Positions 1 to 64,000 of a DNA stretch of 64,000 nucleotides are shown piece after piece. A program made the translations under genes and the position numbers. The notes beneath the pieces are model-generated. The model was given only the letters and a program-made list of their open reading frames with translations. It was not told the DNA's origin and ran no database searches. Positions within the stretch are counted from its first letter, which is position 1. Every line of letters begins with the position of its first letter. Location of the stretch: the IMG/VR virus record IMGVR_UViG_3300009095_000016, positions 2,271 to 66,270 of that record. One strand, given 5' to 3'. This DNA comes from a virus.

Positions 1-1
1 C

Positions 2-394
2 GCGGCCTTCATTCTGGAGCAGGAGCGCATCAAGAAGGACGCGGCCGACCTCGTCGACCGGGCCAAGGCGGTCGCCAAGCACCGCCGTGGCGGCAACCTC
101 GGCATCGACATCCAGGGCGACGTGGCCCTGGTGTACACCTCCGGCTCGAAGTTCGACGCGCCGACCGCCAAGCGGAACCTGTCGGCCGAGGACTACAAGC
201 GGATCCTCCTGCCGAAGCCCGACGCCACGATGGCGCGCAAGCTCTTCGAGCACGAGCCCGAGAAGCTGGCGGCCTGCCTGAAGGACAACGGCCCGACCCT
301 CACGGTGCGCAAGGCCACCGACGAGGACCGTGCCAAGTACCTGGCCTCCCGGCCGTCCGGCGACGACGGCGAGGACTTCAGCTTCGACGGCTGA
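2..394 (+). CDS. hypothetical protein, 5'-truncated by the window edge
   Basis: The frame is open from base 2 (AAFILEQERIKK...) into the 122..394 ORF. It has high GC3 codon usage and an acidic C-terminus. Confidence 0.7.
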   Translation, partial: AAFILEQERIKKDAADLVDRAKAVAKHRRGGNLGIDIQGDVALVYTSGSKFDAPTAKRNLSAEDYKRILLPKPDATMARKLFEHEPEKLAACLKDNGPTLTVRKATDEDRAKYLASRPSGDDGEDFSFDG

Positions 395-462
395 GCCGAG
401 CGCGCGAAACGGGCCGCTGCCGTCCCCTGAGCGGCGGCCCGTTTCCGTGTCAGGATACGGCC

Positions 463-1170
463 ATGAACGACATCGCCGTCCTGATCCCCTACGGGAACGA
501 AACCGTCTGGCGCAAGAAGGCCCTGGACCACGTGAAGAAGTGGTACGAGCAGGAGCTGGAAAGCGTCAGGGTGGAGATCGGAGAATATTCCGATCCGTGG
601 TGCAAGGCGAAGGCCGTGGCCGCCGCGCTGGCTTCCTGCGAGGAGCCGATCGTGATCATTGCGGATGCCGACTGCGTGACGCCCGGCATCAAGGGCGCGG
701 TGCGCGCCGTGCAGCAGGGGGCACCCTGGGCCATGCCCCACCTGAAGGTCTACCGGATGGGGCAGGCGGCCTCCCAGAAGATCTTCGAGGGGATCAACCC
801 GGGTGCACTCACCGGCCAGATGCGGTGGCTCGACCAGAGCCCCTACAAGGGCTACGAGGGCGGCGGCATCACGGTGCTGCGGCGCGAGGTCTATCTGAAC
901 TGCCCGCTCGACCCCGGCTTCGTCGGGTGGGGGCAGGAGGACGAGGCGTGGGCCATGGCGCTGAACGGCCTCTACGGCGCCCCCTGGCGGGGCGTCGCAC
1001 CCCTCTATCACCTGTGGCACGAGAAGCCGGTCAGGCTCAGCAGGTACGCGGGGTCGCCGCAGTCCCTGGCCAGGCTGAAGCTCTACAAGGAGGCGCGGAT
1101 ACACGGCGAGTGGGGCGACCTGCTGAAGGGCGCCCGCGACCTCGCCGCCAGTGTCAGTGCCCCGGTGTAG
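463..1170 (+). CDS. GT-A fold glycosyltransferase (GT2/GT7-C-like)
   Basis: N-terminal IAVLIPY strand, DxD motif IIADADC, and GGGITV...GFVGWGQED, which is typical of galactosyltransferase C-terminal domains. Confidence 0.8.
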   Translation: MNDIAVLIPYGNETVWRKKALDHVKKWYEQELESVRVEIGEYSDPWCKAKAVAAALASCEEPIVIIADADCVTPGIKGAVRAVQQGAPWAMPHLKVYRMGQAASQKIFEGINPGALTGQMRWLDQSPYKGYEGGGITVLRREVYLNCPLDPGFVGWGQEDEAWAMALNGLYGAPWRGVAPLYHLWHEKPVRLSRYAGSPQSLARLKLYKEARIHGEWGDLLKGARDLAASVSAPV

Positions 1171-1179
1171 GGTTGCGAC

Positions 1180-2022
1180 ATGACAGCAGAAGACCAGGAA
1201 AATATTCGCGCTTTTGTCGAAGGAATCGTGGTGGCCACCATCACGAGGCCGTCGGCGCGCGACAAGCAGCGAACACCCGGGCCGAGTGACCTGGCCGACA
1301 AGTGTGACCTCTGTGTCGCAAGGAAGATCGCCTCCTCGCTGGGCATGGGGACCCACACCGATCGGGGGTTCAGCCTCAAGGCGTGGCTGGGAACAGCCGT
1401 GCACGAGAAGCTGGAGAAGGATCTGCCGGGCGTCTACGCTCACGCCGAGCGAGAGATCACGGTCGACATCGCCCACATTCCCGGTATCGGGCTGGTGCAG
1501 GGTCACGTCGACCTGTTCCTCTCGCGCAAGAAGACCCTGGTCGACTACAAGACGACCGACATGAAGAAGCTCAAGGGCTACCAGTCGCAGGCAGGACTGA
1601 GCGCCTACATCCAGGGCCTCACCGCCCAGGAGCGCGAGGAGCTGACCAAGCTGAAGGCCATGGACCGCGCTGGCATGCTGGCCGAGGCCGACCTGGGCCG
1701 TATGGTCATGCTGATGTCGCGCTCCGAGGAGCACTCGGGCGGCGTGCCGTCGGAGTACATGGGCCAGACGATGCTGTACCTGTACGGACTGCGGGCGATG
1801 GGGCGGGAGGCTGACTACGCTGTCCTCGCGTTCATCCCCCGGGACTCGAACAACGTGAGTGACATCTGGGTTGCCTCCTGCGCCTACCGGCAGGATGTGG
1901 CCCAGGGAGTGATCAACAGGGCGGCCCACCTGGCATCCCTGGTGAAGGCCGGACGTATCAACGAGCTGGCGGCGCACCCCGAGTGCTTCCCGTGCTCGAT
2001 TCGGCCTAGGCTGCGCGGCTAA
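1180..2022 (+). CDS. Cas4-like / PD-(D/E)xK exonuclease
   Basis: GPSDL..KC..C, GTAVH, E, GHVDL, VDYKT, QxxLY and a C-terminal CxxC. Confidence 0.8.
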   Translation: MTAEDQENIRAFVEGIVVATITRPSARDKQRTPGPSDLADKCDLCVARKIASSLGMGTHTDRGFSLKAWLGTAVHEKLEKDLPGVYAHAEREITVDIAHIPGIGLVQGHVDLFLSRKKTLVDYKTTDMKKLKGYQSQAGLSAYIQGLTAQEREELTKLKAMDRAGMLAEADLGRMVMLMSRSEEHSGGVPSEYMGQTMLYLYGLRAMGREADYAVLAFIPRDSNNVSDIWVASCAYRQDVAQGVINRAAHLASLVKAGRINELAAHPECFPCSIRPRLRG

Positions 2023-2106
2023 ATAGTGGTAGAGTGGAGACACAAGAACACGACACCACGCGGCACTAAAAACGACACAAGAACAAGCACGGAAACAGAG
2101 GCACGC

Positions 2107-3270
2107 ATGACTGAGCTTGTCCGTCGCACGACCGGCGAGGTGGATCCCGCCGAAGCAGCACGGCTCTCGAAGTCGAAGCTGATGCCGGAGCACATCGCAG
2201 GTGATGCGGCCTCCGTCGAGTACATGATGCGCTTCGGCGCCGCGCTGGGCATCGACCCGATGTCCTCCTTCCAGCACATCTTCGTCTTCAAGGACGGCGA
2301 CGGCCGACTCAAGGCCGGTATGTCCGCCCACCTCATGCAGGCTCTCGCCATCGCGGCCGGTCACACCGTCCACGTCGAGGGCAACGCGATGAAGGCGACC
2401 GCCGTTCTGGTCCGCAAGACGTCGGCCGAACAGCTCCAGCGCTTCGAGATGATGCGTGAGCAGGAACGGCGCCTGAAGGCCGCCCGCCTTGAGGACATGG
2501 ACCGCCTGTACAAGATGCAGCGGGGCCAGCTCCTTGAGCGCATCGAAGACCTCCGCGCCCTCGACGCCTTCGGCGAGGAGCCGTCTGCGGAGGAGGTCGC
2601 CGGACTGCGCAAGCAGCTCGCCGAGCTGCACGGCCAGTACGACTTCGACGAGCTGCGCAAGTCGATCAGCACGACGGACTTCGACCTCAGCAAGCTGGTG
2701 CGGTTCGAGTCCACGTGGACGATGGCCAGGGCGCAGCAGATCGGTCTCGGCAACAAGGGCGTCTGGCAGAAGTTCGGACCCGAGATGCTGAAGAACCGCT
2801 GCAAGTCGGGTGTCGTACGCGACGGTGCGATCGACGTGATCCTCGGCGTGAAGAACATCCTCACCGAGATGGGCCTGACCCTCTCCGAGGATGACAACGA
2901 CCAGCTCGCCATGGCCTCCGCCCTGTACCCGCCCGAGGAGCTGGGCGCCGAGGTGGACGAGAACGAGCGGCCGATCCAGGGTGAGGTCATCGACGTCACC
3001 AAGGGCGGCAGCAAGAAGCAGAAGGCCATGCTGGACGCCGCGCGCAAGGCGGCCGAGCAGGGTTCCCCGCAGCAGCTCGCCGACTGGGCCGCGCGGACCG
3101 CCGGAGACGACAAGCTGTCGCCCGACGACAAGATCTCCCGCATCTACGCCGTGCAGAAGGCGGCGCAGGAGGCGGGTAAGGGGGACGAGGCGGTGGGCCA
3201 GGGCGACGGAGATGCCCAGGTTCCGCTGAGCCTCCACCTGGAATCCATCGTCAACTCCCTCCGCGACTGA
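2107..3270 (+). CDS. RecT-like ssDNA annealing protein with a coiled-coil insertion
   Basis: SKLMP...G.ALGIDPM...SAHLMQAL..AGH and WTMARAQQIGL..K.VWQK..PEML pattern. It lies next to the exonuclease. Start chosen at ATG 2107. Confidence 0.65.
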   Translation: MTELVRRTTGEVDPAEAARLSKSKLMPEHIAGDAASVEYMMRFGAALGIDPMSSFQHIFVFKDGDGRLKAGMSAHLMQALAIAAGHTVHVEGNAMKATAVLVRKTSAEQLQRFEMMREQERRLKAARLEDMDRLYKMQRGQLLERIEDLRALDAFGEEPSAEEVAGLRKQLAELHGQYDFDELRKSISTTDFDLSKLVRFESTWTMARAQQIGLGNKGVWQKFGPEMLKNRCKSGVVRDGAIDVILGVKNILTEMGLTLSEDDNDQLAMASALYPPEELGAEVDENERPIQGEVIDVTKGGSKKQKAMLDAARKAAEQGSPQQLADWAARTAGDDKLSPDDKISRIYAVQKAAQEAGKGDEAVGQGDGDAQVPLSLHLESIVNSLRD

Positions 3271-3304
3271 GACACGCGGACCACAAGGACAAGGACAAGA
3301 ACAC

Positions 3305-4555
3305 ATGAGCGACAACACCGAGTTCGACCCGTTCAACCAGCCCGAGGGCGCGGCCGACGCCACCGACGCGACGCCGTCCGGCGGCGACATCCTGGGCGAC
3401 CTGGACCTCGACGCCGAGCTGGACGACCTCTTCGCCGACGCCGACCTGGAGCTGGAAGAGGACGAGACCGAGGAGGGCGTCCGCGTCTACGAGGCGGGCG
3501 ACACCTACGTCAACCCGCTGGACGTCGGCCTCAAGGACAAGATGTGGGTCCCGATCCGCATCGGCGTCGCCGAGTTCAAGGAGAAGCACACCCCGCGCCT
3601 GTCTTCGAAGGTCTGCGTCGCCGTGAAGGTCGACGAGGCCACCGGCAAGAAGCGGGTCTACGTGCCCTTCGAGCAGGTCGAGGCGCAGATCCAGGCGGGC
3701 GCCACAGAGGTCGTCGGCGAGTACGAGCTGCCGTACTTCATCTGCGAGGCGAACCACGTCGCGCCCGAGTTCGGCCAGCGCCGCTACCCGTACGAGATCG
3801 AGGTCCCGGCCCTCACGATCAAGACGGCCTTCTTCAAGGAGCAGCGCTCCGGCCGGAAGGGCTTCAAGAACGAGGACGGCACCTCGCTCCGCAAGGCCAC
3901 CCAGGCGACCCAGCCGGGCGAGAAGGTCAACCTCAAGACCATGCCGGGCATCGCCAAGCGCATGGAGGACAAGATCGTGATGGCGCAGATCACGCTGTCC
4001 ACCAAGACGAAGACCCGTCCGCGCCTGGACGCCAACAACCAGCCGATCTCGGTCCTGTTCGACCCGGAGACCGGCGCCCCGGTCACCGTCTTCGCCACCG
4101 AGAAGCAGGAGGGCGACGACACCCAGACCTACCTGTACAACGACGGCTCCGGCACCGTCTACGAGGGCAACCCGAAGCTGCTGGTGCACGTCGAGGGCAA
4201 GGTGTACGCCATCGCCGACAAGGGCGAGAACTCCGCGCCCCTGATGGAGGAGTACGCCCAGACCACCGACTACCTGAAGACCAAGTTCATGCCGGTCCCG
4301 GAGCGGCAGGTCGAGGTCGAGCTGCGCGACGGCTCGGTGGTCAAGGGCGAGATCACCTGGGGCACGGTCGGCGCCATCACGCTGAACAAGACGCCGGGCG
4401 TCCCGGTCGACATCCTGCTCGGCGCGGGTGCGGGTGACCGCACCGGCAAGAAGATCACCGCCGTCTGGCTCGGTACCCAGTGGACCGAGGTCCCGGCGGA
4501 GGGCGACGGCGGGGGCAGCGGCCTCGACGAGTTCGCGGGCGCCAAGAACCTCTGA
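3305..4555 (+). CDS. hypothetical protein, possible ssDNA-binding protein (very acidic N-terminus)
   Basis: 416-aa ORF with strong codon bias, between RecT and primase, with a beta-rich core. The function is inferred from position only. Confidence 0.6.
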   Translation: MSDNTEFDPFNQPEGAADATDATPSGGDILGDLDLDAELDDLFADADLELEEDETEEGVRVYEAGDTYVNPLDVGLKDKMWVPIRIGVAEFKEKHTPRLSSKVCVAVKVDEATGKKRVYVPFEQVEAQIQAGATEVVGEYELPYFICEANHVAPEFGQRRYPYEIEVPALTIKTAFFKEQRSGRKGFKNEDGTSLRKATQATQPGEKVNLKTMPGIAKRMEDKIVMAQITLSTKTKTRPRLDANNQPISVLFDPETGAPVTVFATEKQEGDDTQTYLYNDGSGTVYEGNPKLLVHVEGKVYAIADKGENSAPLMEEYAQTTDYLKTKFMPVPERQVEVELRDGSVVKGEITWGTVGAITLNKTPGVPVDILLGAGAGDRTGKKITAVWLGTQWTEVPAEGDGGGSGLDEFAGAKNL

Positions 4556-4606
4556 TCGCGGAGAGGTGAGCTGGACGGATACGATCGACTATCCGCCCGG
4601 TTTCTG

Positions 4607-4636
4607 ACGGGCGGGGCCTTCCGGGGTCCCGCCCGT
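4607..4636 (+). terminator. GC-rich hairpin (terminator or processing stem)
   Basis: ACGGGCGGG...CCCGCCCGT stem in the intergenic space. Confidence 0.45.
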
Positions 4637-4676
4637 TCGCGTTCCGGAAAGTCGCACGAGAAAAGGAGAGACGTAG

Positions 4677-6962
4677 GTGAGCTTCGTCTTCTTCGACACC
4701 CTCTTTCCGAAGGTCAACGACGACGGAAAGGATCTGGGATTCGTCGCGATCTCGCTGTTCCCGGGTGGCATCTACGACCCGGATGACAAGACGGGGCCGA
4801 CCCAGACCCATTTCTTCGCGTGGCCATCGCAGCGTGACGACCTGATCGCCTTCTGTCTTGCCAACAGCGAGAAGGACGTCTACACGGTGCCCGCCCTCTT
4901 CCGTACCCGGGGCAGCCGCAAGGGCAGCAACATCTCGCACCAGTGGGCGGCGTACGCCGACGCGGAGCACCTTCCGCTCGACCGGCTGAAGCTCCAGCCG
5001 ACGATGGTCGTCGAGACCTCGGAGGGCCGGAACCACCTGTACTGGGTCACCGAGACCGACGACCCGGAACAGCTCATCGACATCTCCCGGACCATCGCCG
5101 CCGAGCACGCCCGCGAGGGGTGCGACCCGAGCGGCTGGGACGCAGGCCAGCTCCTGCGAGTGCCGGGCACGGCGAACAACAAGTACGCCCGGCACGGGCG
5201 CCCACGCTGGCGGATCCCTCAGCCGAAGATGGGTGCGACGTACACCCTCAAGTCGCTGATCAGCCAGTATCCGCCGTACAGCACGCAGGACCGGCCGAGC
5301 GTCGCGAGTGACATGCCGCCGAAGAACGAGTGGTACTTCTCGGCGCAGTCCATCCGGGAATCGGCCGAGGTCTTCCGGTCCAGCCCGGAGGTCCACGACC
5401 TCTACGCGGCCGACCTGAAGCCGGACCAGGACCGCTCGAAGACGCTCTGGAAGCTGCTCAGTCTGCTCTCCCGGCTGAACGTCTCGCGGATCACGGCCAT
5501 GCACATCGCCTGGTCGGCGAAGTGCAACAAGTACAAGATCGACGGTCGCCCCGAAGAGGAGCTGTGGCAGCAGCTCTGCAAGGCGTACGACCACCCGGAG
5601 AACCAGCCCAAGAGGAACAGCTTCTCCGACATCGGCTACCGCAAGGAGGCCGACGAGAGCGAAGAGAACCCGGAGAACAAGCTCACCGCGTTCGCCGAAT
5701 CCGTCTCGATCCTGCGTCCCGAAGAGCGCGATCTGGTGCCGCACGACACCTTCATCGACCGCTACCAGGCGTGGGCGGAGACGCGCACCGACGCGCCGTC
5801 GTGCTACCACCGGGCCGGAGCGGCGACCATCCTCTCGACCGTCCTGGGCGAGTTCGGAAAGTGCCCGACGAAGTTCGACACCAACCTCACCCTGTGGTTC
5901 TTCATCCTCGGTCCCACCACTCGGGCCAGGAAGACCACCGCGATGATGATGTGGGTCGACTTCCTCGACGAGCTGTCCAACGACAGCTTCCCCTACCTGC
6001 TCGGATCCGACGTGACCTCGGAGGCCCTGAGCGTCATCCTGCCCGACCGCAACGGGCGCTCGTCCGTCTTCTACCGCGACGAGGCCCACGGCCTGCTGTA
6101 CGAGCAGGCGGCAAAGCGCTACCTGGCAGGCGTGCGCGAGCACATGACCGAGCTGTTCACCGGCCGCGTTCGCATCGCCCTGCGTGTCGGCAACCTCAAG
6201 GAGCACGAGGACCGCGACCTCTCGGTCATCCGCACGAACTTCCTGATGTTCCTGTGCGGCACGCTCCAGCAGGTCACCGAACACCTGACGATCGGCGACT
6301 ATCAGTCCGGCCACCTCGCCCGCTTCCTCATCGCGGAGGCCGATCCGCCCCCGATGACGGAGGAGGCGATGTTCACCGAGCAGTTCGACGGCCAGACCCC
6401 GGCCGACGACGTCCTCCGCCAGGGGCTGCTCAACGACATGTTCGCGGTGCGCGCCTTCTGGATGGAGGAGACCACGCCCGGCGACACGGTGATGATCCCC
6501 TTCGACGACCCGACCTGGCGGCGCCTCCAGAAGGCCAAGTGGGAGCTGTACAACGCGGCCGACAACCACGAACTGTCCGAGGTGCTGCTGCCCACGACAT
6601 CCCGCATGGGCGACTCGATGATGAAGACCGCCGTCCTCATCGCGATGTCCGAGCGGGAGAAGATCGTGCGGATGCCGCACCTTCTCAAGGCGATGGCCCT
6701 GACCGAGGAGTGGTACCGCTCGACGGCGCGCGTGGCGGGCAAGATCCTCCACTCGGAATGGGCGGCCCGGCAGAACGAAATCCTCACCGCGATCCAGGCA
6801 CGCAAGGAGGGCGTCACGGAGCAGGACATCTACTCGCGGTTCCGCTCTAAGATCCAGGAGAGGGACATCGAATCGGACCTGCACGTTCTTGCGAAGGCTG
6901 GCCTGATTCACAAGACGATGGAACGCGGAAGGGTGCGGTACGTACCGATCGCACGGACCTGA
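4677..6962 (+). CDS. DNA primase/helicase (RepB-type primase plus C-terminal P-loop-like helicase, DUF3987-like)
   Basis: AYAD, VVETSEGRNHLYW and LLRVPGT.N primase motifs, then ILGPTTRARKTT and RDEAHGLL. Confidence 0.8.
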   Translation: MSFVFFDTLFPKVNDDGKDLGFVAISLFPGGIYDPDDKTGPTQTHFFAWPSQRDDLIAFCLANSEKDVYTVPALFRTRGSRKGSNISHQWAAYADAEHLPLDRLKLQPTMVVETSEGRNHLYWVTETDDPEQLIDISRTIAAEHAREGCDPSGWDAGQLLRVPGTANNKYARHGRPRWRIPQPKMGATYTLKSLISQYPPYSTQDRPSVASDMPPKNEWYFSAQSIRESAEVFRSSPEVHDLYAADLKPDQDRSKTLWKLLSLLSRLNVSRITAMHIAWSAKCNKYKIDGRPEEELWQQLCKAYDHPENQPKRNSFSDIGYRKEADESEENPENKLTAFAESVSILRPEERDLVPHDTFIDRYQAWAETRTDAPSCYHRAGAATILSTVLGEFGKCPTKFDTNLTLWFFILGPTTRARKTTAMMMWVDFLDELSNDSFPYLLGSDVTSEALSVILPDRNGRSSVFYRDEAHGLLYEQAAKRYLAGVREHMTELFTGRVRIALRVGNLKEHEDRDLSVIRTNFLMFLCGTLQQVTEHLTIGDYQSGHLARFLIAEADPPPMTEEAMFTEQFDGQTPADDVLRQGLLNDMFAVRAFWMEETTPGDTVMIPFDDPTWRRLQKAKWELYNAADNHELSEVLLPTTSRMGDSMMKTAVLIAMSEREKIVRMPHLLKAMALTEEWYRSTARVAGKILHSEWAARQNEILTAIQARKEGVTEQDIYSRFRSKIQERDIESDLHVLAKAGLIHKTMERGRVRYVPIART

Positions 6963-6974
6963 CCCGGAGGAAGC

Positions 6975-7922
6975 GTGGCCCGAAAGCCGACCGGGCGCCC
7001 GCCGGGGAGGCCCCCGGGGGACCGCCATGGAACGCCCCAGGAGCGTGTCTCGCGGGCCAGGACGCTCATTCCCTCCCTGCACCGCTTCCCGCACCTCCTG
7101 CGGGCCGTGGAGCGCGTCATGGAGTCCCCCAACCGGACCGTCTTCCGCAGCCCGTACAACACCAACCCGGCCGACGTCGACCTGCTCCACGTGTACAGCC
7201 CGGCGGAGAGAGGGCAGATCCTCTCCTTCACCTGGTGGGCCTACGTGAACCGGCGCAGGTGGAGCAGGCGTCGTCGGCTGGCCGCCGTCACGCTGCTGTC
7301 ACCGCTCATGCTCTTCAGCTCGTCGTTCTTCGAGGAGATGACCGACCTGTCGGCGATCACCTGCCAGAAGTGGATGACACGGCCGGAGGACATGCTGGCG
7401 ACCCGCGTGACGGGCTCGTGTGACATGCGGGTGATCCACCTGGCACTGGAAGCGGCGACCCGTGGAGACACTGCGTTCCGGACCTTCGCCGCCGACATCG
7501 TCCGCGACAAAGGTGTCCCCGAGGCGATGGCGTCCCGCCTGACCGGAGTGCCCAAGGTGGCCCTCCTGGAGCCGACTCGGGGGGTTCAGTTCACCCCCGT
7601 GGGCCCCGACCTCGACACGCTGTCGGTCCGCTCGCGCGAGGAGGTGATGATGTGGGCTGGCATGGCGAGCGAGAGGACCGTCGACCTTGAGCCGTACGTC
7701 TACGGGCAGGAATGGGTGCGCGATCTGTTCCCGGAAACGCTCTTGAAGGAGTACGTTTTCACCGCCACTCCGGTACCGAGAAACGGCGAAGACTGTTACC
7801 ATTTGTGCATCCCGGAGCTGCCTAGGCCACATCGGGCCCGGCATCTCGGCAGCAGGTACTACAGCCTGCTCTACGCCTGGGAGGACAAGTACCTCCTCCC
7901 GGCAACCACGGGAACAGCCTGA
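6975..7922 (+). CDS. putative tandem helix-turn-helix DNA-binding protein
   Basis: Two HTH-like segments (LFSSSFFEEMTDLSAITCQKW; GVPEAMASRLTGVP) and an N-terminal GRPPGRPP repeat. Confidence 0.5.
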   Translation: MARKPTGRPPGRPPGDRHGTPQERVSRARTLIPSLHRFPHLLRAVERVMESPNRTVFRSPYNTNPADVDLLHVYSPAERGQILSFTWWAYVNRRRWSRRRRLAAVTLLSPLMLFSSSFFEEMTDLSAITCQKWMTRPEDMLATRVTGSCDMRVIHLALEAATRGDTAFRTFAADIVRDKGVPEAMASRLTGVPKVALLEPTRGVQFTPVGPDLDTLSVRSREEVMMWAGMASERTVDLEPYVYGQEWVRDLFPETLLKEYVFTATPVPRNGEDCYHLCIPELPRPHRARHLGSRYYSLLYAWEDKYLLPATTGTA

Positions 7923-7937
7923 CGGAGAGGGGAAGAG

Positions 7938-9905
7938 ATGGCCGGTGTAGTCGGCTTCGACATCGAGACCGCCAGCGCCGAGCTGATCTTCAAGGGCGGC
8001 TACGAGGGTCCCTTCGTGCGCCTCGTCGGCTGGGTGGTGGACGACGGCGAACCGCAGATCTCCACCGACCCGGAAGACCTGCTCACCGTCCTGCGCGATG
8101 CCAGCGTGATCTACGGGCACAACGTCCTCGGCTTCGACCTCATCGCCCTGGCGGTCCACTGCGGGGCCGACTACCACGAACTGGCCGCGAAGGCGATCGA
8201 CACCCTCGTGGGCGAGCGGACCATCAACCCGCCCTATCCGAAGCTGCGGCCCGGCGTGAAGCTGAACTTCCGAGCGCTCGCCCGGCGCGGCCTCACCCCG
8301 GCGGACCTGCGCATCAGCTACCGCCTCAACGACGTGGCGGCACGCTACGGCTTCGAGGGCAAGACGGACCACCTCCCGCGCATGGCCGCGCAGTACGGCG
8401 GCTACGACAAGATCCCCATCGACCTGGCCGAGTACTGGGACTACCTGCGCGGCGACCTCGTCGCATCACGTGACGTCTACCGCGAGATGGGGCGCCGGGC
8501 CCACCGCAAGAACCTGATCCCTGTCGTGAAGCGCGAAATGCTGATCGCGGCGATCCAGAACGGCATGTACCTCAAGGGGCTCGAAGTCGATCTCGACGAG
8601 GTGCATGCCCAGATCCGCGCGGCCGAAGAACAACGGGCCAAGGCGTACCACTTCCTCCACGAGAAGGCCGGGGTGCCCCTCCCGAACTCACAGATCCGCT
8701 GGCAGGAGCAGGTCGAGGTGAAAATCCCGCGCACCACGCCTCACGGCAAGCGGGTCCGCCGCCTGTACGAGAGCCTGTTCAAGCGGCCCTGCCCGGACGT
8801 ACGGGCGGGATACCGGTGGCGCACCGACGTGATCGGCCCGTCCCCGCTATCGACCAACCGGGGGCGCGACGCATTCGAGCAGGCGCTGCGTGCGGCGGGG
8901 GGGCGCGACGAAGACATTCCCTACACCCTGAACGGCGGCAAGCTCGCACTGTCCAAGGATGCGCTCGGCAAGGACGCGTGGCTGCGGGGCCAGGAATCGA
9001 TCCCCGGACTCAGCCGGAAGTACGCCGACAACCCCGAGGTGCTTGAGCTGTGCGAAGCGGCCATCATGGTCGGCTCCGCCAGCGGCAAGGCCGAAGAGGT
9101 GCTGGAGAACGTCTGCCCCGACGGCCGCGTGCACGCCCAGATCGGCGACATTCAGGCGTCCGGCCGGTGGGCGCACATCAAACCGTCCGTGACGAACATC
9201 GGAAAGCGCGGCGCCGCACTGCTCCAGCGCCGGATGTTCCGGGCGAAGAAGGGATGCGCCTTCATCGCGATCGACCTCGACCAGGTCGACGCCCGAGCCG
9301 TGGCCGGATGGTGCCAGGACCCCGAGTACATGAAACTCGCGAGGCCCGGCATGGACATGCACCGCGAGGTCGCCTTCCGGGTCTTCGGCAGCCGGGACGA
9401 CGAAGCGCGTGGCAAGGCGAAGGCGATCACCCACGCCTGGAACTACGGCCAGGGCCCGAAGGGCGCTTCGGCCCACACCGGGCTCCCACTGGAGACCACC
9501 AGGAAGTTCGACGACGGGATGAAGCGCGCCTTCCCGGTGTTGTGCCGCTGGCGTGACCGGATCCGGCGCCGGGCTGAGCAGACCGGTCTCGTCCCCAGCA
9601 AGTGGGGCAGGCCGCTGCGGGTCATCCCGGGGCAGGAGTACACGCAGGCCCCCGCCCAGGTGGGCCAGTCGACGACTCGTGACCTGCTGTGCGACGGCCT
9701 GCTCAGGATGGACCGCGAGGTGCTGGAGATGCTGGTCCTCGTGATCCACGACGAGATCGTGCTGGAGGTGCCCGAGGACCGGGTGGATGAGATCGCCGAG
9801 CGGGCCATGAAGGCACTCACGACCTTCTTCGAGACCGTCCCGATCACATGCGGCGTCAGCCCGGCGTCGAAGAGCTGGATCGGCTGCTACGAGAAGGCGG
9901 CGTAG
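7938..9905 (+). CDS. polA: DNA polymerase I (family A) with 3'-5' exonuclease
   Basis: ExoI FDIET, ExoII GHNVLGFD, motif A DLDQVDAR, motif B RGKAKAITHAWNYG, motif C IHDEIV. Confidence 0.95.
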   Translation: MAGVVGFDIETASAELIFKGGYEGPFVRLVGWVVDDGEPQISTDPEDLLTVLRDASVIYGHNVLGFDLIALAVHCGADYHELAAKAIDTLVGERTINPPYPKLRPGVKLNFRALARRGLTPADLRISYRLNDVAARYGFEGKTDHLPRMAAQYGGYDKIPIDLAEYWDYLRGDLVASRDVYREMGRRAHRKNLIPVVKREMLIAAIQNGMYLKGLEVDLDEVHAQIRAAEEQRAKAYHFLHEKAGVPLPNSQIRWQEQVEVKIPRTTPHGKRVRRLYESLFKRPCPDVRAGYRWRTDVIGPSPLSTNRGRDAFEQALRAAGGRDEDIPYTLNGGKLALSKDALGKDAWLRGQESIPGLSRKYADNPEVLELCEAAIMVGSASGKAEEVLENVCPDGRVHAQIGDIQASGRWAHIKPSVTNIGKRGAALLQRRMFRAKKGCAFIAIDLDQVDARAVAGWCQDPEYMKLARPGMDMHREVAFRVFGSRDDEARGKAKAITHAWNYGQGPKGASAHTGLPLETTRKFDDGMKRAFPVLCRWRDRIRRRAEQTGLVPSKWGRPLRVIPGQEYTQAPAQVGQSTTRDLLCDGLLRMDREVLEMLVLVIHDEIVLEVPEDRVDEIAERAMKALTTFFETVPITCGVSPASKSWIGCYEKAA

Positions 9906-10078
9906 CCCGGCACCAGCATGCAGGCAGGTGGATGTAGCGCACGCGCCGGGTTTCCGCATCCTCCTGGTGCTGCACCTGGTGCGGGTGGTCAGCAGTGTCG
10001 GTGACCGGAACAGGCCACGCGTGAACATGACGCCACAGATTTTCGCTCATTAGCGCATATTTATCGGAAAGGTGAGAG

Positions 10079-10657
10079 ATGTCCAGAACGACTTCCATGA
10101 GCACCCGGCACGGCTTCTTCCTGCACTGCATGGACCCGGGCGGGGACACCGGGCTCAGCCTGCTCCGCATCGAAGCCGACGACTTCGAGCTGGTCGACTG
10201 GGCGACCATCCCCTACGACCCGTCCCTGGAGGCCGACGGCGCCATGCCCTCCATGAAGCTGATCGAGTGGGTGGACCGGCACCCGGGCAGGCATCAGTTC
10301 CTGTACGAGAACTTCCACCTGCGCAACAACAGCGCCCAGAAGGACACGACCGCTCTGCGGGTGATCGGGTCCGTGGAGCAGGTGTTGTTCGAGCGGCGCC
10401 TGTACGAATCCGTCCACCCGCAAGAACCGGTCGAGGCCAAGCACATGGTTCCCGACGAGGTGCTGGAGGCGCTGGGGCTGCACATGGAGCACCAGCACGC
10501 CCAGCGCCACGTCAGAGACTCACTGCGGCACGCGGTGACACACCTGACCCGGATGCGCTACCTGCCGGTGTGCCGGGCCGCCTACCCCAAGGGCGGCGGA
10601 GCTACGAGCCGTAGCCCTCGTTCGCGCCCGTCATCCGGTTCCACTCCTGCCAGGTGA
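10079..10657 (+). CDS. RuvC-like Holliday junction resolvase
   Basis: MDPGGDTG motif, a conserved E (LYENF), a C-terminal H.RD and an upstream GAAAGGTGA RBS. Confidence 0.75.
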   Translation: MSRTTSMSTRHGFFLHCMDPGGDTGLSLLRIEADDFELVDWATIPYDPSLEADGAMPSMKLIEWVDRHPGRHQFLYENFHLRNNSAQKDTTALRVIGSVEQVLFERRLYESVHPQEPVEAKHMVPDEVLEALGLHMEHQHAQRHVRDSLRHAVTHLTRMRYLPVCRAAYPKGGGATSRSPRSRPSSGSTPAR

Positions 10658-11072
10658 CGACCTGCACCGTACCGACCTCGATGGTGTCGGTCATGATGCT
10701 CGGCTCGCCTCCCTCGTCGGGGTTCAGGGCGCCCGTGCCGGACTCGGTCTGGGCGCCCCAGGCGTAGATGGTGACCGTGCTCCCGGCCTGGAGGACGGAG
10801 CCCTCGTTGACCGTCAGAATGGCCTCCTGCGGCGCATCCAGGGCCTCGGGGAACTGGGCTGCGAAGGTGCGGCTCGTCGGCCCGGAGGCGGTCTGTGAGG
10901 CGTCGTACGGGGTGCCCTCCAGCGTGAGGCCCGGCACGAACGGATTCGGCACCTGGCCGGAGAAGACGAAGTAGAGCCTGATGCCGCCCAGGGTGGTCAG
11001 GTCGCCCGGCGCGGGCACCTCGAACGTGAAGGACGCGGGCACCCCGTCCGTGGGGATCGTCACCGTGGTCAC
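10602..11072 (-). CDS. hypothetical protein, probable tail-associated beta-rich protein
   Basis: Last gene of the coupled leftward tail operon, with a GTGA overlap to the upstream gene. Confidence 0.6.
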   Translation of the reverse strand: MTTVTIPTDGVPASFTFEVPAPGDLTTLGGIRLYFVFSGQVPNPFVPGLTLEGTPYDASQTASGPTSRTFAAQFPEALDAPQEAILTVNEGSVLQAGSTVTIYAWGAQTESGTGALNPDEGGEPSIMTDTIEVGTVQVVTWQEWNRMTGANEGYGS

Positions 11073-11230
11073 TGTTCCTGCTCCTCGCGTGCGGCGATGC
11101 GGGCCTGCGCCGACGACCGGCGCTCGCGCTCCAGTGCGGCCTCCAGCATCGCGATCTTCCTATGAGCCTCGGTGAGCTGGCGTTCGTACGAGGCCAGCAC
11201 GTCCTCTGACGACACGGTCCCTACATCCAC
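11069..11230 (-). CDS. 53-aa coiled-coil protein (not in ORF track)
   Basis: MDVGTVSSEDVLASYERQLTEAHRKIAMLEAALERERR..., overlapping both neighbours in translationally coupled fashion. Confidence 0.6.
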   Translation of the reverse strand: MDVGTVSSEDVLASYERQLTEAHRKIAMLEAALERERRSSAQARIAAREEQEQ

Positions 11231-11991
11231 GTGTTCTCCTTCAGCAGGCCACGCCTGACGGCTGCGGCCACCACCCTCTTGCGCATGATCTCCGGAACAT
11301 CGCCCTCCATGAGGGCGTGATTCACGAACCCTTCGCGCGCCCGTTCCAAGTCCGGCTCACGGTCGGTCAGCAACTGCCTGACGGCGTCCAGTGGCGCCGA
11401 AGGGACCAGGGTGATGCGCCGGGTCTGCTCCTCGGTCCGCCGGTTGGTCTCCCGTCGCTGGTTGACCGTATCGGTCGACAAGCCGGTCATGCCACGGCAG
11501 GCGAAGTTCTTCTGGTCGGCCGAGGCGAGGCATGCCTTGACGTCCTCCACGCCGGAGAGCACCGTCTCCAGGCACATGGCCACGGCGCCGTCAGTGGTGG
11601 CCGGAAGGGCTGTCGCCTTGGATTCGACACGGTCGAAAACGTAGTCCGGATTGAACGACTTCATGCGCACCGGGGGCACCTCGAAGTAGTGCTCCGTGAT
11701 ACCGGCCAGCGGATGTACCCCGTAGTCCTCGTCGTCCGACTCCCGGGCGTAGTACCGCTCCAGGTCTTTCAGCTCCATGTCGATGGTGCTGGCGTAGTCC
11801 GGAAGACCCCACATCTCCTTGCGGTAGGCGATCACGCTCATGCGGATGTGGTGCCCGAACTCGACTGGGTCGTCCGGGTTGTTGGGATTTTTGTGGACGA
11901 CGATCAGCATGTCCTGCGTCGGGTCGTAGTCCTCCCCCTTCGCAGGCTGGTGCTCTCGGATCACGTGCCGGGTCACGTTGATTTCAGCCAT
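11221..11991 (-). CDS. hypothetical protein downstream of the tail fibre-like gene
   Basis: 256-aa ORF with operon-typical spacing and codon bias. Confidence 0.7.
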   Translation of the reverse strand: MAEINVTRHVIREHQPAKGEDYDPTQDMLIVVHKNPNNPDDPVEFGHHIRMSVIAYRKEMWGLPDYASTIDMELKDLERYYARESDDEDYGVHPLAGITEHYFEVPPVRMKSFNPDYVFDRVESKATALPATTDGAVAMCLETVLSGVEDVKACLASADQKNFACRGMTGLSTDTVNQRRETNRRTEEQTRRITLVPSAPLDAVRQLLTDREPDLERAREGFVNHALMEGDVPEIMRKRVVAAAVRRGLLKENTWM

Positions 11992-11997
11992 CGTTCC

Positions 11998-14900
11998 TCA
12001 CGGAGTTCCACACATGCAGATGAAGAAGACTTCCTCGGTACCCGCACTGGAAACGTACTGGAAGCCACCTTCGGTTCCGCTGGGGAACTGGTAGATCGAA
12101 CTTGTGACCGGACTCGATCCGCCGTTGGGGCAGAGGATCGGGTAGTACCTGCGTGTCGTCACGGATCCGTACGAGTAGGTTCCGTTCTGGAAGCTGAGGC
12201 GGTCCATGCGGAGCATGTCGTTCGTGTAGTGGCCCGTGTTGAACATGCCGCCAATGCGGAAACGGGCAACCGAGGTGTCCCAGTAAATCCCCTGTACGGA
12301 AATCGTTTCTGAACCGTACTTCCTCGCAACGTGCGAGTTTGTGATTCCGTATGCGAACTGGAGGTCGACGCGGCCGGAGGAGTTCACCGTCTGCTCGGGT
12401 CCGGTAATGACGAAGCCTCGCGGATCCCAGCCGCCCGTACCCGTTGCATCGACCTGGAAGATACGTGGGCCGTAGTTCGCCAGGCCGTCCCACCGGATTC
12501 CCGACTGGCCGTTGTAGTTCGCGTTCTCGGTGATCTTGACGACGGCCGCACCGGACTGACTGGTCATCTCGTAGTAGGCGGAACGGATCGAATGCTTCGC
12601 CGTGATGGCATCGGCATCGAGCTTGTCCGTGGTCACCGCATTGGCGTCGATCAGGGGCGCCTTGATCAAGCCATTCCCGATGAACACCGAGGATTCCTGC
12701 CACACCTCGATCTGTGTGACCTCCAGGGCGACATCTGTGGAAACTCCGTTCTCGAACTTTACGTAGATGTAGGGAATGTAACTGACCGTTCCAGCGGCTG
12801 GTGTCCACCCGTTGACCGACTGAATCGTGTAGGTGCCGTTCGCCGTAATGCTGAAATCGGCGATGATCACACCCGACGACCCCAGGCCCGCGCCGCTGCG
12901 CTGGAACTGGCGGGCAAGCATCGCAATGTTGATCGTCGCCGCACCGGGGCTCGCCGGGATGCCGGTCGCGGTCACCACGAAGCGCGCCCTGATGGCGCCA
13001 CTGCCACCCGAGGCGTTGGCAGGCAGCGTGTAGGGGATGGCCAGCTCGTTGCTGGACAGGCCCGGACCCGGGAAGGTCTGGAGAGGATAGTTGACCAGGG
13101 TGTTGTTGGTCAGGCCGAACCGGTTGAACGAGTTGGCGGTCGTGTTGTTGTCGATACGCACGGCGCCAGCGGACGTGATGGACCACAGGACGCCGGAAGC
13201 CGAGGAGTTATTGGCCTGCGTGATGCGCGCCGTGTTCAGCTCGGCCGAGGAGAAAGTCGGGTCGATCACCAGGTTGTTGGGGTCGCCGACGGAAAGCGTC
13301 TCCACCGAAAGGCTGTGTGCCTTGATCTCCTCGGCGGTGATCGTTCCTGCGGCGATGTTGTTCGCCGTGATGGTGTTGGCCGCGATGTCGGGACCGACTA
13401 CACCGAGAACGACGATCGACGAAACGGCCGAAGCGGGCGAGATGACCGAGGCGCTGTTCATCGCCTTGTAGCGCACGTAGACCGTGTCCCCGACGTTCCA
13501 CGTGGGGATGCCACCCTTGCCGCTCATGATGATCGAGGCGCCGGGGGAGAAGATCTCTCCCGCGTGGTACCAGTTCGAGTTGTCCACAGAGACCTCGACC
13601 TGGATCTCGCGGAACTCAGGCGGGTAGCCGTTGCCGATCTCGTCCAGCCCGTCCCACTCCGCCTTCACCGTGCTGAGCTTCGAGGAGAGGATCGGAGCAG
13701 AGGGGATTTCCGGAGCCGTTGTCGGGTATCCCATCGTCTGCACGATGGCATTCGACCAGGCGGATGCGTAGCCGGAATCACGGATCGCCTGAACGCGGAA
13801 CTCGTAGCTGTAACCCGAGTCCAGCAACGGCACCTTCGCGTGAATGACCTGGCCGGTCGAAGGCGAGTCGGGCTGGGTCACCTGAACGGTGAACGCCTGC
13901 TGCCAGTTGAAGTCCGAGCGGCGGGCCGCAACGTTGTACCGCAGGATCTCGATCGTCCGATTTTCGACGTCCTGGGTCACCACCTGGAAGGCGACATCGG
14001 CCATCGAGACCGGATCGCCCAGCTCGGAGAAGTACGGCTCGTTGACGACCGTATTCAGAATGGGCGCCTTCGGCGGCGTGGAGTCGATCGGTGCGGGCTT
14101 CTGGGGCTTGGCGCCTGCGCCCGTACCCCCTCCTCCGACCGAGCCGCCGCCGCCCGAGACGCGGGCCACCCACCGCTCTGTCTGGAGTGCGCGGTCCGTG
14201 AAGCGGTCGTTCAGCGTGAGGGAGATGTTCACGCCGTACGGATCGGTGCCGGAGAGCGTGACCTGGTAGACACGCATGGACGCCTTCTGGGCACCTGTCG
14301 TCGCGTCGCTCATGGCTCGGATGAAGTCGCCCGGCCGGTAGTCCACCAGGGGCACCGGGGCGCCCTCGGTCCACACGAACTTCTTCGTGTACTGGGTGCG
14401 ACTCTTGTACTTCGTGAGCAGCAGATTGTCGGTGATCTGTGCGAGCGTCTGCACGTCCGTCACGCCGGATGCGGAGATCGCCTCGTCCCACTTGCCCCAC
14501 GGGTAGTCGACCGAGTCCGGCGCCTCGACCATGCCGGAGATGAGCTGCTGGTCGCCGATCGCGACGATGAACCCGGCGAGGTCTTCCCACGTGCGTTCGA
14601 CCGGCTCCTCGGTGGTTCCGAGCATGCTGTGGATGTGCACGCCCGTGTCCGAGTCGAGCTGCCTGCGCAGGGTCGTGTCGGCCTTGTAGAGCTGAAGGGC
14701 CCGGCCGTTCATCCGCCAGTCGAAGAACCCCTGACGGGAGAGGGCGTCGATCATCGACCAGGCGTCCTGCCCGTAGTCGAAGTTGCCCTTCATCGTGACA
14801 CCCCACGCGGTGCCCGCCGAGTCCACGCTTCCGGTGAAGGAGTAGGTCAGACCGGGGATGTTGCCCCGGTTCTTGGCGTAGTCGATGATCTCCTTGACCG

Positions 14901-15315
14901 GCAGAGCTGGCGAGACGGCCGTCTTGTAGGCGACCTGTCCGTCCTTGTTCAGGCGCGGCAGGTCGGGGTCCATCCAGTGGACCTTCTTGAGCTGCCAGCC
15001 GTACGACGGCATCGTGAAGGAGAGAATGCGCGGGCGGGCCGCCAGGTCGAAGGACCGGCGGATGTTCAGGAACCGGCACCCGGGGTGCTCGGTGAAGGTT
15101 CCTGTGACCGGGTCGCGCAACTCAAGCGCGACTTCACAGGGCGTCTTCAGGAGGTTGGCCGCGTCGGAGCCATCCGGGTAGGTCATCGTGAGCGACGGCA
15201 TGTCGTTCAGCGGGATGCCTGCTTCCCAGGAGAGCGGATGCGGCAGGACTCCGATCGGCGACCCGTTCGCCTCGTATGCCCGGAACCGGACGACCAGGGT
15301 ATTCACCAGGGCCAT
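11998..15315 (-). CDS. minor tail protein (hub plus FN3-like repeats plus C-terminal receptor-binding region)
   Basis: 1105 aa after the distal tail gene, with FN3-like YEFRVQAIRDSGYASAW and YVRYKAMNSASVIS and repeated I.A..ITA motifs. Confidence 0.85.
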   Translation of the reverse strand: MALVNTLVVRFRAYEANGSPIGVLPHPLSWEAGIPLNDMPSLTMTYPDGSDAANLLKTPCEVALELRDPVTGTFTEHPGCRFLNIRRSFDLAARPRILSFTMPSYGWQLKKVHWMDPDLPRLNKDGQVAYKTAVSPALPVKEIIDYAKNRGNIPGLTYSFTGSVDSAGTAWGVTMKGNFDYGQDAWSMIDALSRQGFFDWRMNGRALQLYKADTTLRRQLDSDTGVHIHSMLGTTEEPVERTWEDLAGFIVAIGDQQLISGMVEAPDSVDYPWGKWDEAISASGVTDVQTLAQITDNLLLTKYKSRTQYTKKFVWTEGAPVPLVDYRPGDFIRAMSDATTGAQKASMRVYQVTLSGTDPYGVNISLTLNDRFTDRALQTERWVARVSGGGGSVGGGGTGAGAKPQKPAPIDSTPPKAPILNTVVNEPYFSELGDPVSMADVAFQVVTQDVENRTIEILRYNVAARRSDFNWQQAFTVQVTQPDSPSTGQVIHAKVPLLDSGYSYEFRVQAIRDSGYASAWSNAIVQTMGYPTTAPEIPSAPILSSKLSTVKAEWDGLDEIGNGYPPEFREIQVEVSVDNSNWYHAGEIFSPGASIIMSGKGGIPTWNVGDTVYVRYKAMNSASVISPASAVSSIVVLGVVGPDIAANTITANNIAAGTITAEEIKAHSLSVETLSVGDPNNLVIDPTFSSAELNTARITQANNSSASGVLWSITSAGAVRIDNNTTANSFNRFGLTNNTLVNYPLQTFPGPGLSSNELAIPYTLPANASGGSGAIRARFVVTATGIPASPGAATINIAMLARQFQRSGAGLGSSGVIIADFSITANGTYTIQSVNGWTPAAGTVSYIPYIYVKFENGVSTDVALEVTQIEVWQESSVFIGNGLIKAPLIDANAVTTDKLDADAITAKHSIRSAYYEMTSQSGAAVVKITENANYNGQSGIRWDGLANYGPRIFQVDATGTGGWDPRGFVITGPEQTVNSSGRVDLQFAYGITNSHVARKYGSETISVQGIYWDTSVARFRIGGMFNTGHYTNDMLRMDRLSFQNGTYSYGSVTTRRYYPILCPNGGSSPVTSSIYQFPSGTEGGFQYVSSAGTEEVFFICMCGTP

Positions 15316-15318
15316 GTG

Positions 15319-16161
15319 CTACACCACCGCATACCGTGATCGAACCTGCACTCCGTTGTTCCCTCCGGCAGTTGTAACGGTGAATGTGCCGGTCCTGTTC
15401 CCGAAAGCACCGGAACCACGAGACGTGAAAGTCAGTGGGCCGTTTCCACGGAATTCCAGGGCTCCGGTCACGTTGGTTCCCGTGGTGAAACTCCACGTTT
15501 CCGAGGACTGGAGCCGGGCCCTCATGTAGCGGGGATCGATCAGCAGCCACTGCGCCGCGCTGACCGAGGAGGACCCGTCCCCCCAGAAGATCGTGGTCGT
15601 CGAAGTGTTGTCGGTGACCGTCAGGGAAGTGGCCGGACCCTTCAGCAGCAGGAGGGCGTCGGCGATCGGAACCGTCGAGGCGAGTGCGTTGGCCAAGGTG
15701 TTCGAGGCACTGTTGAAGAAGGTGACGGTGGTCTCAGCTCCGCGCCAGGCGCCCCCGGGGATGCTGAAAATGAGCGTCGCGTCGGCTCTGCTGCCGGGGC
15801 AGGAGAAGTCCGGGGTGTTCATCGAGACGAGCTGGGCGTCCGCCGTCTCCTCGATCGTTCCGCGCACCCGTGTGAGCGTGATGGGCTGGTTGGTGCCCAT
15901 CCCGAGCAGGCCCATCAGCGTGTTCCAGCGGGACGCCAGCGACTCCGCGTCGCCATCCACCAACCTGACCCTCAAGGACACCGTGATCTGCGACAGCGGG
16001 TCGTTCCACTGCGGGATCGCGTAGTGGACGCCGGGGATCTCGATGACCGCGCGGCGCGGCGCCAGGGCTGGGGCGTACTCGGTGCCCTCCAGGAGGTAGA
16101 TGCCCGCGTTCACGGCGTTGCCGCCGATCGTGAACCCGTTGATCTTGTATGCCGTCGCCAT
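15319..16161 (-). CDS. minor tail protein (distal tail, Dit-like)
   Basis: Immediately downstream of the tape measure gene, with an IPG.H motif and typical size. Confidence 0.75.
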   Translation of the reverse strand: MATAYKINGFTIGGNAVNAGIYLLEGTEYAPALAPRRAVIEIPGVHYAIPQWNDPLSQITVSLRVRLVDGDAESLASRWNTLMGLLGMGTNQPITLTRVRGTIEETADAQLVSMNTPDFSCPGSRADATLIFSIPGGAWRGAETTVTFFNSASNTLANALASTVPIADALLLLKGPATSLTVTDNTSTTTIFWGDGSSSVSAAQWLLIDPRYMRARLQSSETWSFTTGTNVTGALEFRGNGPLTFTSRGSGAFGNRTGTFTVTTAGGNNGVQVRSRYAVV

Positions 16162-16164
16162 GAA

Positions 16165-19100
16165 TCACACCCCGCTGATCGTCGCCGCATACGCCAGCGA
16201 CCGGTTGATCGTAGTCGACGTGGGCTCTGCCTGCGGGTACTGGTTGTTGATGTTGAAGACGTTCGTCGGTCCCTGCTGCTGCACCGCGAGGGTCGCCGAG
16301 AAAGCTGCGGCAGACTCCGGAGGCATCTGATTGATGGCCGAGTTGCCACCCAGCATGGTGTTCGAGGCGCCCGAGCGCCGCAGCTTCACCTGACTGGCGC
16401 CGGTCGGGCCGAAGTCGTTCATCAGCCTGCTGACCACACCGGAAAAACCACGGCCACCGGAGCGGTTGATGACCTCCAGCAGGGCGCCGAACCTGCGGGC
16501 CGCAGCGGCGTTCACCACGAACTCACCGTTCGACAGCATGGCCGGAATCGAGTCCGACGTCGGGCCGCCGGGTCCGTTGATCCAGCCGCCCGTAGCCACC
16601 TGGGCGACCTTCGGAGGTGAGTTCTTCGCGTAGTAGTAGTAGCCGACCGATACGGTCGCCGACCTGGTGAGGGCCTGCTGGATGGAGCCACCAGAACGCC
16701 ACGCGGCCTGAACGATGCCGCTGAGCTGACGGTTGAAGTTGCTGACGCCCGCGAGGACGACCGTGCCCTTCGGGCTCAGCTTGCCCCGGTTGGCGTCGGC
16801 GACGGCGCGCTTCAGAGCTTCGAGGAGGGCCTTGAACTCCCCGGTCGAGAGCTTTCCGTCACCGTTGGCGTCGAACTTGCCCGCCGCTTCCTCGCCGAGG
16901 ATCAGGTTGGCGAGGGCCTGCATCTGGGCGCGGTACCCCTTGTCGTCGAGCTGCGCCTTGCCCTTCGGGTTGAGCAGCCCCTGCCCTTCCGTGGAGGCCA
17001 GGAACTCGGTCATCGCGAGCACCTTCGCCCGGTACTCGGCGTCGCTCAGCTCGCCCTTGCCCTTGGCGTCCAGCTTGCCCTCGGCCTCCAGGTCGTCCAC
17101 GTAGGTGGTGAGCTGAGTGAGCTGCGCCTGGAAGAGCAGGGTGTTGATGGTCGCCTTGCCCTCCTTGTTCAGGTCCGCGTTCTTCAGCAGTTCCTGGAGC
17201 TTGGCGATGTCGCCCTGCGCCTTGATGATGTCGATGGCGACCTCGGGCTTGACCTTCTTCTTGCTGATGAGGTCGATGTAGAGGCTCAGGTCATTGAGCG
17301 ACTTGAACGCCTTCGCATCATCGGCTGAGATGTCGATCTTCACGCCCTTGAGCTGGCCGAGCTTGGTCACCAGCGCGGCGTACTGGTTCGAGATGTCGGC
17401 GAAGTCCTCGCTCGTCTTGGCCTTGTCGATCAGGTTGCCGAAGACGTCGGCGATGACGGTCCTGGCCTGGAGTGTGGCGTTCTCGATCTTTCCAGAGTTC
17501 TGGATGATGGCCGCCGCGAGGTTGCTCGTGGCGTCACCTCCGATCTCCGCGAGGCGAGGACCCAGTTTCTCCAGCTCCTTGGCCGACAGGTCAGCCAGCT
17601 CGGCGACGGCAAACGCGGCCTCCGGGCCGAGCTTGCGGAACTGCTCCGCGATGTCCGGGCCAAGGGTCGCGGAGATCTTGATCAGGTTGGCCGACCACTC
17701 GCGCTGCGCCTTGGCGATCTTCTCCAGTTCCTTGATGTACGCGTCGAGTCCGCCCTTGCTCTTCAGGGAGAACTTCTCGATCGCGTCTTCAGCCTTGCCG
17801 AAGGCGGATTCGGCAGCCGTCTTGAAGGCGTCGAGCGGAGTGCCGAACTTCTCGAAGGTCGTGGTGAGGCCCTCGATCGCCTCCTGGGCTTCCTGGCCGG
17901 TCATGTCCAGATCCTCCAGGGCCTCCTTGGTCAGCTTGATCTTGCCGCTGGCCGAACTGGCGGACTCGCCGCTCTCGTCCAGGGCGTCAGCCAGCAGGCC
18001 CTTGGTGATGGCCAGCTTGGTGGCCGCGCTGTCCTCGGCGGAGATCGTCGTGCGCAGGGCCTCCAGGAAGTTCTCCAGGCGGATCGCCGCAGCCGCCTCA
18101 CTGTTGATCTGTTCGGCCAGCTTGCTGCTTGTACCAGCCGGAGCGTAGTTGTCAGCGGTCTTCCCGACTTCCTTCAGTGCCGCGTCGAGCTGCTTCAGCG
18201 CCTTGTCGGGATTCGAGAGCGAAAGCTCCAGCAGTTCACCGACGTTCACACCCGTCTGGCCAAGCTGTTCCAGGGCGTCCCGGCTGATCTCACTGCCGTC
18301 GGCCAGCTTCGACGTCTCGATCGCCGCCTGTGCGGTATCCAGCAGCCACTGCCGGGTGTTCTCGCCGAGCGCCACTGTGTTCTCGCCGAGCGCGTCGGTC
18401 GTCTGGTCGATGACCGCCTCCGCCTTGGCCATCTCGCGGAGGTAGCGCTGCGCCGCCTGAGCACCCGTTCCGTGCCCCTTCGCCTGCTGCTCCAGAGCCT
18501 CCTTCGATCCCTTGGTCGCCTCGATCGCCCGCAGGCGCTCACGGGCCCGGAGCGCGCCGCCTCGGCCGAACGCACGTCCTGGTCGGCCAGGTCGCTCTTC
18601 TGGGTGGTGATCGTGCGGTAGACACCGATGGCGCCCAGGGAAGCCTGCGAGCCGTCCCTGACGGCCGCGTTGTACTGCTTCAGGCCGCCAGCGGCCTTGA
18701 TCGCGGCGTCGGTGTCCGCCTTGATGGCGTTGGCCAGGGCCTGGGTGCCACCGGTTGCTTCGAAGGCCGCGCTGGCGATCCTCTCGGATTCCGAACGGAA
18801 GTCGAACATCTTGCCGATGAGCGGACCGAGGAGGATGCCCGCCGTCGCGATGGCGATACCCCACGGGCCGAAAGCGAAGGCGGCCGTCCTCGCCGCCAGA
18901 CCGGCCGCTGTGATGCCGGTGGTGGCCCGGGTGAAGGCGCCTGCCGCAGTCGTGCTGGAGACGGCCGCGACGTTCATGCCCGCGCCCATCTGGGCTCCGG
19001 CGGTTGCCGCGTTGCGCATCGAGGCCGACATCAGGTTCGTCGCCGGAACCGTGCGTGCCGTGGAGGTGTTCAGGCCGTTGACCGCAGTGGCGGCAATGGC

Positions 19101-21386
19101 CGTCTGCCCGGCGAAGACCCGGGAGGAGTTGGCGATCTGCGTCTGCGTGAGGGCCAGGTTGCGGTTCACGTTGGCGACGTTGGCCATGGCGAGCGCGGAG
19201 GCTGTCGCCTGGGCGCTGAGCTGCCGCATCGCGTTCTGCGTGGCGAACGTCGAGGCGAACAGGGCCTCCTGCCCACGCACTGCGTTGCCGCTGGCTACAC
19301 TCAGGGCGTTGACCCCCTGCGCCGAGGTGGCGGCCGTCGCGGAGTACGCCTGGAGGGTCCTGGAGGACGCGATCAGGGAAGCCGTCAGGGCCTCGGTGGT
19401 GCCTGTGAGCTGACGCTGCGAGTTGGCCGTGGCAGCCTGCGCCGCCGTGGTGCCCTGGAAGCCGTTCCGGTAGATGTTCCAGGCCGTGCTCGCCTTCAGG
19501 GTGCTGACCCCCAGACGCTCCTGAAGCTCGCGTACGGCGATCAGCGACTGGATCGTCTTGGCCAGGGTCACCTGGTAGATGGCCCAGCCAGCGGCGGCCG
19601 TGACGGCAACGGCGGCCAGGGTGCCGACAATGGGAACGATCGGGCCGAAGTGAGCAATTCCCTCGATCACTTCCGACAGGCCCGAGGCGATGTCGCCGAT
19701 CGCCGTGGCGAGCGGACCGCCGAGCGTGGCGAGCAGCGTCTTGAAGGCGTCGGAGAGATTCTGGAGTTCCGCCGCCGTGGTCTCGTAGATGCCCTTGGAC
19801 TGCTTGTTCAGCTCGGTGCCACGGGCGAACTCCAGGTTGGCGCGGTCGAAGGACTCGCGGACCACGTCCACGTTGTTGGCCAGACGCGAGAAGACGTCGA
19901 TGTCGCGGACCGCGTTGACGCCGAGTTCCCGCAGGACACCCTGGACGTCGCCACCCGCTCCGGCCGCGCGGCTCAGACCGTCGATGAAGGCGAGCAGGAA
20001 GTCGCCTCGCGTGGCCGGGTTGTTGAAGAGCTTGGTGACCTCGGTGTCGGTCATACCCATGACCTCGCCGAGTTTTTCCACCTCAGTGCCACCGTTGCTG
20101 ACGGCGATGGCCAGCTCGTTGAAGACGCGGGTGAGGGCACCACGGGAGAGTTCGGGCCGGACCTGGAGAGTCGCCAGAGCCGCCGACAGACCGGCGGTCT
20201 CTTGAGCCGTGAGGCCGAAGAGGTTGGAGACTGTGGCGATGGAGGCGTTGACGCGCAGGATCTCCTGGTCGGTGGCGGCCGACGCGGTACCCAGGGCCAG
20301 GATGGCGGAGCCGAGCTGTTCCATGGACGAGATCGGCACCTCCTCCATCTGCGCGATACGGCCGAGGAGGATCGTGGCCTCCTCGCTGGCCACACCCGTG
20401 GTCAGCGAGAACTTCACGATGGTGTCGGTGAAACCGGCAAGGTTCTGCTCGGAGATACCGATCGCGGCACCGAGCTGACCGATACGGGCGACCTCCTCGA
20501 AGGAGATCGGCGCGTTCTGCGCGATCTTCTGGAAGCTCTCCAGCAGACCGACGGAAGCGGCTTCCGTCTCGCCAATCACTCGGGCGACCTGCGCGAACGC
20601 CTGCTCCTGGGAGATCGCGGCTGCGGCCATGGCCGTGGGCACCTTGGAGAGCACATTGAAGAGCGACTGGAAGGCGCCCTCCAGCTCACCCACGGTGTTG
20701 CGCAGGGCGAACGTGGAGCCCGAGTAGGAGACCGTGGACTGGTGGGCACTCTGGGTCGCCTGGGCGATGCGGGCCCGCGCGTTGGCCAGGGCCTGCTCCT
20801 GCTGGGCGATGCGCTGCGCGGACTGCGCCAGCTTCTCCCGCTGGATGGCCAGCTTCTGCTCTTCGAGGGCCAGACGGCGAGACGTCTCGATCGCCTTCCG
20901 CTTGGCCTGCTCTTCCTTCTGCTGCGCAGTGATCGCATTCTGCGTGATCTGCGACATCGACTTCTGGGCGTTCGCCAGCGTGTTGATGACAGCGGCCAGC
21001 TTCTGGTACAGCGTCACCGTGCGATTCAGGCGCTGATATTCCTTTTCGCTCAAACCCTGAACCGAGGCAAGAGCCGATCGAAGCTGCTGGAAAGCCTGCG
21101 TCATCAGCTTTGCGCCGTTGGCCCCAGCGGCTTCATTCTTCTGAAGCGCCTGAACAGCAGAAGCGTAGTTCTTCGTAGCTGTGGTGATCTGGTTGTAGAC
21201 AGTGAGAGAAGTGCGGAGCTTTGCGGCAAGTCCACTTTCTACGAGTGCGACTTTACTGAGAACGGAGTTGAGGTTAGTGAAAACCTTCTCCATCTCGCCG
21301 CCGGACTTGGTGACAGCCTGAGCGCCCTGGGCAAAAGAGCGAATGTCCAGGTTGATGCGAGCCGTAGCATCGAAGCCCGTTGCCAC
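16165..21386 (-). CDS. tape measure protein, split by a single-base frameshift near 18550 (about 1740 aa if restored)
   Basis: ORF 18246..21386 carries the TMP core (AAISQEQAFAQV, ELARIGQLG, ATLQVRPELSRG). ORF 16165..18864 continues the Ala/Gly-rich helical sequence in another frame from about 18550. Confidence 0.9.
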
Positions 21387-21399
21387 CTAGACCTCCGCG

Positions 21400-21834
21400 T
21401 CAATCGCCATCCGGCATGTCGTGCTGATAGGAGTGCGCCCGGGAAGGGAGCGGGTGGTCCGCGCCCCACACGTTACGGGGCGAGACGTACCTGGTCTCCC
21501 CCTTCTGGCGGATCCTGCCGCGCTTCTTCTCGCTGTCCTCGCGGTCCTTCTCGACCTCCGCGCACCCGTAGCAGACGGCGCTCTTCAGGTCGAAGACGAT
21601 CTCGTTGTTGGTGGACATGCCGACCCAGGCGGGGGTGCCGCACTGCTTGCACGTCTCCTCCTCCAGGATCGTCAGGGCCATGGCCAGCTTCCGGTTACGT
21701 TCGTCGGACCACTCAGAGGGCTGCCCCGTCAGCATGGTCAGCGGGGGCACGGACCACGACCTCGCCGTCTTCAGCAGGGGCCGCACCCATGCTGATTTCC
21801 TCCACGTCAGAGCCTCCGCCAGGAAACCCGGCAT
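21400..21834 (-). CDS. tail assembly chaperone, downstream (GT-like) segment
   Basis: ARSWSVPP..ML.G...W...LA.A...EEETCKQCG.P.W and CYGC. It overlaps the upstream chaperone ORF and precedes the TMP. Confidence 0.7.
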   Translation of the reverse strand: MPGFLAEALTWRKSAWVRPLLKTARSWSVPPLTMLTGQPSEWSDERNRKLAMALTILEEETCKQCGTPAWVGMSTNNEIVFDLKSAVCYGCAEVEKDREDSEKKRGRIRQKGETRYVSPRNVWGADHPLPSRAHSYQHDMPDGD

Positions 21835-22513
21835 CGAGCTTGTCGGCCCAGTCGCGCGAGGCAGACAGGCCGGTGCCCACGGACTCCATCAGACGCATCG
21901 TCTCCGAGGAGATGAGCTTCTTCAGCAGGAGGTCGGCTCCGTGCCTGGTCGGGGGCGGCGCCACGCGCCCGTCCGGCAGCTTGACCTCGATGCAGAAGTG
22001 CGCGATCTGCGCGGTCAGGGTGTACCGGCTGCGGGCCGTGATGTAGTCCAGGTCGTCCTCGCTCGCCCCCTTGTAGTTGGGGTTCTCCTTGTGGAACTGG
22101 CGGCTCGCCTCGCGGGTGACCGTGCCCAGCTCCTCCGGCGTCTTGACCTGGAAGACGAGCGTGATGCTGGACTCGACGATCTTCTTCTGGAGTTCGTCGC
22201 GGCGGGTCGAGAGCTTGGTGATCTGCTCCTCAAGGTCGGCCCGCTGGTCGTTGAGGTCGTCGCGCACCGAGTCCACGAATGCGTTCGCGGAGGTCTCGGA
22301 CCTCTTGCGAATCTGCGCCTCGATCGAGGTGAGCCGGGAGACAAGCTCCTCCAGCTCCTCGTAGACGGCGCCAAGCTCGGCACCGCTGCGCTGGTCGAGG
22401 TAGGCAGTGTGCTCGAAGACAGGGAAGGTCGACTTGCCTTCCAGGTAGTCCTCGAAGCTGAAGTTGTCGGGGCCGGGCTCCGGGTTGCCCGGCACCGTCG
22501 TGTTCTGCGTCAT
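21713..22513 (-). CDS. tail assembly chaperone (G-like)
   Basis: Located between the major tail and TMP genes, with coiled-coil content. Confidence 0.75.
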   Translation of the reverse strand: MTQNTTVPGNPEPGPDNFSFEDYLEGKSTFPVFEHTAYLDQRSGAELGAVYEELEELVSRLTSIEAQIRKRSETSANAFVDSVRDDLNDQRADLEEQITKLSTRRDELQKKIVESSITLVFQVKTPEELGTVTREASRQFHKENPNYKGASEDDLDYITARSRYTLTAQIAHFCIEVKLPDGRVAPPPTRHGADLLLKKLISSETMRLMESVGTGLSASRDWADKLDAGFPGGGSDVEEISMGAAPAEDGEVVVRAPADHADGAAL

Positions 22514-22542
22514 GCTGTCCGTTCCTTCGGTCGTGCGAGTTG

Positions 22543-23109
22543 TCAGCTTCCGGTGCTGCCCACCTGCACCAGGCCGTCCGAGGACTGGCCCTGCGCGTAG
22601 AAGGTGGGCTGGAGCTGGAGCGGCGCCGTCGCGTCGTTGATGACGTTCGGGTCACCCGAGAGGAACTTGAAGATCGTCACCCAGTCGTCGTCGACCGCGA
22701 GCGGGTCGCGGACCGGGTGCTTCGAGATCCGCTGGACCAGGAAACCGCTGCGGAGCGGCTTCTTGAACAGGCGCATCACGTCGTTGTAGACCGACGGGTC
22801 GAGCTTGTTCGGGTCCCGGTCCAGGAAGATGTTGAGCTGACCTTCGTAGTTCTTCGCGGTCGGGGTCGCCACGTTCGAGTCGTCGCAGAGGCCACGCGTG
22901 TCGTCGGTGTCACGGTCGGTCCAGCCGAGCGTGAGGTCCGTCGTCAGGGCACAACTGATGTTGATGCCCGCGTTGATCTCGGCGGCGCTCGGGTGGTCGA
23001 TGTCCGCGAACCCAGCGCCGTGCACGCCCTCGTACCCGAGGGACGTCTGGTCCGACTCGTCGACCCACCAGATGGTGAGCGACGGCGGGAGAGCCTTGAC
23101 TGCTGCCAT
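22543..23109 (-). CDS. major tail protein
   Basis: INISCAL.....GW.D.DTDD.R.LCD...TP...NYEG pattern of actinophage tail tubes. GGAGGT RBS before ATG 23109. Confidence 0.85.
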   Translation of the reverse strand: MAAVKALPPSLTIWWVDESDQTSLGYEGVHGAGFADIDHPSAAEINAGINISCALTTDLTLGWTDRDTDDTRGLCDDSNVATPTAKNYEGQLNIFLDRDPNKLDPSVYNDVMRLFKKPLRSGFLVQRISKHPVRDPLAVDDDWVTIFKFLSGDPNVINDATAPLQLQPTFYAQGQSSDGLVQVGSTGS

Positions 23110-23203
23110 TCTTGTACCTCCGGCCGAAGGCATGATCGTGCCTGACCGGAGTCTAACCGCGAAAGGCCATTCCCGGGACGCCGGTACCCAGGAAGGAATT
23201 CAG

Positions 23204-23689
23204 TCAGGAACCGGCGCCCGTGTGCTGACTGACGTTGACGATGCCCCGGAATCCGATCGCCAGGTAGAAGCGCAACGTATCTCCGACGCCAACCGGGTAG
23301 GGGTCGCGGATTGTTCCGGAACCGGCCTCCGAGATTTCCCCCTGCTCCAGCGGTGCGTACCCGACGAGGAGATCCCTTGCCGCCTGCGCGAGCTGGAGAA
23401 GTGAAAGTCCGGACGGGGCGACCGATTCCACGATGAAGCCAGCCTGCTTCGTGATGCCCTTGTCCTCCCCGGAAAGGCCGCATAGATCGGCCACGGAGAT
23501 CCGGCCACCGAACCCCGACAGGTCGAACGCCTGGCCGAACCACAGGATCAGGCTCGGCTTGTAGAAGCCGGACGGGTCCTTGACGATGTCGGTGTTCTCG
23601 GGCACGCCCTCCAGGAAGACCGGCGTGTTCGGCAGGCCGGTGTCGAGCCGTTCGTAGATGTCGAGCTGCCAGTCGAGGAGCGACACCAT
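23204..23689 (-). CDS. tail terminator
   Basis: Position upstream of the major tail gene. Its ATG overlaps the upstream TGA. Confidence 0.6.
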   Translation of the reverse strand: MVSLLDWQLDIYERLDTGLPNTPVFLEGVPENTDIVKDPSGFYKPSLILWFGQAFDLSGFGGRISVADLCGLSGEDKGITKQAGFIVESVAPSGLSLLQLAQAARDLLVGYAPLEQGEISEAGSGTIRDPYPVGVGDTLRFYLAIGFRGIVNVSQHTGAGS

Positions 23690-24111
23690 CAGCGGCCCCC
23701 GATCCTCGCCTGAAGCTCGCTCGTCACCTGGTTGAAGGCATCGAGCACGGCCATCATCGGAGTGATTCCGGTACGCGTACCGAACTCCTGGAAAGGCGCG
23801 TAGTACGGATTGAAGCTCTCCCATCCGAAGGAAATCTTCAGGATGTCCGTGCCGAGATCGCCGGTTCCCGTGACGGAGGACTTCATCTTCCCGGTGTCCA
23901 CGCGGGATTTTGCCCTCACCAGACCCTCACCCCGGCGCCGCGCGTTCGACATGTCGAGGACCAGGGCCTGGCGCGACTTGTTCAGGTGGTCGATCACGAA
24001 CGCGGAAAGGCCGATGTCGAAGGCGCCGCTCGGGGTGCCGCCGCCGTAGTACCGCTGGGCACCGCCGAACCTGTAGTTGTACTTGATCCCGATGTAGGCG
24101 ATCTGAACCAC
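23689..24111 (-). CDS. HK97 gp10-like neck / tail completion protein
   Basis: RVDTGKMKSSV and YAPFQEFGT motifs. Confidence 0.75.
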   Translation of the reverse strand: MVQIAYIGIKYNYRFGGAQRYYGGGTPSGAFDIGLSAFVIDHLNKSRQALVLDMSNARRRGEGLVRAKSRVDTGKMKSSVTGTGDLGTDILKISFGWESFNPYYAPFQEFGTRTGITPMMAVLDAFNQVTSELQARIGGR

Positions 24112-24117
24112 CTCCTC

Positions 24118-24951
24118 CTACGAGGCAAGCGCCTCTCGCACCGGACCGGCAGGAAGATTCTCCTCCAGGTCGATGACCTCATGGTCCTTCATCAGACCAG
24201 CCATGGCGTTCATTTCCTCGCTGGTCATCGAGAGGATCTTGGCCGACCTCCGCTCGATGGAGCCGCCGAGCTTCGTTCCAGTCCTGTTGTATCCGTAGAA
24301 CCCGGCGTGAAATGCGCGGGGCTGCGCCGGGTAGACCGTCACACCCCTCTCCCGCTCGCGGACCCGGTTGATCAGGCCGTCCTGCTCCGCATGGCCGGGC
24401 GGAATCAGGCTCCCGGGGAAGTTCCGCTTGCAGTAGTTGACCATGTCGCCGTAGTAGACCGGCTTGTTGTGCGCCACTGCCTTCTCGACGTTCTCCGGGC
24501 GCATCGACACGCCGAGAGACTGGTACGACGGATGGCGGTAGGCGGCAGCCGGTGGCCCACCCTGGAGGTTCTGGTTCCTGCACGCACTGACCGCGAAGGC
24601 GTCCGGGGCGGCGAGGTGGGCTTCCTCATGGAAGGCGAAGTATCCGAGGGAGACCATGATGTCGTCCTCCACCACATGGATCAGGTCGCCGCCCACCTTC
24701 AGGGCGTCACCGAGGCCGGAGAGGACGTTGTAGGAGTTCCCGTGGAACTGGTGGTGGTGCATCACCCGGAGGTAGATGTCGGCGAAGGCCGTCGAGAAGG
24801 ACTCGGCGACCTGACGGCACTCCAGAGTGCCCTTGCGGTCGAGACTGACGATCACATGCACGTCGTCGGTGGCCGCCTTCGACAGCCTGGTCAGACAGGC
24901 GTGCAGCATGTCCGGCCTGCGCCACGCTGGAACCAGTACCGTGTGCTTCAC
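24118..24951 (-). CDS. GT-A (family 2-like) glycosyltransferase
   Basis: VLVPAWRRP N-terminus and HVVEDDI acidic motif. The GTG start overlaps the upstream TGA. Confidence 0.8.
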   Translation of the reverse strand: MKHTVLVPAWRRPDMLHACLTRLSKAATDDVHVIVSLDRKGTLECRQVAESFSTAFADIYLRVMHHHQFHGNSYNVLSGLGDALKVGGDLIHVVEDDIMVSLGYFAFHEEAHLAAPDAFAVSACRNQNLQGGPPAAAYRHPSYQSLGVSMRPENVEKAVAHNKPVYYGDMVNYCKRNFPGSLIPPGHAEQDGLINRVRERERGVTVYPAQPRAFHAGFYGYNRTGTKLGGSIERRSAKILSMTSEEMNAMAGLMKDHEVIDLEENLPAGPVREALAS

Positions 24952-25862
24952 CGCTCCACCAACCTCAGTGCGACTTCCTTGAATTCGGCGTTTCTCTTGA
25001 GGAACATCTCCCGGGCCATCATGCCCACCTCGCGGCGCCTCTCCGGGCTCAGCGCCGCCGCGCGCCGAACGGCCTCCGCGATCAGGGTCGGAGTCGTGTA
25101 GGTGAGCACCGCCTGATGATGGTTGCGCGTCGAGGTGACTCCGACCAGGTAGCCCCACTCGGGGCGGATGTGCTCGTTCATCGGTGACGCGTCGGTCGTC
25201 ACCACCACGGCACCCACCGACATCGCTTCGGTGATGTAGTGCCCCCACCCTTCGGCGATGGACGGGCACACGTGGATCTCCGCCTCGTTCATGAGGCGGT
25301 TGCGCTCCGCGTCGTCGGGCGACACGACGACCTCGATGCGCTTCTCCAGTCCGGCGGGGATCGGCAGCGGATCCTTCGAGACGATCGTGAGCGGAGGCAG
25401 CGTCTCGTCCTTCTGCCAGGCGCCGATCACCTGCTCGGTCCCCTTCATCCCCGACTTGCCGCGCAGGTGCATGCACTTCAGCTCACGCGTCACCTTCGGG
25501 TCGTAGAGATCGAGCCCGAGGAACCCGGTGAACTGAACGTTCTTCCCGCCACGATTGCGGCAGAAGCGAAGTGCGTAACCGCTTTTCGCCCAGATCTGGT
25601 CAAACGCCGGAAGATATTTCATCCACTCCGCCGGGAACCATTCGAGATTCAGGATCGCGATGTTCTTCTCGGAGTGCTGCGCGAGGTTCCTACTGACAAG
25701 TTCCAGATGAAACGCGACATCCGCTCGCGGCATCGACTGCTCCTGCCAGTCGAAGAACCTCGCTTCATGCCCGGCCGACTCGAACAGGCCCTTCAGCAGG
25801 TTCGCGTCGAGGGAGAGACCCACCCCGTTGTCTCGGCTGATCAGAGCGATCTTCAGGCCCAC
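24948..25862 (-). CDS. GT-B (family 4 / group 1) glycosyltransferase
   Basis: PSIAEGWGHYITEAMSVG (E-x7-E) followed by VVTTD..PMNE. Confidence 0.85.
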   Translation of the reverse strand: MGLKIALISRDNGVGLSLDANLLKGLFESAGHEARFFDWQEQSMPRADVAFHLELVSRNLAQHSEKNIAILNLEWFPAEWMKYLPAFDQIWAKSGYALRFCRNRGGKNVQFTGFLGLDLYDPKVTRELKCMHLRGKSGMKGTEQVIGAWQKDETLPPLTIVSKDPLPIPAGLEKRIEVVVSPDDAERNRLMNEAEIHVCPSIAEGWGHYITEAMSVGAVVVTTDASPMNEHIRPEWGYLVGVTSTRNHHQAVLTYTTPTLIAEAVRRAAALSPERRREVGMMAREMFLKRNAEFKEVALRLVER

Positions 25863-25881
25863 GTACTTCCCTCTCCCCTGG

Positions 25882-26451
25882 TCACGGGCCCGTCACGCCG
25901 TAGTTCATGGCGACGGGTTCCATCGAGAACGGCGGCGGCAGTGTCTGCGGGTGCGCCGCGTCCACGTCGCAGAGGATGTTCCTCAGCCATGCGTTGGACG
26001 ACATGAGCGGATTGCGTACGTGGAAAATGTAATGGGTCAGCTCGGGATCTCCGAGGACGAGATGCCCGAGATCCGGGTCGTCCGGATCCGGTTCTACAGC
26101 CCTGATCAGGTCGTTCGCGTGAACGGGCGGGCACGTCCGGATGGGCACCTGGACGCGCATCGCATGGTCCGTGCCCATGTCGCCGCGCTGGGTGCGCACG
26201 CGGGCACGCCAGTCCTTGTTGCTGGCGATGCGGCCTGGCCCCCTGTACAGCAGGATCAGCTCGGGGAACTTCTCCCCGCCCGACCCGTCGGGAATCGTCA
26301 GGCCGCCGGTAACCGGGTCATACCCGTACTCACCACCGCGCGACGGCCGCCGGAAGATCTCGACCGCCGCGTTCATGTGACCGATCGGAACCGAGCGCTG
26401 ATGCCACGGCCAGCGCGGATCCAGCGCAGAGCGCCTGTTGAGTGAGGCCAT
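25882..26451 (-). CDS. head-to-tail stopper (DUF6093-like)
   Basis: YDPVTG, Y.GPGRI and RVQVP motifs, downstream of the adaptor gene. Confidence 0.65.
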   Translation of the reverse strand: MASLNRRSALDPRWPWHQRSVPIGHMNAAVEIFRRPSRGGEYGYDPVTGGLTIPDGSGGEKFPELILLYRGPGRIASNKDWRARVRTQRGDMGTDHAMRVQVPIRTCPPVHANDLIRAVEPDPDDPDLGHLVLGDPELTHYIFHVRNPLMSSNAWLRNILCDVDAAHPQTLPPPFSMEPVAMNYGVTGP

Positions 26452-26456
26452 GCAGC

Positions 26457-26648
26457 CTATTCTGCACGCAAACGGCCAGGAAGATCGCTCATCAGCGCCT
26501 TGAAGATGCGGCACGCGAGGGGCGGAGCGTCCTCGGGTGCCGGACCCTCTTCCGGGAAGTCCACTTCGACCTGGTCGTAGGAAATGTGGATCCTTCCTTC
26601 ACCCTCGGTGACGATGATCGGGGGTGGGTACTTCTTCTTGTTTTCCAT
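26457..26648 (-). CDS. 63-aa hypothetical protein
   Basis: MENKKKYPPP..., with a GAGG RBS upstream. Confidence 0.55.
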   Translation of the reverse strand: MENKKKYPPPIIVTEGEGRIHISYDQVEVDFPEEGPAPEDAPPLACRIFKALMSDLPGRLRAE

Positions 26649-26690
26649 GGTCCTCGTCCCCATTGACGATAGATCCACGGAACTTACCCG

Positions 26691-26706
26691 CCTACTAATT
26701 AGTAGG
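26691..26706. promoter_or_regulatory. perfect 16-bp AT-rich palindrome CCTACTAATTAGTAGG, operator-like
   Basis: Self-complementary, intergenic and AT-rich in a high-GC genome. Confidence 0.55.
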
Positions 26707-26748
26707 ATCCATGATCCAGGATTTTCACCGGATCGGGTCGCCAGCTCT

Positions 26749-27237
26749 TCAGAGCCAGCGTGAGGTGATGGACCCTGCACCCCCGACGGTCCACTCGGTC
26801 GGGAAGCCGTGAAGCGTCAGCGGGAAGCCGTCCTGCGGAACCGGCTGGAAGTCGACGACCATCATGATCTCCGAGTCCTCGTCCGCCGCGTTCGCCTGGT
26901 CTTCGAGCTGCTTCGCGCCCGACAGGAGGGCACCGGCCAGCTTGGCGCCGTCGGTCTGGAGGTCTTCGGTGCGGATGACCTTCTGGATCAGGCCCTCGGA
27001 TACAGCCAGGGCGCGCAGGGCGGAGGCCGCCGCGCGGTAGATCTTGGCGCTCCCCTCGCCCATGGCGATGTTGTAGAGCCCACGCAGGTGGGCGTCCGAG
27101 AACATGTACTCGGGGGTGCCGTTGTCGGAGTAGTCGACCTGCTCCACGTCGGGCACCAGGGCGCGGATCTGACCGATCACGGATCCGAAGTCGGGCGGGT
27201 ACACATCGAGCGCCGCCGAGGTTCCTACTGCTGCCAT
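26749..27237 (-). CDS. head-to-tail adaptor
   Basis: GQIRAL.PD, FSD..L, AAA.AL...A.SE..I.KVI.TEDL.TDGAK actinophage adaptor signature. Confidence 0.85.
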   Translation of the reverse strand: MAAVGTSAALDVYPPDFGSVIGQIRALVPDVEQVDYSDNGTPEYMFSDAHLRGLYNIAMGEGSAKIYRAAASALRALAVSEGLIQKVIRTEDLQTDGAKLAGALLSGAKQLEDQANAADEDSEIMMVVDFQPVPQDGFPLTLHGFPTEWTVGGAGSITSRWL

Positions 27238-27240
27238 CAC

Positions 27241-28058
27241 GTGCCTCCGGGTCCGGTCGGTGATAGCAGCATCGTACGGGTGCCGCGCACTCGTAGCGGC
27301 AGGTCAGCGAGTCGCGAAGGTGCGAACTTCCTCCCAGGATGTCCGGTGCAGAGGTACGAACATTCTCCCAAGATGCCCGATTCATGGTGCGAAGTTGACA
27401 TGGACGCGTCGAGTCGTGCCTTAAATGAGGATTAACTCACCATAAGTCCGAATTGATACCCCAGGTGGGTATGCAGACGCTGACCTGCGGATTCTCTGTC
27501 CGATTCGCCCGATTGGAAGATCGAACCAGACTTGGAATCCGACCCATGGTCACCGGTGAGCGAGGGTCGAGAGTTGTCGGTCGGTATTCTTCCTGGTCAC
27601 GGGCGCCCCATGCTCACTGGAGGTCAAGGGGTGAAATGTCGACACGTACCCCTGGTCATCTGTGACCAGGGAGGGGTATCCATGACCGATTCGCCCTAGA
27701 TGTCATACTATTTTTTCGACATTCTCGTGCGGAAAAACGAACGAGTCGAACCCCCCACTTATGCCCTGACCTGCGGAACCACCCTCTCCTAAGAACAGAT
27801 ACAAAACCTCCGTCGTCTTGTATGTACCTGTACCCCCGTGGCCGCTCACGGCCGGGCTGCGCCCGCCCGCACGCGGCGGAGGAAGGACGGACTTCGCTTC
27901 GCTCAAAGGGGTGGGGGCTGGGGTTGTCGTCAGGGTGCGGCGCCAGGGTGGCTGAGCGCCGCGCCAGGGCTCGCGCAGGGGTCGGTGCGGGTGCACGGCC
28001 GCCGGAGGGTGGCTGAGGCCGTCAGGCGGCCTCTGGTGGCTTCGGGTCGCGGAGGGAC
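27241..28058. promoter_or_regulatory. divergent regulatory region
   Basis: No credible ORF and lower GC. It contains three CTGACCTGC copies (27299-27307 reversed, 27480, 27766) and a candidate ATGACC-N18-TACTAT promoter at 27682-27711. Confidence 0.5.
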
Positions 28059-28063
28059 GTGAT

Positions 28064-28081
28064 GTATCAGGATTCTGATAC
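28064..28081. promoter_or_regulatory. inverted repeat GTATCAG-GATT-CTGATAC upstream of the wHTH gene
   Basis: Perfect 7-bp arms ending 22 bp before ATG 28104. Confidence 0.5.
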
Positions 28082-28103
28082 TGTCGCCTCGGAAGGAGGA
28101 GAC

Positions 28104-28475
28104 ATGGATCCCATGGAAAGCCGCATCTGCGCGGCCGTGCTGAACCGCAACCTCACCCACAGCTCGTTCCGGCTGTACTGCGCTCTGGTGGTTCTCCTGA
28201 AGGGGCGCATCGAGAAGACGGCGACGGAGGTTTCCGTCCCGGTCCTGAAGAGGACCGTTCCCGGCGTGAAGGGCAAACCGCTCAGTGACGGCTCCCTCCG
28301 CGAGAGCCTTCGTGAACTCCAGGCCGAGGGTCTGATCGAGGTGACGGGGCCGAAGTGGTCGAAGGTGTCGCTCCAGGTGCGCCTCGACGACGGCGGCGAC
28401 GATCCGGGCGTCACCCGGGAGCAGATCGCGGCCTCTGCCGCCAACGTGATCACCCGCAGGGGGCCTTCTCGTTAG
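28104..28475 (+). CDS. winged HTH DNA-binding protein
   Basis: FRLYCAL...SLRESLRELQAEGLIEV, with a strong GGAAGGAGG RBS. Confidence 0.7.
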   Translation: MDPMESRICAAVLNRNLTHSSFRLYCALVVLLKGRIEKTATEVSVPVLKRTVPGVKGKPLSDGSLRESLRELQAEGLIEVTGPKWSKVSLQVRLDDGGDDPGVTREQIAASAANVITRRGPSR

Positions 28476-28531
28476 CCCTTGCGCTGACTGGGCAGAAATG
28501 GTGTACTGTGGTTCCAGGAAAGGAGAAGCAC

Positions 28532-28879
28532 ATGCAGCCGACCGACCGTGTCCTCGCAGCGGCACTCATGCCGGGACTTCCGCACGGGGCCTTCCGGCTC
28601 TACGCCATCCTCGACGCCGCCTCCCACGAGGCCAACGCCGAGAACGAGTACTTCCCGGTGACCCTTGAGGGTCTGATGGCTCTGCATCCGGGCATCGCCG
28701 GTCGGGGTGCCGGGGCCACCACCGTGATCAAGCAGGTGGCGGCGCTGCGCCGACACAACCTGCTGGAGACCCGGGCGGCGATCCACCGCACCGAACCCAG
28801 GATGCCGGTTCTGGTGCGCGTGCTGGCCCCGAGCGAACCGGCCGAGGTGTCGGTGGCATCCGTCGCGAACTCGCAGTAG
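28532..28879 (+). CDS. winged HTH protein, paralog of the previous gene
   Basis: FRLYAIL...VIKQVAALRRHNLLE, with a GAAAGGAG RBS. Confidence 0.65.
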   Translation: MQPTDRVLAAALMPGLPHGAFRLYAILDAASHEANAENEYFPVTLEGLMALHPGIAGRGAGATTVIKQVAALRRHNLLETRAAIHRTEPRMPVLVRVLAPSEPAEVSVASVANSQ

Positions 28880-28986
28880 GTCGTGTTTGTCACATCGAAC
28901 GTTCTTGTTACGCAGGCAAGTTCTGTTCGAATCGTGCGCTATTCTCCTCCGGGTCCGGTCCGCCGGACCGGAAGGGGTGGAAGCGC

Positions 28987-29151
28987 ATGTGCACGGAAAC
29001 CGAAGGTCCACCAGAGGGCGTTGATCCCGGTCAGTGGGCCCTCGACCAGTACAGGGCATGGAGGGCCGTCCACATGGGGGACGGCCGCACTCCGCCGGTC
29101 GGCTCGATGGAGGAGCTGCTGGCGAAGATGCGTGAGGAGCCGTCCGAGTAG
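28987..29151 (+). CDS. 54-aa hypothetical protein
   Basis: MCTETEGPPEG... with a purine-rich RBS. It fills the gap between neighbouring genes. Confidence 0.45.
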   Translation: MCTETEGPPEGVDPGQWALDQYRAWRAVHMGDGRTPPVGSMEELLAKMREEPSE

Positions 29152-29177
29152 GACGGCATCGGAGAAGGAGAAGAGAC

Positions 29178-29432
29178 GTGGCTGCGAAGAAGCCGAGCCA
29201 GCCCTGGAAGGTCGTGTTCTTCACGGCCGCAGCGCCGCTCCCGGAGAAGAAGTTCCGGTCCCAGGCGGCGATGCACCGGGCGATCAACGGTGAGCGCGAC
29301 CTGATCCGCGAGGGCTCCAGCCGGGTGGTGCGGGCCACCGCCTTCCAGTGGGACGCGGTGGCGGGCCGGTGGATGACCTTCGAGCGGTACCCGCTGAAGG
29401 CCGAGGTCGACGCCGAGGCGGGGTCGGAATGA
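29178..29432 (+). CDS. hypothetical protein
   Basis: RBS GGAGAAGGAAG and coupling to the next gene. Confidence 0.65.
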   Translation: MAAKKPSQPWKVVFFTAAAPLPEKKFRSQAAMHRAINGERDLIREGSSRVVRATAFQWDAVAGRWMTFERYPLKAEVDAEAGSE

Positions 29433-29929
29433 AGCTGGCCGTCGCACTGATGTCCCTCACGGAGGGATCGAACACGGTCTACGTGTCCCGCAGGGCCCGG
29501 CGCTTCCATGAGGACCCGGAGTGCCCGGCCCGTGGGGCTGGCCACATGATCTTCGCGTGCCGGTGCGGCGACCCGTACTGCGGCTGCGCCGGAGAGAAGC
29601 CTCCGGCCGCCGAGGCGATCTCGATCGACCAGGCGGCGATCCGCGACCTGGAGCCCTGCGCCGTCTGCTACCCGCGATTCCAGGAGATCGCGGTCCAGCT
29701 CGTCTCCGACGACGACTTCGGCCACCGGCCGGTCGACGAGTACGGGGCGAACCGGGCCAACGTGAGCCGGAAGGTCTGCGCCCGGTGTATCGACTGGAAG
29801 TGGGTCAAGGTCCGCAACCAGGACACCGGGTCCGACGAGATGTACCGCATGGGCCGACGCGTCTCCTGGCCCTGTGTGAGCGCCCAAGTCCTGAACATCG
29901 CACCCCGCCAAGAGGAGTGGATTTCGTGA
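29429..29929 (+). CDS. Cys/His-rich, probably Zn-binding protein
   Basis: RFH.DPEC, CRCGDPYC, LEPCAVC and CARC...WPC. ATGA overlap. Confidence 0.65.
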   Translation: MKLAVALMSLTEGSNTVYVSRRARRFHEDPECPARGAGHMIFACRCGDPYCGCAGEKPPAAEAISIDQAAIRDLEPCAVCYPRFQEIAVQLVSDDDFGHRPVDEYGANRANVSRKVCARCIDWKWVKVRNQDTGSDEMYRMGRRVSWPCVSAQVLNIAPRQEEWIS

Positions 29930-30264
29930 GGCAGTACGCGAGGGGTTACCTGGCCTTCTGCGTGAAGGTCGGCAGCCACTTCAAGGAACTCCTGGAGGAG
30001 AAGGGCGCGCTGCGCGAGTACAACGCGGAGACCGGCGCCGACCTCGGCTACCTGGAGGCAGGCAGCTACGGCAACCAGGAGCTGTTCATCACCACGTACT
30101 GCGAGAGCGCAGAGCCCCTGAAGCCCAAGCCGGTCGACGTGGCCGACTTCACCGAGGAGCAGATGGCGGTGTGGCGCGGCCAGATCCAGCGCTTCATGCG
30201 GCAGGCCGAGATCCCGCCGGTCAACGCGATCGGTTTCCGGATCATCGCGGACCTGGACAACTGA
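29926..30264 (+). CDS. hypothetical protein
   Basis: GTGA coupling and codon bias. Confidence 0.65.
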   Translation: MRQYARGYLAFCVKVGSHFKELLEEKGALREYNAETGADLGYLEAGSYGNQELFITTYCESAEPLKPKPVDVADFTEEQMAVWRGQIQRFMRQAEIPPVNAIGFRIIADLDN

Positions 30265-30617
30265 TGGGTGCGGCGGAGGAGATCCGGCGGGCCGGTCTGA
30301 AGCTGCGCCGGGCGTACCGGAGGGCCAGCGGAACGAACTGGTCGGTCGCCGTTGAGAAGACGCCCGAGGACGATCTCGTGATCGGCGTGGTCGACGAGAA
30401 CGACGAACTGGTCATGGGCGACTGCGTCGGGAACTCCGAGAACTGGATCCAGGACGAAGACGCGGAGTTCATCGCGCTGATGGATCCGGCGTTCGCGAAG
30501 ACCGTCGTCGACCTGCTCGACATCGCCGAGTACAGCATCGACCGTCTCGGGGAAAGCGACCCGCTGATCGAGAAGATCGCGGGCATCGCACGGAAGATCA
30601 ACGAGGAGAAGAAGTGA
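30264..30617 (+). CDS. Ead/Ea22-like protein
   Basis: DAEFIALMDP...VDLLD motif. TGATG coupling. Confidence 0.5.
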   Translation: MGAAEEIRRAGLKLRRAYRRASGTNWSVAVEKTPEDDLVIGVVDENDELVMGDCVGNSENWIQDEDAEFIALMDPAFAKTVVDLLDIAEYSIDRLGESDPLIEKIAGIARKINEEKK

Positions 30618-30883
30618 GCAGCACGGAGCCGCTGAAAGTCGGCGACGTCATCCACGGATTCGCCCAGGGCGCCTTCGGGCGCGACCACTACGACTGCGTG
30701 AAGATCGAGGCGGCCGGAACCGACTGGATCGTGGCCCGTGACGCCGACGGTGACGTGTCGTTCGCCAGTGGCGAGAGGAGTCTGCGGCACCTCATCATGG
30801 TCCGCGACGAGGACACCTGCCCGGAGGACGAGTGCCCGGTGGAGAAGAGGCCGGTGGGGCTCACCGTTCCGGGTGGCTGGTGA
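30614..30883 (+). CDS. hypothetical protein
   Basis: GTGA coupling and codon bias. Confidence 0.65.
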   Translation: MSSTEPLKVGDVIHGFAQGAFGRDHYDCVKIEAAGTDWIVARDADGDVSFASGERSLRHLIMVRDEDTCPEDECPVEKRPVGLTVPGGW

Positions 30884-30884
30884 C

Positions 30885-31184
30885 GTGAAGATCCACGAGA
30901 TCCGCGAGGGCGGAGAGGTGACGGAGTGCTGCGGCGTCCCGTCCCTCTCCGTTCCCTCCGGGGACCTGCTCACCGAGCACCCCGAGATCGTCACGTGCGA
31001 CCTCCGCGTGCCCCGCTGTCCCGACTGCAAGGGCGAGGCGGGCTATCTCGGCATGAGGACCGAACCGCCGCACTTCGGTGTCGGCGAGGCGGCCATGTTC
31101 ATGAAGGTCGATCCCTGCGCGCATGACTTCCGCGTGAGGGTCGGAATCGATTCGATGATCAGACTGGAGAAGGTGGCGGAGTGA
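30885..31184 (+). CDS. Cys-rich hypothetical protein
   Basis: TECC...VTC and CPDC motifs. Confidence 0.6.
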   Translation: MKIHEIREGGEVTECCGVPSLSVPSGDLLTEHPEIVTCDLRVPRCPDCKGEAGYLGMRTEPPHFGVGEAAMFMKVDPCAHDFRVRVGIDSMIRLEKVAE

Positions 31185-31756
31185 ACGAGGCGATGGAGCA
31201 TCTTGCCGAGGAGTTCATGGGGCTGCTGAAGCAGGCGTCCCCGAAGAGCGCCCGGCACCTGAACCTGGACCAGGCGGAGAAGGTCGTCTCGGATCTCCTC
31301 CAGGACGCGGCGACGGAGCAGTGGCTGGCCGAGCAGGTCGCCCAGATCAAGATCAAGGCCGCCGATTTCCGCAACGGCGCGTCGATGGACCTGGAGCCCG
31401 CACGGGACTTCGTGGCGATCTGGGTGGGTGTCTGCCGTGGGCTGATCCAGGACGGGCCGAACTACTCGGAGACCGCCATGGACCTCCTGCCGAAGGTCGG
31501 CTCGAAGGTGGAGATGGGCGTCAAGCTGGCCGAGGATCCGCGCGAGCGCTACATCGTCACCGTCCAGCGCGACGAGCCCGGGAAGCTGACCCCGCACCAG
31601 GCGCGGATGAAGGCCGAGACCGAGCGCGACGACCTGGTGAAGGCGGTCTGGAAGTGGATCTCCGACGTGAACGACGGAGCCGGGTACGACACGGGCGACC
31701 TGGGCTGGACCCTGGAGCAGATGGGCTTCCCGGCTCCCCCTGACGAGGAGGAGTGA
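31181..31756 (+). CDS. hypothetical protein
   Basis: GTGA coupling; 191 aa. Confidence 0.7.
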   Translation: MNEAMEHLAEEFMGLLKQASPKSARHLNLDQAEKVVSDLLQDAATEQWLAEQVAQIKIKAADFRNGASMDLEPARDFVAIWVGVCRGLIQDGPNYSETAMDLLPKVGSKVEMGVKLAEDPRERYIVTVQRDEPGKLTPHQARMKAETERDDLVKAVWKWISDVNDGAGYDTGDLGWTLEQMGFPAPPDEEE

Positions 31757-31842
31757 TGAAGAGGATCGTCAAGCGGTGCCGCAGGTGCGGCTGGGTGAAG
31801 GTCTTCACCCCGCTCGGTCCCCAGTGCGGCTGCACCTACTGA
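31756..31842 (+). CDS. 28-aa CxxC/CxC microprotein
   Basis: MKRIVKRCRRCGWVKVFTPLGPQCGCTY, with a GAGGAGGAG RBS and TGATG overlap. Confidence 0.5.
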   Translation: MKRIVKRCRRCGWVKVFTPLGPQCGCTY

Positions 31843-31865
31843 GAGAAACAGGAAGGGAGAAGGAA

Positions 31866-32558
31866 GTGAATGTGCTCCTGAAGGGCGTCGTGGGCTCCAC
31901 GGCCTACGGGCTGAACCACGACAGTTCCGACGTGGACTACATGGGTGTTTTCGCGGCACCCACCAACGAGGTTCTGGGCCTCGGAAAAATCCAGGAATCG
32001 GTGGTCACGAAGGACCCCGACACGACGATGCACGAGGTGAAGAAGTTCGTCACGCTCTGCCTGAACGGCAACCCGTCGGTCTCCGAACTCCTGTGGCTCG
32101 ACGCGTACGAGGCGATCTCGCCGCTCGGTGACGAGCTGACCGGGCTGCGCCGCTCGTTCCTGTCGGCCAAGAAGGTGCGCGACTCCTACCTCGGGTACGC
32201 CACCAGCCAGTTCGAGCGACTGAAGAACCGTGGCGACGGCAGCTTCTCGGCCGACACCCGCAAGAGGACGGAGAAGCACGCCAGGCATCTGGTGCGCCTG
32301 GTCGAGCAGGGTTTCCACCTGTACCGCTCCGGCGAGCTGATCGTGAATCTGCGCAGCAACGCCAGCGAGATCGACCCGGACTGGGTGTTCCAGATGGGCA
32401 GGCAGATCGCGGACGACCCCTCGCGGGCGGAGGAGTACATGCGCCGGGCAGAGGCCCGCTTCGACTCGGCGAAGGCCGCCATCATCGGCGATCCCGACGT
32501 GGCGGCCGTCGAGCGCTGGCTTCTCCGGGTGCGCCGCGCGGACTGGGGGCTGAGCTGA
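31866..32558 (+). CDS. nucleotidyltransferase (Pol-beta superfamily, PF10127 Nuc-transf/RlaP-like)
   Basis: VVGSTAYGL....SDVDYMGVF (GS...DxD), LCLNGNPSV.ELLW, YLGYA..Q and KHA.HL.RL motifs. Confidence 0.85.
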   Translation: MNVLLKGVVGSTAYGLNHDSSDVDYMGVFAAPTNEVLGLGKIQESVVTKDPDTTMHEVKKFVTLCLNGNPSVSELLWLDAYEAISPLGDELTGLRRSFLSAKKVRDSYLGYATSQFERLKNRGDGSFSADTRKRTEKHARHLVRLVEQGFHLYRSGELIVNLRSNASEIDPDWVFQMGRQIADDPSRAEEYMRRAEARFDSAKAAIIGDPDVAAVERWLLRVRRADWGLS

Positions 32559-32899
32559 TGATCCTCCCGCGCGCGACGGGGTGGGAATTCCGCCTCTCCG
32601 ACGACGGCTACACGATGGCCTTCTACGACCCGGGGAACGGCCCGTGGTTCGTGCCGGTGGCCAACATGCAGGGGCGGTTCTACAGCCCTGGCGACCTCGA
32701 CAGCATGAAGGACCACAACGGCCGGAAGATCGACTGGGTGAGGTTCCTGCCCACCGACAAGGCCGCTGCGGAAGTGCTCAGGGTGATCGCCGAGTGGGCC
32801 GACGGGGAGCCCGCCGACAGTGACGCGGTTGCCCGCCTCGCGTACCAGCTCGGCCGCAAGGGATACCGCATACCGGAACCGGGTGATGAGGATGAATGA
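32558..32899 (+). CDS. hypothetical protein
   Basis: Coupled to the previous gene. Confidence 0.6.
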   Translation: MILPRATGWEFRLSDDGYTMAFYDPGNGPWFVPVANMQGRFYSPGDLDSMKDHNGRKIDWVRFLPTDKAAAEVLRVIAEWADGEPADSDAVARLAYQLGRKGYRIPEPGDEDE

Positions 32900-33152
32900 C
32901 CAGCGGAGACTTCAGGTCGAGGTACGCCAGCTCAAGGTCGCCTTCGAGGTTCTGACCGTGGCCTACGAGGAGCTGCACAGCACGGGCGAGATGAGCAACC
33001 CCCGGCTTGCCGCCGCCGCGCTGCACGAGGTGGACCGGATGGTCACCTCACTGGGTGTGGCCGGTCTCGACCGGATGTCGTACGACGGAAGCCACGTGAA
33101 CGAGCTGATACGGCGCGGAGTGGAGAAGGAGCAGGCTGATGGACAACGATGA
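32892..33152 (+). CDS. hypothetical protein
   Basis: Overlapping operon arrangement. Confidence 0.6.
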   Translation: MNDQRRLQVEVRQLKVAFEVLTVAYEELHSTGEMSNPRLAAAALHEVDRMVTSLGVAGLDRMSYDGSHVNELIRRGVEKEQADGQR

Positions 33153-33411
33153 ACTCGACCGAAAGTGGCCCGTAAAGCCGGACTGCACCCGGGACCGGCT
33201 CCTCTACCTCCTGGACGTCTTCAGTGAGGAGCCCGATTCGACGGTCGTCTCGAAGCGGCTGGACGAGGCGGCGCTGACCCTGCCTGGCCTCTTCGTTCCC
33301 GACGCTCCGCTGACCCTCGGCGACCTCCGCATCCTCGCTGATGTGGCAGTGCGCGGAGAATACGCGCTCGACGGCGAGGCGGGTTCCGAGATCGAGGTGG
33401 GGGATGAGTGA
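33139..33411 (+). CDS. hypothetical protein
   Basis: GGAG RBS and operon arrangement. Confidence 0.6.
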   Translation: MDNDELDRKWPVKPDCTRDRLLYLLDVFSEEPDSTVVSKRLDEAALTLPGLFVPDAPLTLGDLRILADVAVRGEYALDGEAGSEIEVGDE

Positions 33412-33691
33412 CCTGCCGGAGATCGAGGAGACGGACGAGCTGGCGGAGGCGCGTCGGGAGCTGGCTGAACTGAGGACAGCCCTGTTTGTCAACGGCCTCG
33501 ATCTGGTGGATTTCCGTCAGCTCGTCGAGGCGGTACGCCTTCTGGATGCCGAGATCGTCGCCGCGATTCACAGGCACCGGATTTCCGAACTCTACCCGTA
33601 CTTCCCGGAGAGCTTCCAGCCGGAGGAGGACGGATACGAGGCGGCAGAGAAATGGCTTCGAGCCGAACTTCCGATGGAGTGGGATCTGTGA
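33404..33691 (+). CDS. hypothetical protein
   Basis: Overlapping operon arrangement. Confidence 0.6.
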   Translation: MSDLPEIEETDELAEARRELAELRTALFVNGLDLVDFRQLVEAVRLLDAEIVAAIHRHRISELYPYFPESFQPEEDGYEAAEKWLRAELPMEWDL

Positions 33692-34038
33692 TCGAAGAGG
33701 AAAAGAGCGAAGCGTCGGAGACGGACTCTGAGGAGACCGCCGAGGTGCCCCTTCCGGTCGACGAGAAGGGCACCATGGAGGAGGCCGAACTGGCTCTCGC
33801 TGACGTCAGGTCGGCGCTCGAATCGGTCGGCAGGGTCATCAACGTCCTGGTCTCCGAGTTCCAGCGTCTGGAGAAGCTGGTGGCCGGTGATGACGACTCG
33901 GTCGTTCACGGCTGCCCGCCCGACGGCAGCGGGCTGACGCCGTGCTGCCACCGGAGCCCCATCGACCTTCCCCTGACGGAACGCATCTCGCTCGACGGTT
34001 CCGAGGTCACCTGCAAGGGCGCTGCGGCGCAGGACTGA
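33688..34038 (+). CDS. hypothetical protein with C-terminal TPCC...VTC module
   Basis: GTGA coupling. Confidence 0.6.
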   Translation: MIEEEKSEASETDSEETAEVPLPVDEKGTMEEAELALADVRSALESVGRVINVLVSEFQRLEKLVAGDDDSVVHGCPPDGSGLTPCCHRSPIDLPLTERISLDGSEVTCKGAAAQD

Positions 34039-34050
34039 AGGACGTGACGC

Positions 34051-34443
34051 GTGACAGGTCACCAGAAGAAGGCGCTCGTGCGCTTCTGTTCAGCTCTCGG
34101 CTGCGTTGCCGTGGGCGTCTTCTTCGGTGCCGTCTCGTTGTGGCTCATGTCGTTCCTGGCGCTCTACTCCGCCACGTTCTTCCTGTGGTCCGGATTCCGA
34201 AACCTGAAAAGGCATGAGCGGATTCGGCGCGAAGTTGAGTGGTGGCGCAGGGCGAAGGATGGTGTCGAGCAGGATCCTCTGAATCCCTGCTGTGTTGAGT
34301 TTGGTGAGACTGGATTTCTGCACGATGAGCAGAAGTGCACTCGCTACAGGTATGGAAGACCAAGGCCGATCTCGAAAGAAGAGCGAGAAGAGATCGACAA
34401 AGCCTGGAGTGAGATAATCGCTCACTTCTATGATCAGAGCTGA
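34051..34443 (+). CDS. membrane protein (2 TM) with a C-terminal PCC...H...C motif
   Basis: Hydrophobic N-terminal helices. Confidence 0.6.
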   Translation: MTGHQKKALVRFCSALGCVAVGVFFGAVSLWLMSFLALYSATFFLWSGFRNLKRHERIRREVEWWRRAKDGVEQDPLNPCCVEFGETGFLHDEQKCTRYRYGRPRPISKEEREEIDKAWSEIIAHFYDQS

Positions 34444-34657
34444 AGGGAAATTCGTGGAGAAGTACAAGGCCACTGCGGTGAAGAGTGGCCAGTGGTGGGC
34501 GGTCACCGTTCATGACGTCCCTGTCGACGGCCCGGCCGTGACGCAGGGGCACAGCAGGACCGAAGCCGAGGACATGACGGTGGACATGCTGTCCCTGCTC
34601 CTCGGGCACCGCGACTTCACGGTGGAGATCGACTTCCAGGAAGAGGGCGACGGGTAG
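34430..34657 (+). CDS. HicB-like antitoxin N-terminal domain
   Basis: YKATAVKSGQWWAVTV...TQG....EAEDM.VD...LLL, a HicB partial RNase-H-like fold pattern. No DNA-binding C-terminus. Confidence 0.65.
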   Translation: MIRAEGKFVEKYKATAVKSGQWWAVTVHDVPVDGPAVTQGHSRTEAEDMTVDMLSLLLGHRDFTVEIDFQEEGDG

Positions 34658-34690
34658 CCTGCGCCGCGCGGTGTCGATGGGCCCAGAAAA

Positions 34691-34725
34691 TCCGGAAGCC
34701 CCCGCCGGGGCGGGGGCTCTTCGGA
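34691..34725. terminator. hairpin ending the rightward cassette
   Basis: AGCCCCCGCC/GGCGGGGGCT 10-bp stem. Confidence 0.55.
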
Positions 34726-34866
34726 AAGGAGAAGAAACGTGGCCGTGACGGAGTCCGGGGACTCGCACAAGGACGGTTCCTTCTTGGGCGGGGAGGATGA
34801 GTCCTCGCCACGTCTCTAAGATACCCGACCTACTGGGCATTGCGCCAGCGTGCCGGGCTGCACAAC

Positions 34867-34974
34867 GCGAAGAGGGCCCCCCGGTCGCACATCGGGGGAC
34901 CCTCTCGCTGCCCGGCAGGAACGGAGACCGGGCAGGGGGCGGTCGGGATCAATCCCGGGTCACCCGCCGCCCGG
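34867..34974. terminator. two hairpins downstream of the capsid gene
   Basis: Stems 34867-34908 and 34928-34974 lie between convergent transcripts. Confidence 0.55.
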
Positions 34975-34984
34975 CTTCACCGGT

Positions 34985-36298
34985 TCAGGAACCCGAGGGT
35001 CCCGCCACCGAGCCGCCGCCGATGGAGGCCATGGACAGCGCCGCCTCCTGGCCCGTGCCGTTCGACACCGCGACCGCCGACGCGTCGATACCGGCGGCGC
35101 CGATGATCGAGCGAACGCGGTACTGGATGTCGTCGTGGGAGAACGAGCCCTCGAAGGCGTTGATCTCGCCACCGCCGAGCGCACGGCCCGTGTCGCCCAT
35201 CACGCGGACCTCGGGGGTCTCGTGCCCGCGCAGGAACGCGGTCACGATGGCCGGGCCACGCTCCGTCTGGCCACCGGCCGGAACCAGGTACCAGGTCGTC
35301 GCGGCGTTCGCCGAGGTGTCGATGAGCGGCAGCCACGGGGACTCCACGACCGTGAAGCGACCCGCGACCGGCGAGGAGACGTTCTGGCGCATCTCCGTGC
35401 CGTCGGGCAGCGAGCGCACCCGCAGGTACGTGGTGCTCTGGGCGATCTCCTGCGCCGTGAGCGCGAGGGCGGGCGGCACCAGGAGTACGAAGTTCTGCAC
35501 CCGGACCTGGCGGCCGTTGACCTGCCGCATCCCGATGTAGTTGATCGCGTGCTCCAGGGCGTCCAGCGTCAGCGGCGGGTTGCCGGGGACGTAGTTGCCC
35601 GCAGGGGCCTGGCCGCCGAAGTCCTCGGTCGTGTTGAAGAAGTCGGGGTTCGGGCCGGTCGAGGTGGCCAGAACGCCGGTCGTCAGCACGTCCTCGGTGT
35701 CACGCGCCCAGCGTGCCATCTCCGTGGGGAGCTGCTGGAGGACCCGCAGCTCGTCGTTCATGAACGCTTCCCACGAGAAGGGGAACCTGGCTCCGTACTT
35801 GTTGACGAAGTAGTCCATCCCTTCCGTGGTCAGGTTGAACGTCGGGTACTCGGTCAGCTCCGGGATGCGGGGCAGGGCCCGGACGTGACGCTCGGCGCCG
35901 CCGTTGTAGTCGGTCGTCTGCGACTGACCGCCGACCGTGTCCCAGCGGACCATGCGGGCCGGACGGAAGTCCGGAACGGTGGTGCGCACCGAGAACGTCG
36001 GCCACTGCTGCGGCAGCTCGGCGTACTGGCCGAGCATGGACGCCTGCGAGATCGACTGGAACAGCAGCGGGAAGTCGCCGCTGGAGACGGCCTCGCGCAG
36101 TCGGCCCATCGCGACCGGCGAGCCGAACTCCGCCTCGCGCTTGAGGCGCAGGAACTCGACGGCCTTGTTCATCTTCAGCAGACGGGCGTCGGCGTTCTCG
36201 CGGATCGCGACGCGACGCTTGCTGTGGGCCTCGGCGATGCGCTCGAACTCGGAGTTCGTGGTCGCCTTGATTCCGTCGAGGAGGGTGATCGCGCTCAT
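34985..36298 (-). CDS. major capsid protein (HK97 fold)
   Basis: TVPDFRP, PRIPELTEY, KYGARFPFSWEAF.ND and C-terminal DDIQYRVR, downstream of the protease/scaffold gene. Confidence 0.9.
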   Translation of the reverse strand: MSAITLLDGIKATTNSEFERIAEAHSKRRVAIRENADARLLKMNKAVEFLRLKREAEFGSPVAMGRLREAVSSGDFPLLFQSISQASMLGQYAELPQQWPTFSVRTTVPDFRPARMVRWDTVGGQSQTTDYNGGAERHVRALPRIPELTEYPTFNLTTEGMDYFVNKYGARFPFSWEAFMNDELRVLQQLPTEMARWARDTEDVLTTGVLATSTGPNPDFFNTTEDFGGQAPAGNYVPGNPPLTLDALEHAINYIGMRQVNGRQVRVQNFVLLVPPALALTAQEIAQSTTYLRVRSLPDGTEMRQNVSSPVAGRFTVVESPWLPLIDTSANAATTWYLVPAGGQTERGPAIVTAFLRGHETPEVRVMGDTGRALGGGEINAFEGSFSHDDIQYRVRSIIGAAGIDASAVAVSNGTGQEAALSMASIGGGSVAGPSGS

Positions 36299-36315
36299 GT
36301 CTCAGATTCCTCCCT

Positions 36316-36804
36316 TCAGGAACCGGTGGCCGTCTTGTCGGCCACGGTGTTGGTGTCGCCCGGCACGGGCTGGACGACTCGGACGATGGGGACACCTGCG
36401 GTGGTCTGGCCGACGATCACACCGAACCACCCGTCGCCCACGGAGTTGGCGACCAGCGTTGCGCGGGTCGTGCCGACGGCGACGTTGATGCCGACCGGCG
36501 TGCCGGAGCCCATGGTCTCCGCGTCCCAGCCGGTGACCGGGAAGGCGAAGGCACCCGTGAGGGCGACCGAGGCCCAGCCGGGCTCCAGGGAGTTGGCGCG
36601 GTTGCTGGTCTGCGTGACCGTGGTCGAGCCGATCGTGTAGGAGACCGGCTTGCCGCCGACCTCCTGCGCGAAGCCGACGATGGAGCCGATCTTGACCGGG
36701 TCGCCCGGCAGGGTCGGGTCGTCGTTGACCGCCGGGTCGCTTCCCCGGAGCGGCAGCGGAAGGGAGATCCAGTCCGCGTACTTGAAGATCTCGTTGGTGG
36801 CCAT
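36316..36804 (-). CDS. capsid decoration/cement protein (DUF2190-like)
   Basis: MATNE.F, GDPV.IG..VG.A and G.F.FPV, between scaffold and capsid genes. Confidence 0.7.
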   Translation of the reverse strand: MATNEIFKYADWISLPLPLRGSDPAVNDDPTLPGDPVKIGSIVGFAQEVGGKPVSYTIGSTTVTQTSNRANSLEPGWASVALTGAFAFPVTGWDAETMGSGTPVGINVAVGTTRATLVANSVGDGWFGVIVGQTTAGVPIVRVVQPVPGDTNTVADKTATGS

Positions 36805-37889
36805 CAGTAGGAACCTCCGCCCAGCAGGCTGCGGATCTCGGCGAGATCGCTGTCGGCCGACGTGGAGGAGAGGACCGAGGACTCCGTCAGGCCGAGGCCG
36901 GAGGTGTCACGGTTCTCGGCGAGCGCGCCGCGCTCGGTCTCCCGCCTGAGCTGCTTCAGGTACTCGCGCTCGTGGGTGATCGCCTCGTGCAGGTCCTGGT
37001 CCGGACGGTAGGACTGCGCGATGCGGATCATGGAGGGAAGCGGCAGCTTCGCCTCCAGAAGTTCGGTGAGGACGTCACCGGTCGTCTTGCTCTCCTTGAG
37101 CGCCTTGTCGGCGGTCTCGGCGCGGTCGCGCAGGAAGGTGATGGCCTCCTGGAGCTTCACGTTCTCGCGCGTCTGCTTCTCCGCTTCGCGGCGCGACTCC
37201 TGGAGCTGCTGCGCCATGCGGGCCACGTCGACGGAAAGCTGCTCGACGCGGTCGGAGAGGGTGTCCTTGAGGGCGGCCACCTCGCTGAGGAGGGCGCCCG
37301 TGCCGATGGTGGACGGAATCGCGGCTGCACTCGCGGCCGGGGCGGCGGTGCTCGCGGTCTGCTCGGCCGGAGGGGACTCCGGCGTGGCCGACTCGGTCAT
37401 GGTGACGAGCCTTCCTCCCGCTCCAGCGCGGGTGACGAGGTCAACAGAGAGGCCCTGTTCGATGCTGCGCACAATACGCTGCCCCGAAGCGGTCTCTTCG
37501 ATCTGGCCTGCGGCGCGGATCGAAAGTCCGATCACGCTGTGCAGTTCCTTCGCGATCGGCTTGGCCTTCTCCGTGAACTGGATCCGGGAGAAGAGCCCGC
37601 GTCCCTCAGATGTCTCTTCGAAGGTCGCGTCGTCGAGAAGGTATCCGGCGATTTTGAGGACGCTGCGCTCCGGAAGGTCCATCTCCTCGGTCCCCGAGGG
37701 GTGGTCGAAGTAGATGTGTGTTCCGGCGGGAAAAGCGCGAGCGCCGTCCCGCTTGAGCACATCAGCGGGATAGTACCCGCTGGACCCCTGGACGTCGGCA
37801 GCGATGAGGAGGGCCCGCCAGATGCCCTTCTCGGAGGACTGCTGGTCTGCGGAGAGGACTGCGGATTCCCGCAGCGTTTCCTTGGACAT
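36804..37889 (-). CDS. capsid maturation protease-scaffold fusion
   Basis: GSSGYY...VL, Y.DHP, GLSIRA and SVDLVTRAGAGG, followed by a coiled-coil C-terminus. Confidence 0.85.
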   Translation of the reverse strand: MSKETLRESAVLSADQQSSEKGIWRALLIAADVQGSSGYYPADVLKRDGARAFPAGTHIYFDHPSGTEEMDLPERSVLKIAGYLLDDATFEETSEGRGLFSRIQFTEKAKPIAKELHSVIGLSIRAAGQIEETASGQRIVRSIEQGLSVDLVTRAGAGGRLVTMTESATPESPPAEQTASTAAPAASAAAIPSTIGTGALLSEVAALKDTLSDRVEQLSVDVARMAQQLQESRREAEKQTRENVKLQEAITFLRDRAETADKALKESKTTGDVLTELLEAKLPLPSMIRIAQSYRPDQDLHEAITHEREYLKQLRRETERGALAENRDTSGLGLTESSVLSSTSADSDLAEIRSLLGGGSY

Positions 37890-37957
37890 GAGCCCCCTCA
37901 CTGATCAACGATGAGCACAGCGTAATAGCATCCGGGGTCAAAAGTCCCGGTGAGGTG

Positions 37958-39697
37958 CTATGAAGTTGATTCGTCGCGCAGTTCGTGGTCGCCGTAGGAC
38001 ATGGGTTCCGGCTGCTTCGGTGCCATGGTTGAGCGCGAGTTTCCCGCCTTCAAAGGTGCGGGGGCCCCGGGACCACCGGTTCCTGTCGTGCCATTTTCTC
38101 CGGAATTACCGGAGGTTTCCGAGGAGTTAGAAGCCGGTGCGTTCGGCTGCTCTCCCTGGCCGTTTCCTCCCGTCACATAGGGAAGGTCTTCGACGTCGGG
38201 CGCTTCGCGGTCGAAGTCCTGCCACTTGTCGCCCCATGCGTCGACCACCATCGCCCTCGCCTCGTCGGCGGAGAACAGGCCGAGCCGGATCGCCATGTCG
38301 AGCGCCTGGAGGCGTCGGTGCACCGGTTCCTCGGAGATCTCGGGCCATCGCAGGCGCACCTTCAGGCCCAGCGTCTTGAAGATCTCCCGGAACATCTCGT
38401 CCATGACCTTCTGCCTCGCCTGCATGACGAGGACCGTGGAGGTGTCCAGAGATGTTGCTGCCGCGTTGTTCGCGATTGACGGGTCTTCCAGAAGCGCCGG
38501 AAGAGGTACGTCGAGCGCCGCCGCGATCATCGCCGCGAGAGGGCGCCCAGCGTCGAAGTCGACCTTCGTGTTGCCGCCGACGGCCGACAGATCCTGACCG
38601 GCACCCAGTACGGCGGAAGCGCCGATGTTCAGGGGCTGCCCCGTGGCCGGGTCGGTGCGCGGAGCCTGTGCCATGGCGGCGGCGGTGCGCCGCACGGAAC
38701 GCGAGCGGTCCGATGTGACCTTCCAGGCGAAGCGGGCGTACGCCTTGGTCAGCGTGGAGCAGTTCTCCAGGTACTCCTTGTACGCCTTGGTCCACCAGAC
38801 GGCGGGCAGTACGTCGGGGATGCCCCAGCGCCATCCGGTAAGCCGGTTGAAGGGGACATGGACCATCACCTTCGTGTGGTCCACCTGGTCTCCGGCGATC
38901 TGCGCCGCGCCGCGATTCCTTCCCAGTGCCCGGACTCCGGCGGGGGTCGGGTACCAGACGTCGCGGAACGAGAACCCCGCCCGGGTGGAGCCGCCGGATG
39001 CGCCTTCCCGGTCCGACCGCATCCAGGTGCGCCCGCGTGCCGCAGCTTTCGGTGCACTGATGGGATTCAGCTCGATGTTCGCCTCGAAGTCCAGCTCCAG
39101 ATCCCAGTCGTTCCAGGTACGCCGGATGTAGAGCAGGCGTTCCCGGTTTCCCTTCTGGCTCACACCTTCGGTGATCTCCTCGAAGGGGACCCGCAGCACC
39201 TCCTTGGTCCTCCGGTCCACGAGGAAGAAGAGGTTGCCGTCGGTGCCCGAGGTGCGTTCCAGTTCGAGCTGAGCCAGGGTGCCGGTCAGAACCTCGTTGA
39301 TTCCGTCGGGAAGCTCCGGCTCCAGGTTCACCGTCCTCGGGCGCCCCGGGCCCTGGATGAACTCCTTCGGCACCACGGAGACACCGGAACCCCATACGTA
39401 GCCGGTGCGCACGCGCAGGCCCCTGCCGACGAGCGGGTTCACGGTGGCGACGGCCCGGCACAGCTCGCTCGCATGATGCAGGGCGTCGAGAGTGAAGGAG
39501 TTGGCGCTGTCGGAGAGCCCCATCAGCGGGCGCCAGCCGATGTCCTCCAGAGCGAGCTGGGCGCGGCCGAACTCGCCAGCTTCCCGCATTTCGTCCGAGA
39601 CGACACCCATCAGCTCTTCGTTCCGAGCTTCGAGATTGCTCACGAGAGTGTGCATTTCCGTGAGCGTCATCTCTTCGAGGGGCTTCTGCATCGACAT
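37958..39697 (-). CDS. portal protein
   Basis: ED.GW, NPL..RG...RT.YVWG and DGN.FF, downstream of TerL. Confidence 0.9.
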   Translation of the reverse strand: MSMQKPLEEMTLTEMHTLVSNLEARNEELMGVVSDEMREAGEFGRAQLALEDIGWRPLMGLSDSANSFTLDALHHASELCRAVATVNPLVGRGLRVRTGYVWGSGVSVVPKEFIQGPGRPRTVNLEPELPDGINEVLTGTLAQLELERTSGTDGNLFFLVDRRTKEVLRVPFEEITEGVSQKGNRERLLYIRRTWNDWDLELDFEANIELNPISAPKAAARGRTWMRSDREGASGGSTRAGFSFRDVWYPTPAGVRALGRNRGAAQIAGDQVDHTKVMVHVPFNRLTGWRWGIPDVLPAVWWTKAYKEYLENCSTLTKAYARFAWKVTSDRSRSVRRTAAAMAQAPRTDPATGQPLNIGASAVLGAGQDLSAVGGNTKVDFDAGRPLAAMIAAALDVPLPALLEDPSIANNAAATSLDTSTVLVMQARQKVMDEMFREIFKTLGLKVRLRWPEISEEPVHRRLQALDMAIRLGLFSADEARAMVVDAWGDKWQDFDREAPDVEDLPYVTGGNGQGEQPNAPASNSSETSGNSGENGTTGTGGPGAPAPLKAGNSRSTMAPKQPEPMSYGDHELRDESTS

Positions 39698-39706
39698 GCG
39701 ATCACC

Positions 39707-40006
39707 TTAACCGTTCGTTTGACCTGGCGACCTGGGGTTGCGCGAGGAGTTGCCCCTGGATTGGCGCACCCTTTCCGCCAGGGCGATGGCATTGTCGCAG
39801 GAGTCCGCCAACTTCTTCAGCGCTGACGTGCGAAGAGGTGAATCCGGCCCGGACATCAGCATGTTCGCGAGTTCCACGTACTTCCGACCCAGGATCCCGC
39901 CCTCCGCCGCGCGCATGACGATCCTGCGGCGTGCCGCCTCCGCATGGTCGTACACAGCCGCCTCCTTCAGTTCCGTGCACGCGCTGCACCTGGAACTACA
40001 GCTCAC
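39707..40006 (-). CDS. hypothetical protein between terminase and portal
   Basis: 99 aa with operon spacing. Confidence 0.55.
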   Translation of the reverse strand: MSCSSRCSACTELKEAAVYDHAEAARRRIVMRAAEGGILGRKYVELANMLMSGPDSPLRTSALKKLADSCDNAIALAERVRQSRGNSSRNPRSPGQTNG

Positions 40007-40019
40007 GTTGAGGATTCCG

Positions 40020-43000
40020 TCAGTAGGGCGAGATCATCTCTTCCATCAGGTACTCGTCGTCCTCGACGAGGGAACCGGCCAGGGTCTCGGCGCTCTCGCT
40101 GAGCACGTCTCCCTGCCTGAGACCTTCGGCCACCGGGGCGACCGCGTAGGCGATGGCGTCGGCGAAGTCGGGGGACTTGCCGTACTCCTTGCGCATGTCC
40201 TCCTTGGAGGCGATGAGCAGACGGCCGTTCTTGATCGAGTAGAAGACCATCTTCAGGTCGTCGGAGATCAGCTCGTCCTCGTCCACCAGCTTCACCGAGC
40301 CGTTGCGCATCTTCTGGCGAAGCTGCTCGAACCAGTACGCGCGGGCGTTGTAGAAGCCGTAGACCGAACCGCCGACGTCGGCCGGAGGAGTGGCTGAACC
40401 ATGCATCTCGTAGACCGTGAACCAGGGCTCCGGCAGAAGCGTCGCGCGGGCGTTGAGGGTGTCGACGACACCAGCACCCAGACCGACGGCGTCCACGCGG
40501 ATCTCCACCCAGGGCGCCTTGCGCTCGTCCTTCAAGCGCTCCGCGATCTGGAGCACCTTGTGTGCCGAGGACACGGTGTCGGTTCCCGACCAGCTCTCCT
40601 CGATCTGCGCGGTCACCCCGGAGTACGAGGCCACCACCGTCTTGTCTGAGCCGAAGCGCGCGACGTCGACACCCAGTCGCAGGATCGAATACAGGGAAGG
40701 AGTCGGCGGCTCGTCCACGGCGTCGGCCACCAGCGAAGGGGAGAACAGCGACGACATGCTCTGCTCGGGGAACTCGGCCAGCACCTTCGAAATGTAGCGG
40801 GGGTCCTTCTCGCCCCAGTCGTCCTTCCGCTCCGCGACCCAGTCCCGGGAGACCAGGACTTCGTTCAGCAGACGGGGCACGGGCTCCCCGGTGAAGTTCG
40901 GCGTGGAAGACGCCGGAATGGAGATCCTGTGCCAGAGGTGAGAGGTCTTCGGTTCGGTGAAGTTCTTCCCGAAGTCAGTGTTGCGGTCGTCGGGGTTCCC
41001 GATGGCCAGGATCCGGCAGCCGATGTTCGTGGTGATGGCCTCGACGCCGGTCCAGATTTCCTCCGGCACGCCGCAGTTCCCGGACCAGAGGGTGTAACCC
41101 TTCCGGCGGGTCAGCAGCATCGCCTCCGGCGGTACTGAGGCGCAGTACACCAGACCGTCGTAGTCGATCTTCTTGAGATTCTGCGGATAGAACTTGATCT
41201 TCGAATCCTCGTGCGGACGCGTGATGACGTACCCGTCTACAGACGAGGTCGCCACGTGCGAGCCGAAGTCGGATTCCCTGCCAGCCAGGTCCCGCTTACG
41301 GACGACCGACGGCTTGCCGGTCTTCAGGATCATCTCCTGGAGGTCGTTGGCCATCTGCGGAGACGAGGTGTAGATGATCCCCTGCCCCTGCTTCTCGTAG
41401 CCGTCACCCTCCAGGTACGAGTCGAGCAGCAGGCCAATCTGTCGGGCACTCGCCATGCGGGCGTAGGCGGGGACGCGCTTCTTCAGGCAGTTCTTGCCGA
41501 ACTGCCCCAGATGCCGAGCGAGCTGCGTGTTGTAGACATGCACCTGACGTTCGGTCCGCTTGGGGCTGAAGCCAAGTCGGACGAGCAGGTCAAAGATCCG
41601 CTGTTGAGCCTCGGGGGCGTCCTGGCTGATCCCGATTCCGTCGGCTCGCTTACCGTGGCTCTTGATCAGATGTCCCTCGCTCAGGTACCACCCGAGGAAG
41701 GTCATCCAGTCATCCATCTCGACGAAGCGCGCGGGGAAGAACTTTCGTTCGCTTCGCACCTCGGGCAGCTCGAACTTCTCCTGGTCGGGTGCAGTCCAGG
41801 AGATCGTTTTCTTCATGTACTTGTCGGTCTTGCCGACCAGCTCTTCCATCGGGGCCTTGCGCCAGAAGGTGTCCCGGTTGTGCGCACGGCCGTGGAAGTA
41901 CATGTCGTGATCAGGGGTGACGCAGAAGTTCGCGCCCTTCGCCTCGTACAGGTACATCGGACCGGCGTACGGCTTCTTCACGATCTTCTGTGGCTTCCGA
42001 TAGGTCGCTTCGTGGGTCTGCTGGTCCATCGTCAGCAGCTCCTCGTCGCCCGTGAGGTCAGCGAAGAGCTTCCAGCCGTCGTCGGTCATCACCTCGGTCT
42101 GATCGTCATGGCACGCCTCGTCCAGGAGAGCCAAAACGTACCTGCGGTGGATGCCGTGGAAGGAGTGGCGGTCGCCCTTGGCTGGCTTGCGCCCGAAGCC
42201 GACGATCTGACCGTCCCCCAGCTTCCATTCGTCAGCCTGAGTCACGCGTCCCGGCATCGGGTACTGCCCGCGCGAGGCGTTCGAGTGGTGCTTGCGGATC
42301 TCCTCCCAGAGAATCTTGTTGACCTGGGCGTAGGTCGGAGCGGTGCTCACCACTATGGCCTGGCCGGGCGGCTTCGTCGACACCCACCAGCAGGCGAGCA
42401 CCGAGGCGATCATCGAGTTGTGAGTGGGGATGCCCCGCTCCCCGCACAGGTAGAGATGGTCGGGCGAGTCGACCTGGATGCACTGGACGTCGCGCTCCCC
42501 GACGGGCGTCACGGCAGTGATGCGCCAGCCGTCGTCACCCCAGGAGCCCTGCGTCAGCAGTAGGTGCGAGAGTGCGAGAGCGCGCTGATTCGCGTCGGGC
42601 AGCAGAGTGGGCGCGTGAGAGCCCATCAGGGCCAGGTGGTGTGAAGTGATCCCGTGGTCCTTCCTGCGATGCAGGATCGTGCGCACCCCGGCACCGGTCA
42701 GCTTGGCGCGGATCTCCGCGAGGCCTTCCGGCTCGCCATTGCGGGTCCGCCACAGAAGTGACGTGCGGCCGGAGGGATCGAGGCAGCCGCGCTCCCTGAT
42801 CTGCTGAAGCACTTCCTCGTCGGGCTCCCACGTGGATCCACGGAGAAGGATTTCCGGCATCCGGCCGGGAACGACGGCCGAACCCCTGCGCATCGCGGCG
42901 ATCTGCCTCGTGCTGAGCATCTTCGCCTTGTGCATCCACAGGCCCGTCTCCACGGGCACTCCGGCCCGGTCGGACCGAAGCTGGACATCCGCCTGGGACT

Positions 43001-43427
43001 GGAGGTCCAGAACGGGCCATACGTGATCGCCGGACGCGATGATCTCCTCGCAGGCTCCCCCGCGCTCCAGGCGCACGCGATAGCTGTCGGCCTTGTGCTC
43101 GCCTGTGGTGGCAATGACCTCGACCGTTGAGCCGTCGGACCCCAGCACCTTCATGCCGGGCGAGATGTCCCCCATGCGCACCGGCCCGGACGGCGTGTGC
43201 ACAAGCTCGTCGAGCCCGAGTGCCTTTCCAGTGCCGTGACACGAGGCGACGACCGTTCGCTTGTTCTGGATCAGCGACTGGCAGATCTCCTGCTGCTTGC
43301 TCCAGAGGTGGACGCCCAGAACGTCCTTCGCCCAGCCGACCGGATCGTTCACCCATCCGGCCTGTCGCGCCTGGTTCCGGAAGTACGCCTCAGCCTCGGA
43401 GGCGATCCGGTCTTCCTGTGAGGACAT
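40020..43427 (-). CDS. terL: terminase large subunit with two inteins (about 520 aa after splicing)
   Basis: W.KQ.EI, Walker A SCHGTGK|S, Walker B LLDEA|CG, AIGNP, GVDVARFGSDKT and SPD.ADA. GAAAGGA RBS before ATG 43427. Confidence 0.95.
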   Translation of the reverse strand: MSSQEDRIASEAEAYFRNQARQAGWVNDPVGWAKDVLGVHLWSKQQEICQSLIQNKRTVVASCHGTGKALGLDELVHTPSGPVRMGDISPGMKVLGSDGSTVEVIATTGEHKADSYRVRLERGGACEEIIASGDHVWPVLDLQSQADVQLRSDRAGVPVETGLWMHKAKMLSTRQIAAMRRGSAVVPGRMPEILLRGSTWEPDEEVLQQIRERGCLDPSGRTSLLWRTRNGEPEGLAEIRAKLTGAGVRTILHRRKDHGITSHHLALMGSHAPTLLPDANQRALALSHLLLTQGSWGDDGWRITAVTPVGERDVQCIQVDSPDHLYLCGERGIPTHNSMIASVLACWWVSTKPPGQAIVVSTAPTYAQVNKILWEEIRKHHSNASRGQYPMPGRVTQADEWKLGDGQIVGFGRKPAKGDRHSFHGIHRRYVLALLDEACHDDQTEVMTDDGWKLFADLTGDEELLTMDQQTHEATYRKPQKIVKKPYAGPMYLYEAKGANFCVTPDHDMYFHGRAHNRDTFWRKAPMEELVGKTDKYMKKTISWTAPDQEKFELPEVRSERKFFPARFVEMDDWMTFLGWYLSEGHLIKSHGKRADGIGISQDAPEAQQRIFDLLVRLGFSPKRTERQVHVYNTQLARHLGQFGKNCLKKRVPAYARMASARQIGLLLDSYLEGDGYEKQGQGIIYTSSPQMANDLQEMILKTGKPSVVRKRDLAGRESDFGSHVATSSVDGYVITRPHEDSKIKFYPQNLKKIDYDGLVYCASVPPEAMLLTRRKGYTLWSGNCGVPEEIWTGVEAITTNIGCRILAIGNPDDRNTDFGKNFTEPKTSHLWHRISIPASSTPNFTGEPVPRLLNEVLVSRDWVAERKDDWGEKDPRYISKVLAEFPEQSMSSLFSPSLVADAVDEPPTPSLYSILRLGVDVARFGSDKTVVASYSGVTAQIEESWSGTDTVSSAHKVLQIAERLKDERKAPWVEIRVDAVGLGAGVVDTLNARATLLPEPWFTVYEMHGSATPPADVGGSVYGFYNARAYWFEQLRQKMRNGSVKLVDEDELISDDLKMVFYSIKNGRLLIASKEDMRKEYGKSPDFADAIAYAVAPVAEGLRQGDVLSESAETLAGSLVEDDEYLMEEMISPY
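41076..42113 (-). mobile_element. intein 2 (346 aa, Cys-start) with LAGLIDADG homing endonuclease, in Walker B
   Basis: Starts CHDDQT and ends SGN before Cys. Block B VTPDHDM; LAGLIDADG-like FLGWYLSEGH and LDSYLEGDG; block H TSSPQMANDL. Confidence 0.92.
42417..43223 (-). mobile_element. intein 1 (269 aa, Ala-start, class 3 type) in Walker A
   Basis: Starts ALGLD and ends THN before Ser. It has the WCT triplet (DHVW, VQCIQV, PTHN) and a degenerate endonuclease remnant. Confidence 0.9.
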
Positions 43428-43554
43428 GCCGTTCCTTTCTACTGCGACGCGTACAGCATTCCTCACGGGGGAACGTTTTAGGTAACCTTGTGATGCCCCA
43501 GCCGTGCAGCACAGTGCAGCGCGGACTCCACTTCCACGGGGCTGAGGACTCGCG

Positions 43555-43580
43555 GGGACCCGGCTTGAACGCCGGGTCCC
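43555..43580. terminator. hairpin GGGACCCGGC-N6-GCCGGGTCCC
   Basis: Perfect 10-bp stem followed by TCTTC. Confidence 0.55.
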
Positions 43581-43601
43581 TCTTCATTGAGGGGGTTTGC
43601 C

Positions 43602-43766
43602 ATGGACGACCTGGGGCGCGTTGCCTACGAGGCGTACGGGGACAGCGTCAACTGGACCACTTTCTCCGGCGAAAAGATGCCCTCTTGGGGCGAGCAGAAC
43701 GACCGCCTGAAGCAGGCGTGGAATGCTGCTGCCCAGGCCGTGGAACGGTGGGTGCGCGGGGAGTGA
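43602..43766 (+). CDS. 54-aa hypothetical protein (not in ORF track)
   Basis: LGRVAYEAY...PSW......AW.AAA.AV, with a GAGGGGG RBS. Confidence 0.65.
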   Translation: MDDLGRVAYEAYGDSVNWTTFSGEKMPSWGEQNDRLKQAWNAAAQAVERWVRGE

Positions 43767-43835
43767 TGAGTTCCCTGAACTGCCTGATCTCAATCCGGCT
43801 TTCCTTTTCAGGCACTGTGTGCCATCCTCAAAAAC

Positions 43836-44207
43836 ATGAGGAATAGGTTCCCGAAACCATGTGGCATCTGCCAGGGACGGGTACCGGCCGGAGAGGGCAA
43901 CGTCCAGGGGTCGCACGCATCCGGCTGGACCGTCACGCATGACGTCTGCCCGAAGAGCAGGATCCGCCACGGGCACGCCCAGGCGTACGCCCGTCGCATC
44001 ACCAGGATGCTGCGCCACAAGGGCTCCACCGCCGACGACATCACCGAGGCCCTGAACGGTCTCGCCGCACTCATGCGCACCGGATGGATCAGCCGTGAGA
44101 GCTGCGAAAAGATCATCCTGCGGACCCCGGCGTTCAGCGACCTCGACCGTCTCCAGGTCGAGGAGATCCTGACGTACCACCTCTCCGAGGAGGGGACGCG
44201 CTGCTAG
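43836..44207 (+). CDS. hypothetical protein with N-terminal Zn-binding motif
   Basis: N.F..PC..C...V.AGEG...W...H..C. Confidence 0.65.
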   Translation: MRNRFPKPCGICQGRVPAGEGNVQGSHASGWTVTHDVCPKSRIRHGHAQAYARRITRMLRHKGSTADDITEALNGLAALMRTGWISRESCEKIILRTPAFSDLDRLQVEEILTYHLSEEGTRC

Positions 44208-44401
44208 GAGGGCAGCCCCAGCTTGTCCAGCAGGTCGAGGAGGACGCCCTTCGGGTCGTCCTCCTCCTGCGTTTCCGAGGACCGCAGGGCGTAGGAGGCG
44301 AGGTTCAGCATGACCTTCCTGTGGCAGGGTTCGCACTGCCCGCAGGGGACGTCACCGCATGCCCGCGCGATCGAAATGGTTCCGGGAAGAGCGATGTCCA
44401 C
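44204..44401 (-). CDS. small CxxC protein
   Basis: CGQCEPCH, with a GGAG RBS before GTG 44401. Confidence 0.5.
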   Translation of the reverse strand: MDIALPGTISIARACGDVPCGQCEPCHRKVMLNLASYALRSSETQEEDDPKGVLLDLLDKLGLPS

Positions 44402-44496
44402 CAGTTTCTCCGTTTCCGTTGGACTTGAAATTGGCCTAGGTCGTGTGATCTGATGGAAGAAGAAGCCCACCCCCTTCGGAAGGGAAGAAGAGCAGG

Positions 44497-44928
44497 ATGA
44501 ACAAGAAGACCATCGCGGCCGGTGCAGCCGCCGCAGCTCTCGCTGGAACCATCGCCCTGGGCGGCACCGCCGCCGCCGACTCCTGCAAGCCCGGCCAGGT
44601 GCAGACCGCCTACGGCTGTGGCGACGTGACCGGCGAGATCAAGGGCGAGCAGGGCAAGCCCACCGGTATCCGCTCCTTCGTCACCCCGGCGGTCGGCGTC
44701 GACTTCCGCGACGAGGACGGCAACAAGACCGGCTCCGGCTTCTACCCGGCCAACTCGTTCGAGTACCTGGGCAAGAAGAAGCAGGGCAAGAACGGCGACG
44801 GCGTCCTCATCCTGGTGCGCCAGGAGACGAAGCAGGACAGCCCCACGGTCGTCCAGTCCGGCTACGGCACCATCTACAAGGGCTGGATCCCGGTGAAGTA
44901 CACCCAGATCCCGTCCATGTTCGACTGA
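44497..44928 (+). CDS. secreted protein (Sec signal peptide)
   Basis: MNKKTIAAGAAAAALAGTIALGGTAAA|D, followed by a Cys pair. Confidence 0.75.
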   Translation: MNKKTIAAGAAAAALAGTIALGGTAAADSCKPGQVQTAYGCGDVTGEIKGEQGKPTGIRSFVTPAVGVDFRDEDGNKTGSGFYPANSFEYLGKKKQGKNGDGVLILVRQETKQDSPTVVQSGYGTIYKGWIPVKYTQIPSMFD

Positions 44929-44931
44929 CCC

Positions 44932-45156
44932 GTGCGGGTCACCTGGATGACGCCAGCCTGGCGAGCCGTGGAGGACTCCGACCCCGCGATCCGTGGCCGG
45001 ATCGAATCCGAGATTCCGGTGATGTTCGCCGATTCGGTTCCGGCCTCGGCCGTCCACCGGTCGATGAACGTGCTCATGGTCGAGCTGCCCTGCGGGGTCG
45101 AGCTGGACTTCGAGCGAACCGATGACGGAGTCCGGATCCTCTACGTGGCCTTCTGA
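44932..45156 (+). CDS. small protein, weak RelE/ParE-like pattern
   Basis: MRVTW...A...V......RI and C-terminal VRILYV. Confidence 0.4.
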   Translation: MRVTWMTPAWRAVEDSDPAIRGRIESEIPVMFADSVPASAVHRSMNVLMVELPCGVELDFERTDDGVRILYVAF

Positions 45157-45253
45157 ACCGGCCGCTTCGCCGTGCATGACGGTGCCTGGACGGTGCGCCA
45201 CCATGGCGCGTGATACCGCCCGCAGCCGCACCGCCAGCGCGTCATCTCCCACA

Positions 45254-45559
45254 TCACAGCCCCTTCGCTTCGGCCCCGCTCACCAGCGGGGCCGTCGCCC
45301 TTTCCGGCCAGTGCCAGGATCCCGGCGTCGCCGATCCGTTCAGGGCCAGCTTCTCGGCGTCGAAGGGAACCCCATGGGCGAACTGCAAGCCCTCCGGATT
45401 GAAGACCGTCAGCGATACGATCCCCTGGCCGACGCTGGTCACGGCGGTGACGATGGCGGCCCGGCACTGCGACGGATACTGCTGGACGCCGTCCTGCGGG
45501 GCCGAGCCCAGCGAGGTGTAGTGCACGATGCGGCCGACCGAGATGATGTTCTTGCTCAC
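45254..45559 (-). CDS. conserved small phage protein
   Basis: SVGRIVHY, RAAIVT, V.L.VF.P.G and G.WHWP, with a GGAGGT RBS. Confidence 0.7.
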   Translation of the reverse strand: MSKNIISVGRIVHYTSLGSAPQDGVQQYPSQCRAAIVTAVTSVGQGIVSLTVFNPEGLQFAHGVPFDAEKLALNGSATPGSWHWPERATAPLVSGAEAKGL

Positions 45560-46116
45560 GAGACCTCCTGGACGAGGATGTCCCGCACGTCCCACGGGGT
45601 GTTCCTCTGGCGCAGCTTGAAGCTGGCGCCGTCCTCCTTGAGGAAGGGGATGAGGACCCGCCCCTTGCGCACTTCGGGGTGGTTGGTATTCATGTCGTCG
45701 CCCATGATGAGGCCGGGTCGCTCGACGAGGTCGAGCGCCAGCAGGTACTCGCGGAAGGTGGAGGCGCCGTCGTTGTCGGCGTCGAGGTAGATGACGTCGA
45801 ACTTCTCGCCGTCGATCTTCAGCTCGGTCATGGTGCCGACGGAGTCACCCTCGTAGAACTCGCAGATCGCGCCGAGTCCTTCCGAGTCGACCGCCCGGCG
45901 GGCCTCCCACGGATCGAGGTCGATGCCGACGTAGGAGCTTCCGGGGTGCTGCTTGAGCAGCCGGGCGAAGGCGAGAGTCGAGTGGCCGTCCCCCTTCAGG
46001 TGCTCCTGGTCCGGATTCCTCAGAACGCCGACTTCCAGGACCCTGAGCTTTTTCTTCCCGGTCCGCCCCATGAAAGCGGGCAGTTCTTCGTAGATGATGT
46101 CACCGATGGTCGTCAC
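45556..46116 (-). CDS. class I SAM-dependent methyltransferase (Methyltransf_24-like)
   Basis: VLEVG, ST, VGIDLD, GDS, FDVIYLDAD and G.IMGDD. Confidence 0.8.
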   Translation of the reverse strand: MTTIGDIIYEELPAFMGRTGKKKLRVLEVGVLRNPDQEHLKGDGHSTLAFARLLKQHPGSSYVGIDLDPWEARRAVDSEGLGAICEFYEGDSVGTMTELKIDGEKFDVIYLDADNDGASTFREYLLALDLVERPGLIMGDDMNTNHPEVRKGRVLIPFLKEDGASFKLRQRNTPWDVRDILVQEVS

Positions 46117-46169
46117 GAGAAGATGGTACCCGAGGGCTGTCAAATCGGGCGTGACGCATCGGGGATGAG

Positions 46170-46754
46170 TCAGTCGAACTCCTCCATGACGGGCTCCAGC
46201 TCGACCGGCCCATCCGTGGAGGAGCCTCCCATCTTCACGATGGCAGCCTTGTTCCTGGCGATGGCGTCGGCCGCCATGGCGGGGAAGACCTCGCCCCACA
46301 TCTGCTCGACGGCCTCGCGCGACTCCTCGGGCAGCAGCTCGACCACCTTTTCCAGCATGCCCACCTGGATGGCCTCGATCGCCGTGGTGACGAGCTGCGT
46401 CTGCGCCTGGGTCAGCCGGATCTGCTCATCGCGCAGCCGGTCCTTCTTCAGGTCCATCAGTTCGGTGATCTCGCGGACCGTCTCGATCAGGTTCTTGGCG
46501 TTGCGCCCCTGGGTGAGCAGGTCTCCGGCCATCACCTGCTCCCACAGGGCGCCCAGGATCCTCTCCAGGCGGGCGAGCTGAAGCATGCGCATCTGCACGA
46601 TGGACATGCTCGTCGCCTGGTTCTCCAGGAAGGCGTTCATCCGCTCGTGAACGGCCTCGATCTCCATCCCGGTCCGGGCGGCGATCTGCGCGAGCGTCAT
46701 GCCCTGGGCGGCATAGTCCACCATCACCTGCGCGAGCGAGTCGTGCTGGCTCAT
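46170..46754 (-). CDS. HTH protein, candidate terminase small subunit
   Basis: QGMTLAQIAARTG HTH, then LARLE....LW..V..GD and a helical C-terminus. Confidence 0.6.
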   Translation of the reverse strand: MSQHDSLAQVMVDYAAQGMTLAQIAARTGMEIEAVHERMNAFLENQATSMSIVQMRMLQLARLERILGALWEQVMAGDLLTQGRNAKNLIETVREITELMDLKKDRLRDEQIRLTQAQTQLVTTAIEAIQVGMLEKVVELLPEESREAVEQMWGEVFPAMAADAIARNKAAIVKMGGSSTDGPVELEPVMEEFD

Positions 46755-46797
46755 ACCCTCATCCCCTGAACGTCTGATAAACGCCCCGCTCGGGGCG

Positions 46798-46944
46798 CTA
46801 CTCCTCGGCTTCGACGGGCCCGATGATCCGGATGCCGCCCTGGTACTGAGGGTGCCTGGCCTGACTGAGGATCTTCTCGAACCAGAGCCTGACGGCCTCC
46901 TTCTCCAGGTCCATCACGATGATGATCTCTCGGGTTTCTGCCAT
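46798..46944 (-). CDS. 48-aa hypothetical protein
   Basis: MAETREIIIVMDLEKEAVRLWFEKIL..., filling the gap between genes. Confidence 0.4.
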   Translation of the reverse strand: MAETREIIIVMDLEKEAVRLWFEKILSQARHPQYQGGIRIIGPVEAEE

Positions 46945-47195
46945 GGATCCAGACCATCACGCGATGCTCCGGATTCAGAAGAAACCGGCCTCCGCCACGC
47001 GCGGAAGTTCTTGAGATACACCCAGAAGTACGCACCGGCCGAGACGATGAAGCCGTACTGGTCCGTGCTGACGGCGTACGCCAGCCACAGCACCTGTGCC
47101 CCCAGGCCCACCGCCCATCCCCAGGGACTCTTCCTTCCGGCCAGCCACAGACCGAAGACGCCGACGGCCGTCAGCACCCAGCTCCACCACTGCAA
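46914..47195 (-). CDS. small Trp-rich membrane protein (PnuC-fragment-like)
   Basis: Three hydrophobic helices, W.L....G..LAG.K..WGW. Confidence 0.6.
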   Translation of the reverse strand: MQWWSWVLTAVGVFGLWLAGRKSPWGWAVGLGAQVLWLAYAVSTDQYGFIVSAGAYFWVYLKNFRAWRRPVSSESGASRDGLDPWQKPERSSS

Positions 47196-47274
47196 CGCAA
47201 CGCCCCGTCCTGTTGCCGCGCCGTTCCACGCGCCAACGGAAGTTGTTCGGTCCGGCCCCGGGAAACCGAACCGG

Positions 47275-48174
47275 TCAGATCGAGATGCCGACCCCAGCCC
47301 ACGCCTCCTTGACGGCGGGGTTCAGGCCGCCCGAGTGCCGCCAGGTCGCCTGCGCCAGGTCCCGGAAGGTCGATCGCGGGCCGAGGTCTTCCATCGAGCG
47401 CCGCCACATGGCTAGCGGGCGCCCCCAGCTCGGCTCCCCGGTGATCTCGCAGAGCAGTGCGAAGGCCCGGTTGGGGATGCCGGAGTTGATGTGCACACCG
47501 CCGTTGTCGGCCCGAATCTTCTTGTACTGGTCCATGTGGCCGGGCTGCGGGTCGCGCCCGAGCACGTCGTTGTCGTAGGCGGTGCCCGGGTTCAGCATGT
47601 GCCGGACCGCAGAGGCTCCGTCGAGCAGAATCTCCTCGCCGATCCGCCAGTCCTTCGGGTCGTCCTTGACCCACTGCTGGATGGTCGCGCCGAAGACGTC
47701 GGCCAGGTGCTCGTTGAGCGCCCCGTGCTCGCCTGAGTAGATCAGCTTCGGGCCCAGCGACACGAAGGCGTGCCCCAGTTCGTGGGCGGTGATGTCCAGG
47801 GCGTTCGTGAAGTCCCCGAAGATCTCCCCGTCGCCTTCGCCGAAGACCAGGTAGGAGCCGTTGAAGAAGGCGTTGGCGTAGCCACGGCCGTAGTGCACGA
47901 CCCCGTCGGGGAACTCGTCGATACCGAAGAGCTGCTGCATCAGGTAGGAGTAGCCACGGATGCGTTCGGCCGCCTCGTCGTTTCCGTGCTGGATGAGTGA
48001 GCCCGGAATGGCGGTCCTGTTGGCGGCGGTGTAGACGCGGATCGGACCGGCCGGGGGAACGGCGCTCTCGCGCGCCGCCCGCAGCGTGGTGTCGACCTTG
48101 ATGCCGGACCGGAAAGACTTGTCGGTCTCGGCTACTTTCTTCGACATGTGCGGGGGAATGAAAGTGCAGATCAT
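47275..48174 (-). CDS. protealysin-like M4 (thermolysin family) metalloprotease
   Basis: HELGH, GALNEHLADVFG, W.IGE and DNGGVHINSGIPN. It has a short propeptide with CTFIPPHM and no signal peptide. Confidence 0.92.
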   Translation of the reverse strand: MICTFIPPHMSKKVAETDKSFRSGIKVDTTLRAARESAVPPAGPIRVYTAANRTAIPGSLIQHGNDEAAERIRGYSYLMQQLFGIDEFPDGVVHYGRGYANAFFNGSYLVFGEGDGEIFGDFTNALDITAHELGHAFVSLGPKLIYSGEHGALNEHLADVFGATIQQWVKDDPKDWRIGEEILLDGASAVRHMLNPGTAYDNDVLGRDPQPGHMDQYKKIRADNGGVHINSGIPNRAFALLCEITGEPSWGRPLAMWRRSMEDLGPRSTFRDLAQATWRHSGGLNPAVKEAWAGVGISI

Positions 48175-48277
48175 GTCGGCAGTCTACGGCCGCATGAGAT
48201 CCTTGTCCCTGCGCTGCGTCCCGCACAGGGAAGCATGCGCGTTCTGCTGACCGGACAGAAGCGGAGAAGGAGAAGAC

Positions 48278-49060
48278 GTGCAGGACGTGGAACCCAAGGT
48301 GTACCTGGTGAGCGCACCGGCCCTGGACTACGAAGCGATCGAGCAGTACCTGAAAGACGTCGGCGGCGAGAGCTGGCTGGAGCGGATCGACGAGGACGAC
48401 GATCCGCAGAACCTGGTCGAGTTCGCGGGGCGGTTCTGCTACCGGAGCTGGGAACCCGGACTGAACCCGAACGTGACGAGGATCCGGACCGACCAGGCGA
48501 AGTACATGGAGAACCTGCTGGCCTCCCGGCACGGCTCGGTCCTGGAGCACGCGCAGTTCACCTTCGCCCTGCACCACGTGTCGAGGGTCTTCACGCACGA
48601 GCAGGTCCGACACCGCGTCGGCACGGCCATCTCCCAGGAGTCCCTGCGTTTCGTGCGTCTGGACGACATCCCGTTCTGGTTCCCCGAGTGGGCACACGGG
48701 GACGACGAGCTGATGCGCCGTGCGATGGGCCTGCTGGCCGAGATGGAGCAGTTCCAGAACTGGATGGCCGGACGTTTCGGTCTCGACGAGTCCGGCGTTC
48801 CGTTCGCCGAGAAGAAGGCGAAGACCTCCTTCATGCGCCGGTTCGCACCGGAGGGTGTGGCCACCGGCATGGTCTGGAGCGCGAACATCCGCACCCTGCG
48901 GCACACCATCGAGACCCGCACGGCGGCCGGGGCCGAGGAGGAGATCAGGATCGTCTTCGACCAGATCGGCCGGATCATGCGCCAGGAGTGCCCACTGCTG
49001 TTCGGCGACTACGAGGTCAACGACGCGGGCGAGTGGATCCCGGGCTGGAGGAAGGTGTGA
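48278..49060 (+). CDS. thyX: flavin-dependent thymidylate synthase
   Basis: EFAGR.CY, HGSVLEH and THEQVRHRVGTAISQESLRFV (RHRx7S). Confidence 0.95.
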   Translation: MQDVEPKVYLVSAPALDYEAIEQYLKDVGGESWLERIDEDDDPQNLVEFAGRFCYRSWEPGLNPNVTRIRTDQAKYMENLLASRHGSVLEHAQFTFALHHVSRVFTHEQVRHRVGTAISQESLRFVRLDDIPFWFPEWAHGDDELMRRAMGLLAEMEQFQNWMAGRFGLDESGVPFAEKKAKTSFMRRFAPEGVATGMVWSANIRTLRHTIETRTAAGAEEEIRIVFDQIGRIMRQECPLLFGDYEVNDAGEWIPGWRKV

Positions 49061-49194
49061 GTCCCTGGCTGCTCCTGCTGCTGGCCTGCGCGATCGGCGC
49101 GGCATCCGGCGTCGTCTCCTCGCTGCTCAGCGAGAAGGCCATCCGCGCTCACGGGCGGGCGCGCTACCGCAGGGAAACTCTGGGGGACCTGTGA
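49057..49194 (+). CDS. 45-aa membrane protein
   Basis: Single TM helix with a basic tail; GTGA coupling. Confidence 0.55.
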   Translation: MSPWLLLLLACAIGAASGVVSSLLSEKAIRAHGRARYRRETLGDL

Positions 49195-49505
49195 GGATCT
49201 ACGAGGGTGAGGTGCTGGTCGTCGCTGGTGACGCCCTGCTGAACGCGAAGGCGCACCTGCTGGAGGAGTCCGGCTTCTGGGGCGGCTTCCTGACGATGCG
49301 GTCTACTGCGGGCGCCGAGCTGGTCATGGATGCGCACCACAACAAGCGCTTCCTGACCTTCGACGCGGAGAACCCGCACGCGTTCTCCGCGCGCCGCACG
49401 AACCTGGAGTCCCCCGTCGTGAGGATCACCGGTCTCGGCCGGGCGCCGGGCCAGATCCGCATGATCCCGGATCCGGGCGGCAAGAAGACCGGAACAACCG
49501 GATAA
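49191..49505 (+). CDS. hypothetical protein (DUF4873-like)
   Basis: YEGE.L...G...W.G.L; GTGA coupling. Confidence 0.5.
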   Translation: MRIYEGEVLVVAGDALLNAKAHLLEESGFWGGFLTMRSTAGAELVMDAHHNKRFLTFDAENPHAFSARRTNLESPVVRITGLGRAPGQIRMIPDPGGKKTGTTG

Positions 49506-49603
49506 GTGCCTCTGGTCCGAAGCGGCACTGTGAAAGCCTTGCGTCTTTCCTCCTGAGTCCGTGAGGGAGGGCGCAAGGTGTGGTGCATGATCGAGACGTG
49601 GCG

Positions 49604-49894
49604 ATGGACTTCTACGTGGGACCTGCGGTGCTCACCCTCGACGGCCTGACCGTCGGCGTGACGGCGTTCATCGACTCCTCGGCCAGCAGGGGCCTATACA
49701 TCTGGGGCGGCTTCCTCGACTCGCACGATCAGGAGCTTCGCCTGACGGCCGTCGAGGCGGTGCTCACCCGGCTGGCCCTGCCGGGCCGCGAGGGCTCGGA
49801 CATCGACGTCGTCTACACCTGCGGAGCGGGCATCGGCTTCCTGGGCACCGGATCCTCCCCGCTGGAGACACCCGAGCGCTGCGAAGGCTCCTAG
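49604..49894 (+). CDS. DUF4873-like protein
   Basis: Y.GPA.L..DG, W.G.L, L.LP and G.G..PL. Confidence 0.55.
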   Translation: MDFYVGPAVLTLDGLTVGVTAFIDSSASRGLYIWGGFLDSHDQELRLTAVEAVLTRLALPGREGSDIDVVYTCGAGIGFLGTGSSPLETPERCEGS

Positions 49895-50066
49895 GCTCTC
49901 CAGGTTTCCCGGTTCGGGGCCTCGGACAGCACCGCCGGGGCGGTGTTCCCGGGTCAGGTATCGAACTGGCGTTCGGCCCCATAGGGATGGGGCGGCGAGA
50001 TTTTTCCAGGGTCAGGATTTACGATTCCAGGTATCCCGGATGGTTTTCCCGAGCGAGGAGCACCCC

Positions 50067-50393
50067 ATGAAGAGGTCCGTTCTGGCCGTACCGGCACTCC
50101 TGCTGGCCCTCGCAGGCTGCGGATCGGACACCGGAGAACCCGAGAGGGGCGCGGTGACCGCGACGGCGGACCTTCCCTCGGTGGAGAAACGCTGGAACAG
50201 CATGACCGGCGAGGAGCAGGAGGCGGTGTGCACGGCGGCTTCCGGGCCGCTCCCGGGGGAGGGTGAGGTGGGCGGCTACTCCACCGGGGACGTGAAGGAC
50301 TACAAGGGGATGCTGGACGCGATCGAGGATGCCGGGTTCTCGCAGCAGGAGGCGGCGGCGATGATCCCCTACGCGCTGAACGAGTGCAGGTGA
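50067..50393 (+). CDS. lipoprotein
   Basis: MKRSVLAVPALLLALAG|C lipobox, with a GAGGAG RBS. Confidence 0.8.
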   Translation: MKRSVLAVPALLLALAGCGSDTGEPERGAVTATADLPSVEKRWNSMTGEEQEAVCTAASGPLPGEGEVGGYSTGDVKDYKGMLDAIEDAGFSQQEAAAMIPYALNECR

Positions 50394-50512
50394 AAGAGCG
50401 CGTGAAGAGGTTTCTGGGGAATGCGCTCGTGTGCCCGAACTGCCTGCGGCTGAGATCACCGCTGCACTGGCTCCTGAGAAAACTGGGGATGTGCGATGAG
50501 TACTACTACTGA
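50390..50512 (+). CDS. 40-aa CxxC microprotein
   Basis: GTGA coupling, CPNC motif. Confidence 0.4.
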   Translation: MKERVKRFLGNALVCPNCLRLRSPLHWLLRKLGMCDEYYY

Positions 50513-50666
50513 ATGCCCCAGGTGCGGCGACGCGATCCCCGAAGAGAACGACGCGACCGGCGAGGGGCCCGTGTACTGGACGGTGACCGGAGAGCCGTTC
50601 TGCTCGATGGGGTGTGTGATCGGAACACACCGGAGCTGGCTCAAGGAAAACGGACGAAACGGCTGA
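50496..50666 (+). CDS. 56-aa TRASH/YacG-like zinc finger
   Basis: CPRCG-x23-PFCSMGC. Confidence 0.5.
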   Translation: MSTTTECPRCGDAIPEENDATGEGPVYWTVTGEPFCSMGCVIGTHRSWLKENGRNG

Positions 50667-50700
50667 AGGCCAAAAGGTTCTGACGGATGGACGACCTAAA

Positions 50701-52240
50701 CCCGGGACCCAAATTCAAATTCAATTCCGCAATTGGTTTTCTGCCGTGACAGAATTCCTGTCGAATTTCCTCCGAATTTCTCCGCTGATTTTCTTCGGCA
50801 TCGCTCACACTCGCACCCGCTTGCATTCCAGTGCATATCCCTTTGCATTGTGTGTGTATGTGTGTGTGCATTGACGTGAGATATAGAGCTGGTGGGTATT
50901 CCTTTGATTGCTGCTGAATACCTACCGACTTTCCCGCTCGATTCCCCGTGCTTTCTTTCGCTGCATTCCCCTTGCATTCATGTTCCGTGCATTCCTGCGA
51001 TTGCTGCGAATGGCACACACGAGAAACGCGAATGACAGGCACAGAATCGAGACCTATTCCCCGTGCTTTCCTTGCTTGCATTCCTCCGCACTTGCTTGCA
51101 TTCCTTGTGCTCTCTCGTGTGTGTATGTGTGGTGTGAATAGGCGAAACAAGTAATGCGGATATCGGAAACCGAGTGCGCGGAATTCCCTTGCATTCGAGT
51201 GCGTTGCATTCCGCGCGCTCCCCGCTTTCGCACCGCACCCGTTCACGTGCTCACCCATGGCGCGCACCACTCCCGCACCCGAGCAATCCGCACCGCGCGC
51301 ACTCCCGTTCCCTCACGTGCTCACGTGCTCCCGTACCGGGTGAGTGGCGAGACTCCCGAACCGTGCGCGACAGACAGCGTGCGCGCGTCCCTACGGGGCG
51401 AACGTGCGCAGGTGGGCACCCGCACCCGCACGCACGCTCCCGAGCGCTCACGCGCGCATACGCGCGTACGTGCTGGGCTGCTCATATGTGCTCACGTGTG
51501 CTCATTCGTGCAGGTCACACCCCCTGCCTTCGCATTCCTCCCACACCCAACCATTCACCCCACAATCGGACATAGCTACACACACAGCGCACTGTGAGGA
51601 CGTCCGGGAGACGCGCGCACGCTGCGCCGAGCATCACGTTTCCGCAGGTCAGACACCCTGTCGCTGCAAATTCCGACATCTGGGACACCCGCTCTGACCT
51701 GCGATTTCAACGAACTGTTGTACCGGTTTCGAGTGCGACAAAGCGGAGCGCTCCCGCTCACATAAGTAACTAAGAGTGGTTGACATCTACTTGCTTCTCA
51801 CTCTCTGTATATACGTCGCAGGTCGCAGCGCTGACGTGCGCGTACGTGTATGAACCGGACATGTGGGAGCTATGCCCACACATTCCCCTGCCTTTCTCGC
51901 ACTCGGAACCTTCCCCGATCATGAAATTTGGTACCGGTCTGTCCTAGTTTGACCATCGATGCTTGCTACACCTACCGATTTGCTCTGGCGTTTGCTCACT
52001 GTAAATTTCTGATCCATATGAGCTACATGTCCGTTTCGTGTCGTGTAGTCCGGTACGTTCTCCATGCCTCTGACCTGCACAAACAGATTCGTCTGTCGCA
52101 TCGTCGCAGGTACAAGAGCTGACAGAGACTTTTTTGAGAAAAATCTTGAACTCGTCGTTTCCGCAGGTCAGAGCACATTGTGAGCTGCGTCACACTCACA
52201 CCGTCGTGAACTCCGGTAGCGCTCTGACCTGCATGTTCCT
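50701..52240. repeat. lower-GC non-coding repeat zone (phased AATT tracts, GCATTC array, GTGCTCA, TGACCTGC)
   Basis: At least 9 same-strand GCATTC copies. 15-bp duplications at 50941/51056 and 51071/51091, and a 17-bp duplication at 51637/52156. Confidence 0.8.
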
Positions 52241-52279
52241 TGATCATCTGATGTTGTGTCAGCAACCACACACTTGCAA

Positions 52280-53390
52280 TGGCAGCCATGAATATGCTTG
52301 TCTCTGGGTGTCGCCACGACGCGGCGCCCGCTCCGGCGGGACGCGGCGCGGGGCGAGTGCAAGCGTCCGGGTTCTACCCCCGGACAACACGCCCCCGGGT
52401 GTTCCTCCGCTTAGCGCGGGGGGTGACCGGGGAGCGCGCATCCGAAGCACTGACGCACGGGAAACCGGCGACGTCGGGCGGGAAAGCGGCCAGCACGAAC
52501 GGGCGCGATGCGGCGGAACGGGAACGGTGACCAGCCGTAACGGTCACACTCCCGCGATGCGGTTCCTTGAGATTTTCGGAGCCTGGCGCGGCAACCCTGG
52601 GAAGGGAGCGCGGGCGCAAGCGGTAGCCGGTCGTCCTGATGTTTGGGACGGCATCCGGAAAAAACGGCACCCGATAGGCCACAACGGGGCGAGCGATTCA
52701 AACCCTTGTGCTGTCTGTCTTGACCCACCAGCGATTACCGGTCACTAGTCGGTCCCCTTACAGGCGCAACCTAAGCGCACGGGGGAACGGGAATACCGCG
52801 AAAACTGAGGTTGCGAACCACTACCGACGGGATGTCAGGTAGTAAGGCGGTCCGGACAGTGCAAGCGCGATAACCCCCGGCCGAATCACGTAAGGCGCGT
52901 GTGGGTCCCGATTCAATGCGGGGCCGGAGCGTCAGAACCAATCCGGGACACTCCCCGATTGGCCGGTTTGACGGTGTGACCTATCGGAACAACGCACCAT
53001 GCGGAAACGGGCATGGATGATCACGCACTCTTGACGGACGGGAAACCGTCGGGTGATGTGCGACCGAATGGCGGGATACCGGGGGTGTCGGAACCCTTGC
53101 CCGTGACGTGCGGTAGTCGCGTAGCGCTCCGCACATGTGTTGCAAGACAAGGGGGACGGATGTTCGTGCATTCGTCCCCCGGCGGGGAGCGGACACAACG
53201 ACGTGACGCGCGGGACGCACCGGAAACGGCGCGCACGCGACGATACGCGGTCCGCTCCCAACGTGCTTACCGTGCGGTGAGCACGAACGGACAACACAGT
53301 TCGCGTCCGCTTAGGCAACGGTAAAGGGCCGTGCAACCTATGACGGGTGAATTCTGTCCGTTTCGCCCTCCGCACGGAGGTTCGGGAAGG
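52280..53390 (+). ncRNA. candidate large structured ncRNA or structured early leader
   Basis: Contiguous stem-loops with GAAA tetraloops (53004, 53042, 53223), 10-12 bp stems with G-U pairs, and no credible ORF. Confidence 0.5.
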
Positions 53391-53399
53391 GTGTCAGCA

Positions 53400-53582
53400 A
53401 TGGTGATCAGGCTTGACAACGGCGGAACCGTGACAGTCACGGAATCCGGGAGCGTTGAATACCGGCGGGACCGCGAAACGGCATGGATGCCGGGACGCGG
53501 TAGCTACGCGGAAACGGTCGAATGGCTGGAATCCGTGACGTCCGGTAATGCGGGAGTTCTGTTCACGTCGCGTAAGGCGTGA
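53400..53582 (+). CDS. 60-aa hypothetical early protein
   Basis: GGAAGGG RBS; first gene after the structured tract. Confidence 0.55.
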   Translation: MVIRLDNGGTVTVTESGSVEYRRDRETAWMPGRGSYAETVEWLESVTSGNAGVLFTSRKA

Positions 53583-53633
53583 ACTCTGTCTGACGTCGCA
53601 CCGTTCGGGATGCGACGCGGGAAAGGGGAGATC

Positions 53634-55565
53634 ATGGGAAACACGTTCGTTGCGCTGAACATTGACGGTGACGCGCGGTTCTACGGTTTGGGAGTGCGGG
53701 GAGTCGGTCACGTCGTGCTCATCCCGTCCGGAATGCACAGTGACCCGCTTGCGTGCGAGTCGGTCGAAAAGGCGTGCGATGGTAAGCCGCTGGACAGTGC
53801 GCGACTCGCCGAAAAGTTCACTGGTGACAAGCGGTGCGCGCGGTGCGTCAAGTGGCTTGAGTCGGACGGCGGTAAGAGCGATCTTGAGGCCGCGCGACAG
53901 GACAAGTGGGACGACGAAAACGGGCCCGGTCTCGCGTCCATCATGGGTGAGTTCACCTTGATCACGCTTGACGACGTCGTGAACGTCACGGCGGACGGGA
54001 GCGACGCGCGGGAGGAATCCGCCCCGGTCCCGGCGGCGGAAATCGTCAAGGATGCGGCGGCGGCGGGTGTCAAGGCTCCGGCCCGTAAGGGCGGGAAGCG
54101 CGGGAAGCGCAAGAATTCCGCCCCGGTCGCGACGGGTGACGTGTGTGCGTCGACCGGTCTCACGTTCGCAGCGATGCGGGACGCGGTCGCGACATACTAC
54201 GCGAACGGCGGGGAGGTTCCGGCGGAAATTGCGACGCTCCCGGACCCGTACGTCAAGCGTCCCGCGCCGGACATGGCGGGAGCGGTGAGCGGTCCGGTTC
54301 CGGCGGTGCTCCCGTGCGACTACGCCGGGCCGGTGTCCAAGCTGAACATGGAGCGGACGCACGGAAAGTGCCCGGGATGCTCCGCGTACATCCCGCTGCT
54401 GCCGGAGCGGGAATCCAAGGAATCCGGCCCGAAGGTTTCCAAGATCGCTTGCGCGGGTGTCGGGAGCGCTCCGGCGCCCGGGACGCGCGTGCGGCGCGAT
54501 GACCACTCCGTAAGCGTCCCGGACGACTTTCAAGGGAAGACGTCCGCCCCGTGCGGGACGTGCGCCCGGGTGATCGCTGTCTCTCGGGACGGGGTCATGC
54601 GTCGGCACAACGGCGTGGAAGTACCGGAGAGTGCGGGAGAGTGCCCGGACAAAATCGGTACGCACAACGTCGGAGGCGCTGCCACTCCCGCACACAAGGG
54701 CCTGACGTCGCGCATGATCGAAACGGTGGAACACGGGAGCACCCCCGGGGACACCGCGACGGCTGACAAGCGGCGCGCGACGGAATCCCGCTGCGCCCGG
54801 TCGCGCAAGGTGATGAGCGGCCGCAAGACTCCCGGGACGGTCGAATGCCCGACGTGCGCGCGGCCGGTCGAACTCAAGGCCGTACAGCGGAAAAAGGGCA
54901 CGGTCTACGTGATTCCGGAGCACATCCGCGCGGGTGAGTCGGTCAAGCACATCGGGGGCGGCGACGTCCGGGACGTCACGCCCCGGGGTGAGGGTGCGGA
55001 CGTCGGCGCGACCGTGACGCGCGGGAAGGTGTCGGCGCGGCTGGCACTGTCCCGGGGGCACGGTTCGGTGGACGGCGCGGCGAACACGGGTTCTCAGAAC
55101 ATGGCGCCCGTGCAGCCGCGCGGGTGGCTCGGTAAGGCGGGAACGGGACAGCTTCCCGCGACCGTGCGGCCTGGGATTGACCCGGAGGTGACCGGCCGCG
55201 AGTGCGTGGCGTGCGGGGAACTCCCGGAGATCGCGCACAAGGGCAAGTCGCGCGGGTGGCGTCGTCGTCACTCCACGATCGTCGGAACCATCCTGCGGGA
55301 GCGCAAGGCGAAGCGGGATGCGGAGCGCGCGGCTGCAATCGCGCGGGGCGAGATTGCGTCGGCGCAGGAAAAGCGGGAGGGCCGTAAGGCCGCTTCGGTC
55401 GGATCGTTCGCCGAAGGGACGTGCGCGGGCGTCGTCTCTCACGAGCCGCGCCCGGAGTTCGCCCCGAAGGGTGAGCGGCGCCCGGCGGGATGGAAGGCGG
55501 GGGAGATCACCCGGGAGACGGCGCGTAAGGCTCTGGACGGGGTCGCGCGCAAGGCTGGCAAGTAA
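53634..55565 (+). CDS. 643-aa protein with repeated Zn-ribbon motifs
   Basis: CARC, CPGC, CGTC...H, CPTC...H and CVAC, with a GAAAGGGGAG RBS. Confidence 0.75.
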   Translation: MGNTFVALNIDGDARFYGLGVRGVGHVVLIPSGMHSDPLACESVEKACDGKPLDSARLAEKFTGDKRCARCVKWLESDGGKSDLEAARQDKWDDENGPGLASIMGEFTLITLDDVVNVTADGSDAREESAPVPAAEIVKDAAAAGVKAPARKGGKRGKRKNSAPVATGDVCASTGLTFAAMRDAVATYYANGGEVPAEIATLPDPYVKRPAPDMAGAVSGPVPAVLPCDYAGPVSKLNMERTHGKCPGCSAYIPLLPERESKESGPKVSKIACAGVGSAPAPGTRVRRDDHSVSVPDDFQGKTSAPCGTCARVIAVSRDGVMRRHNGVEVPESAGECPDKIGTHNVGGAATPAHKGLTSRMIETVEHGSTPGDTATADKRRATESRCARSRKVMSGRKTPGTVECPTCARPVELKAVQRKKGTVYVIPEHIRAGESVKHIGGGDVRDVTPRGEGADVGATVTRGKVSARLALSRGHGSVDGAANTGSQNMAPVQPRGWLGKAGTGQLPATVRPGIDPEVTGRECVACGELPEIAHKGKSRGWRRRHSTIVGTILRERKAKRDAERAAAIARGEIASAQEKREGRKAASVGSFAEGTCAGVVSHEPRPEFAPKGERRPAGWKAGEITRETARKALDGVARKAGK

Positions 55566-55630
55566 TCACACTCGGCAGGATCACGGGCCCCGGGAATCAC
55601 CGGGGCCCATCGGAAAGGGGAACACGGGAC

Positions 55631-56284
55631 ATGAGCACGATCACGGTTGCGCAGGACATCGAGCACGCGCGGGAGCGGCTGACGCTGCCGTTCGAATCGC
55701 TCCGGCAGGACATGACGGCGCACTTCTGGGAGGCGTTCGGCGCGGCGGCGGCCCGGTACCGGGCGGCCCGTTCGGAGGGTCCGGCGGCCCGGGAATTCGC
55801 GGGCATCGTGCGGGAGCTGGAGCGGGACGCGGCAGGAACCGCGAATGACCCGAAGTTGCGGCGCGGTGCGGACGTCCCGGAGGAATACCCGCTCCCGGCG
55901 GTGGGGCGTCAGCCGTGGGCCACGATGCCGACCGACGGGAGCGGGCGGCCCACGGTTACGGAACGCGTGGTGTACGTCCTTACGGGCGCGGCGGTGGCGG
56001 CGGTGCTGCTGATCCTGGGATTCCTGATCAGCGGGCACGGGGATGCGCGGGAAGTCCCGGCGGCGCCGCTCGCGGTGACGGGTGCCCCGGCGGGTGTCGG
56101 TGAGCCGGACCGGGACGCGGCGCGGGAACTGATCATCGAGGGGGCGTGGCTGTCATGGCAGGCGTACACAGAGTGCGGGGAGGGTCCGGCGCAGTGTGAC
56201 GCGGTGCTGCGGGAGGTGAACGCGAACCCGTACGGCGTCCACTTCTTCGAGGACGGGAGCGCGGTCGACCCCGCGCGCAACTGA
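55631..56284 (+). CDS. single-pass membrane protein
   Basis: TM helix VVYVLTGAAVAAVLLILGFLI. Confidence 0.65.
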   Translation: MSTITVAQDIEHARERLTLPFESLRQDMTAHFWEAFGAAAARYRAARSEGPAAREFAGIVRELERDAAGTANDPKLRRGADVPEEYPLPAVGRQPWATMPTDGSGRPTVTERVVYVLTGAAVAAVLLILGFLISGHGDAREVPAAPLAVTGAPAGVGEPDRDAARELIIEGAWLSWQAYTECGEGPAQCDAVLREVNANPYGVHFFEDGSAVDPARN

Positions 56285-56383
56285 TCACGGCCGTGCGGTC
56301 CGGTCGGGCTCCGGGGTGACCCGGGGTCCCGGCCGAATCGTCCGGGAGTGAGGGGCGAGACATCGGAAGGGAAGGAAACGATC

Positions 56384-56782
56384 ATGAGCGTGACGCTGGT
56401 CAAGCCGTCGGACACTGCGGGAGTGGAGATCAACCCGGGTGTGGGCATGAACTCCGGCACGGGAGCGGTTCAGTTCATCGGCGACATGCCCGCGCGCAAG
56501 GTGAACGGCCCGCTGATCCTGGTGGCCGGGATGCGCGTGCGCCTGCCGGAATCGGTCAAGATCGCCGGTCCGGCGGTCGTGCGCGCGGTCGCGGTGGTCA
56601 TCGAGCGGGACGGATTCCGGGACGCGGCGGAGACCGTGCCCACCTTCCGGGGCGTGGTCATCACGGCGGACGGGGACGAGTACGCGACCGGCCCGCGCGG
56701 TGACATGGAGTCCGTGCGCCTGGCGTGGCTGCGCCTGGCGGTGGAGTCGGGGACGTTCCAGCGCGTTGCCCGGATGCGCTAA
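56384..56782 (+). CDS. hypothetical early protein
   Basis: Extended RBS CGGAAGGGAAGG. Confidence 0.65.
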   Translation: MSVTLVKPSDTAGVEINPGVGMNSGTGAVQFIGDMPARKVNGPLILVAGMRVRLPESVKIAGPAVVRAVAVVIERDGFRDAAETVPTFRGVVITADGDEYATGPRGDMESVRLAWLRLAVESGTFQRVARMR

Positions 56783-56830
56783 CATCCGGTGACCTAGGCC
56801 AGACAGGAAGAACGGGAAGGGAGACGGGAC

Positions 56831-57214
56831 ATGCAGGAATCCATGACGCGCGGGGTGTGGTGGGACACGGCGGCGCCGTACGGGCCGAACGGCTACCAGT
56901 ACGGACGCGGGGAGGACGTCACCGGCCACACGGTCGCGCGGGAGATCACGTTCGACATGATGCCGGGTGACCCGAACTGCATCGCGCGGGGCGTGGCGGA
57001 GATGACCGACGGGAGGGTCTACACCTTCACGGTCCTGAAGCCCGGCCACGCGACCACGCGCGACCACGACGGGCGCCCGCGCCCGCGCCTGGCGACCCTG
57101 TCGCGTCAGACGTTCCATGAGGCGGCGCGCGGGATCGTCGAATGGGAGTTGGCCGGGCACCGGCTCACCCCTGAGTCCGCGCGGGCCTACGGGGAGCAGA
57201 TCAGCGCGCTCTGA
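56831..57214 (+). CDS. hypothetical early protein
   Basis: Extended RBS GGGAAGGGAG. Confidence 0.65.
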   Translation: MQESMTRGVWWDTAAPYGPNGYQYGRGEDVTGHTVAREITFDMMPGDPNCIARGVAEMTDGRVYTFTVLKPGHATTRDHDGRPRPRLATLSRQTFHEAARGIVEWELAGHRLTPESARAYGEQISAL

Positions 57215-57340
57215 CGTCGGGGAGACGCCCTAGGCGAACCGGGTCCCACGGGGTCCGGTTCGCCGGGAGTGCCGCCCGGCACTGCGGGATCCGGTCACGG
57301 ACGGACCGGTGCCCATTGGTTCGGAAAGAGGGAAGATCAC

Positions 57341-57751
57341 ATGCGTAAGCCCATCGTCACCATCCTGGCCGGTTTCGTCGCGCTGTTCGCGTTCTCCGCT
57401 CCGGCGGACGCGGCCCCGGCGGGCGGGAAGCGTCCGGCGGTCCGGTCGGTCTGCGAGACCGGATACCGGGGGATGCCCGCGTACGACCGGCTGTGCCTGA
57501 CGCGCGGGACCGTGCTGGACGGCGTGAACCTGTGGTTCCGCTACGTCGACACCGGCAAGGTCATCCCCGCGCGGGAGCGTCGCGCGCTGTGCCTGGACGC
57601 CACGGCCACGGGTCACACCCGCGCCGGGATCATCGACGCGCTGAACGACGTGGCGTATGACCACTTCCGGAACTACCGGCTCGTCCTGTCGGTGGCCGGG
57701 ACGGTCGGCGTGATGGACTGCAAGGCCATGGGGGTCAAGATCAAGAAGTAG
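57341..57751 (+). CDS. secreted protein (signal peptide)
   Basis: MRKPIVTILAGFVALFAFSAPADA|A, with several Cys. Confidence 0.7.
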   Translation: MRKPIVTILAGFVALFAFSAPADAAPAGGKRPAVRSVCETGYRGMPAYDRLCLTRGTVLDGVNLWFRYVDTGKVIPARERRALCLDATATGHTRAGIIDALNDVAYDHFRNYRLVLSVAGTVGVMDCKAMGVKIKK

Positions 57752-57843
57752 TCCGGGACCGGCGGACGGGAGCGCCCCGGAAGGGGGCCGGGGCGTTCCA
57801 GCCTGTCTATCGCGGATGGACACGAGGAGAGGGAGAAACGATC

Positions 57844-58161
57844 ATGGCGAAACTTTCTGCGGCCGGGCGTCTTGTGCTGTTCCTGGTCGACAGCCCGCAC
57901 GCACGTGTCAGCTACTCGCTGGGCGGCGGGTTCAGCCCGTCCGTCATCGCGTCCATGGAGCGGGGGCACGGTACGAAGTCCAACCCGCGCGCCGACGTGG
58001 TGCTGAAGCTGATCGACGTGGGCGCGCTGGAGGGGGCGGAGTTCGAAGACCTGCGGCTGACGAACCGGGGCCGTACGGTCCTGGCCGAGCAGCGGGCGCG
58101 CGGGTGGGAGCTGGTCACGGAGACCGGCCGCAAGCCGCGCATGGAGCAGCGCAAGGGGTGA
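57844..58161 (+). CDS. hypothetical early protein
   Basis: GAGGAGAGGGAG RBS. Confidence 0.65.
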   Translation: MAKLSAAGRLVLFLVDSPHARVSYSLGGGFSPSVIASMERGHGTKSNPRADVVLKLIDVGALEGAEFEDLRLTNRGRTVLAEQRARGWELVTETGRKPRMEQRKG

Positions 58162-58245
58162 CCGGCTGACGGGAGCGCCCGGGGTGTGCCGCCCCGGGCG
58201 CTGACGCCAACCTGTCACGGACGGAAACGACGGAAGGGAGAAACG

Positions 58246-58605
58246 GTGAGCACCAACAATCTGACGATCGTCTCGCAGCTCCGCTGTTCGGAGTGCGGGG
58301 AGCCGATCCGGCTCGCGGAGGTCACGAAGCGCTACGGGTTCCCGGAGTACCGGTTTGAGCACATCGGGGAGCCGTGCCGCCGGTACTACGGGAAGGATCC
58401 GGCGGAACACGAGGGGTTCCCGGTGAGCAACCCGGACCCCGTGCGGCGGTGCGCCGCGTGCTGGCCGTACGAGACGCGCACGGAGGTCGGGGAGGCGCCT
58501 GGCGACGACGGGCGCGGGATCGTCACCATGCGTCAGGAGGCGTACGGGGACAGCACGACGTGCGCCACGTGCACGCGGTCCAACTGGTACTCGATCGGCG
58601 ACTGA
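58246..58605 (+). CDS. Zn-binding hypothetical protein
   Basis: CSECG...H...C, CAAC and CATC. Confidence 0.65.
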   Translation: MSTNNLTIVSQLRCSECGEPIRLAEVTKRYGFPEYRFEHIGEPCRRYYGKDPAEHEGFPVSNPDPVRRCAACWPYETRTEVGEAPGDDGRGIVTMRQEAYGDSTTCATCTRSNWYSIGD

Positions 58606-58701
58606 ACCGGCGACGTTCGGGGGCGCTCCGTGGGGGCGGAGCGTGCCCCGTGTGTTTCCGGCAAGCGGGAACGGGCGGAAGGGAGTACGGAAGTGGATCT
58701 C

Positions 58702-59049
58702 ATGCAGATCGCGGGTCACCTGTCGCTGGAGTTCGGGGCGGTCGTGACGGGTCCGTTCAAGGGTGAGCGTCAGGACTCGGTTCAGGTCATGCGGCCGGAC
58801 GGGTACGGCGTCATGCTGATGATGGGCCCCGGGAAGGCGCTCGCCGTGGAGTCCCGGCCGGGCGGCCTGGACGTCTGGCAGATCCGGGAGACGGACGACC
58901 CGGACGTGATCGACATCTCGAACACGCGCGACATGATCCGGTACGACACGGACCTGAACGGCGCGCGGGAGGCGCTGCGGGAGACGGGCCCGGCGGTGTG
59001 GGTCAAAAAGGACACGCCGCCCGCGCGCTGCGAGACCTGCGGGAAGTAA
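58702..59049 (+). CDS. hypothetical early protein
   Basis: Extended RBS; C-terminal CETC. Confidence 0.6.
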   Translation: MQIAGHLSLEFGAVVTGPFKGERQDSVQVMRPDGYGVMLMMGPGKALAVESRPGGLDVWQIRETDDPDVIDISNTRDMIRYDTDLNGAREALRETGPAVWVKKDTPPARCETCGK

Positions 59050-59162
59050 CGAACGGGTCACGATGTAGGCGGACGGGAGCGCCCGGGTTCTCCGGGCGTT
59101 CCAGCCGGTCTATGATCGGGCAACGGCCTAGGCCGAACGGGAACACGGAGAAGGAGAAGATC

Positions 59163-59561
59163 ATGGGTGAGACGGTCAAGCTGAACGCGAAGGTCACGAC
59201 GTGGCGCGACGGCAAGGTGCTCCGTGACGCGCGGTGGGAGGCGTACGCGGCGGTCCTGAAGGACGGCAAGCCGTTCGAGACGTCCGGCCACCTGAGCGGG
59301 CGCCCGGGGTCGGCGGGATCCCGTCCGTCGGAGGTCGGCCGACTCGCGCGGGAGTGGCACGCGGAAGCGGCCCGGTCCACCTACGTGGTGTTCAGCTACG
59401 AGACGCCGATCGCCTGGCGCAACGCTGACGACACGTGGACGATCCCGGCGCGCGGGACGCTCGGTTTCGACGCCGAGTCGCAGACGACCGTGACCGGCAT
59501 GAACAAGATCCGCACGGCGGTCGCGTCGTTCAGCACGTACCGCGAGACGCCGCAGGACTGA
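59163..59561 (+). CDS. hypothetical early protein
   Basis: GGAGAAGGAG RBS. Confidence 0.65.
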   Translation: MGETVKLNAKVTTWRDGKVLRDARWEAYAAVLKDGKPFETSGHLSGRPGSAGSRPSEVGRLAREWHAEAARSTYVVFSYETPIAWRNADDTWTIPARGTLGFDAESQTTVTGMNKIRTAVASFSTYRETPQD

Positions 59562-59647
59562 CACACGGGCGCACGGCCGCGTTCGGGAGTGCCGGGAGGG
59601 GGCCCGGCATTCCAGTGCACGACCGGACGACGGAAAGAGGGAAGAGC

Positions 59648-59983
59648 ATGGCGACGTATCACTACCTGAAGCCCGGGGAAGCGCTCGCACTGGCGAGTGA
59701 CCACGCGCGGGACTTCGAGAAGATCATCGGCCTGCGCGGGATGGACGCCGAGAACATCCGGCCCCGGATCGAGCGGACGCGGGCCGGGTACATGCACCCG
59801 CCGTTCGACACGTGGCGCGCGTACGGGAGCCGCGACAAGATGCGGGAGATCGTTTCCGTGGAGCGCACGGGCGGCGACGCGGACCCCGGGACGATCACGG
59901 TCACGTTCAAGAACGACGACGGCACCACGGAAGAGACCTATCTTCACCGGGTCGACCTGCTGTGTGTCGAGCGGCCCGTCTGA
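59648..59983 (+). CDS. hypothetical early protein
   Basis: CGGAAAGAGGGAAGA RBS. Confidence 0.65.
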   Translation: MATYHYLKPGEALALASDHARDFEKIIGLRGMDAENIRPRIERTRAGYMHPPFDTWRAYGSRDKMREIVSVERTGGDADPGTITVTFKNDDGTTEETYLHRVDLLCVERPV

Positions 59984-60058
59984 GCGGTGACGTTCGGGAC
60001 TGCCCGGAAGGGGGCCGGGCGGTCCAGTGCATTACCGACGGAAGGGAGAACGGAAATA

Positions 60059-60496
60059 ATGGACACGACGCGACAGAAGATCGACGACATCAAGCGCGGT
60101 TCGCTGCTCCAGACGGCGGGCGGTTTCGTGATCGCCGACCTGGACGGCTGGACGCCGGGGAGCCGTGACGGGCGGGTGCCGCAGGAACAGTTCCTGTACG
60201 ACACGGACGGGAACCGGCACTTCCCCGGGGCGGACGGGACGCTGACGGTCGGCGTGGCCACGTTCCGCACGCAGGAGTACGGCAAGGTGCCCGGGAGGGA
60301 CACGCAGGGTCACGCGCTGCTCAACCACGTGCCCGGCAAGCCTCCGGCCGGTCTGTGCCCGGCGTCCCGGAACCTGGGCAACTCCCTGTCGGTCTGGTCG
60401 TCGGGGACGGCGCTCACGGGCGTGACGTGCCGGGCGTGCCGGAAGATGATCGGTCTCGTGAACACGGGAGCGCCGCGCCGGAGCAACGGGATCTGA
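60059..60496 (+). CDS. hypothetical early protein with C-terminal H...C...VTC..C
   Basis: CGGAAGGGAGAA RBS. Confidence 0.6.
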   Translation: MDTTRQKIDDIKRGSLLQTAGGFVIADLDGWTPGSRDGRVPQEQFLYDTDGNRHFPGADGTLTVGVATFRTQEYGKVPGRDTQGHALLNHVPGKPPAGLCPASRNLGNSLSVWSSGTALTGVTCRACRKMIGLVNTGAPRRSNGI

Positions 60497-60498
60497 TC

Positions 60499-60780
60499 AT
60501 GCGACTGATCGCCGTTGACCCGTGGGACTGCGGGTGCACGGAGTGCATCACGGGTGAGTACGTGCCCCTGCGGTTCGCCACGGACGAGCAGGTGGCCGAC
60601 CTGATCATGGGGAGGCTGCGCAACAACCTGAACTCCGGTACCCAACTGGAGATCCACACCACGTACGCGACGGAGGGCGGGAAGCTGGTCCTTCACGACG
60701 TCACCGTGACGTACGAGCACCACGACGGGCAGACGCGGGAGTGGTCGCCGGACCCGTACCGGATGGGTCTCGCCGCGTAG
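60499..60780 (+). CDS. hypothetical protein with DCGCTEC motif
   Basis: DCGCTECITGEYVPL; starts 2 nt after the upstream stop. Confidence 0.65.
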   Translation: MRLIAVDPWDCGCTECITGEYVPLRFATDEQVADLIMGRLRNNLNSGTQLEIHTTYATEGGKLVLHDVTVTYEHHDGQTREWSPDPYRMGLAA

Positions 60781-60844
60781 CACTGCACGGAAACGACGGA
60801 CGGACGCCGGGCCCACAACGGGCCCGGCCGGAAGGGAGAACACG

Positions 60845-61468
60845 ATGGGTCGCACGGTTGAGGAATTCCACGGTCTGCTGGCCGACCTGCTGATCAACGC
60901 GCGCCGGAAGCACGACGGGCGCCCCGGTCCGGGAGAGCCCGGCTACCTGGGGCAGGAGTCGCAGGACGCGGTGACCATGTGGCGTCACATGGCGCACATG
61001 GCGCACAGCTACGCGAACGGCGCCGACGTGCGCGGGGCCCGGCCGACGTGGTCGGACCTGTGGGAGGACGGCATGGACCGGGAGAAGTTCCTGGCCCTGA
61101 TCACGGAGCGGTCCCGGATCCTGCGCGCGGTGAAGCGCGGGGGCGACATGGACACGACGCTCATGGACGACTCCGTGCGGTACTGGGAATTCACCCTGGC
61201 CCTGTCCACGGTCACGGACGACGAGCACGCCGAGTCGGCCCGGCGGACGGGCAACCGGGAGGTCGCGCACCGGATCATGCTGGAGACGGAGATTGACCTG
61301 GCCCTGATCCGGGCGTACACGGACGTCGACATTGCGACCCTGCGCCGCACGCTTCGGGAGTGCAAGGGTGAGCGTCCCGTCTGGCCGGGCGTGGACGCCA
61401 ACGGCAACCGGAAGTGGGAGCCGCATCCGCTGTTCGACCTGATCACGGCCAACCGGCCGACGGTCTGA
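60845..61468 (+). CDS. hypothetical early protein
   Basis: CGGAAGGGAGAA RBS; 207 aa. Confidence 0.7.
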   Translation: MGRTVEEFHGLLADLLINARRKHDGRPGPGEPGYLGQESQDAVTMWRHMAHMAHSYANGADVRGARPTWSDLWEDGMDREKFLALITERSRILRAVKRGGDMDTTLMDDSVRYWEFTLALSTVTDDEHAESARRTGNREVAHRIMLETEIDLALIRAYTDVDIATLRRTLRECKGERPVWPGVDANGNRKWEPHPLFDLITANRPTV

Positions 61469-61554
61469 CGTCACGGGGCGCCGCTGTTCGGGCGGGCGCG
61501 GGGCCACGGCTCCGCTCTCGTCCGTGTGGTGACGGTCCACGGGAAGGGGAAACG

Positions 61555-61863
61555 ATGCGGGCGACGACGACGGACAACGTACGGGAGCACTTCCGGCCGG
61601 GCGACGAGATCGCGAACGGCCGGGCGGAGGTGGGCGCCGTATTCAAGGTGATGCACTCGGGCTACGGGTTCGCCGGGGTGCTGCTGACGCAGCGGCCCGG
61701 GAGGAACGGACGCACGATGCGCTACGTCGTGTGGGTGGTGAGCGCCGAGGGACGGGTGCGCGCCACGATGACGACGGACGACTTCCCGGCGGCGAATGCG
61801 GCGTTCACGGCGCGCATCGTCGAGGCGGCGCGGGAGAGCGGCATGGGAGAGGTGACGGCATGA
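61555..61863 (+). CDS. hypothetical early protein
   Basis: GGGAAGGGGA RBS. Confidence 0.6.
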   Translation: MRATTTDNVREHFRPGDEIANGRAEVGAVFKVMHSGYGFAGVLLTQRPGRNGRTMRYVVWVVSAEGRVRATMTTDDFPAANAAFTARIVEAARESGMGEVTA

Positions 61864-62480
61864 CGGAGAAGCTGGACGAGATGATGAGCCTGGACGGGAC
61901 GGTCGTTCAGGTGCTGCCTGGTGGGACGTTCCGGCGCTTCCCCGGGAGCGTCTACGAACCGGAGTTCCAGATGGGGACGGACGACGACGGGCAGATCCTC
62001 AAGGTGCACGACGCGGCGATGATCGAGGAGATCGCCGGACAGGGGTGGACCGTCGAGACGGGATGGTCCGGTCAGTACAGCTACAGCGGCCCGGTCATGC
62101 ACGAATCGGAGTACATCGGCGGATCCCTTGCCGACCACATCCTTTCGACGCCGGGCCTGTGGTGCGCGCTCCCGGTCTACGTCGACTCGGAGGAGTGCCC
62201 CAACGGGTCCGACACCTGCAAGCTGTCGGACCCGTGCGTGATCTGCCACGACGGGACGGGGCGAGACCGTGAGCAGCACTGCGCCGGATGGGTCGTCATG
62301 CGGAAGGACCGCCCGGCCCCGAAGCACGTGGAGATGATCCCGGAGCGCCACAACAAGCTGCGCGGGACGGTGAGCGGCCCGGGTGACGCGGAGCTGTTCC
62401 CCGTCGACTGGCAGGACGGGACGCACAGTGTCGAGCAGTACGCCACGGAGGGCCGGGAGTGGCGGGAGATCTTCGCATGA
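61860..62480 (+). CDS. hypothetical protein
   Basis: ATGA coupling; SGQY.Y.GP.MH.SE.IGG motif. Confidence 0.7.
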   Translation: MTEKLDEMMSLDGTVVQVLPGGTFRRFPGSVYEPEFQMGTDDDGQILKVHDAAMIEEIAGQGWTVETGWSGQYSYSGPVMHESEYIGGSLADHILSTPGLWCALPVYVDSEECPNGSDTCKLSDPCVICHDGTGRDREQHCAGWVVMRKDRPAPKHVEMIPERHNKLRGTVSGPGDAELFPVDWQDGTHSVEQYATEGREWREIFA

Positions 62481-62695
62481 TCATCTGGACGTACCGGGTG
62501 GCGCCGACCGCCACGGAGCCGGAGAAGGTCAAGGCCGTGATCACGGAGGGTGGAGCGGGAGAGTTCAGCCGCCCCCGTCACGTCCTCCCGGCTGACGACA
62601 TGGAAGCGCACGCGGAGGTCGCGCGGGAGCTGGCCGACCGGCCCGCCGTGCAGGTGATCCACGAGCGCCTGATGGGCTACAACTTCCGGGCCTGA
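62477..62695 (+). CDS. hypothetical protein
   Basis: ATGA coupling. Confidence 0.55.
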   Translation: MIIWTYRVAPTATEPEKVKAVITEGGAGEFSRPRHVLPADDMEAHAEVARELADRPAVQVIHERLMGYNFRA

Positions 62696-62727
62696 ACGGG
62701 CCCGGCAACGAGGGAGAGGAACACAGC

Positions 62728-63000
62728 ATGATGCAGGAGAAGCCGCGAGAGATCATCGTCCGGGGCACGGAGGTAGGTCCGGCGGGGAGCGAGTCGCGGG
62801 GCCTGGCGGCCCGGGACACGCGCACGGGTGCCACCCTGGCGCTCCCCATGCCGATCAAGCGCAACGGGAACCCGGTCGAGGGGCGGGAGGCGACGGAGCA
62901 CGTCGCCGGTCTGCTGCTGCTGGCGCAGGGCACGGGGCGGCGGCCGGTGTGGGACCGGGGGACCCCCGACCGGGACGTCTTCCTGGTGTTCGACGCGTGA
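62728..63000 (+). CDS. hypothetical protein
   Basis: GAGGGAGAGG RBS. Confidence 0.6.
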   Translation: MMQEKPREIIVRGTEVGPAGSESRGLAARDTRTGATLALPMPIKRNGNPVEGREATEHVAGLLLLAQGTGRRPVWDRGTPDRDVFLVFDA

Positions 63001-63125
63001 TCGGTTACGTCGTCGCCGGTCTCGTTCTGGTGGGCGGTGCCGTGACCTTGCGGCACCAGTGGAAGGCGGTGCGCCGGTCGGCACGGGAGGTCCGGGAAGC
63101 CTACCGGCGCACGTTCGGCGCCTGA
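62997..63125 (+). CDS. 42-aa membrane protein
   Basis: GTGA coupling; TM helix with a basic tail. Confidence 0.5.
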   Translation: MIGYVVAGLVLVGGAVTLRHQWKAVRRSAREVREAYRRTFGA

Positions 63126-63234
63126 TCTGAGGCATTCGGGAGGATTCGGAAGGCGCTTCCGGGCGCGTTCCGAATCTTCCAGTGTGTTCCTGATCGGACG
63201 AATGGTCATGAACCAGACGGAAGGGAGATCAAGG

Positions 63235-63627
63235 GTGGAATCGGAGCGAATCAAGTTCACGGGGGCGTTCGTGCGGGAGGTGACGGCCCGGGTCGAGCGG
63301 ATCACCGACGGCATGTTCAAGCTGGGGCCGGTCGGCTCGCACCCGGAGCACGGGACGTCGTACGCCGACGCGCGGGATCAGCTCACGTGGTACGGACCGC
63401 AGGGAGCCCGGCAGGCGTGCGCGTTCTACACGTCGGCCGCCATGCGGTACCTGTCCCTGATGGGCATCGAGTCCAACGGGGACGATGGCGAGTTCTTTCT
63501 GGCCGTTCAGGTGGCGTACTCCCGGTACGGCGCCACGGCCGCCGAGCGGGAGGACTACGGCCGATGGGAGCTGCGCGGCGCCGAGCGGGCGCAGGAGCTG
63601 ATCAACGCCGCCGAGGGCGACGCGTAA
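63235..63627 (+). CDS. hypothetical early protein
   Basis: CGGAAGGGAG RBS before GTG 63235. Confidence 0.6.
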   Translation: MESERIKFTGAFVREVTARVERITDGMFKLGPVGSHPEHGTSYADARDQLTWYGPQGARQACAFYTSAAMRYLSLMGIESNGDDGEFFLAVQVAYSRYGATAAEREDYGRWELRGAERAQELINAAEGDA

Positions 63628-63665
63628 GACCAACCCGCAGAATCACGACGGAAGAGGAGAAGGGC

Positions 63666-64000
63666 ATGACGGAGATCATCACGCTGGAGAACGGCAACCA
63701 GGTCGAGGCCGGATGCTGGCTGGGCGGGGCGGCCGGGTGGACGAACTCGTACCGCATCGTCGACATCGCCACGCACCACGGCATGGAGCTGGACGCCGAG
63801 GACGCGGCGGTCGTCGAGTGGTACCGCAACTCGGGAGAGTCGGACGCGGGCGCCTCGGACGACGAGCTGAACAAGCTGGAGGCGATGACCGGCCAGGGCG
63901 GCATCACGGACAAGGCGATCGAGTACCTGGGTGAACAGCTCCCCGAGGGCTGGGTGCTCAACGTCGACATGGGCGAGTACATCGTCATGCGGGACTGGGT
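63666..64000 (+). CDS. hypothetical protein, 3'-truncated
   Basis: CGGAAGAGGAG RBS; the frame is open to the window end. Confidence 0.6.
   Translation, partial: MTEIITLENGNQVEAGCWLGGAAGWTNSYRIVDIATHHGMELDAEDAAVVEWYRNSGESDAGASDDELNKLEAMTGQGGITDKAIEYLGEQLPEGWVLNVDMGEYIVMRDW

What the first reader, a model, noticed from the sequence alone, without database searches (positions are those of the whole stretch)
52280..53390. Candidate large (0.65-1.1 kb) ornate structured RNA at the head of the early region
Seen: an ORF-poor tract of near-continuous stems. Examples: ACTACC/GGTAGT (52820-52843); CCGGCC+GAATC multi-stem (52877-52927); CGTCA+CCAATC (52930-52973); CCATGC with GAAA loop (52997-53016); GACGG-GAAA-CCGTC (53037-53050); GTGCGG/CCGCAC (53108-53134); 12-bp GGGGGACGGATG/CATTCGTCCCCC with a G-U pair (53151-53180); 10-bp GGGAGCGGAC/GTCCGCTCCC (53185-53259) enclosing CCG-GAAA-CGG; CGTGCTTACC/GGTGAGCACG with a G-U pair (53262-53285); TAGG+ACGG (53312-53340). 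Further hairpins lie in 52310-52790. GNRA loops and G-U pairs point to + strand RNA-level selection. I recognise no tRNA, tmRNA, RNase P or intron core. Knowledge: phages carry giant ncRNAs (GOLLD, ROOL) and cis antiterminator RNAs (HK022 put). Inference: an undescribed large ncRNA, or a processive-antitermination leader for the hairpin-studded early operon.
Basis: partly seen in the sequence, partly recalled or inferred. Interest (0 to 1): 0.85.

Follow-up and report, generated by a model that had tools for sequence, protein, structure and literature searches.

The report
Large structured RNA of Streptomyces jumbo phages
Next to the terminal repeat of a 185-kb Streptomyces phage lies a conserved, non-coding stretch of about 1.1 kb that folds into dozens of evolutionarily maintained RNA helices and matches no known RNA family, so it is a good candidate for a new large phage RNA of unknown function.

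Summary
Window 52290-53395 (+) is non-coding: it shows no codon-position GC bias, no 3-nt mismatch periodicity, and indels that are mostly not multiples of 3.

The window is a fragment of a cluster-BM Streptomyces siphophage, 96% identical to JustBecause and Kela. The element starts about 550 nt inside the right 1,043-bp terminal repeat. It sits behind a low-GC operator-like region and ahead of the first genes of the inward-reading operon.

I collected 23 homologous loci in about 8 lineages (53-80% identity). Covariation is strong. In the 145-nt core, 97.6% of cells are canonical and 16 of 42 pairs show compensatory changes, against 0-6 in slid controls. Over the whole element, 103 of 301 pairs are compensatory, against about 30.

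G·U pairs outnumber A·C about 4:1 (one U·G is invariant), which points to a + strand RNA. Whole-element z is -4.0.

Rfam finds nothing, and each complete genome searched carries one copy. Transcription is not shown.

Best reading: a new 0.9-1.15-kb ornate phage ncRNA. Whether it is a stand-alone RNA or a leader is unresolved.

The parts
50700..51742 (.). Context: single copy of the phage's direct terminal repeat (the joined genome ends). Window 51742 equals base 1 of JustBecause and Kela.
   Evidence: coordinate mapping. PMC6687918 reports terminal repeats of 1,043 and 1,049 bp. No coding GC pattern. Very strong folding and repeats, z = -7.0.
51743..52273 (.). Context: low-GC (about 49-55%) conserved control region upstream of the RNA. 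It carries invariant TGACCTGC boxes in both orientations (52068-52078, 52163-52173, 52222-32; variants at 51644, 51692, 51818), the palindrome TGTGAsCTGCGTCACA (about 52190-52205), and an AT-rich conserved TGTATATAC (about 51807-51815).
   Evidence: 9 matches against 2.1 expected; boxes invariant in 12 lineage representatives. No consensus sigma-70 promoter found.
52274..52289 (+). Invariant 16-mer TTGCAATGGCAGCCAT, which contains the palindrome ATGGC-A-GCCAT, at the 5' boundary of the structured element. Its role is unknown: a protein site, a transcription start or processing signal, or the 5' end of the RNA.
   Evidence: The 14-nt core GCAATGGCAGCCAT is identical in all 23 loci, although these loci were retrieved with a pattern that contains this 14-mer. 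Unique in the window. The ATG it contains does not start a frame-conserved ORF (1-2-nt indels between lineages).
52290..53395 (+). The structured RNA element as a whole: 1,106 nt here and 890-1,150 nt in relatives.
   Evidence: alifold on 15 sequences gives 301 pairs, 90% canonical, 103 with compensatory change against 27-35 in slid controls, and G·U 445 against A·C 111. z = -4.0. Non-coding. One copy per genome in 5 of 5 complete genomes.
52312..52355 (+). 5' hairpin P1, 15-16 GC-rich pairs and nearly invariant in sequence. Two opposed unpaired purines (52323 and 52345) change together, G,G to A,A.
   Evidence: pairs 94-100% kept, no covariation because the sequence is invariant. The G/A co-change is read from the alignment.
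52365..52436 (+). Variable 5' hairpins (52365-52385; 52390-52436 enclosing 52403-52423). Present in clades A-D, the first of them also in clade E, and absent in the Satis, L008 and L013 lineages. Stems are rewritten with pairing kept, even between 96%-identical phages.
52437..52632 (+). Domain M1. It holds the UGACGC-hairpin-GACGUCGGG module (loops GAAA, GCAA, UUCG or CUUG in different lineages), a hairpin with the conserved loop AGCCGUAAYG, the hairpin GGUUCC...GGAGCC, and a GCAA-capped stem at about 52614-52624.
   Evidence: 61 pairs, 90.1% canonical, 26 compensatory against 5-9 in slid controls, G·U 119 against A·C 17.
52632..52990 (+). Domains M2 and M3, the more variable middle. There are two architectural variants among lineages, but local helices are conserved, for example a stem closing a CCGGAAA loop, the CUUACAG-hairpin module at 52749-52790, and 52820-52843.
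   Evidence: 33 pairs, 91.5% canonical, 10 compensatory against 2-5. (M3: 33 pairs, 82.3%, 16 against 3-6).
52985..53129 (+). Universally conserved core of six helices. It includes hairpin 52997-53016, the nested 53024-53062 stem with the conserved asymmetric internal loop (GGGUGAY), 53064-53104 with the invariant loop UGUCGGAA, and a terminal GC-rich hairpin (about 53108-53130) resembling the operon's intergenic hairpins.
   Evidence: Covariance model R1 scores 121-170 bits in every lineage. 97.6% of 667 cells are canonical. 16 of 42 pairs are compensatory against 0-6 slid, and 0 of 500 shuffles reach this. One U·G is invariant in all 16 distinct sequences.
53136..53261 (+).
   Evidence: Identity 0.17-0.5 and gaps 0.3-0.6 against other lineages. 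The 12-bp stem scores 0/12 in all other clades. Weak covariation (V: 6 of 26). Strongest local z, -5.3, on both strands.
53262..53380 (+). 3' domain, present in clades A-E and H and absent in the Satis and L008 lineages. It comprises hairpin 53262-53285, a long branched stem 53285-53363, and the terminal hairpin CCUCCG-CA-CGGAGG (53367-53380).
   Evidence: 27-43 pairs, 91% canonical, 5-9 compensatory against 1-2 in controls.
53384..53582 (+). Context: ribosome-binding site GGGAAGG (53384-53390) and a small ORF (ATG 53400, 60 aa; Kela gp338), followed by a 651-aa orphan gene at 53610-55565.
   Evidence: annotation in relatives; coding GC pattern from about 53600; no family hit; fold of low confidence.

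Best explanation
Window 52290-53395 (+) encodes a previously undescribed, large (0.9-1.15 kb), highly structured non-coding RNA. It is specific to cluster-BM-like Streptomyces jumbo siphophages.

Shown:
- It is non-coding.
- It is present once per genome, at a fixed place: about 550 nt inside the right terminal repeat, downstream of a conserved operator-like control region, and upstream of the first genes of the inward-reading (presumably early) operon.
- Dozens of its helices are maintained by compensatory substitutions, with a G·U bias that fits only a + sense single strand.
- It has invariant loops and junctions and several GNRA, UUCG and CUUG-capped stems.

Inferred:
- It is transcribed rightward (window +) from the control region at the onset of infection, as the first product of that transcription unit.
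- It then acts as a folded RNA in its own right, as an RNP scaffold, decoy, ribozyme or self-assembling ornate RNA in the manner of ROOL, GOLLD or OLE.
- It is probably ended or released at one of the GC-rich hairpins: the core-terminal hairpin at about 53108-53130, or the hairpin plus RBS punctuation at 53367-53390.

Its biochemical function is unknown.
For: Non-coding.

Homologues and synteny. One copy in 5 of 5 complete genomes, including a 260-kb relative.

Covariation:
- Core: 16 of 42 pairs compensatory, 97.6% paired, 0 of 500 shuffles, slid controls 0-6.
- Whole element: 103 of 301 pairs against 27-35.
- Domains M1, M2, M3 and 3' each exceed their controls 3-9 fold.

Strand: G·U:A·C is 4:1 or higher in the structure against about 1-2:1 in controls, with an invariant U·G. 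GNRA loops number 20 against 8. MFE z is -4.0 on + against -2.5 on -.

Conservation: the core reaches identity of about 0.7-0.85 across the non-redundant lineage set, while the neighbouring 651-aa protein falls to about 50% amino-acid identity.

In favour of a stand-alone RNA rather than a plain leader: its size and complexity, its invariant unpaired motifs, and a strong GC hairpin closing the universally conserved part in every lineage. The 3' part between that hairpin and the RBS is dispensable in two lineages.

Precedent: abundant 0.6-1.2-kb lncRNAs in the large terminal-repeat phage K (PMC9241854).
Against: Transcription, RNA ends and abundance are not shown. The two 'metatranscriptomic' soil runs that hold the region are contigs of relatives. 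At least one run also holds a contig ending in a sequencing adapter at about 51764, roughly the physical genome end, so DNA is present in that library.

No promoter or U-tailed terminator was recognised.

Local folding energy is unremarkable over about half of the element.

The long-range helices of the global model are poorly supported (70-88% canonical), so the overall architecture is not solved.

Only about 8 lineages are available, so counts of compensatory cells are partly inherited rather than independent.

Nothing distinguishes a trans-acting RNA from a cis-acting leader. The element is directly followed by an RBS and genes on the same strand.
Confidence: 0.5

Rival explanations
1. It is a cis-acting structured leader (5' UTR) of the early operon. 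The RNA is real and folded, but it works only on its own transcript. It could stabilise the transcript against host RNases, pace or antiterminate RNA polymerase through the hairpin-studded operon, or gate translation of the small ORF and the 651-aa gene.
For: It has the same strand and immediate adjacency to an RBS and genes, with no recognisable terminator in between. Synteny of control region, element and genes is fixed in all lineages. In the 3' domain, 8-nt complementary segments CCGUGCGG (53270-77) and CCGCACGG (53369-76) allow two alternative pairings near the RBS.
Against: A length of 0.9-1.15 kb, about 300 pairs and invariant loops far exceed any known bacterial or phage leader or antitermination RNA (put is about 70 nt; my own knowledge). 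No conserved pairing that sequesters the RBS was found. The RBS-proximal 3' domain is absent in two lineages that keep the rest. The element is more conserved than the genes it would regulate.
Confidence: 0.3
2. It is a replication- or packaging-linked RNA. Transcription from the repeat-proximal control region would give a folded RNA that primes or opens an origin (R-loop, in the manner of ColE1 RNA II or T4/T7 origins) or takes part in processing the concatemer junction. The TGACCTGC boxes and the A/T-rich stretch (about 52131-52147) would then be initiator sites and an unwinding element.
For: It lies about 550 nt from the terminal-repeat boundary. Beside it is a low-GC region with repeated inverted boxes and an A/T tract. 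The RNA strand is G-rich (GC skew +0.1). Local GC skew changes sign at about 51000-52300.
Against: The same boxes occur at a second control region (27299-27774), which fits a transcription regulator better than an origin protein. Positive GC skew continues through the downstream genes, so it is not specific to the element. No replication or terminase gene is adjacent. Nothing was tested directly.
Confidence: 0.1
3. It is not an RNA. The hairpins would be DNA-level features, such as protein-binding palindromes, cruciforms, or single-stranded DNA structures during replication or ejection. Alternatively, the signal would be an artefact of aligning GC-rich sequence.
For: Many stems fold on both strands. 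The flanking repeat region, which is probably DNA-functional, folds even better by energy (z = -7.0). Transcription is unproven.
Against: Protein-binding palindromes conserve sequence. Here the stems change sequence and keep pairing, while the loops stay invariant. There is strong G·U over A·C asymmetry and an invariant U·G. The element shows multi-branched nested architecture and RNA-typical GNRA, UUCG and CUUG caps. Slid-partner controls on the same alignments give 3-9 times fewer compensatory pairs.
Confidence: 0.07
4. It encodes an unannotated protein, for example ORF 52134-52748 (+, 204 aa) or 52932-53375 (-, 147 aa).
For: Long open frames exist, as expected in 62-66% GC DNA.
Against: No codon-position GC bias. 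No 3-nt periodicity of substitutions, and 75% of indels shift the frame. Annotators of seven related phages called no gene here.
Confidence: 0.02

Closest known systems
GOLLD (RF01998) and ROOL (RF03087): giant ornate RNAs of phages, prophages and bacteria
   Same: Large (0.6-0.8 kb there, 0.9-1.15 kb here), multi-branched, covariation-supported and phage-borne. Rich in GNRA-type caps, of unknown function, and with no associated protein domain.
   Different: No covariance-model match even at E <= 10. The hosts are high-GC Actinobacteria phages, not Firmicutes or marine. There is no tRNA cluster nearby. The location is fixed beside the terminal repeat and a control region. Oligomeric cage formation was not tested.
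Phage K (Kayvirus) lnc001 and lnc002, abundant early lncRNAs of a large terminal-repeat phage (PMC9241854)
   Same: [quoted passage not shown] Function unknown.
   Different: Those were defined by RNA-seq without a covariation-supported structure. This one is defined by covariation without expression data. There is no sequence relation (one search finds only BM-like phages).
HK022 put RNAs and other processive-antitermination leaders (EAR, rRNA boxA leaders)
   Same: Positioned promoter-proximal at the head of an operon that contains many hairpins.
   Different: put is about 70 nt with two stem-loops (my own knowledge). This element is about 15 times longer with dozens of helices. No antitermination signature could be identified.
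ColE1 RNA II and phage origin transcripts (T7 and T4 R-loop origins)
   Same: A long folded transcript made next to an A/T-rich region bearing repeats, near a genome end.
   Different: No origin function, RNase H site or replication gene context is shown. The repeats also occur at another control region.
T7 early leader with RNase III-punctuated early operon
   Same: A non-coding 5' segment precedes the first early gene, and hairpins lie between the early genes.
   Different: As far as I know, the T7 leader is not a conserved, covarying multi-domain fold of 1 kb. Processing here is only inferred.

Membership tests
Conserved structured non-coding RNA (generic criteria) | Base pairs maintained by compensatory substitutions beyond phylogeny-preserving controls | tested here: met
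   (16 of 42 against 0-6). (103 of 301 against 27-35)..
Conserved structured non-coding RNA (generic criteria) | Region does not encode a protein | tested here: met
   No gene annotated in 7 related phage records except the downstream small ORF.
Conserved structured non-coding RNA (generic criteria) | Defined strand (G·U tolerated, A·C avoided) | tested here: met
   G·U:A·C is 445:111 overall and 119:17 in M1, with an invariant U·G in the core.
Conserved structured non-coding RNA (generic criteria) | The RNA is transcribed and has defined ends | tested here: inconclusive
   contigs of two runs labelled RNA cover 52155-53227 but come from relatives. One run carries an adapter-joined contig end at about the physical genome end, so DNA is present. 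No promoter or terminator consensus.
GOLLD (RF01998), ROOL (RF03087), OLE, HEARO, raiA | Match to the family covariance model | tested here: not met
   No match at gathering score in the window or in 5 homologous loci. No match to these families at E <= 10 over 51800-53900.
GOLLD and ROOL | Frequent adjacency to tRNA genes | tested here: not met
   No tRNA or tmRNA gene in the 64-kb window.
GOLLD and ROOL | Self-assembly into RNA-only multimeric cages | not testable with these tools
   Needs native gels, SEC-MALS or cryo-EM of the in vitro transcript.
Group I and II introns, RNase P RNA, tmRNA, self-cleaving ribozymes, riboswitches | Match to the Rfam models or to ARAGORN | tested here: not met
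   There are also no flanking exons, since the upstream side is non-coding.
HK022 put-type antiterminator RNA | Compact element of about 70 nt with two stem-loops directly behind the promoter | tested here: not met
   The element is 890-1,150 nt with about 300 predicted pairs. The description of put rests on my own knowledge.
HK022 put-type antiterminator RNA | Makes RNA polymerase read through downstream terminators in cis | not testable with these tools
   Needs read-through reporter or in vitro transcription assays.

The most novel reading that the evidence does not exclude
This is a new class of giant ornate RNA, about 1 kb and larger than GOLLD, ROOL or OLE. Jumbo Streptomyces phages would make it as their first transcript from the genome end, and it would act on its own as a ribozyme, an RNA-only assembly or the scaffold of a takeover RNP, not merely as an mRNA leader.
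Probability: 0.4. Interest if true: 0.9.

Novelty: new variant of a known kind. Interest (0 to 1): 0.78.

Why it matters
Structured RNA classes longer than about 500 nt are rare, and nearly all those understood are ribozymes or RNP cores. The few orphan ones (GOLLD, ROOL, OLE) have recently shown unexpected RNA-only architectures. This element would add a 1-kb class from a different corner of biology: high-GC actinophages with 185-260-kb genomes.

Its genomic position is unusually informative. It is the first thing behind the control region at the genome end, so it is probably made at the very start of infection. Isolated phages (JustBecause, Kela, Satis, Kradal, Frankenweenie, Quantum, EhyElimayoE) and a tractable host (S. 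lividans) already exist. Expression, structure (SHAPE, cryo-EM) and function (deletion and complementation) can therefore be tested directly.

The work also corrects the annotation of about 2.9 kb of 'empty' DNA at the ends of cluster-BM genomes.

Tried and rejected
- Rfam at gathering score (window and 5 homologous loci) and at E <= 10 (51800-53900) gave only chance-level hits (RsmW, a snoRNA, a miRNA, a Brucella sRNA; E 1.6-8.5). These were rejected.
- ARAGORN found nothing.
- The sigma-70 promoter and U-tailed terminator scan found no promoter and one weak minus-strand terminator-like site, fewer than in shuffles.
- Protein-coding reading: rejected.
- A minus-strand ORF starting in the invariant motif (52289 to 52023) and the plus-strand ORF from ATG 52279 were considered. 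Both were rejected, because 1-2-nt indels between lineages break the frame and there is no codon GC pattern.
- A sigma-54-like reading of the invariant motif was rejected on spacing. That Streptomyces lacks sigma-54 is my own knowledge.
- A CsrA/Rsm-sponge idea, prompted by the weak RsmW hit and many GGA loops, was rejected because CsrA is not known in Actinobacteria (my own knowledge, not tested).
- Neighbouring proteins gave no Pfam, PHROG or Atlas hit. AlphaFold2 of the 651-aa protein had mean pLDDT 39.7, so no fold search was run.
- mafft-qinsi was unavailable, so alignments are sequence-based and probably undercount pairs.
- The tool's default MAFFT alignment of domain M1 misplaced gaps and gave a poor consensus. 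I relied on my global-pair alignment instead.
- The exact-pattern scan of 185,579 prokaryote genomes for the core motif gave 0 hits. The viral scan gave only the same BM-like contigs.
- RNA evidence from public runs is inconclusive.
Full report
**What the window is**

The window is part of a 68,980-base IMG/VR contig. It is 96-97% identical to Streptomyces phages JustBecause and Kela, and 70-78% identical to Frankenweenie, Satis, Kradal, Quantum and EhyElimayoE. These are cluster-BM siphophages with prolate heads, genomes of 184-200 kb and defined ends. Their direct terminal repeats are 1,043 bp (JustBecause) and 1,049 bp (Satis) (PMC6687918).

Coordinate mapping shows that window 51742 is base 1 of JustBecause, in reverse orientation. 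Window 51743 continues with JustBecause base 183,238. The contig therefore runs across the joined genome ends with one copy of the repeat, at window 50700-51742.

The finding (52280-53390) lies about 550 nt inside the right repeat. In all seven GenBank relatives this is the unannotated DNA before the last gene(s) of the record.

**Is it non-coding?**

Yes.
- Codon-position GC shows no frame signal from about 50650 to 53400. The typical high-GC coding pattern begins at about 53600.
- Substitutions against homologues show no 3-nt periodicity, for example 83/70/75. The adjacent gene gives 46/39/115.
- Only about a quarter of indels are multiples of three, against about 60% in the gene.
- The open frames listed are what 62-66% GC DNA gives by chance.

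**Is it more folded than chance?**

Only partly, by energy alone.
- The whole element gives MFE -533 kcal/mol against -493.5 +/- 9.8 for dinucleotide shuffles, z = -4.0. The reverse complement gives z = -2.5.
- Equal-length coding controls give z of 0, -1.5, -1.5 and -3.7. The terminal-repeat region gives -7.0.
- In 150-nt windows only 52300-52450 and 53050-53275 are outliers.
The first is specific to the window's clade. The second is also present in two clade-B relatives, L020 and L023.

**Comparative evidence**

I collected homologues in three ways:
- from the GenBank phages;
- through the neighbouring 651-aa protein in IMG/VR;
- with a DNA pattern built from two invariant boxes at the 5' edge, scanned in IMG/VR and JGI metagenomes.

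This gave 23 loci in about eight lineages with 53-80% pairwise identity. One of them is a 260-kb phage contig. The element is 890-1,150 nt long in these loci. It always lies between the invariant 16-mer TTGCAATGGCAGCCAT (52274-52289) and the RBS of a small ORF (ATG 53400).

The 145-nt core (52985-53129) was folded on the tool's alignment and turned into a covariance model, and all loci were realigned to it. On 16 distinct sequences:
- 97.6% of 667 cells are standard pairs;
- 16 of 42 pairs carry changes on both sides, against 0-6 when partners are slid by 1-3 columns;
- 0 of 500 shuffles reach the observed values;
- several pairs show three or four pair types, so there were several independent events.

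My own RNAalifold analysis of the whole element used 15 sequences. It gives 301 pairs, 90% canonical, with 103 pairs compensatory against 27-35 in slid controls.

Domain by domain, compensatory pairs against slid controls are:

| Domain | Compensatory pairs | Slid controls |
|---|---|---|
| M1 (52437-52632) | 26 of 61 | 5-9 |
| M2 (52632-52835) | 10 of 33 | 2-5 |
| M3 (52836-52990) | 16 of 33 | 3-6 |
| 3' domain (53262-53412) | 9 of 43 | 1-2 |
| Variable insert | 6 of 26 | 1-5 |

Stems are rewritten while loops and junctions stay invariant (AGCCGUAAYG, UGUCGGAA, CUUACAG, GGGUGAY). One hairpin carries GAAA, GCAA, UUCG or CUUG caps in different lineages.

Two architecture variants exist in the middle, and some peripheral hairpins come and go. 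The 5' hairpins at 52365-52436 and the 3' domain are missing in the Satis-like lineages. The long-range helices of the global model are weak (70-88% canonical), so I do not claim an overall fold.

**Strand and molecule**

G·U pairs are tolerated and A·C pairs are avoided:
- 445 against 111 overall;
- 119 against 17 in M1;
- one U·G is invariant in the core.

Slid controls give ratios of about 1-1.9. GNRA caps number 20 on + and 8 on -. This fits a + sense single strand and, together with the tetraloop types, RNA rather than DNA.

**Identity**

- There is no Rfam family at gathering score in the window or in five divergent homologous loci. Nothing beyond chance appears at E <= 10.
- There is no tRNA or tmRNA.
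- The core motif is absent from 185,579 prokaryote genomes by exact pattern. In IMG/VR it occurs only in the same BM-like contigs.
- Each of five complete genomes has exactly one copy.
- I found no paper describing it. The genome announcement does not mention it.

**Context and mechanism**

Upstream, at 51743-52273, lies a conserved low-GC region. It carries invariant TGACCTGC boxes in both orientations, a 16-bp palindrome containing the same box, and an AT-rich TGTATATAC. The same boxes recur at 27299-27774. They therefore look like operators of a transcription regulator.

Genes on either side of the repeat point away from it. The joined ends thus form a divergent control region, and the element is the first thing on its rightward (window +) side.

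Downstream come an RBS, a 60-aa ORF and a 651-aa orphan protein, with no Pfam, PHROG or Atlas hit and a low-confidence fold. After that comes an operon whose intergenic spacers carry GC-rich hairpins without U-tails. The hairpin that closes the universally conserved core (about 53108-53130) resembles those hairpins.

I therefore infer that the RNA is the first product of the rightward early transcription unit. Its size, complexity, invariant unpaired motifs and higher conservation than the neighbouring genes favour an RNA that acts as a folded molecule. It could be an RNP scaffold, a decoy, a ribozyme or a self-assembling ornate RNA, possibly ended or released at one of these hairpins.

A purely cis-acting leader is the main rival. 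A role in replication or packaging is a minor rival.

None of this is shown, because public 'metatranscriptome' contigs do not prove transcription. They do cover 52155-53227. However, one of the two runs also contains a contig ending in an Illumina adapter at 51764, roughly the physical genome end. That library therefore contains virion DNA.

**Verdict**

The antitermination alternative is untested and unlikely in its classical form. The element is a new RNA class of the 'large ornate phage ncRNA' kind. Its function and expression remain to be established experimentally.

Noticed in passing
window 50700-51742 (terminal repeat), especially 50805-51212: The terminal repeat is non-coding, drops to about 49% GC in part, and folds far better than shuffles (z = -7.0 for 50700-51805). 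It carries at least 7 copies of a CCCTTGCATTCC-like direct repeat and several long imperfect inverted repeats. These are candidate packaging or promoter arrays.
   Followed up: partly
window 51644-52232 and 27299-27774: GCAGGTCAGAG / CTCTGACCTGC boxes: 9 matches against 2.1 expected. They cluster in two non-coding control regions. Three copies, and a 16-bp palindrome TGTGACCTGCGTCACA, are invariant across 12 lineage representatives. They are probably operators of one regulator.
   Followed up: partly
window 51762-51815: A highly conserved block sits right at the inner edge of the terminal repeat (ATAAGTAACTAAGAGTGGTTGAC ... CTCTGTATATAC). It includes an AT-rich TATATA that is very unusual for a 66% GC phage. 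It may be an extended -10 promoter or an end-recognition signal.
   Followed up: no
window 51764 (run X19): A contig of a run labelled metatranscriptomic ends at 51764 directly in Illumina adapter sequence. That is within about 20 nt of the mapped physical genome end (51742/51743). This suggests virion DNA ends are present in that library, and that the relative's terminus lies there.
   Followed up: no
window 52323 and 52345: In the invariant 5' hairpin, two opposed unpaired purines change together (G,G in clades A-C; A,A in clades E-H). The flanking sequence is also a direct repeat, GACGCRGCGC. This could be an isosteric purine-purine pair or two co-evolving protein sites.
   Followed up: no
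window 53270-53277 and 53369-53376: CCGUGCGG (loop region of hairpin 53262-53285) is the exact complement of CCGCACGG (the terminal hairpin just before the RBS). The 3' domain can therefore close either locally or through this long-range pairing, which may be a switch near the RBS.
   Followed up: partly
window 53610-55565 (+): The first large gene behind the RNA (651 aa; Kela gp337) is an orphan. It has no Pfam, PHROG or ESM-Atlas neighbour, and the single-sequence AlphaFold2 model has pLDDT 39.7. It is only about 50% identical between lineages whose RNA core is still about 70-85% identical.
   Followed up: partly
window 55590-63190, intergenic spacers: The spacers of the downstream operon carry GC-rich hairpins flanked by (G)ACGGGAG / GTTCGGGA on the 5' side and TTCCAG on the 3' side, with no U-tails. 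The core-terminal hairpin of the RNA has the same ACGGGAGCGC...GCGCUCC form.
   Followed up: partly
L013 (IMGVR_UViG_3300049141_000098, 259,646 bp): A much larger relative (260 kb, classed as having direct terminal repeats) carries the same control boxes and one copy of the RNA. The element therefore extends beyond the 184-200-kb cluster-BM isolates.
   Followed up: partly

What the first reader, a model, noticed from the sequence alone, without database searches (positions are those of the whole stretch)
52280..53390. Candidate large (0.65-1.1 kb) ornate structured RNA at the head of the early region
Seen: an ORF-poor tract of near-continuous stems. Examples: ACTACC/GGTAGT (52820-52843); CCGGCC+GAATC multi-stem (52877-52927); CGTCA+CCAATC (52930-52973); CCATGC with GAAA loop (52997-53016); GACGG-GAAA-CCGTC (53037-53050); GTGCGG/CCGCAC (53108-53134); 12-bp GGGGGACGGATG/CATTCGTCCCCC with a G-U pair (53151-53180); 10-bp GGGAGCGGAC/GTCCGCTCCC (53185-53259) enclosing CCG-GAAA-CGG; CGTGCTTACC/GGTGAGCACG with a G-U pair (53262-53285); TAGG+ACGG (53312-53340). 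Further hairpins lie in 52310-52790. GNRA loops and G-U pairs point to + strand RNA-level selection. I recognise no tRNA, tmRNA, RNase P or intron core. Knowledge: phages carry giant ncRNAs (GOLLD, ROOL) and cis antiterminator RNAs (HK022 put). Inference: an undescribed large ncRNA, or a processive-antitermination leader for the hairpin-studded early operon.
Basis: partly seen in the sequence, partly recalled or inferred. Interest (0 to 1): 0.85.

Follow-up and report, generated by a model that had tools for sequence, protein, structure and literature searches.

The report
Large conserved structured phage leader RNA
A 1.1-kb stretch without genes, next to the terminal repeat of a large Streptomyces phage, encodes a conserved, intricately folded RNA found in no RNA database, and it contains an exact copy of the host's ribosomal-RNA "boxA" anti-termination signal.

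Summary
Window 52280-53395 (+ strand) is non-coding. Substitutions show no 3-nt periodicity and most indels are not multiples of three. It is as conserved as, or more conserved than, the neighbouring genes.

Across about 16 homologues in 7 lineages (cluster BM Streptomyces phages and metagenomic relatives) it keeps roughly 280 base pairs in more than 50 helices.
- In each of five segments, 84-97% of cells are paired, against about 40% when partners are slid.
- 13-28 pairs per segment change on both sides, against 0-13 when slid.
- G-U cells outnumber A-C cells 371 to 114, which points to the + strand.
- Column-shuffle z-scores reach -7.8. A coding control gives -2.1 to +1.8.

Rfam gives no match, and the two papers on these phages do not mention the RNA.

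A new lead came up. Bases 52562-52572 match 11/11 the boxA of the Streptomyces rRNA leader, and the element is present in every phage lineage.

My best reading is a giant structured leader of the rightward ORFan operon that carries an rrn/nut-like antiterminator. That would protect the long untranslated transcript and allow read-through of the hairpin-punctuated operon. What the rest of the fold does is unknown. The main rival is a stand-alone ornate RNA of the GOLLD/ROOL kind. Transcription itself is untested.

The parts
50701..51743 (.). Single collapsed copy of the ~1.04-kb direct terminal repeat of the phage genome. This is context, not part of the RNA.
   Evidence: Window 47000-51743 matches JustBecause record positions 1-5503, and window 52000-53700 matches 182981-181284 of the same 184,281-bp record. 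A DTR of 1,043 bp is reported in PMC6687918.
51637..52237 (.). Lower-GC control region holding three inverted pairs of the 12-mer GCAGGTCAGAGC / GCTCTGACCTGC, a TGTGA-N6-TCACA palindrome (52179-52194) and an A/T run (52131-52147). It is a probable protein-binding, promoter or origin region just upstream of the RNA.
   Evidence: 9 matches in the window against 2.1 expected, 5 of them here. The region is conserved in all lineages. The 18-mer is widespread in unrelated viral contigs.
52276..52289 (+). Invariant 14-mer GCAATGGCAGCCAT (a palindrome, ATGGC-A-GCCAT) at the 5' edge. It is identical in all homologues, so it is more likely a DNA or protein site or the transcript start region than a helix.
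52281..52512 (+). 5' domain. It holds a long, nearly invariant hairpin (52313-52331 with 52336-52354) containing a G.G to A.A co-varying mismatch at 52323/52345. It also holds the covarying hairpins 52365-52385, 52390-52436 and 52447-52479, and 52486-52506. The 52365-52436 hairpins are absent from the Satis/L007 lineages.
   Evidence: 94 pairs, 90.9% paired against 36-48% slid, 18 pairs changed on both sides against 4-8. Column-shuffle z -7.8 (+) and -5.6 (-).
52527..52550 (+). Hairpin with a covarying stem and an invariant loop, AGCCGUAA.
   Evidence: 6 bp, 4 pairs with changes on both sides, 100% paired.
52556..52583 (+). boxA-like element. GUUCCUUGAGA (52562-52572) is identical to the core of the Streptomyces rrn-leader boxA. 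It is flanked by GG..CC arms that could form a 6-bp stem.
   Evidence: host leader; 17-mer in 26/26 Streptomyces genomes, about 6 copies in complete ones, 0 in the control; present in all 14 phage sequences; single copy in two complete phage genomes.
52584..52712 (+). Central helices, including 52627-52632 with 52663-52668 around a conserved CCGGAAA loop. A possible closing helix, 52502-52512 with 52703-52712, would overlap the 3' arm (52507-52512) of a helix modelled in the 5' domain, so the two cannot both hold as drawn.
   Evidence: For the segment, z is -4.6 (+) and -2.5 (-).
52729..52807 (+). Four nested helices forming one extended arm (22 bp, 12 pairs with changes on both sides).
52818..52990 (+). 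Variable domain with two alternative module sets. Group A is the window, L008, L052, L056 and Satis. Group B is the Frankenweenie-like phages. The domain is largely deleted in L007. Covariation is visible within group A.
   Evidence: The pooled shuffle z is not significant (-0.6).
52995..53130 (+). Best-conserved core domain: six helices and a three-way junction with GNRA-type loops.
   Evidence: 40 pairs, 15 changed on both sides, 98.5% paired against 38-43% slid, 0/500 shuffles reach the observed values. CM R1 finds it in the divergent lineage L169 at 105.8 bits. z -7.6.
53140..53395 (+). 3' variable domain. It includes the 53151-53180 hairpin inserted only in the window's group, the branched arm 53286-53362, and the hairpin 53367-53380 just before the ribosome-binding site. 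It is much shorter in the Satis/L007 lineages.
   Evidence: 70 pairs, 91.5% paired, 20 changed on both sides against 4-7 slid. z -4.7 (+) and -6.3 (-).
53400..53582 (+). First ORF after the RNA (60 aa, no known family). It is conserved as a protein in all lineages and is followed by a covarying hairpin and then the 651-aa ORF at 53610-55565.

Best explanation
Window about 52281-53395 (+ strand) encodes a conserved, highly structured non-coding RNA of about 1.1 kb. It is found only in cluster BM Streptomyces siphophages and their metagenomic relatives.

I infer that it is transcribed rightward from the control region beside the terminal repeat, as the first kilobase of the transcript that continues into the operon of ORFan genes (60 aa, 651 aa, 217 aa and onward).

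About 280 nt into the RNA there is a copy of the host rRNA-leader boxA. I propose that, as in rrn operons and lambda nut sites, this element recruits host NusB/S10 and partner Nus factors onto the transcribing RNA polymerase. That would make the polymerase resistant to Rho and to hairpin terminators. The long untranslated RNA could then be completed, and the downstream operon, which has a strong hairpin in nearly every intergenic gap, could be read through.

The other roughly 1 kb of conserved fold must have a further function that I cannot assign; a scaffold, decoy or RNP are possibilities.

Shown: the conserved structure, the strand, the lack of coding, the boxA identity and its conservation, and the downstream hairpins. 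Inferred: transcription, the transcript ends, Nus binding and antitermination.
For: 1. Not coding. Substitutions are spread evenly over the three phases (for example 78/63/73 against L008). Only 6 of 20 to 16 of 44 indels are multiples of three. The adjacent CDS shows third-position excess and almost only x3 indels. No Pfam hit for any ORF in the region.

2. Strong constraint. Window versus L008 is about 80% identical in the RNA and about 64% in the next gene.

3. Covariation.
- Core: 40 pairs, 15 changed on both sides, 98.5% paired against 38-43% slid, 0/500 shuffles reach this.
- The other four segments: 84-91.5% paired against about 40% slid, and 13-28 against 4-13 pairs changed on both sides.
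- Column-shuffle z: -7.8, -4.6, -7.6 and -4.7 in four of five segments. Coding control: -2.1 to +1.8.

4. Strand. There are 371 G-U cells against 114 A-C cells in the modelled pairs; slid controls are roughly equal. Unpaired positions are A-rich.

5. boxA.
- GUUCCUUGAGA at 52562-52572 matches 11/11 the element about 200 nt upstream of Streptomyces 16S.
- The host 17-mer occurs in 26/26 Streptomyces genomes, about 6 times in complete ones, and 0 times in the control.
- The phage element is present in all 14 sequences, including the most distant lineage, L169. It shows the same C/U variation as the hosts.
- It is single-copy in two complete phage genomes.
- The Frankenweenie version, GCUCUUUG, shares the GCUCUUU 7-mer with E. 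coli rrn boxA, UGCUCUUUA (PMC2724277).

6. Context.
- No sigma-70-like promoter or intrinsic terminator lies between the RNA and the first ORF.
- Strong GC hairpins without U-tails sit in nearly every downstream intergenic gap.
- All downstream proteins are ORFans.
- Synteny is kept even in a 260-kb relative.
Against: - No expression data exist. Promoter, 5' end and 3' end are unknown.
- The boxA match alone is weak statistically (E about 0.1 in a direct comparison with one rrn leader), and I noticed it after the fact.
- The adjacent host boxC (GAACUCAA) is not copied.
- In JustBecause and Kela the element is degraded to GUUCCUUGUUAAU.
- In the consensus fold its 5' part lies in a 6-bp stem (52561-52566 with 52578-52583), whereas NusB/S10 bind single-stranded boxA. 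That stem shows no compensatory change.
- Known antiterminator RNAs are 10-120 nt, so boxA does not explain a 1.1-kb fold.
- The downstream hairpins lack U-tracts. They may be stabilisers or processing sites rather than terminators.
- Long-range helices that would tie the domains into one fold are not above a parallel-strand null.
- One segment (52800-53010) fails the pooled shuffle test.
Confidence: 0.45

Rival explanations
1. A stand-alone, trans-acting large ornate non-coding RNA, the same kind of thing as GOLLD, ROOL or OLE. It would be made early, possibly cut from the operon transcript. Its own fold (scaffold, multimeric cage, decoy for a host factor or defence system, or ribozyme) would be the product. 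The boxA would serve only to get the untranslated RNA transcribed, or would be coincidental.
For: - Size and complexity: about 280 bp and more than 50 helices, with invariant loops such as AGCCGUAA and CCGGAAA, GNRA loops and lineage-specific swapped modules. This far exceeds any known cis antiterminator.
- Conservation exceeds that of the flanking proteins.
- rRNA itself is a structured product preceded by boxA.
- GOLLD and ROOL are phage-associated (PMC5737381 and bioRxiv 10.1101/2024.12.08.627333, listed).
Against: - No terminator or conserved 3' end lies before the first ORF.
- The 3' domain runs directly into the ribosome-binding site.
- No homology to any Rfam family.
- No tRNA neighbourhood of the kind typical for GOLLD/ROOL.
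- No closing or long-range helix is supported.
Confidence: 0.3
2. Not one RNA machine but a string of independent local elements in a long 5' UTR: attenuators, RNase or stability hairpins, and small regulatory aptamers. Each would be conserved on its own.
For: - Supported helices are almost all local.
- Whole modules are inserted, deleted or swapped between lineages without disturbing their neighbours.
- The downstream operon also carries many independent hairpins.
Against: - Density and continuity of conserved structure over 1.1 kb.
- Multi-helix junction domains: the core at 52995-53130 and the arm at 52729-52807.
- Invariant single-stranded loops, which suggest tertiary or protein contacts.
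Confidence: 0.12
3. The conserved hairpins act at the DNA level, for example in a replication origin, a packaging signal or single-stranded intermediates next to the genome end, rather than in RNA.
For: - The region is adjacent to the terminal repeat and to a lower-GC region with iteron-like inverted 12-mers and an A/T run.
- The minus strand also gives negative z-scores, and in 53130-53410 a lower one than the plus strand.
Against: - G-U cells outnumber A-C cells 371 to 114 in the modelled pairs, which marks one strand, the same strand as the downstream genes.
- Stems covary freely in sequence, unlike protein-binding palindromes.
- GNRA loops and A-rich unpaired positions are RNA features.
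- The iteron-like repeats lie outside the structured tract.
Confidence: 0.05
4. An unannotated protein-coding gene (for example the 204-aa ORF at 52134-52748 or the 147-aa minus-strand ORF at 52932-53375), or simply chance stems in GC-rich DNA.
For: Long ORFs exist on both strands, as in any 65% GC sequence. Single-sequence z-scores are only moderate.
Against: - No codon periodicity, and frame-breaking indels throughout.
- No Pfam hits.
- No annotator of seven related genomes called a gene here.
- Covariation and shuffle controls exclude chance.
Confidence: 0.02

Closest known systems
rrn leader antiterminator (boxB-boxA-boxC) and phage lambda nut sites
   Same: A boxA sequence sits promoter-proximally in a long transcript, upstream of many potential termination signals. 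The phage copy is identical over 11 nt to the host Streptomyces rrn boxA core. As in rrn operons, boxA precedes a long, structured, untranslated RNA.
   Different: - The host boxC is not copied.
- No lambda N-like protein or boxB has been identified.
- The element is embedded about 280 nt inside a 1.1-kb fold rather than in a short leader.
- Binding of Nus factors is untested.
- The element is degraded in two close relatives (JustBecause, Kela).
GOLLD, ROOL and OLE large ornate bacterial/phage RNAs
   Same: Very large, intricately structured non-coding RNAs defined by covariation, phage-associated (GOLLD, ROOL), with function unknown at discovery.
   Different: - No sequence or structure homology: no Rfam hit even at E <= 10 or E <= 1.
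- Larger (about 1.1 kb, against about 600-800 nt from my own knowledge).
- Not next to tRNAs.
- Confined to one phage cluster.
- It runs straight into an operon.
HK022 put RNA and other processive-antitermination RNAs (EAR)
   Same: A cis-acting structured RNA at the head of a phage or operon transcript that would let polymerase ignore downstream terminators without a dedicated phage protein.
   Different: put and EAR are two- or three-hairpin elements of about 70-120 nt (my own knowledge). They act directly on RNAP and contain no boxA. The RNA here is ten times larger and has no detectable similarity to them.

Membership tests
Any Rfam 15 family (including GOLLD, ROOL, OLE, HEARO, group I/II introns, RNase P, tmRNA, 6S, riboswitches) | A match to the family covariance model | tested here: not met
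   Gathering-threshold scan of the whole window: 0 hits. E <= 10 scan of 51500-54000: only two chance-level hits, RsmW at 18.8 bits against a threshold of 52, and BSR0602. E <= 1 scan of five divergent homologues: 0 hits.
GOLLD/ROOL-type phage RNAs | Genomic association with tRNA clusters in phages or prophages | tested here: not met
   ARAGORN finds no tRNA or tmRNA in the 64-kb window.
rrn/nut-type antiterminator | A boxA sequence matching the host consensus | tested here: met
   52562-52572 matches 11/11 the Streptomyces rrn-leader element. That element is present in 26/26 Streptomyces genomes at rrn-like copy number. The phage element is conserved in all lineages.
rrn/nut-type antiterminator | boxA accessible as single strand and bound by NusB/S10 | not testable with these tools
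   The consensus fold puts part of it in a 6-bp stem that shows no compensatory change. Binding needs an experiment.
rrn/nut-type antiterminator | Accessory boxB hairpin with a cognate protein (lambda) or boxC (rrn) | tested here: not met
   The host boxC, GAACUCAA, is absent after the phage boxA. No other similarity to the rrn leader was found. No N-like protein is recognisable; all neighbours are ORFans.
rrn/nut-type antiterminator | Terminators downstream in the same transcription unit that are read through | tested here: inconclusive
   Strong GC hairpins (-20 to -28 kcal/mol) occupy nearly every intergenic gap from 55585 to 60828, but none has a U-tail. Whether they terminate is unknown.
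Protein-coding gene | Conserved reading frame, codon-position substitution bias, indels in multiples of three | tested here: not met
Conserved structured RNA (generic) | Compensatory base-pair changes above phylogeny-preserving controls, with a strand-specific G-U excess | tested here: met
   with the coding control.

The most novel reading that the evidence does not exclude
A new class of giant (about 1.1 kb) ornate phage RNA that imitates a host rRNA transcription unit. Its embedded rrn boxA would hijack the host ribosomal antitermination and RNA-folding complex, so that the phage gets its own large functional RNA and its first operon transcribed early in infection. This would be the first RNA-borne nut-like system in an actinophage, and it would give an ornate RNA a tractable entry point to function.
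Probability: 0.3. Interest if true: 0.85.

Novelty: new variant of a known kind. Interest (0 to 1): 0.72.

Why it matters
Very large structured non-coding RNAs are rare in bacteria and phages, and almost all of them lack a known function. This one is about 1.1 kb with roughly 280 conserved base pairs. It is better conserved than the proteins beside it and is found in cultivable phages (JustBecause, Kela, Satis, Frankenweenie) of a genetically tractable host.

It also offers a concrete handle that GOLLD, ROOL and OLE lacked at discovery: an exact copy of the host rRNA boxA. That makes two questions directly testable. The first is how actinophages get host polymerase through long untranslated or terminator-rich early regions. 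The second is what a giant ornate RNA does during infection.

If the boxA idea fails, it remains a new large RNA family suited to structural study.

Tried and rejected
- **Rfam** at gathering and permissive thresholds, on the window and on five homologues: nothing.
- **Plain G-test/APC covariation** over all column pairs: dominated by shared phylogeny with about 7 lineages, so uninformative.
- **Search for long-range helices:** antiparallel stacks with two or more changes on both sides numbered 7, against 3 for a parallel-strand null. No supported global closing helices, apart from a possible 52502-52512 with 52703-52712.
- **MAFFT Q-INS-i:** not installed.
- **Covariance model of the core (R1):**
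  - One copy in the window's own 69-kb record.
  - No convincing hit in 35 unrelated viral loci or in 25 of the bacterial genome loci returned by the core-string scan below.
- **An 18-mer from the core in 596 Gb of genomes:** 106 hits, which is the chance expectation (about 140). Of the 25 of these loci scored with R1, none matched.
- **The 651-aa neighbour:**
  - No Pfam or PDB sequence match, and only a marginal PHROG hit to a family of unknown function.
  - The ESM Atlas gave no usable hit.
  - The AlphaFold2 model had mean pLDDT 38, so no fold search was made.
- **Sigma-70 promoter and intrinsic-terminator scan of 51500-53700:** no promoter-like site, and one minus-strand terminator-like site that is within chance.
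- **Literature search for the 12-mer/18-mer motif:** only primer noise.
- **blastn of the motif against phage records:** only weak 22/24 matches, lying under annotated mycobacteriophage genes.
- **Similarity of the RNA to the host rrn leader beyond boxA:** noise level.
- **A sigma-54-like reading of TGGCAGCC:** rejected by eye, because the spacing is wrong and the -12 element is not conserved.
- **A kissing interaction** between the AGCCGUAA loop and UACGGC at about 53066: considered but not claimed, because there is no covariation and it conflicts with a supported helix.

Full report
**Where the window lies.** The region belongs to a cluster BM Streptomyces siphophage. JustBecause and Kela are 96.5% identical to it, Frankenweenie about 76%, and Satis, Kradal, Quantum and EhyElimayoE about 71%. 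These are 184-200 kb genomes with direct terminal repeats of about 1.04 kb (PMC6687918; PMC10652959).

The window is the reverse complement of those records and runs across the joined genome ends. Window 50701-51743 corresponds to the terminal repeat. Leftward of the repeat lie genes 1-8 of the records, on the window's minus strand. Rightward lies a 1.65-kb tract that none of the seven deposited annotations assigns to a gene. After it come a 60-aa ORF (53400-53582), a 651-aa ORF (53610-55565) and further small genes, all on the + strand. The window's own record is a 68,980-bp IMG/VR fragment.

As a single sequence the tract is only moderately more stable than dinucleotide shuffles. For 52280-53390 on the + strand, z is -4.0; on the - strand it is -3.3. 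A coding control of the same length gives -2.4 and -0.9. Among 150-nt windows only 52300-52449 and 53100-53249 reach z of about -3 or lower. Thermodynamics alone would therefore not settle the matter.

**Homologues.** I collected these sequences:
- five IMG/VR loci, found through the 651-aa protein;
- one more IMG/VR locus through an 18-mer;
- six metagenome loci, found with a two-anchor pattern;
- a distant 260-kb IMG/VR contig (L169), found through a pattern from the 5' hairpin.

Together with the deposited phages this gives about 16 distinct sequences in roughly seven lineages. Identity to the window ranges from 97% down to about 58%. Synteny is the same in all of them: control region, then the non-coding tract, then the small ORF, then the large ORF.

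**Not coding.** Between the window and six lineages, substitutions fall evenly on the three phases (for example 78/63/73). Most indels have lengths of 1, 2 or 4 nt. In the adjacent ORF the same comparisons show the expected excess at one codon position, and almost all indels are multiples of three. No ORF in the tract matches Pfam.

The tract is at least as conserved as the neighbouring gene. Against L008 it is about 80% identical, while the gene is about 64%.

**Conserved structure.** The core domain (52985-53140) has a consensus of 40 pairs.
- 15 pairs change on both sides while staying paired.
- 98.5% of cells are standard pairs, against 38-43% when the 3' partners are slid by 1-3 columns.
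- None of 500 shuffles reaches the observed values.

The same analysis on five overlapping segments covering 52266-53410 gives consistent results.
- 84-97% of cells are paired, against about 40% slid.
- 13-28 pairs change on both sides, against 0-13 slid.

An alifoldz-type test shuffles alignment columns within conservation classes. It gives z = -7.8, -4.6, -0.6, -7.6 and -4.7 for the five segments on the + strand (sliding windows). The same pipeline on the neighbouring coding alignment gives -2.1 to +1.8.

The weak segment (52800-53010) exists in two alternative module sets and is largely deleted in one lineage. Within one set, compensatory changes are plain by eye, for example CCAAUC/GAUUGG changing to CCGCCC/GGGUGG.

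A covariance model of the core finds the distant L169 copy at 105.8 bits, with new compensatory changes and a 19-nt insertion in one hairpin.

**Strand.** The modelled pairs contain 371 G-U cells and 114 A-C cells, while slid controls are about equal. Unpaired positions are A-rich, 174 of 538. This identifies the + strand, the strand of the downstream genes. It also argues for RNA rather than a DNA palindrome.

**Architecture.** About half of the 1,106 nt are paired (568 paired positions, about 280 pairs), in more than 50 helices. The parts are:
- a nearly invariant long 5' hairpin (52313-52354) with a G.G to A.A co-varying mismatch;
- several covarying hairpins that are optional in some lineages;
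- a hairpin with an invariant AGCCGUAA loop;
- a four-helix arm at 52729-52807;
- a variable domain;
- the core three-way junction at 52995-53130;
- a variable 3' domain ending in a hairpin just before the ribosome-binding site of the small ORF.

Long-range helices are not supported above a parallel-strand null. Whether the domains pack into one fold therefore remains open.

**Known families.** Rfam 15 gives nothing at gathering thresholds in the window. At E <= 10 in 51500-54000 it gives only two chance-level hits. At E <= 1 in five divergent homologues it gives nothing. The window has no tRNA or tmRNA. The core model finds no copy in unrelated viral loci or in 25 bacterial loci. The 106 genome hits to a core 18-mer are at the level expected by chance. 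The two papers on cluster BM phages do not mention an RNA. Literature searches found no description of it.

**A lead on mechanism.** One of the best-conserved single-stranded-looking blocks, CGGUUCCUUGAGAU (52559-52573), resembled boxA. I read the leader of a Streptomyces 16S gene to check.
- About 200 nt upstream of 16S lies GUUCCUUGAGAACUCAACAG. From my own knowledge this is the actinobacterial BoxA followed by BoxC.
- The 17-mer GTTCCTTGAGAACTCAA occurs in 26 of 26 Streptomyces genomes, about six times in complete genomes. The reversed-pattern control gives no match.
- The phage RNA matches its first 11 nt exactly.
- The element is present in all 14 phage sequences examined, including L169, at +188 to +300 from the 5' anchor. 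It shows the same C/U variation seen among host species.
- It is the only copy of TCYTTGAGAW in two complete phage genomes.
- The Frankenweenie form contains GCUCUUU, the heart of E. coli rrn boxA UGCUCUUUA (PMC2724277).

The downstream operon carries strong GC hairpins without U-tails in almost every intergenic gap. All its proteins are ORFans.

An untranslated 1.1-kb RNA ahead of genes would normally be exposed to Rho. rRNA operons solve exactly this problem with boxA. I therefore favour a giant structured leader that carries an rrn/nut-type antiterminator.

**Caveats.**
- The boxA match is short (E about 0.1 against one leader) and I found it after the fact.
- boxC is not copied.
- JustBecause and Kela have a degraded version.
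- Part of the element may lie in a stem.
- The boxA explains none of the remaining fold.
- Nothing here shows transcription, transcript ends or timing.

The main rival is a stand-alone, trans-acting ornate RNA, and it is nearly as likely. The two readings are not exclusive.

**Verdict.** The feature is real and, as far as the tools and the held literature show, undescribed. It is a large structured RNA specific to cluster BM phages and their relatives. It is not a member of any known RNA family. It works most like an rrn or nut leader fused to a very large fold of unknown function.

Noticed in passing
window 51637-51703, 52068-52119, 52156-52237: The 12-mer GCAGGTCAGAGC and its complement form three inverted pairs just upstream of the RNA. 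The 18-mer CGCTCTGACCTGCAYGTT also occurs in about 34 stretches of viral contigs that do not carry the RNA (7-136 kb). There it is mostly intergenic, often extended to AACGCTCTGACCTGCAYGTTTGC, and in six loci it has the inverted partner exactly 39 nt downstream. This is a widespread actinophage palindromic element of unknown role; operator, hairpin and tiny mobile element are all possible.
   Followed up: partly
window 52179-52194: TGTGAGCTGCGTCACA (TGTGACCTGCGTCACA in most relatives) is a TGTGA-N6-TCACA palindrome, the shape of CRP/FNR- or Rex-type operators. It sits in the loop between one inverted 12-mer pair. Frankenweenie and Satis carry an extra copy at a position equivalent to window ~51952.
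   Followed up: no
window 52233-52246: A second, weaker boxA-like string, UGUUCCUUGAUCA, directly follows the last 12-mer. If transcription starts further upstream, this and the 12-bp inverted repeat before it would resemble an rrn-type hairpin-plus-boxA arrangement.
   Followed up: partly
window 55585-55608, 56306-56329, 57233-57264, 57769-57799, 58174-58202, 59076-59102, 59586-59613, 59997-60025, 60806-60828: Strong GC hairpins (-20 to -28 kcal/mol) without U-tails lie in nearly every gap of the rightward operon. Four of them share the form GGAGYGCCCGG...CCGGGCRUUCC followed by AG, which makes them a repeated element family.
   Followed up: partly
window 50800-51250 (inside the terminal repeat): A low-GC (0.49-0.55) stretch with several families of short direct repeats (ATTCCCCGTGCTTTC, CCCTTGCATTCC, GTGTGTGTATGTGTG). 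It has moderately negative + strand fold z-scores (about -3).
   Followed up: no
window 53610-55565: The 651-aa ORFan after the RNA keeps several invariant Cys pairs (for example C254/C257 and C315/C318) and a basic C-terminal part in all seven aligned homologues. This suggests zinc-ribbon-like modules. AlphaFold2 gave no usable model (mean pLDDT 38).
   Followed up: partly
window 53151-53180: A perfect 12-13-bp hairpin that is a 42-nt insertion found only in the window, JustBecause, Kela and L004 group. This shows that hairpin modules are gained and lost inside the RNA.
   Followed up: yes
window 52323 and 52345: Two facing positions in the otherwise invariant long 5' hairpin are G and G in most lineages, and A and A in Satis, L007 and L055. 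This is a co-varying non-canonical pair, or equivalently concerted change in the direct repeat GACGCRGCGC.
   Followed up: no
L169 (IMGVR_UViG_3300049141_000098, 259,646 bp), reverse strand, about 3561-4870 of the reverse-complemented locus: A much larger (260 kb) uncultured relative carries the same control region, RNA, boxA and downstream ORF. The element therefore extends beyond the 184-200 kb cluster BM isolates.
   Followed up: partly

What the first reader, a model, noticed from the sequence alone, without database searches (positions are those of the whole stretch)
57761..63184. Conserved intergenic hairpin family (GGGAG(C/T)GCCC-loop-GGGC(G/A)TTCCAG) repeated before early genes
Seen: near-identical elements at 57761-57810 and 59068-59113 (GGCGGACGGGAGCGCCC(C)GG...CC(G)GGGCGTTCCAGCC.GTCTAT). 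Related ones lie at 58168-58202, 58612-58650, 59581-59619, 59989-60031 and 63135-63184. The stems vary but keep pairing and the flanks GTTCGGGA / TTCCAG(T/C). GTTCGGGA also occurs at 53380 and 53603. There are no U-tails. Knowledge: T7 early RNA is cut by RNase III at a hairpin before each gene. Inference: repeated RNA-processing/stabilising sites, or protein-dependent regulatory RNA elements that may work together with the upstream structured RNA.
Basis: partly seen in the sequence, partly recalled or inferred. Interest (0 to 1): 0.7.

Follow-up and report, generated by a model that had tools for sequence, protein, structure and literature searches.

The report
Intercistronic RNA hairpins, Streptomyces phage early genes
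Between the small genes at one end of a 185-kb-class Streptomyces phage sits a family of long RNA hairpins with a fixed mismatch box, most likely marks where the long early message is cut or capped gene by gene, as in phage T7; this is a new family of a known kind, and no cutting has been shown.

Summary
They lie on the coding strand, start -2 to +14 nt after a stop codon and end 21-48 nt before the next start codon.

Each is a 23-36 bp irregular helix. Its invariant box is 5'-CGGGAG/UUCCAG-3': C-G, a G.A mismatch, G-C, G-C, A-U, G.U. The other pairs covary: 45 distinct copies from 11 sequence sources (about 10 different phages), 91.7% of cells paired, 16 of 20 pairs changed on both sides, 0 of 500 shuffles as good.

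The family is confined to the terminal inward-read gene array of cluster BM phages (Kela, JustBecause, Frankenweenie, Satis) and uncultured relatives. No true copy was found among the best-ranked candidates scored in 106 Streptomyces genomes, and nothing matches Rfam.

It acts as RNA. It is not a promoter (box spacing varies 26-41 nt), not a U-tailed terminator and not an attC site (no recombinase).

The best reading, untested, is cut-and-protect sites for a double-strand RNase, as at T7 RNase III sites. The host has RNase III and the phages do not. The hairpins also mark where gene cassettes are swapped.

GTTCGGGA at 53380 and 53603 is not part of the family.

The parts
57757..57811 (+). Hairpin c1 (subtype A, 5' GGCGGACGGGAG ... 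UUCCAGCCUGUCUAUC 3'). The helix extends over about 57751-57817. It starts 5 nt after the stop codon at 57751 and ends 32 nt before the ATG at 57844.
   Evidence: CM R2 59.5 bits; MFE -44.3 against -33.2 kcal/mol on the other strand, z -3.4. Orthologues show G.U to G-C and C-G to G-C changes.
58160..58216 (+). Hairpin c2, variant subtype with the 3' box UGACG, which gives tandem G.G/G.A mismatches instead of a single G.A. It overlaps the stop codon at 58161.
   Evidence: R2 27.7 bits, E 5.5e-4. The same subtype recurs in the 251-kb and 102-kb relatives. It survives as a homology island when the neighbouring gene is replaced in JustBecause and L008.
58608..58660 (+). Hairpin c3, a variant in which the G.A mismatch and the A-U pair are replaced by G-C pairs (CGGGG...CCCCG), with one bulged G.
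   Evidence: R2 55.6 bits; alignment; MFE -39.4 kcal/mol.
59064..59114 (+). Hairpin c4 (subtype A), inside an ultra-conserved spacer, about 59046-59140.
   Evidence: R2 58.2 bits; MFE -42.0 against -28.1 kcal/mol on the other strand. The spacer is nearly identical in 9 phages while both flanking genes differ.
59574..59625 (+). Hairpin c5 (subtype B, 5' CGCGUUCGGGAG ... UUCCAGUGCACGACCG 3').
   Evidence: R2 65.9 bits. It has U-A where c1 has C-G. MFE -36.5 kcal/mol.
59985..60037 (+). Hairpin c6 (subtype B). It starts 1 nt after the stop codon and ends 21 nt before the ATG at 60059.
   Evidence: R2 70 bits. One pair reads U.G here, U-A in Kela and C-G in JustBecause. MFE -35.0 against -25.7 kcal/mol on the other strand.
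63127..63192 (+). Hairpin c7 (subtype B base with a longer upper stem; about 36 bp in all).
   Evidence: R2 57.4 bits; z -5.0. The upper stem is rebuilt with different sequence in Satis, Frankenweenie and L006-L008.
53634..63627 (+). Array of about 19 small same-strand genes with strong GGAAGGGAG-type ribosome-binding sites. These are orthologues of Kela genes 337 down to 316, all annotated 'hypothetical', read inward from the physical right end of the genome.
   Evidence: No Pfam family for the first ten proteins. The genome end and a roughly 1-kb terminal repeat are described in PMC6687918.
55585..55608 (+). Generic 9-bp GC hairpin (GGGCCCCGG/CCGGGGCCC) in another spacer of the same array. 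It is not a family member; a similar one lies at 60806-60828.
   Evidence: Neither is hit by the models.

Best explanation
The seven elements are cis-acting RNA hairpins in the polycistronic early transcript of a cluster BM Streptomyces phage. Each forms just behind the stop codon of a cistron. It is a helix of two to three turns whose middle holds a fixed box: C-G, a G.A mismatch, G-C, G-C, A-U and G.U, preceded by a second 1x1 mismatch.

I read them as processing and stabilising signals. A double-strand-specific endoribonuclease, most probably host RNase III, binds the helix and nicks it at or next to the mismatch box. The upstream message then ends in a protective 3' hairpin. The downstream message starts with a short leader of about 20-50 nt that carries its strong ribosome-binding site.

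Shown here: the RNA-level structure, its strand, position, conservation and lineage restriction. Inferred: that the array is one early transcript, that the hairpin is cut, which enzyme cuts it and where.

As a side effect, the repeated hairpins are the junctions at which early-gene cassettes are exchanged between related phages.
For: (1) Structure under selection. In 61 copies (45 distinct) from 11 sequence sources (about 10 different phages), 91.7% of cells pair and 16 of 20 pairs change on both sides. No shuffle of 500 reaches any of the five measures, and slid controls pair only 34-51%.

(2) RNA, sense strand. All 61 copies lie on the coding strand. Five pairs are mostly G.U, including a G.U kept in 36 of 45 copies next to the box. 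Four of five copies fold 9-14 kcal/mol better on the + strand.

(3) Not a promoter. The CGGGA-to-TCCAG distance varies from 26 to 41 nt, the 3' flank covaries with the 5' flank, and only 21-48 nt remain before the start codon. Sigma-70-like sites are not above chance.

(4) RNase III-type architecture. The helices span 23-36 bp with an internal mismatch box about 12 bp below the apical loop. E. coli RNase III substrates typically have two helical turns, and internal loops restrict cutting to one strand, leaving a protective 3' hairpin (PMC1540722). The T7 early spacers fold into an upper stem whose base and 3' flank share sequence among paralogues (AAGGUC...GGCCUUUAUGAU) while the apical part varies.

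(5) The enzyme is available. RNase III is present in 3 of 3 Streptomyces genomes tested and absent from four complete BM genomes. The phage has a sigma factor but no annotated RNA polymerase, so host polymerase makes the transcript.

(6) The family is confined to the end-proximal inward-read array in four complete 184-200 kb genomes.
Against: There are no RNA data, so no 5' or 3' ends are known and cleavage is pure inference.

RNase III needs little sequence, so an invariant G.A/G.U box may instead point to a sequence-specific protein.

The S. venezuelae rpsO-pnp spacer, whose S. coelicolor counterpart is to my knowledge an RNase III target, shows no such box.

The family is lineage-specific: no true copy turned up among the candidates scored in 106 host genomes. 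That fits a phage-encoded partner as well as it fits simple descent by duplication.

A bulge-helix-bulge motif is reported to allow RNase III binding without cleavage (PMC1540722). The mismatch-pair-mismatch box could behave that way.

Other spacers of the same array carry plain GC hairpins or none, so punctuation is not uniform.

The c4 spacer is frozen in primary sequence, which structure alone does not explain.
Confidence: 0.45

Rival explanations
1. The hairpins are binding sites for a dedicated RNA-binding protein, phage-encoded or a host factor other than RNase III. It recognises the G.A/G.U box and controls the early messages as a group, for example by early shut-off, translational repression or activation of the next cistron, antitermination, or cleavage by a phage nuclease in the manner of Cas6/Csy4.
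For: The box is invariant while everything else in the helix varies: C-G in 44 of 44, G-C in 44 of 45 at two positions, A-U in 41 of 45, G.U in 36 of 45, and a fixed G.A mismatch. Apical loops vary freely, so recognition must be at the internal box. The family is restricted to this phage lineage and was not found among the candidates scored in 106 host genomes. Dozens of neighbouring early proteins have no known family, including a 643-aa protein with many CxxC pairs at the head of the array.
Against: No candidate protein is identified. No RNA-binding or nuclease domain was found in the ten early proteins scanned. T7 RNase III sites also share primary sequence among themselves, so box conservation does not require a special protein. 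Variants that close the mismatch (c3 type) or widen it (c2 type) persist in several phages.
Confidence: 0.22
2. They are tail-less intrinsic terminators or attenuators, like those reported for the early region of actinophage phiC31. They would grade or time expression along the array, possibly overridden later.
For: They are very stable GC-rich stems placed directly behind stop codons, with no U-tract. Terminators without poly-U tails were reported from the phiC31 early region (Ingham et al. 1995, seen here only as reference 24 of PMC3993855). The nearest look-alikes in Streptomyces genomes are perfect CGGGA...UCCCG palindromes, which look to me like terminator stems.
Against: No space or signal for a promoter follows the hairpins (21-48 nt to the start codon). 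Seven efficient terminators in series would therefore silence the distal genes. An actinobacterial RNA polymerase was shown to need a U-tract at intrinsic terminators (title and abstract of PMC3993855). A terminator does not explain the invariant G.A mismatch, the conserved G.U or the 10-bp covarying lower helix. The same array also holds plain short GC hairpins, which would be the likelier terminators.
Confidence: 0.15
3. Their selected role is at the DNA level. Either they act as recombination junctions for shuffling early-gene cassettes (like PeSLs of T4-type phages, or attC-like folded single strands), or they act as hairpins in single-stranded DNA during replication or entry.
For: Homology between relatives breaks inside or at the hairpins. 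JustBecause and L008 diverge inside c1 and resume at c2. The c4 spacer survives at 92-95% identity between unrelated flanking genes in Frankenweenie, Satis, L006 and L007. PeSLs are repeated intergenic stem-loop modules that mediate such swaps (PMC4122927).
Against: Neither a tyrosine nor a serine recombinase is present in four complete genomes. No conserved GTT-type crossover box exists: subtype A has GGAC where subtype B has GTTC. Homologous recombination needs sequence identity, not compensatory pairing or conserved G.U pairs and mismatches, so the covariation points to a folded single strand, most simply RNA. No early-promoter half of a PeSL was found. Shuffling is better seen as a by-product of having repeats.
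Confidence: 0.08

Closest known systems
RNase III processing signals of the coliphage T7 early region (R0.3, R0.5, R1, R1.1, R1.3)
   Same: Both are a family of hairpins between cistrons of an end-proximal early operon transcribed by host polymerase. Both have an irregular helix with an internal loop in the middle. In both, paralogues share sequence at the base of the upper stem and beside the loop while the apical part varies, and the hairpin sits just behind the upstream gene (substrate rules from PMC1540722).
   Different: There is no sequence similarity. The box here is two 1x1 mismatches around one C-G pair (G.A fixed), not an asymmetric loop. Stems are GC-rich and 23-36 bp long. The host is an actinomycete. 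Cleavage is unproven. The T7 cut coordinates used come from my own memory of Dunn and Studier (1983).
Bs-RNase III processing sites of Bacillus phages SP82/SPO1
   Same: Both are repeated, sequence-related stem/internal-loop/stem signals between early genes near the genome end of a large Gram-positive phage.
   Different: The sequence and host differ. I did not fetch these sites, so no direct comparison was made.
Rho-independent terminators without poly-U tails in the early region of actinophage phiC31 (Ingham, Hunter and Smith 1995, NAR 23:370; seen only as a citation in PMC3993855)
   Same: Both are Streptomyces phage early-region intergenic GC hairpins without U-tails.
   Different: The BM hairpins carry an invariant mismatch box and a long covarying lower helix, and seven stand in series with no room for promoters between them. 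The paper is not held, so its sequences could not be compared.
PeSL (promoter-early stem-loop) cassettes of T4-type phages (PMC2839356, PMC4122927)
   Same: Both are repeated intergenic stem-loop modules that flank small genes of unknown function in plastic regions and coincide with indel and replacement breakpoints between close relatives.
   Different: A PeSL is a composite of a terminator and a sigma-70 early promoter, and it is conserved as DNA sequence. Here no promoter half was found, and the stems covary as RNA.
Extended start-associated sequences (ESAS) of Cluster K mycobacteriophages (PMC3203893)
   Same: Both are repeated, oriented, imperfect inverted repeats with variable spacers in intergenic gaps of the non-structural arm of actinobacteriophages, and the function of both is unknown.
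   Different: ESAS arms are 17-bp consensus sequences tied to a 13-bp SAS at the start codon. The BM hairpins keep structure rather than arm sequence, abut the stop codon, and have no SAS-like 13-mer beyond the ordinary ribosome-binding site.

Membership tests
T7-type RNase III processing signals | Lies between cistrons on the sense strand of a same-strand early gene array | tested here: met
   All 61 copies are on the coding strand, -2 to +14 nt after a stop codon and 21-48 nt before the next start. That the array is one early transcript is inferred from position at the genome end.
T7-type RNase III processing signals | Irregular helix of about two turns or more, with an internal loop or mismatch region separating an upper and a lower stem | tested here: met
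   Helices of 23-36 bp: a 11-13 bp upper stem, then G.A / C-G / N.N, then a 9-10 bp lower stem. The rule is taken from PMC1540722.
T7-type RNase III processing signals | Cleaved by RNase III at the internal loop, in vivo and in vitro | not testable with these tools
   No RNA-end data are available. The host has RNase III and the phages lack it.
T7-type RNase III processing signals | Sequence homology to the T7 sites | tested here: not met
   The T7 spacers share AAGGUC...GGCCUUUAUGAU and the BM box is CGGGAG...UUCCAG, so the likeness is in architecture only.
Tail-less intrinsic terminators (phiC31 early region) | Stable GC hairpin without a U-tract, behind a gene | tested here: met
Tail-less intrinsic terminators (phiC31 early region) | Stops transcription | not testable with these tools
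   Indirect argument against: there is no promoter space downstream, and an actinobacterial polymerase needs a U-tract (PMC3993855).
PeSL cassettes of T4-type phages | Stem-loop joined to a conserved early promoter | tested here: not met
   No sigma-70-like promoter above chance in 50-64 kb. Only the c4 spacer has a TATGAT hexamer, and it lacks a -35 element.
PeSL cassettes of T4-type phages | Coincides with indel or replacement breakpoints between close relatives | tested here: met
Integron attC sites | A cognate tyrosine recombinase in the element | tested here: not met
   PF00589 and PF00239 are absent from four complete BM genomes; positive controls gave hits.
Integron attC sites | Conserved R-box pair (RYYYAAC ... 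GTTRRRY) at the base of the hairpin | tested here: not met
   The base reads GGACGGGA or GTTCGGGA ... TCCAGCC or TCCAGTG. No GTT is shared by both subtypes.
Cluster K SAS/ESAS | A 13-bp SAS at the start codon with 17-bp consensus inverted repeats just upstream | tested here: not met
   The arms vary in sequence, and the element abuts the stop codon rather than the start. Definition from PMC3203893.
Any Rfam family | Match to a curated covariance model | tested here: not met
   No hit at gathering score on the whole window. No hit at E up to 1 on 55.5-63.3 kb.

The most novel reading that the evidence does not exclude
The G.A/G.U box is the recognition site of a dedicated phage-encoded RNA-binding or RNA-cutting protein hidden among the unannotated early genes. 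BM-type Streptomyces phages would then run their own 'mRNA punctuation' system: hairpin plus cognate protein, in the logic of Cas6/Csy4. It would cut or gate each early cistron, and the same hairpins would serve as portable junctions that let early-gene cassettes move between phages. The frozen c4 spacer would be the master copy or a switch point.
Probability: 0.15. Interest if true: 0.7.

Novelty: new member of a known kind. Interest (0 to 1): 0.45.

Why it matters
Nothing is known about gene expression in cluster BM phages; the papers I found are two genome announcements. This family gives a concrete, testable handle on how their roughly 100-gene block of unknown early functions is expressed.

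If the hairpins are cut by host RNase III, they extend the T7/SP82 strategy to high-GC actinophages and provide natural substrates that define what Streptomyces RNase III (AbsB) recognises, which is poorly known.

If a phage protein reads the box, it would be a new RNA-protein pair, useful as an insulator between cistrons in Streptomyces synthetic operons.

The coincidence of the hairpins with cassette breakpoints also shows how early-gene repertoires are reshuffled in these phages.

Tried and rejected
Rfam gave no family, at gathering score on the whole window or at E up to 1 on the array.

Promoter reading: box spacing varies 26-41 nt, flanks covary, and sigma-70-like sites are at chance level.

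Canonical terminator reading: no U-tracts.

GTTCGGGA as a motif of its own: not enriched, and the copies at 53380 and 53603 are not family members.

Link to the upstream 1.1-kb structured RNA: the model finds nothing there.

Integron/attC reading, a lead from earlier notes: no recombinase and no R-box.

Phage-encoded RNase III: absent.

Host mimicry or a host family: among the best-ranked candidates scored (57-150 per genome) in 5 + 101 Streptomyces genomes, the only hits are a few perfect palindromes without the G.A mismatch.

Likeness to the S. venezuelae rpsO-pnp spacer, whose S. coelicolor counterpart I recall as an RNase III target: none.

Ro/Y-RNA link: Kela has a Ro-like gene, an RNA ligase and a YrlA-like RNA 90 kb away. 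By my recollection of the Y-RNA Ro-binding helix, the hairpin box does not resemble it; no direct comparison was run.

blastn of c5 against 50,697 phage records: only the 7 BM-cluster records match.

Pfam on the ten first early proteins: nothing.

The phiC31 terminator paper (PMC306685) is not held.

MAFFT alone misaligned the copies, so model-based alignments were used.


Full report
WHAT THE WINDOW IS. The window is 64 kb of a 68,980-base viral contig. It is 95% identical to the cluster BM Streptomyces siphophages Kela and JustBecause and more distantly related to Frankenweenie, Satis, Kradal, Quantum and EhyElimayoE. These phages have 184-200 kb genomes with defined ends and a roughly 1-kb terminal repeat (PMC6687918). 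The window + strand from 53.6 kb onward is the reverse complement of the right end of Kela. Genes 337, 336 and so on are read inward from the physical end, and all are annotated 'hypothetical'. About 3.7 kb without convincing ORFs precedes them. The first ten proteins match no Pfam family.

The seven sites are inverted repeats and fold into long hairpins. A covariance model made from four copies finds all seven and nothing else credible in the window. Their coordinates are 57757-57811, 58160-58216, 58608-58660, 59064-59114, 59574-59625, 59985-60037 and 63127-63192. The same sites score 35-45 bits lower on the minus strand. The 8-mer GTTCGGGA by itself is not enriched (6 found, 3.8 expected), and its copies at 53380 and 53603 are not family members.

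ANATOMY. Each element starts -2 to +14 nt after a stop codon and ends 21-48 nt before the next start codon. From the top down:
- an apical loop of 5-8 nt, often G-rich, or a further stem in c7;
- an upper stem of 11-13 bp;
- a fixed G.A mismatch;
- one invariant C-G pair;
- a second 1x1 mismatch (A.C or U.U);
- a lower helix of 9-10 bp that can run into the stop codon.
Total length is 23-36 bp.

The invariant box reads 5'-CGGGAG...UUCCAG-3'. There are two main subtypes: A (GGCGGACGGGAG...UCCAGCCKGUCUAU) and B (CGYGUUCGGGAG...UCCAGUGCAYKACCG). They differ in the lower helix in a compensatory way. The c2 variant has UGACG as its 3' box, which gives tandem G.G/G.A mismatches. The c3 variant closes the mismatch.

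COVARIATION AND STRAND. I collected copies from Kela, JustBecause, Frankenweenie and Satis, from four IMG/VR relatives, and from two further contigs of 251 kb and 102 kb found with an exact c4 pattern. The final alignment has 61 copies, 45 of them distinct. In it, 91.7% of cells form standard pairs and 16 of 20 pairs change on both sides. No shuffle of 500 reaches any of the five measures, and sliding the partner by 1-3 columns drops pairing to 34-51%.

Among close orthologues of c6, one pair reads U.G, U-A and C-G. Five pairs are mostly G.U, and the G.U next to the box is kept in 36 of 45 copies. All 61 copies lie on the coding strand. Sense-strand folds are up to 14 kcal/mol more stable than antisense folds; for c5 the gain is only 1.1. 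The element therefore functions as a folded single strand of sense polarity, most simply as mRNA.

DISTRIBUTION. In four complete genomes, every hit with E below 1e-3 lies in the right-end inward-read array, for example Kela 164.7-178.2 kb of 185.3 kb. blastn of one copy against 50,697 phage records finds only the seven BM records. In 5 + 101 Streptomyces genomes the model finds only a few perfect CGGGA...UCCCG palindromes without the G.A mismatch. Only the 57-150 best-ranked candidates per genome were scored, so this is 'not found in those searched' rather than 'absent'. Rfam has nothing.

WHAT IT IS NOT.
- Not a promoter. The two boxes are 26-41 nt apart, the 3' flank covaries with the 5' flank, and little room is left before the start codon. 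Sigma-70-like sites are at chance level.
- Not a canonical terminator, because there are no U-tracts.
- Not an integron-type attC site, because there is no tyrosine or serine recombinase and no shared GTT box.

MOST LIKELY MECHANISM. The architecture is a helix of two turns or more with a conserved internal mismatch region in the middle, sitting between cistrons just behind the upstream gene. That is the architecture of bacterial RNase III substrates. In those, internal loops limit cutting to one strand and leave a 3' hairpin that protects the upstream RNA (PMC1540722). When folded, the T7 early spacers show the same logic. They have an upper stem whose base and 3' flank share sequence among paralogues (AAGGUC...GGCCUUUAUGAU) and a variable apical part (cut positions from my own memory). 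In the BM hairpins, the four pairs directly above the mismatch (G-C, G-C, A-U, G.U) are the conserved ones. That is where a 'proximal box' would lie; this parallel is inference.

The host encodes RNase III and the phages do not. Kela has a sigma factor but no annotated RNA polymerase, so host polymerase must make the transcript. I therefore put 'cut-and-protect signal for a double-strand RNase, probably host RNase III' first, at about 0.45.

RIVALS. The invariance of the box, its lineage restriction and the many unknown early proteins keep a dedicated RNA-binding or RNA-cutting protein alive (0.22). PMC1540722 also notes that a bulge-helix-bulge motif can let RNase III bind without cutting. 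Tail-less terminators were reported for the phiC31 early region (cited in PMC3993855). However, seven in series without promoters, the U-tract requirement of an actinobacterial polymerase (PMC3993855) and the unexplained box make that reading less likely (0.15). A purely DNA-level role is least likely (0.08).

CASSETTE JUNCTIONS. Homology between relatives breaks at the hairpins. JustBecause and L008 follow the window up to the 5' arm of c1 (57781 and 57765) and resume at c2. In JustBecause a different gene follows the single remaining c2-type hairpin. The c4 spacer (about 59046-59140) is nearly invariant in nine phages, including Satis, which shares only about 74% average nucleotide identity with the close relative JustBecause (PMC6687918). 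Both flanking genes there are replaced by unrelated ones. This resembles the role of PeSL modules in T4-type phages (PMC4122927), but without their promoter half. I regard shuffling as a consequence of having repeats rather than their selected function. The frozen primary sequence of c4 remains unexplained. It holds a TATGAT hexamer with no -35 element and a GGCCTAGGCC palindrome.

RELATION TO EARLIER NOTES OF THIS SCAN. Many phages in the scan carry intercistronic hairpin families read as T7-like. One note, e1-5382481, describes about 25-bp hairpins with a fixed mismatch box in a 251-kb Streptomyces phage and relatives. I found this same family in a 251,159-base IMG/VR contig, so that note probably concerns the same family on other DNA. 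I could not verify that the genomes are identical.

VERDICT. This is a real, strongly supported RNA structure family. It is a new member of a known kind, the intercistronic hairpin punctuation of phage early operons. Its biochemical function is inferred, not shown. Interest 0.45.

Noticed in passing
window 59046-59140 (c4 spacer): About 95 nt, from the stop codon through hairpin c4 to GGCCTAGGCCGAACGG, are almost invariant in nine phages although both flanking genes are replaced by unrelated genes. This is primary-sequence conservation far above the rest of the array. It contains TATGAT (59111-59116) with no -35 element.
   Followed up: partly
window 56793, 57229, 59127 (and 2004, 7820, 44434, 49890): CCTAGGC occurs 10 times against 4.1 expected (2 of 100 shuffles reach 10). 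Three of the copies lie in spacers of the early array, and three are GCCTAGGC palindromes.
   Followed up: partly
window 53634-55565 (+): The first large gene of the array encodes a 643-aa protein with many CxxC pairs and no Pfam match. Its orthologues vary in length: 1950 nt in Kela, 1764 in Frankenweenie and 1542 in Satis.
   Followed up: no
L001:8993-9361 and L002:8852-9220 (Kela gene 328, JustBecause gene 330): The annotated start codons overlap hairpin c5 by 11 nt. In the window, an ATG at 59648 with a GGAAAGAGGGAAG ribosome-binding site lies 22 nt after the hairpin, so the database starts are probably too far upstream.
   Followed up: partly
L135:34649-37283 (Kela 84.6-87.3 kb, outside the window): A Ro-like RNA-binding protein gene and an RNA ligase gene are followed by a partial YrlA (bacterial Y RNA) match: 36 bits, below gathering score, tRNA-like domain only. 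This looks like a phage Ro/Y-RNA module.
   Followed up: partly
L135:38423-38507 (-) (Kela about 88.4 kb): An unannotated tRNA-like element (Rfam tRNA, 52.7 bits) with a 17-nt insertion in the anticodon region lies next to tRNA-Ile. It recalls the non-decoding tRNA mimics noted elsewhere in this scan.
   Followed up: no
window 55585-55608, 56300-56335, 57233-57300, 60806-60828, 61482-61531: Other spacers of the same array hold plain GC hairpins without the box. The one at 61482-61531 starts with GTTCGGGC and ends with GTCCGTGTGG, like a decayed family member, but scores below threshold.
   Followed up: partly
L002:7090-7500 (JustBecause): The orthologue of window gene 57844-58161 is replaced by an unrelated 231-nt gene. 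The c1 and c2 hairpins are merged into one c2-type hairpin, and the next spacer holds a different small hairpin (CTCCGGGCATTCGCCCGGGGG).
   Followed up: yes
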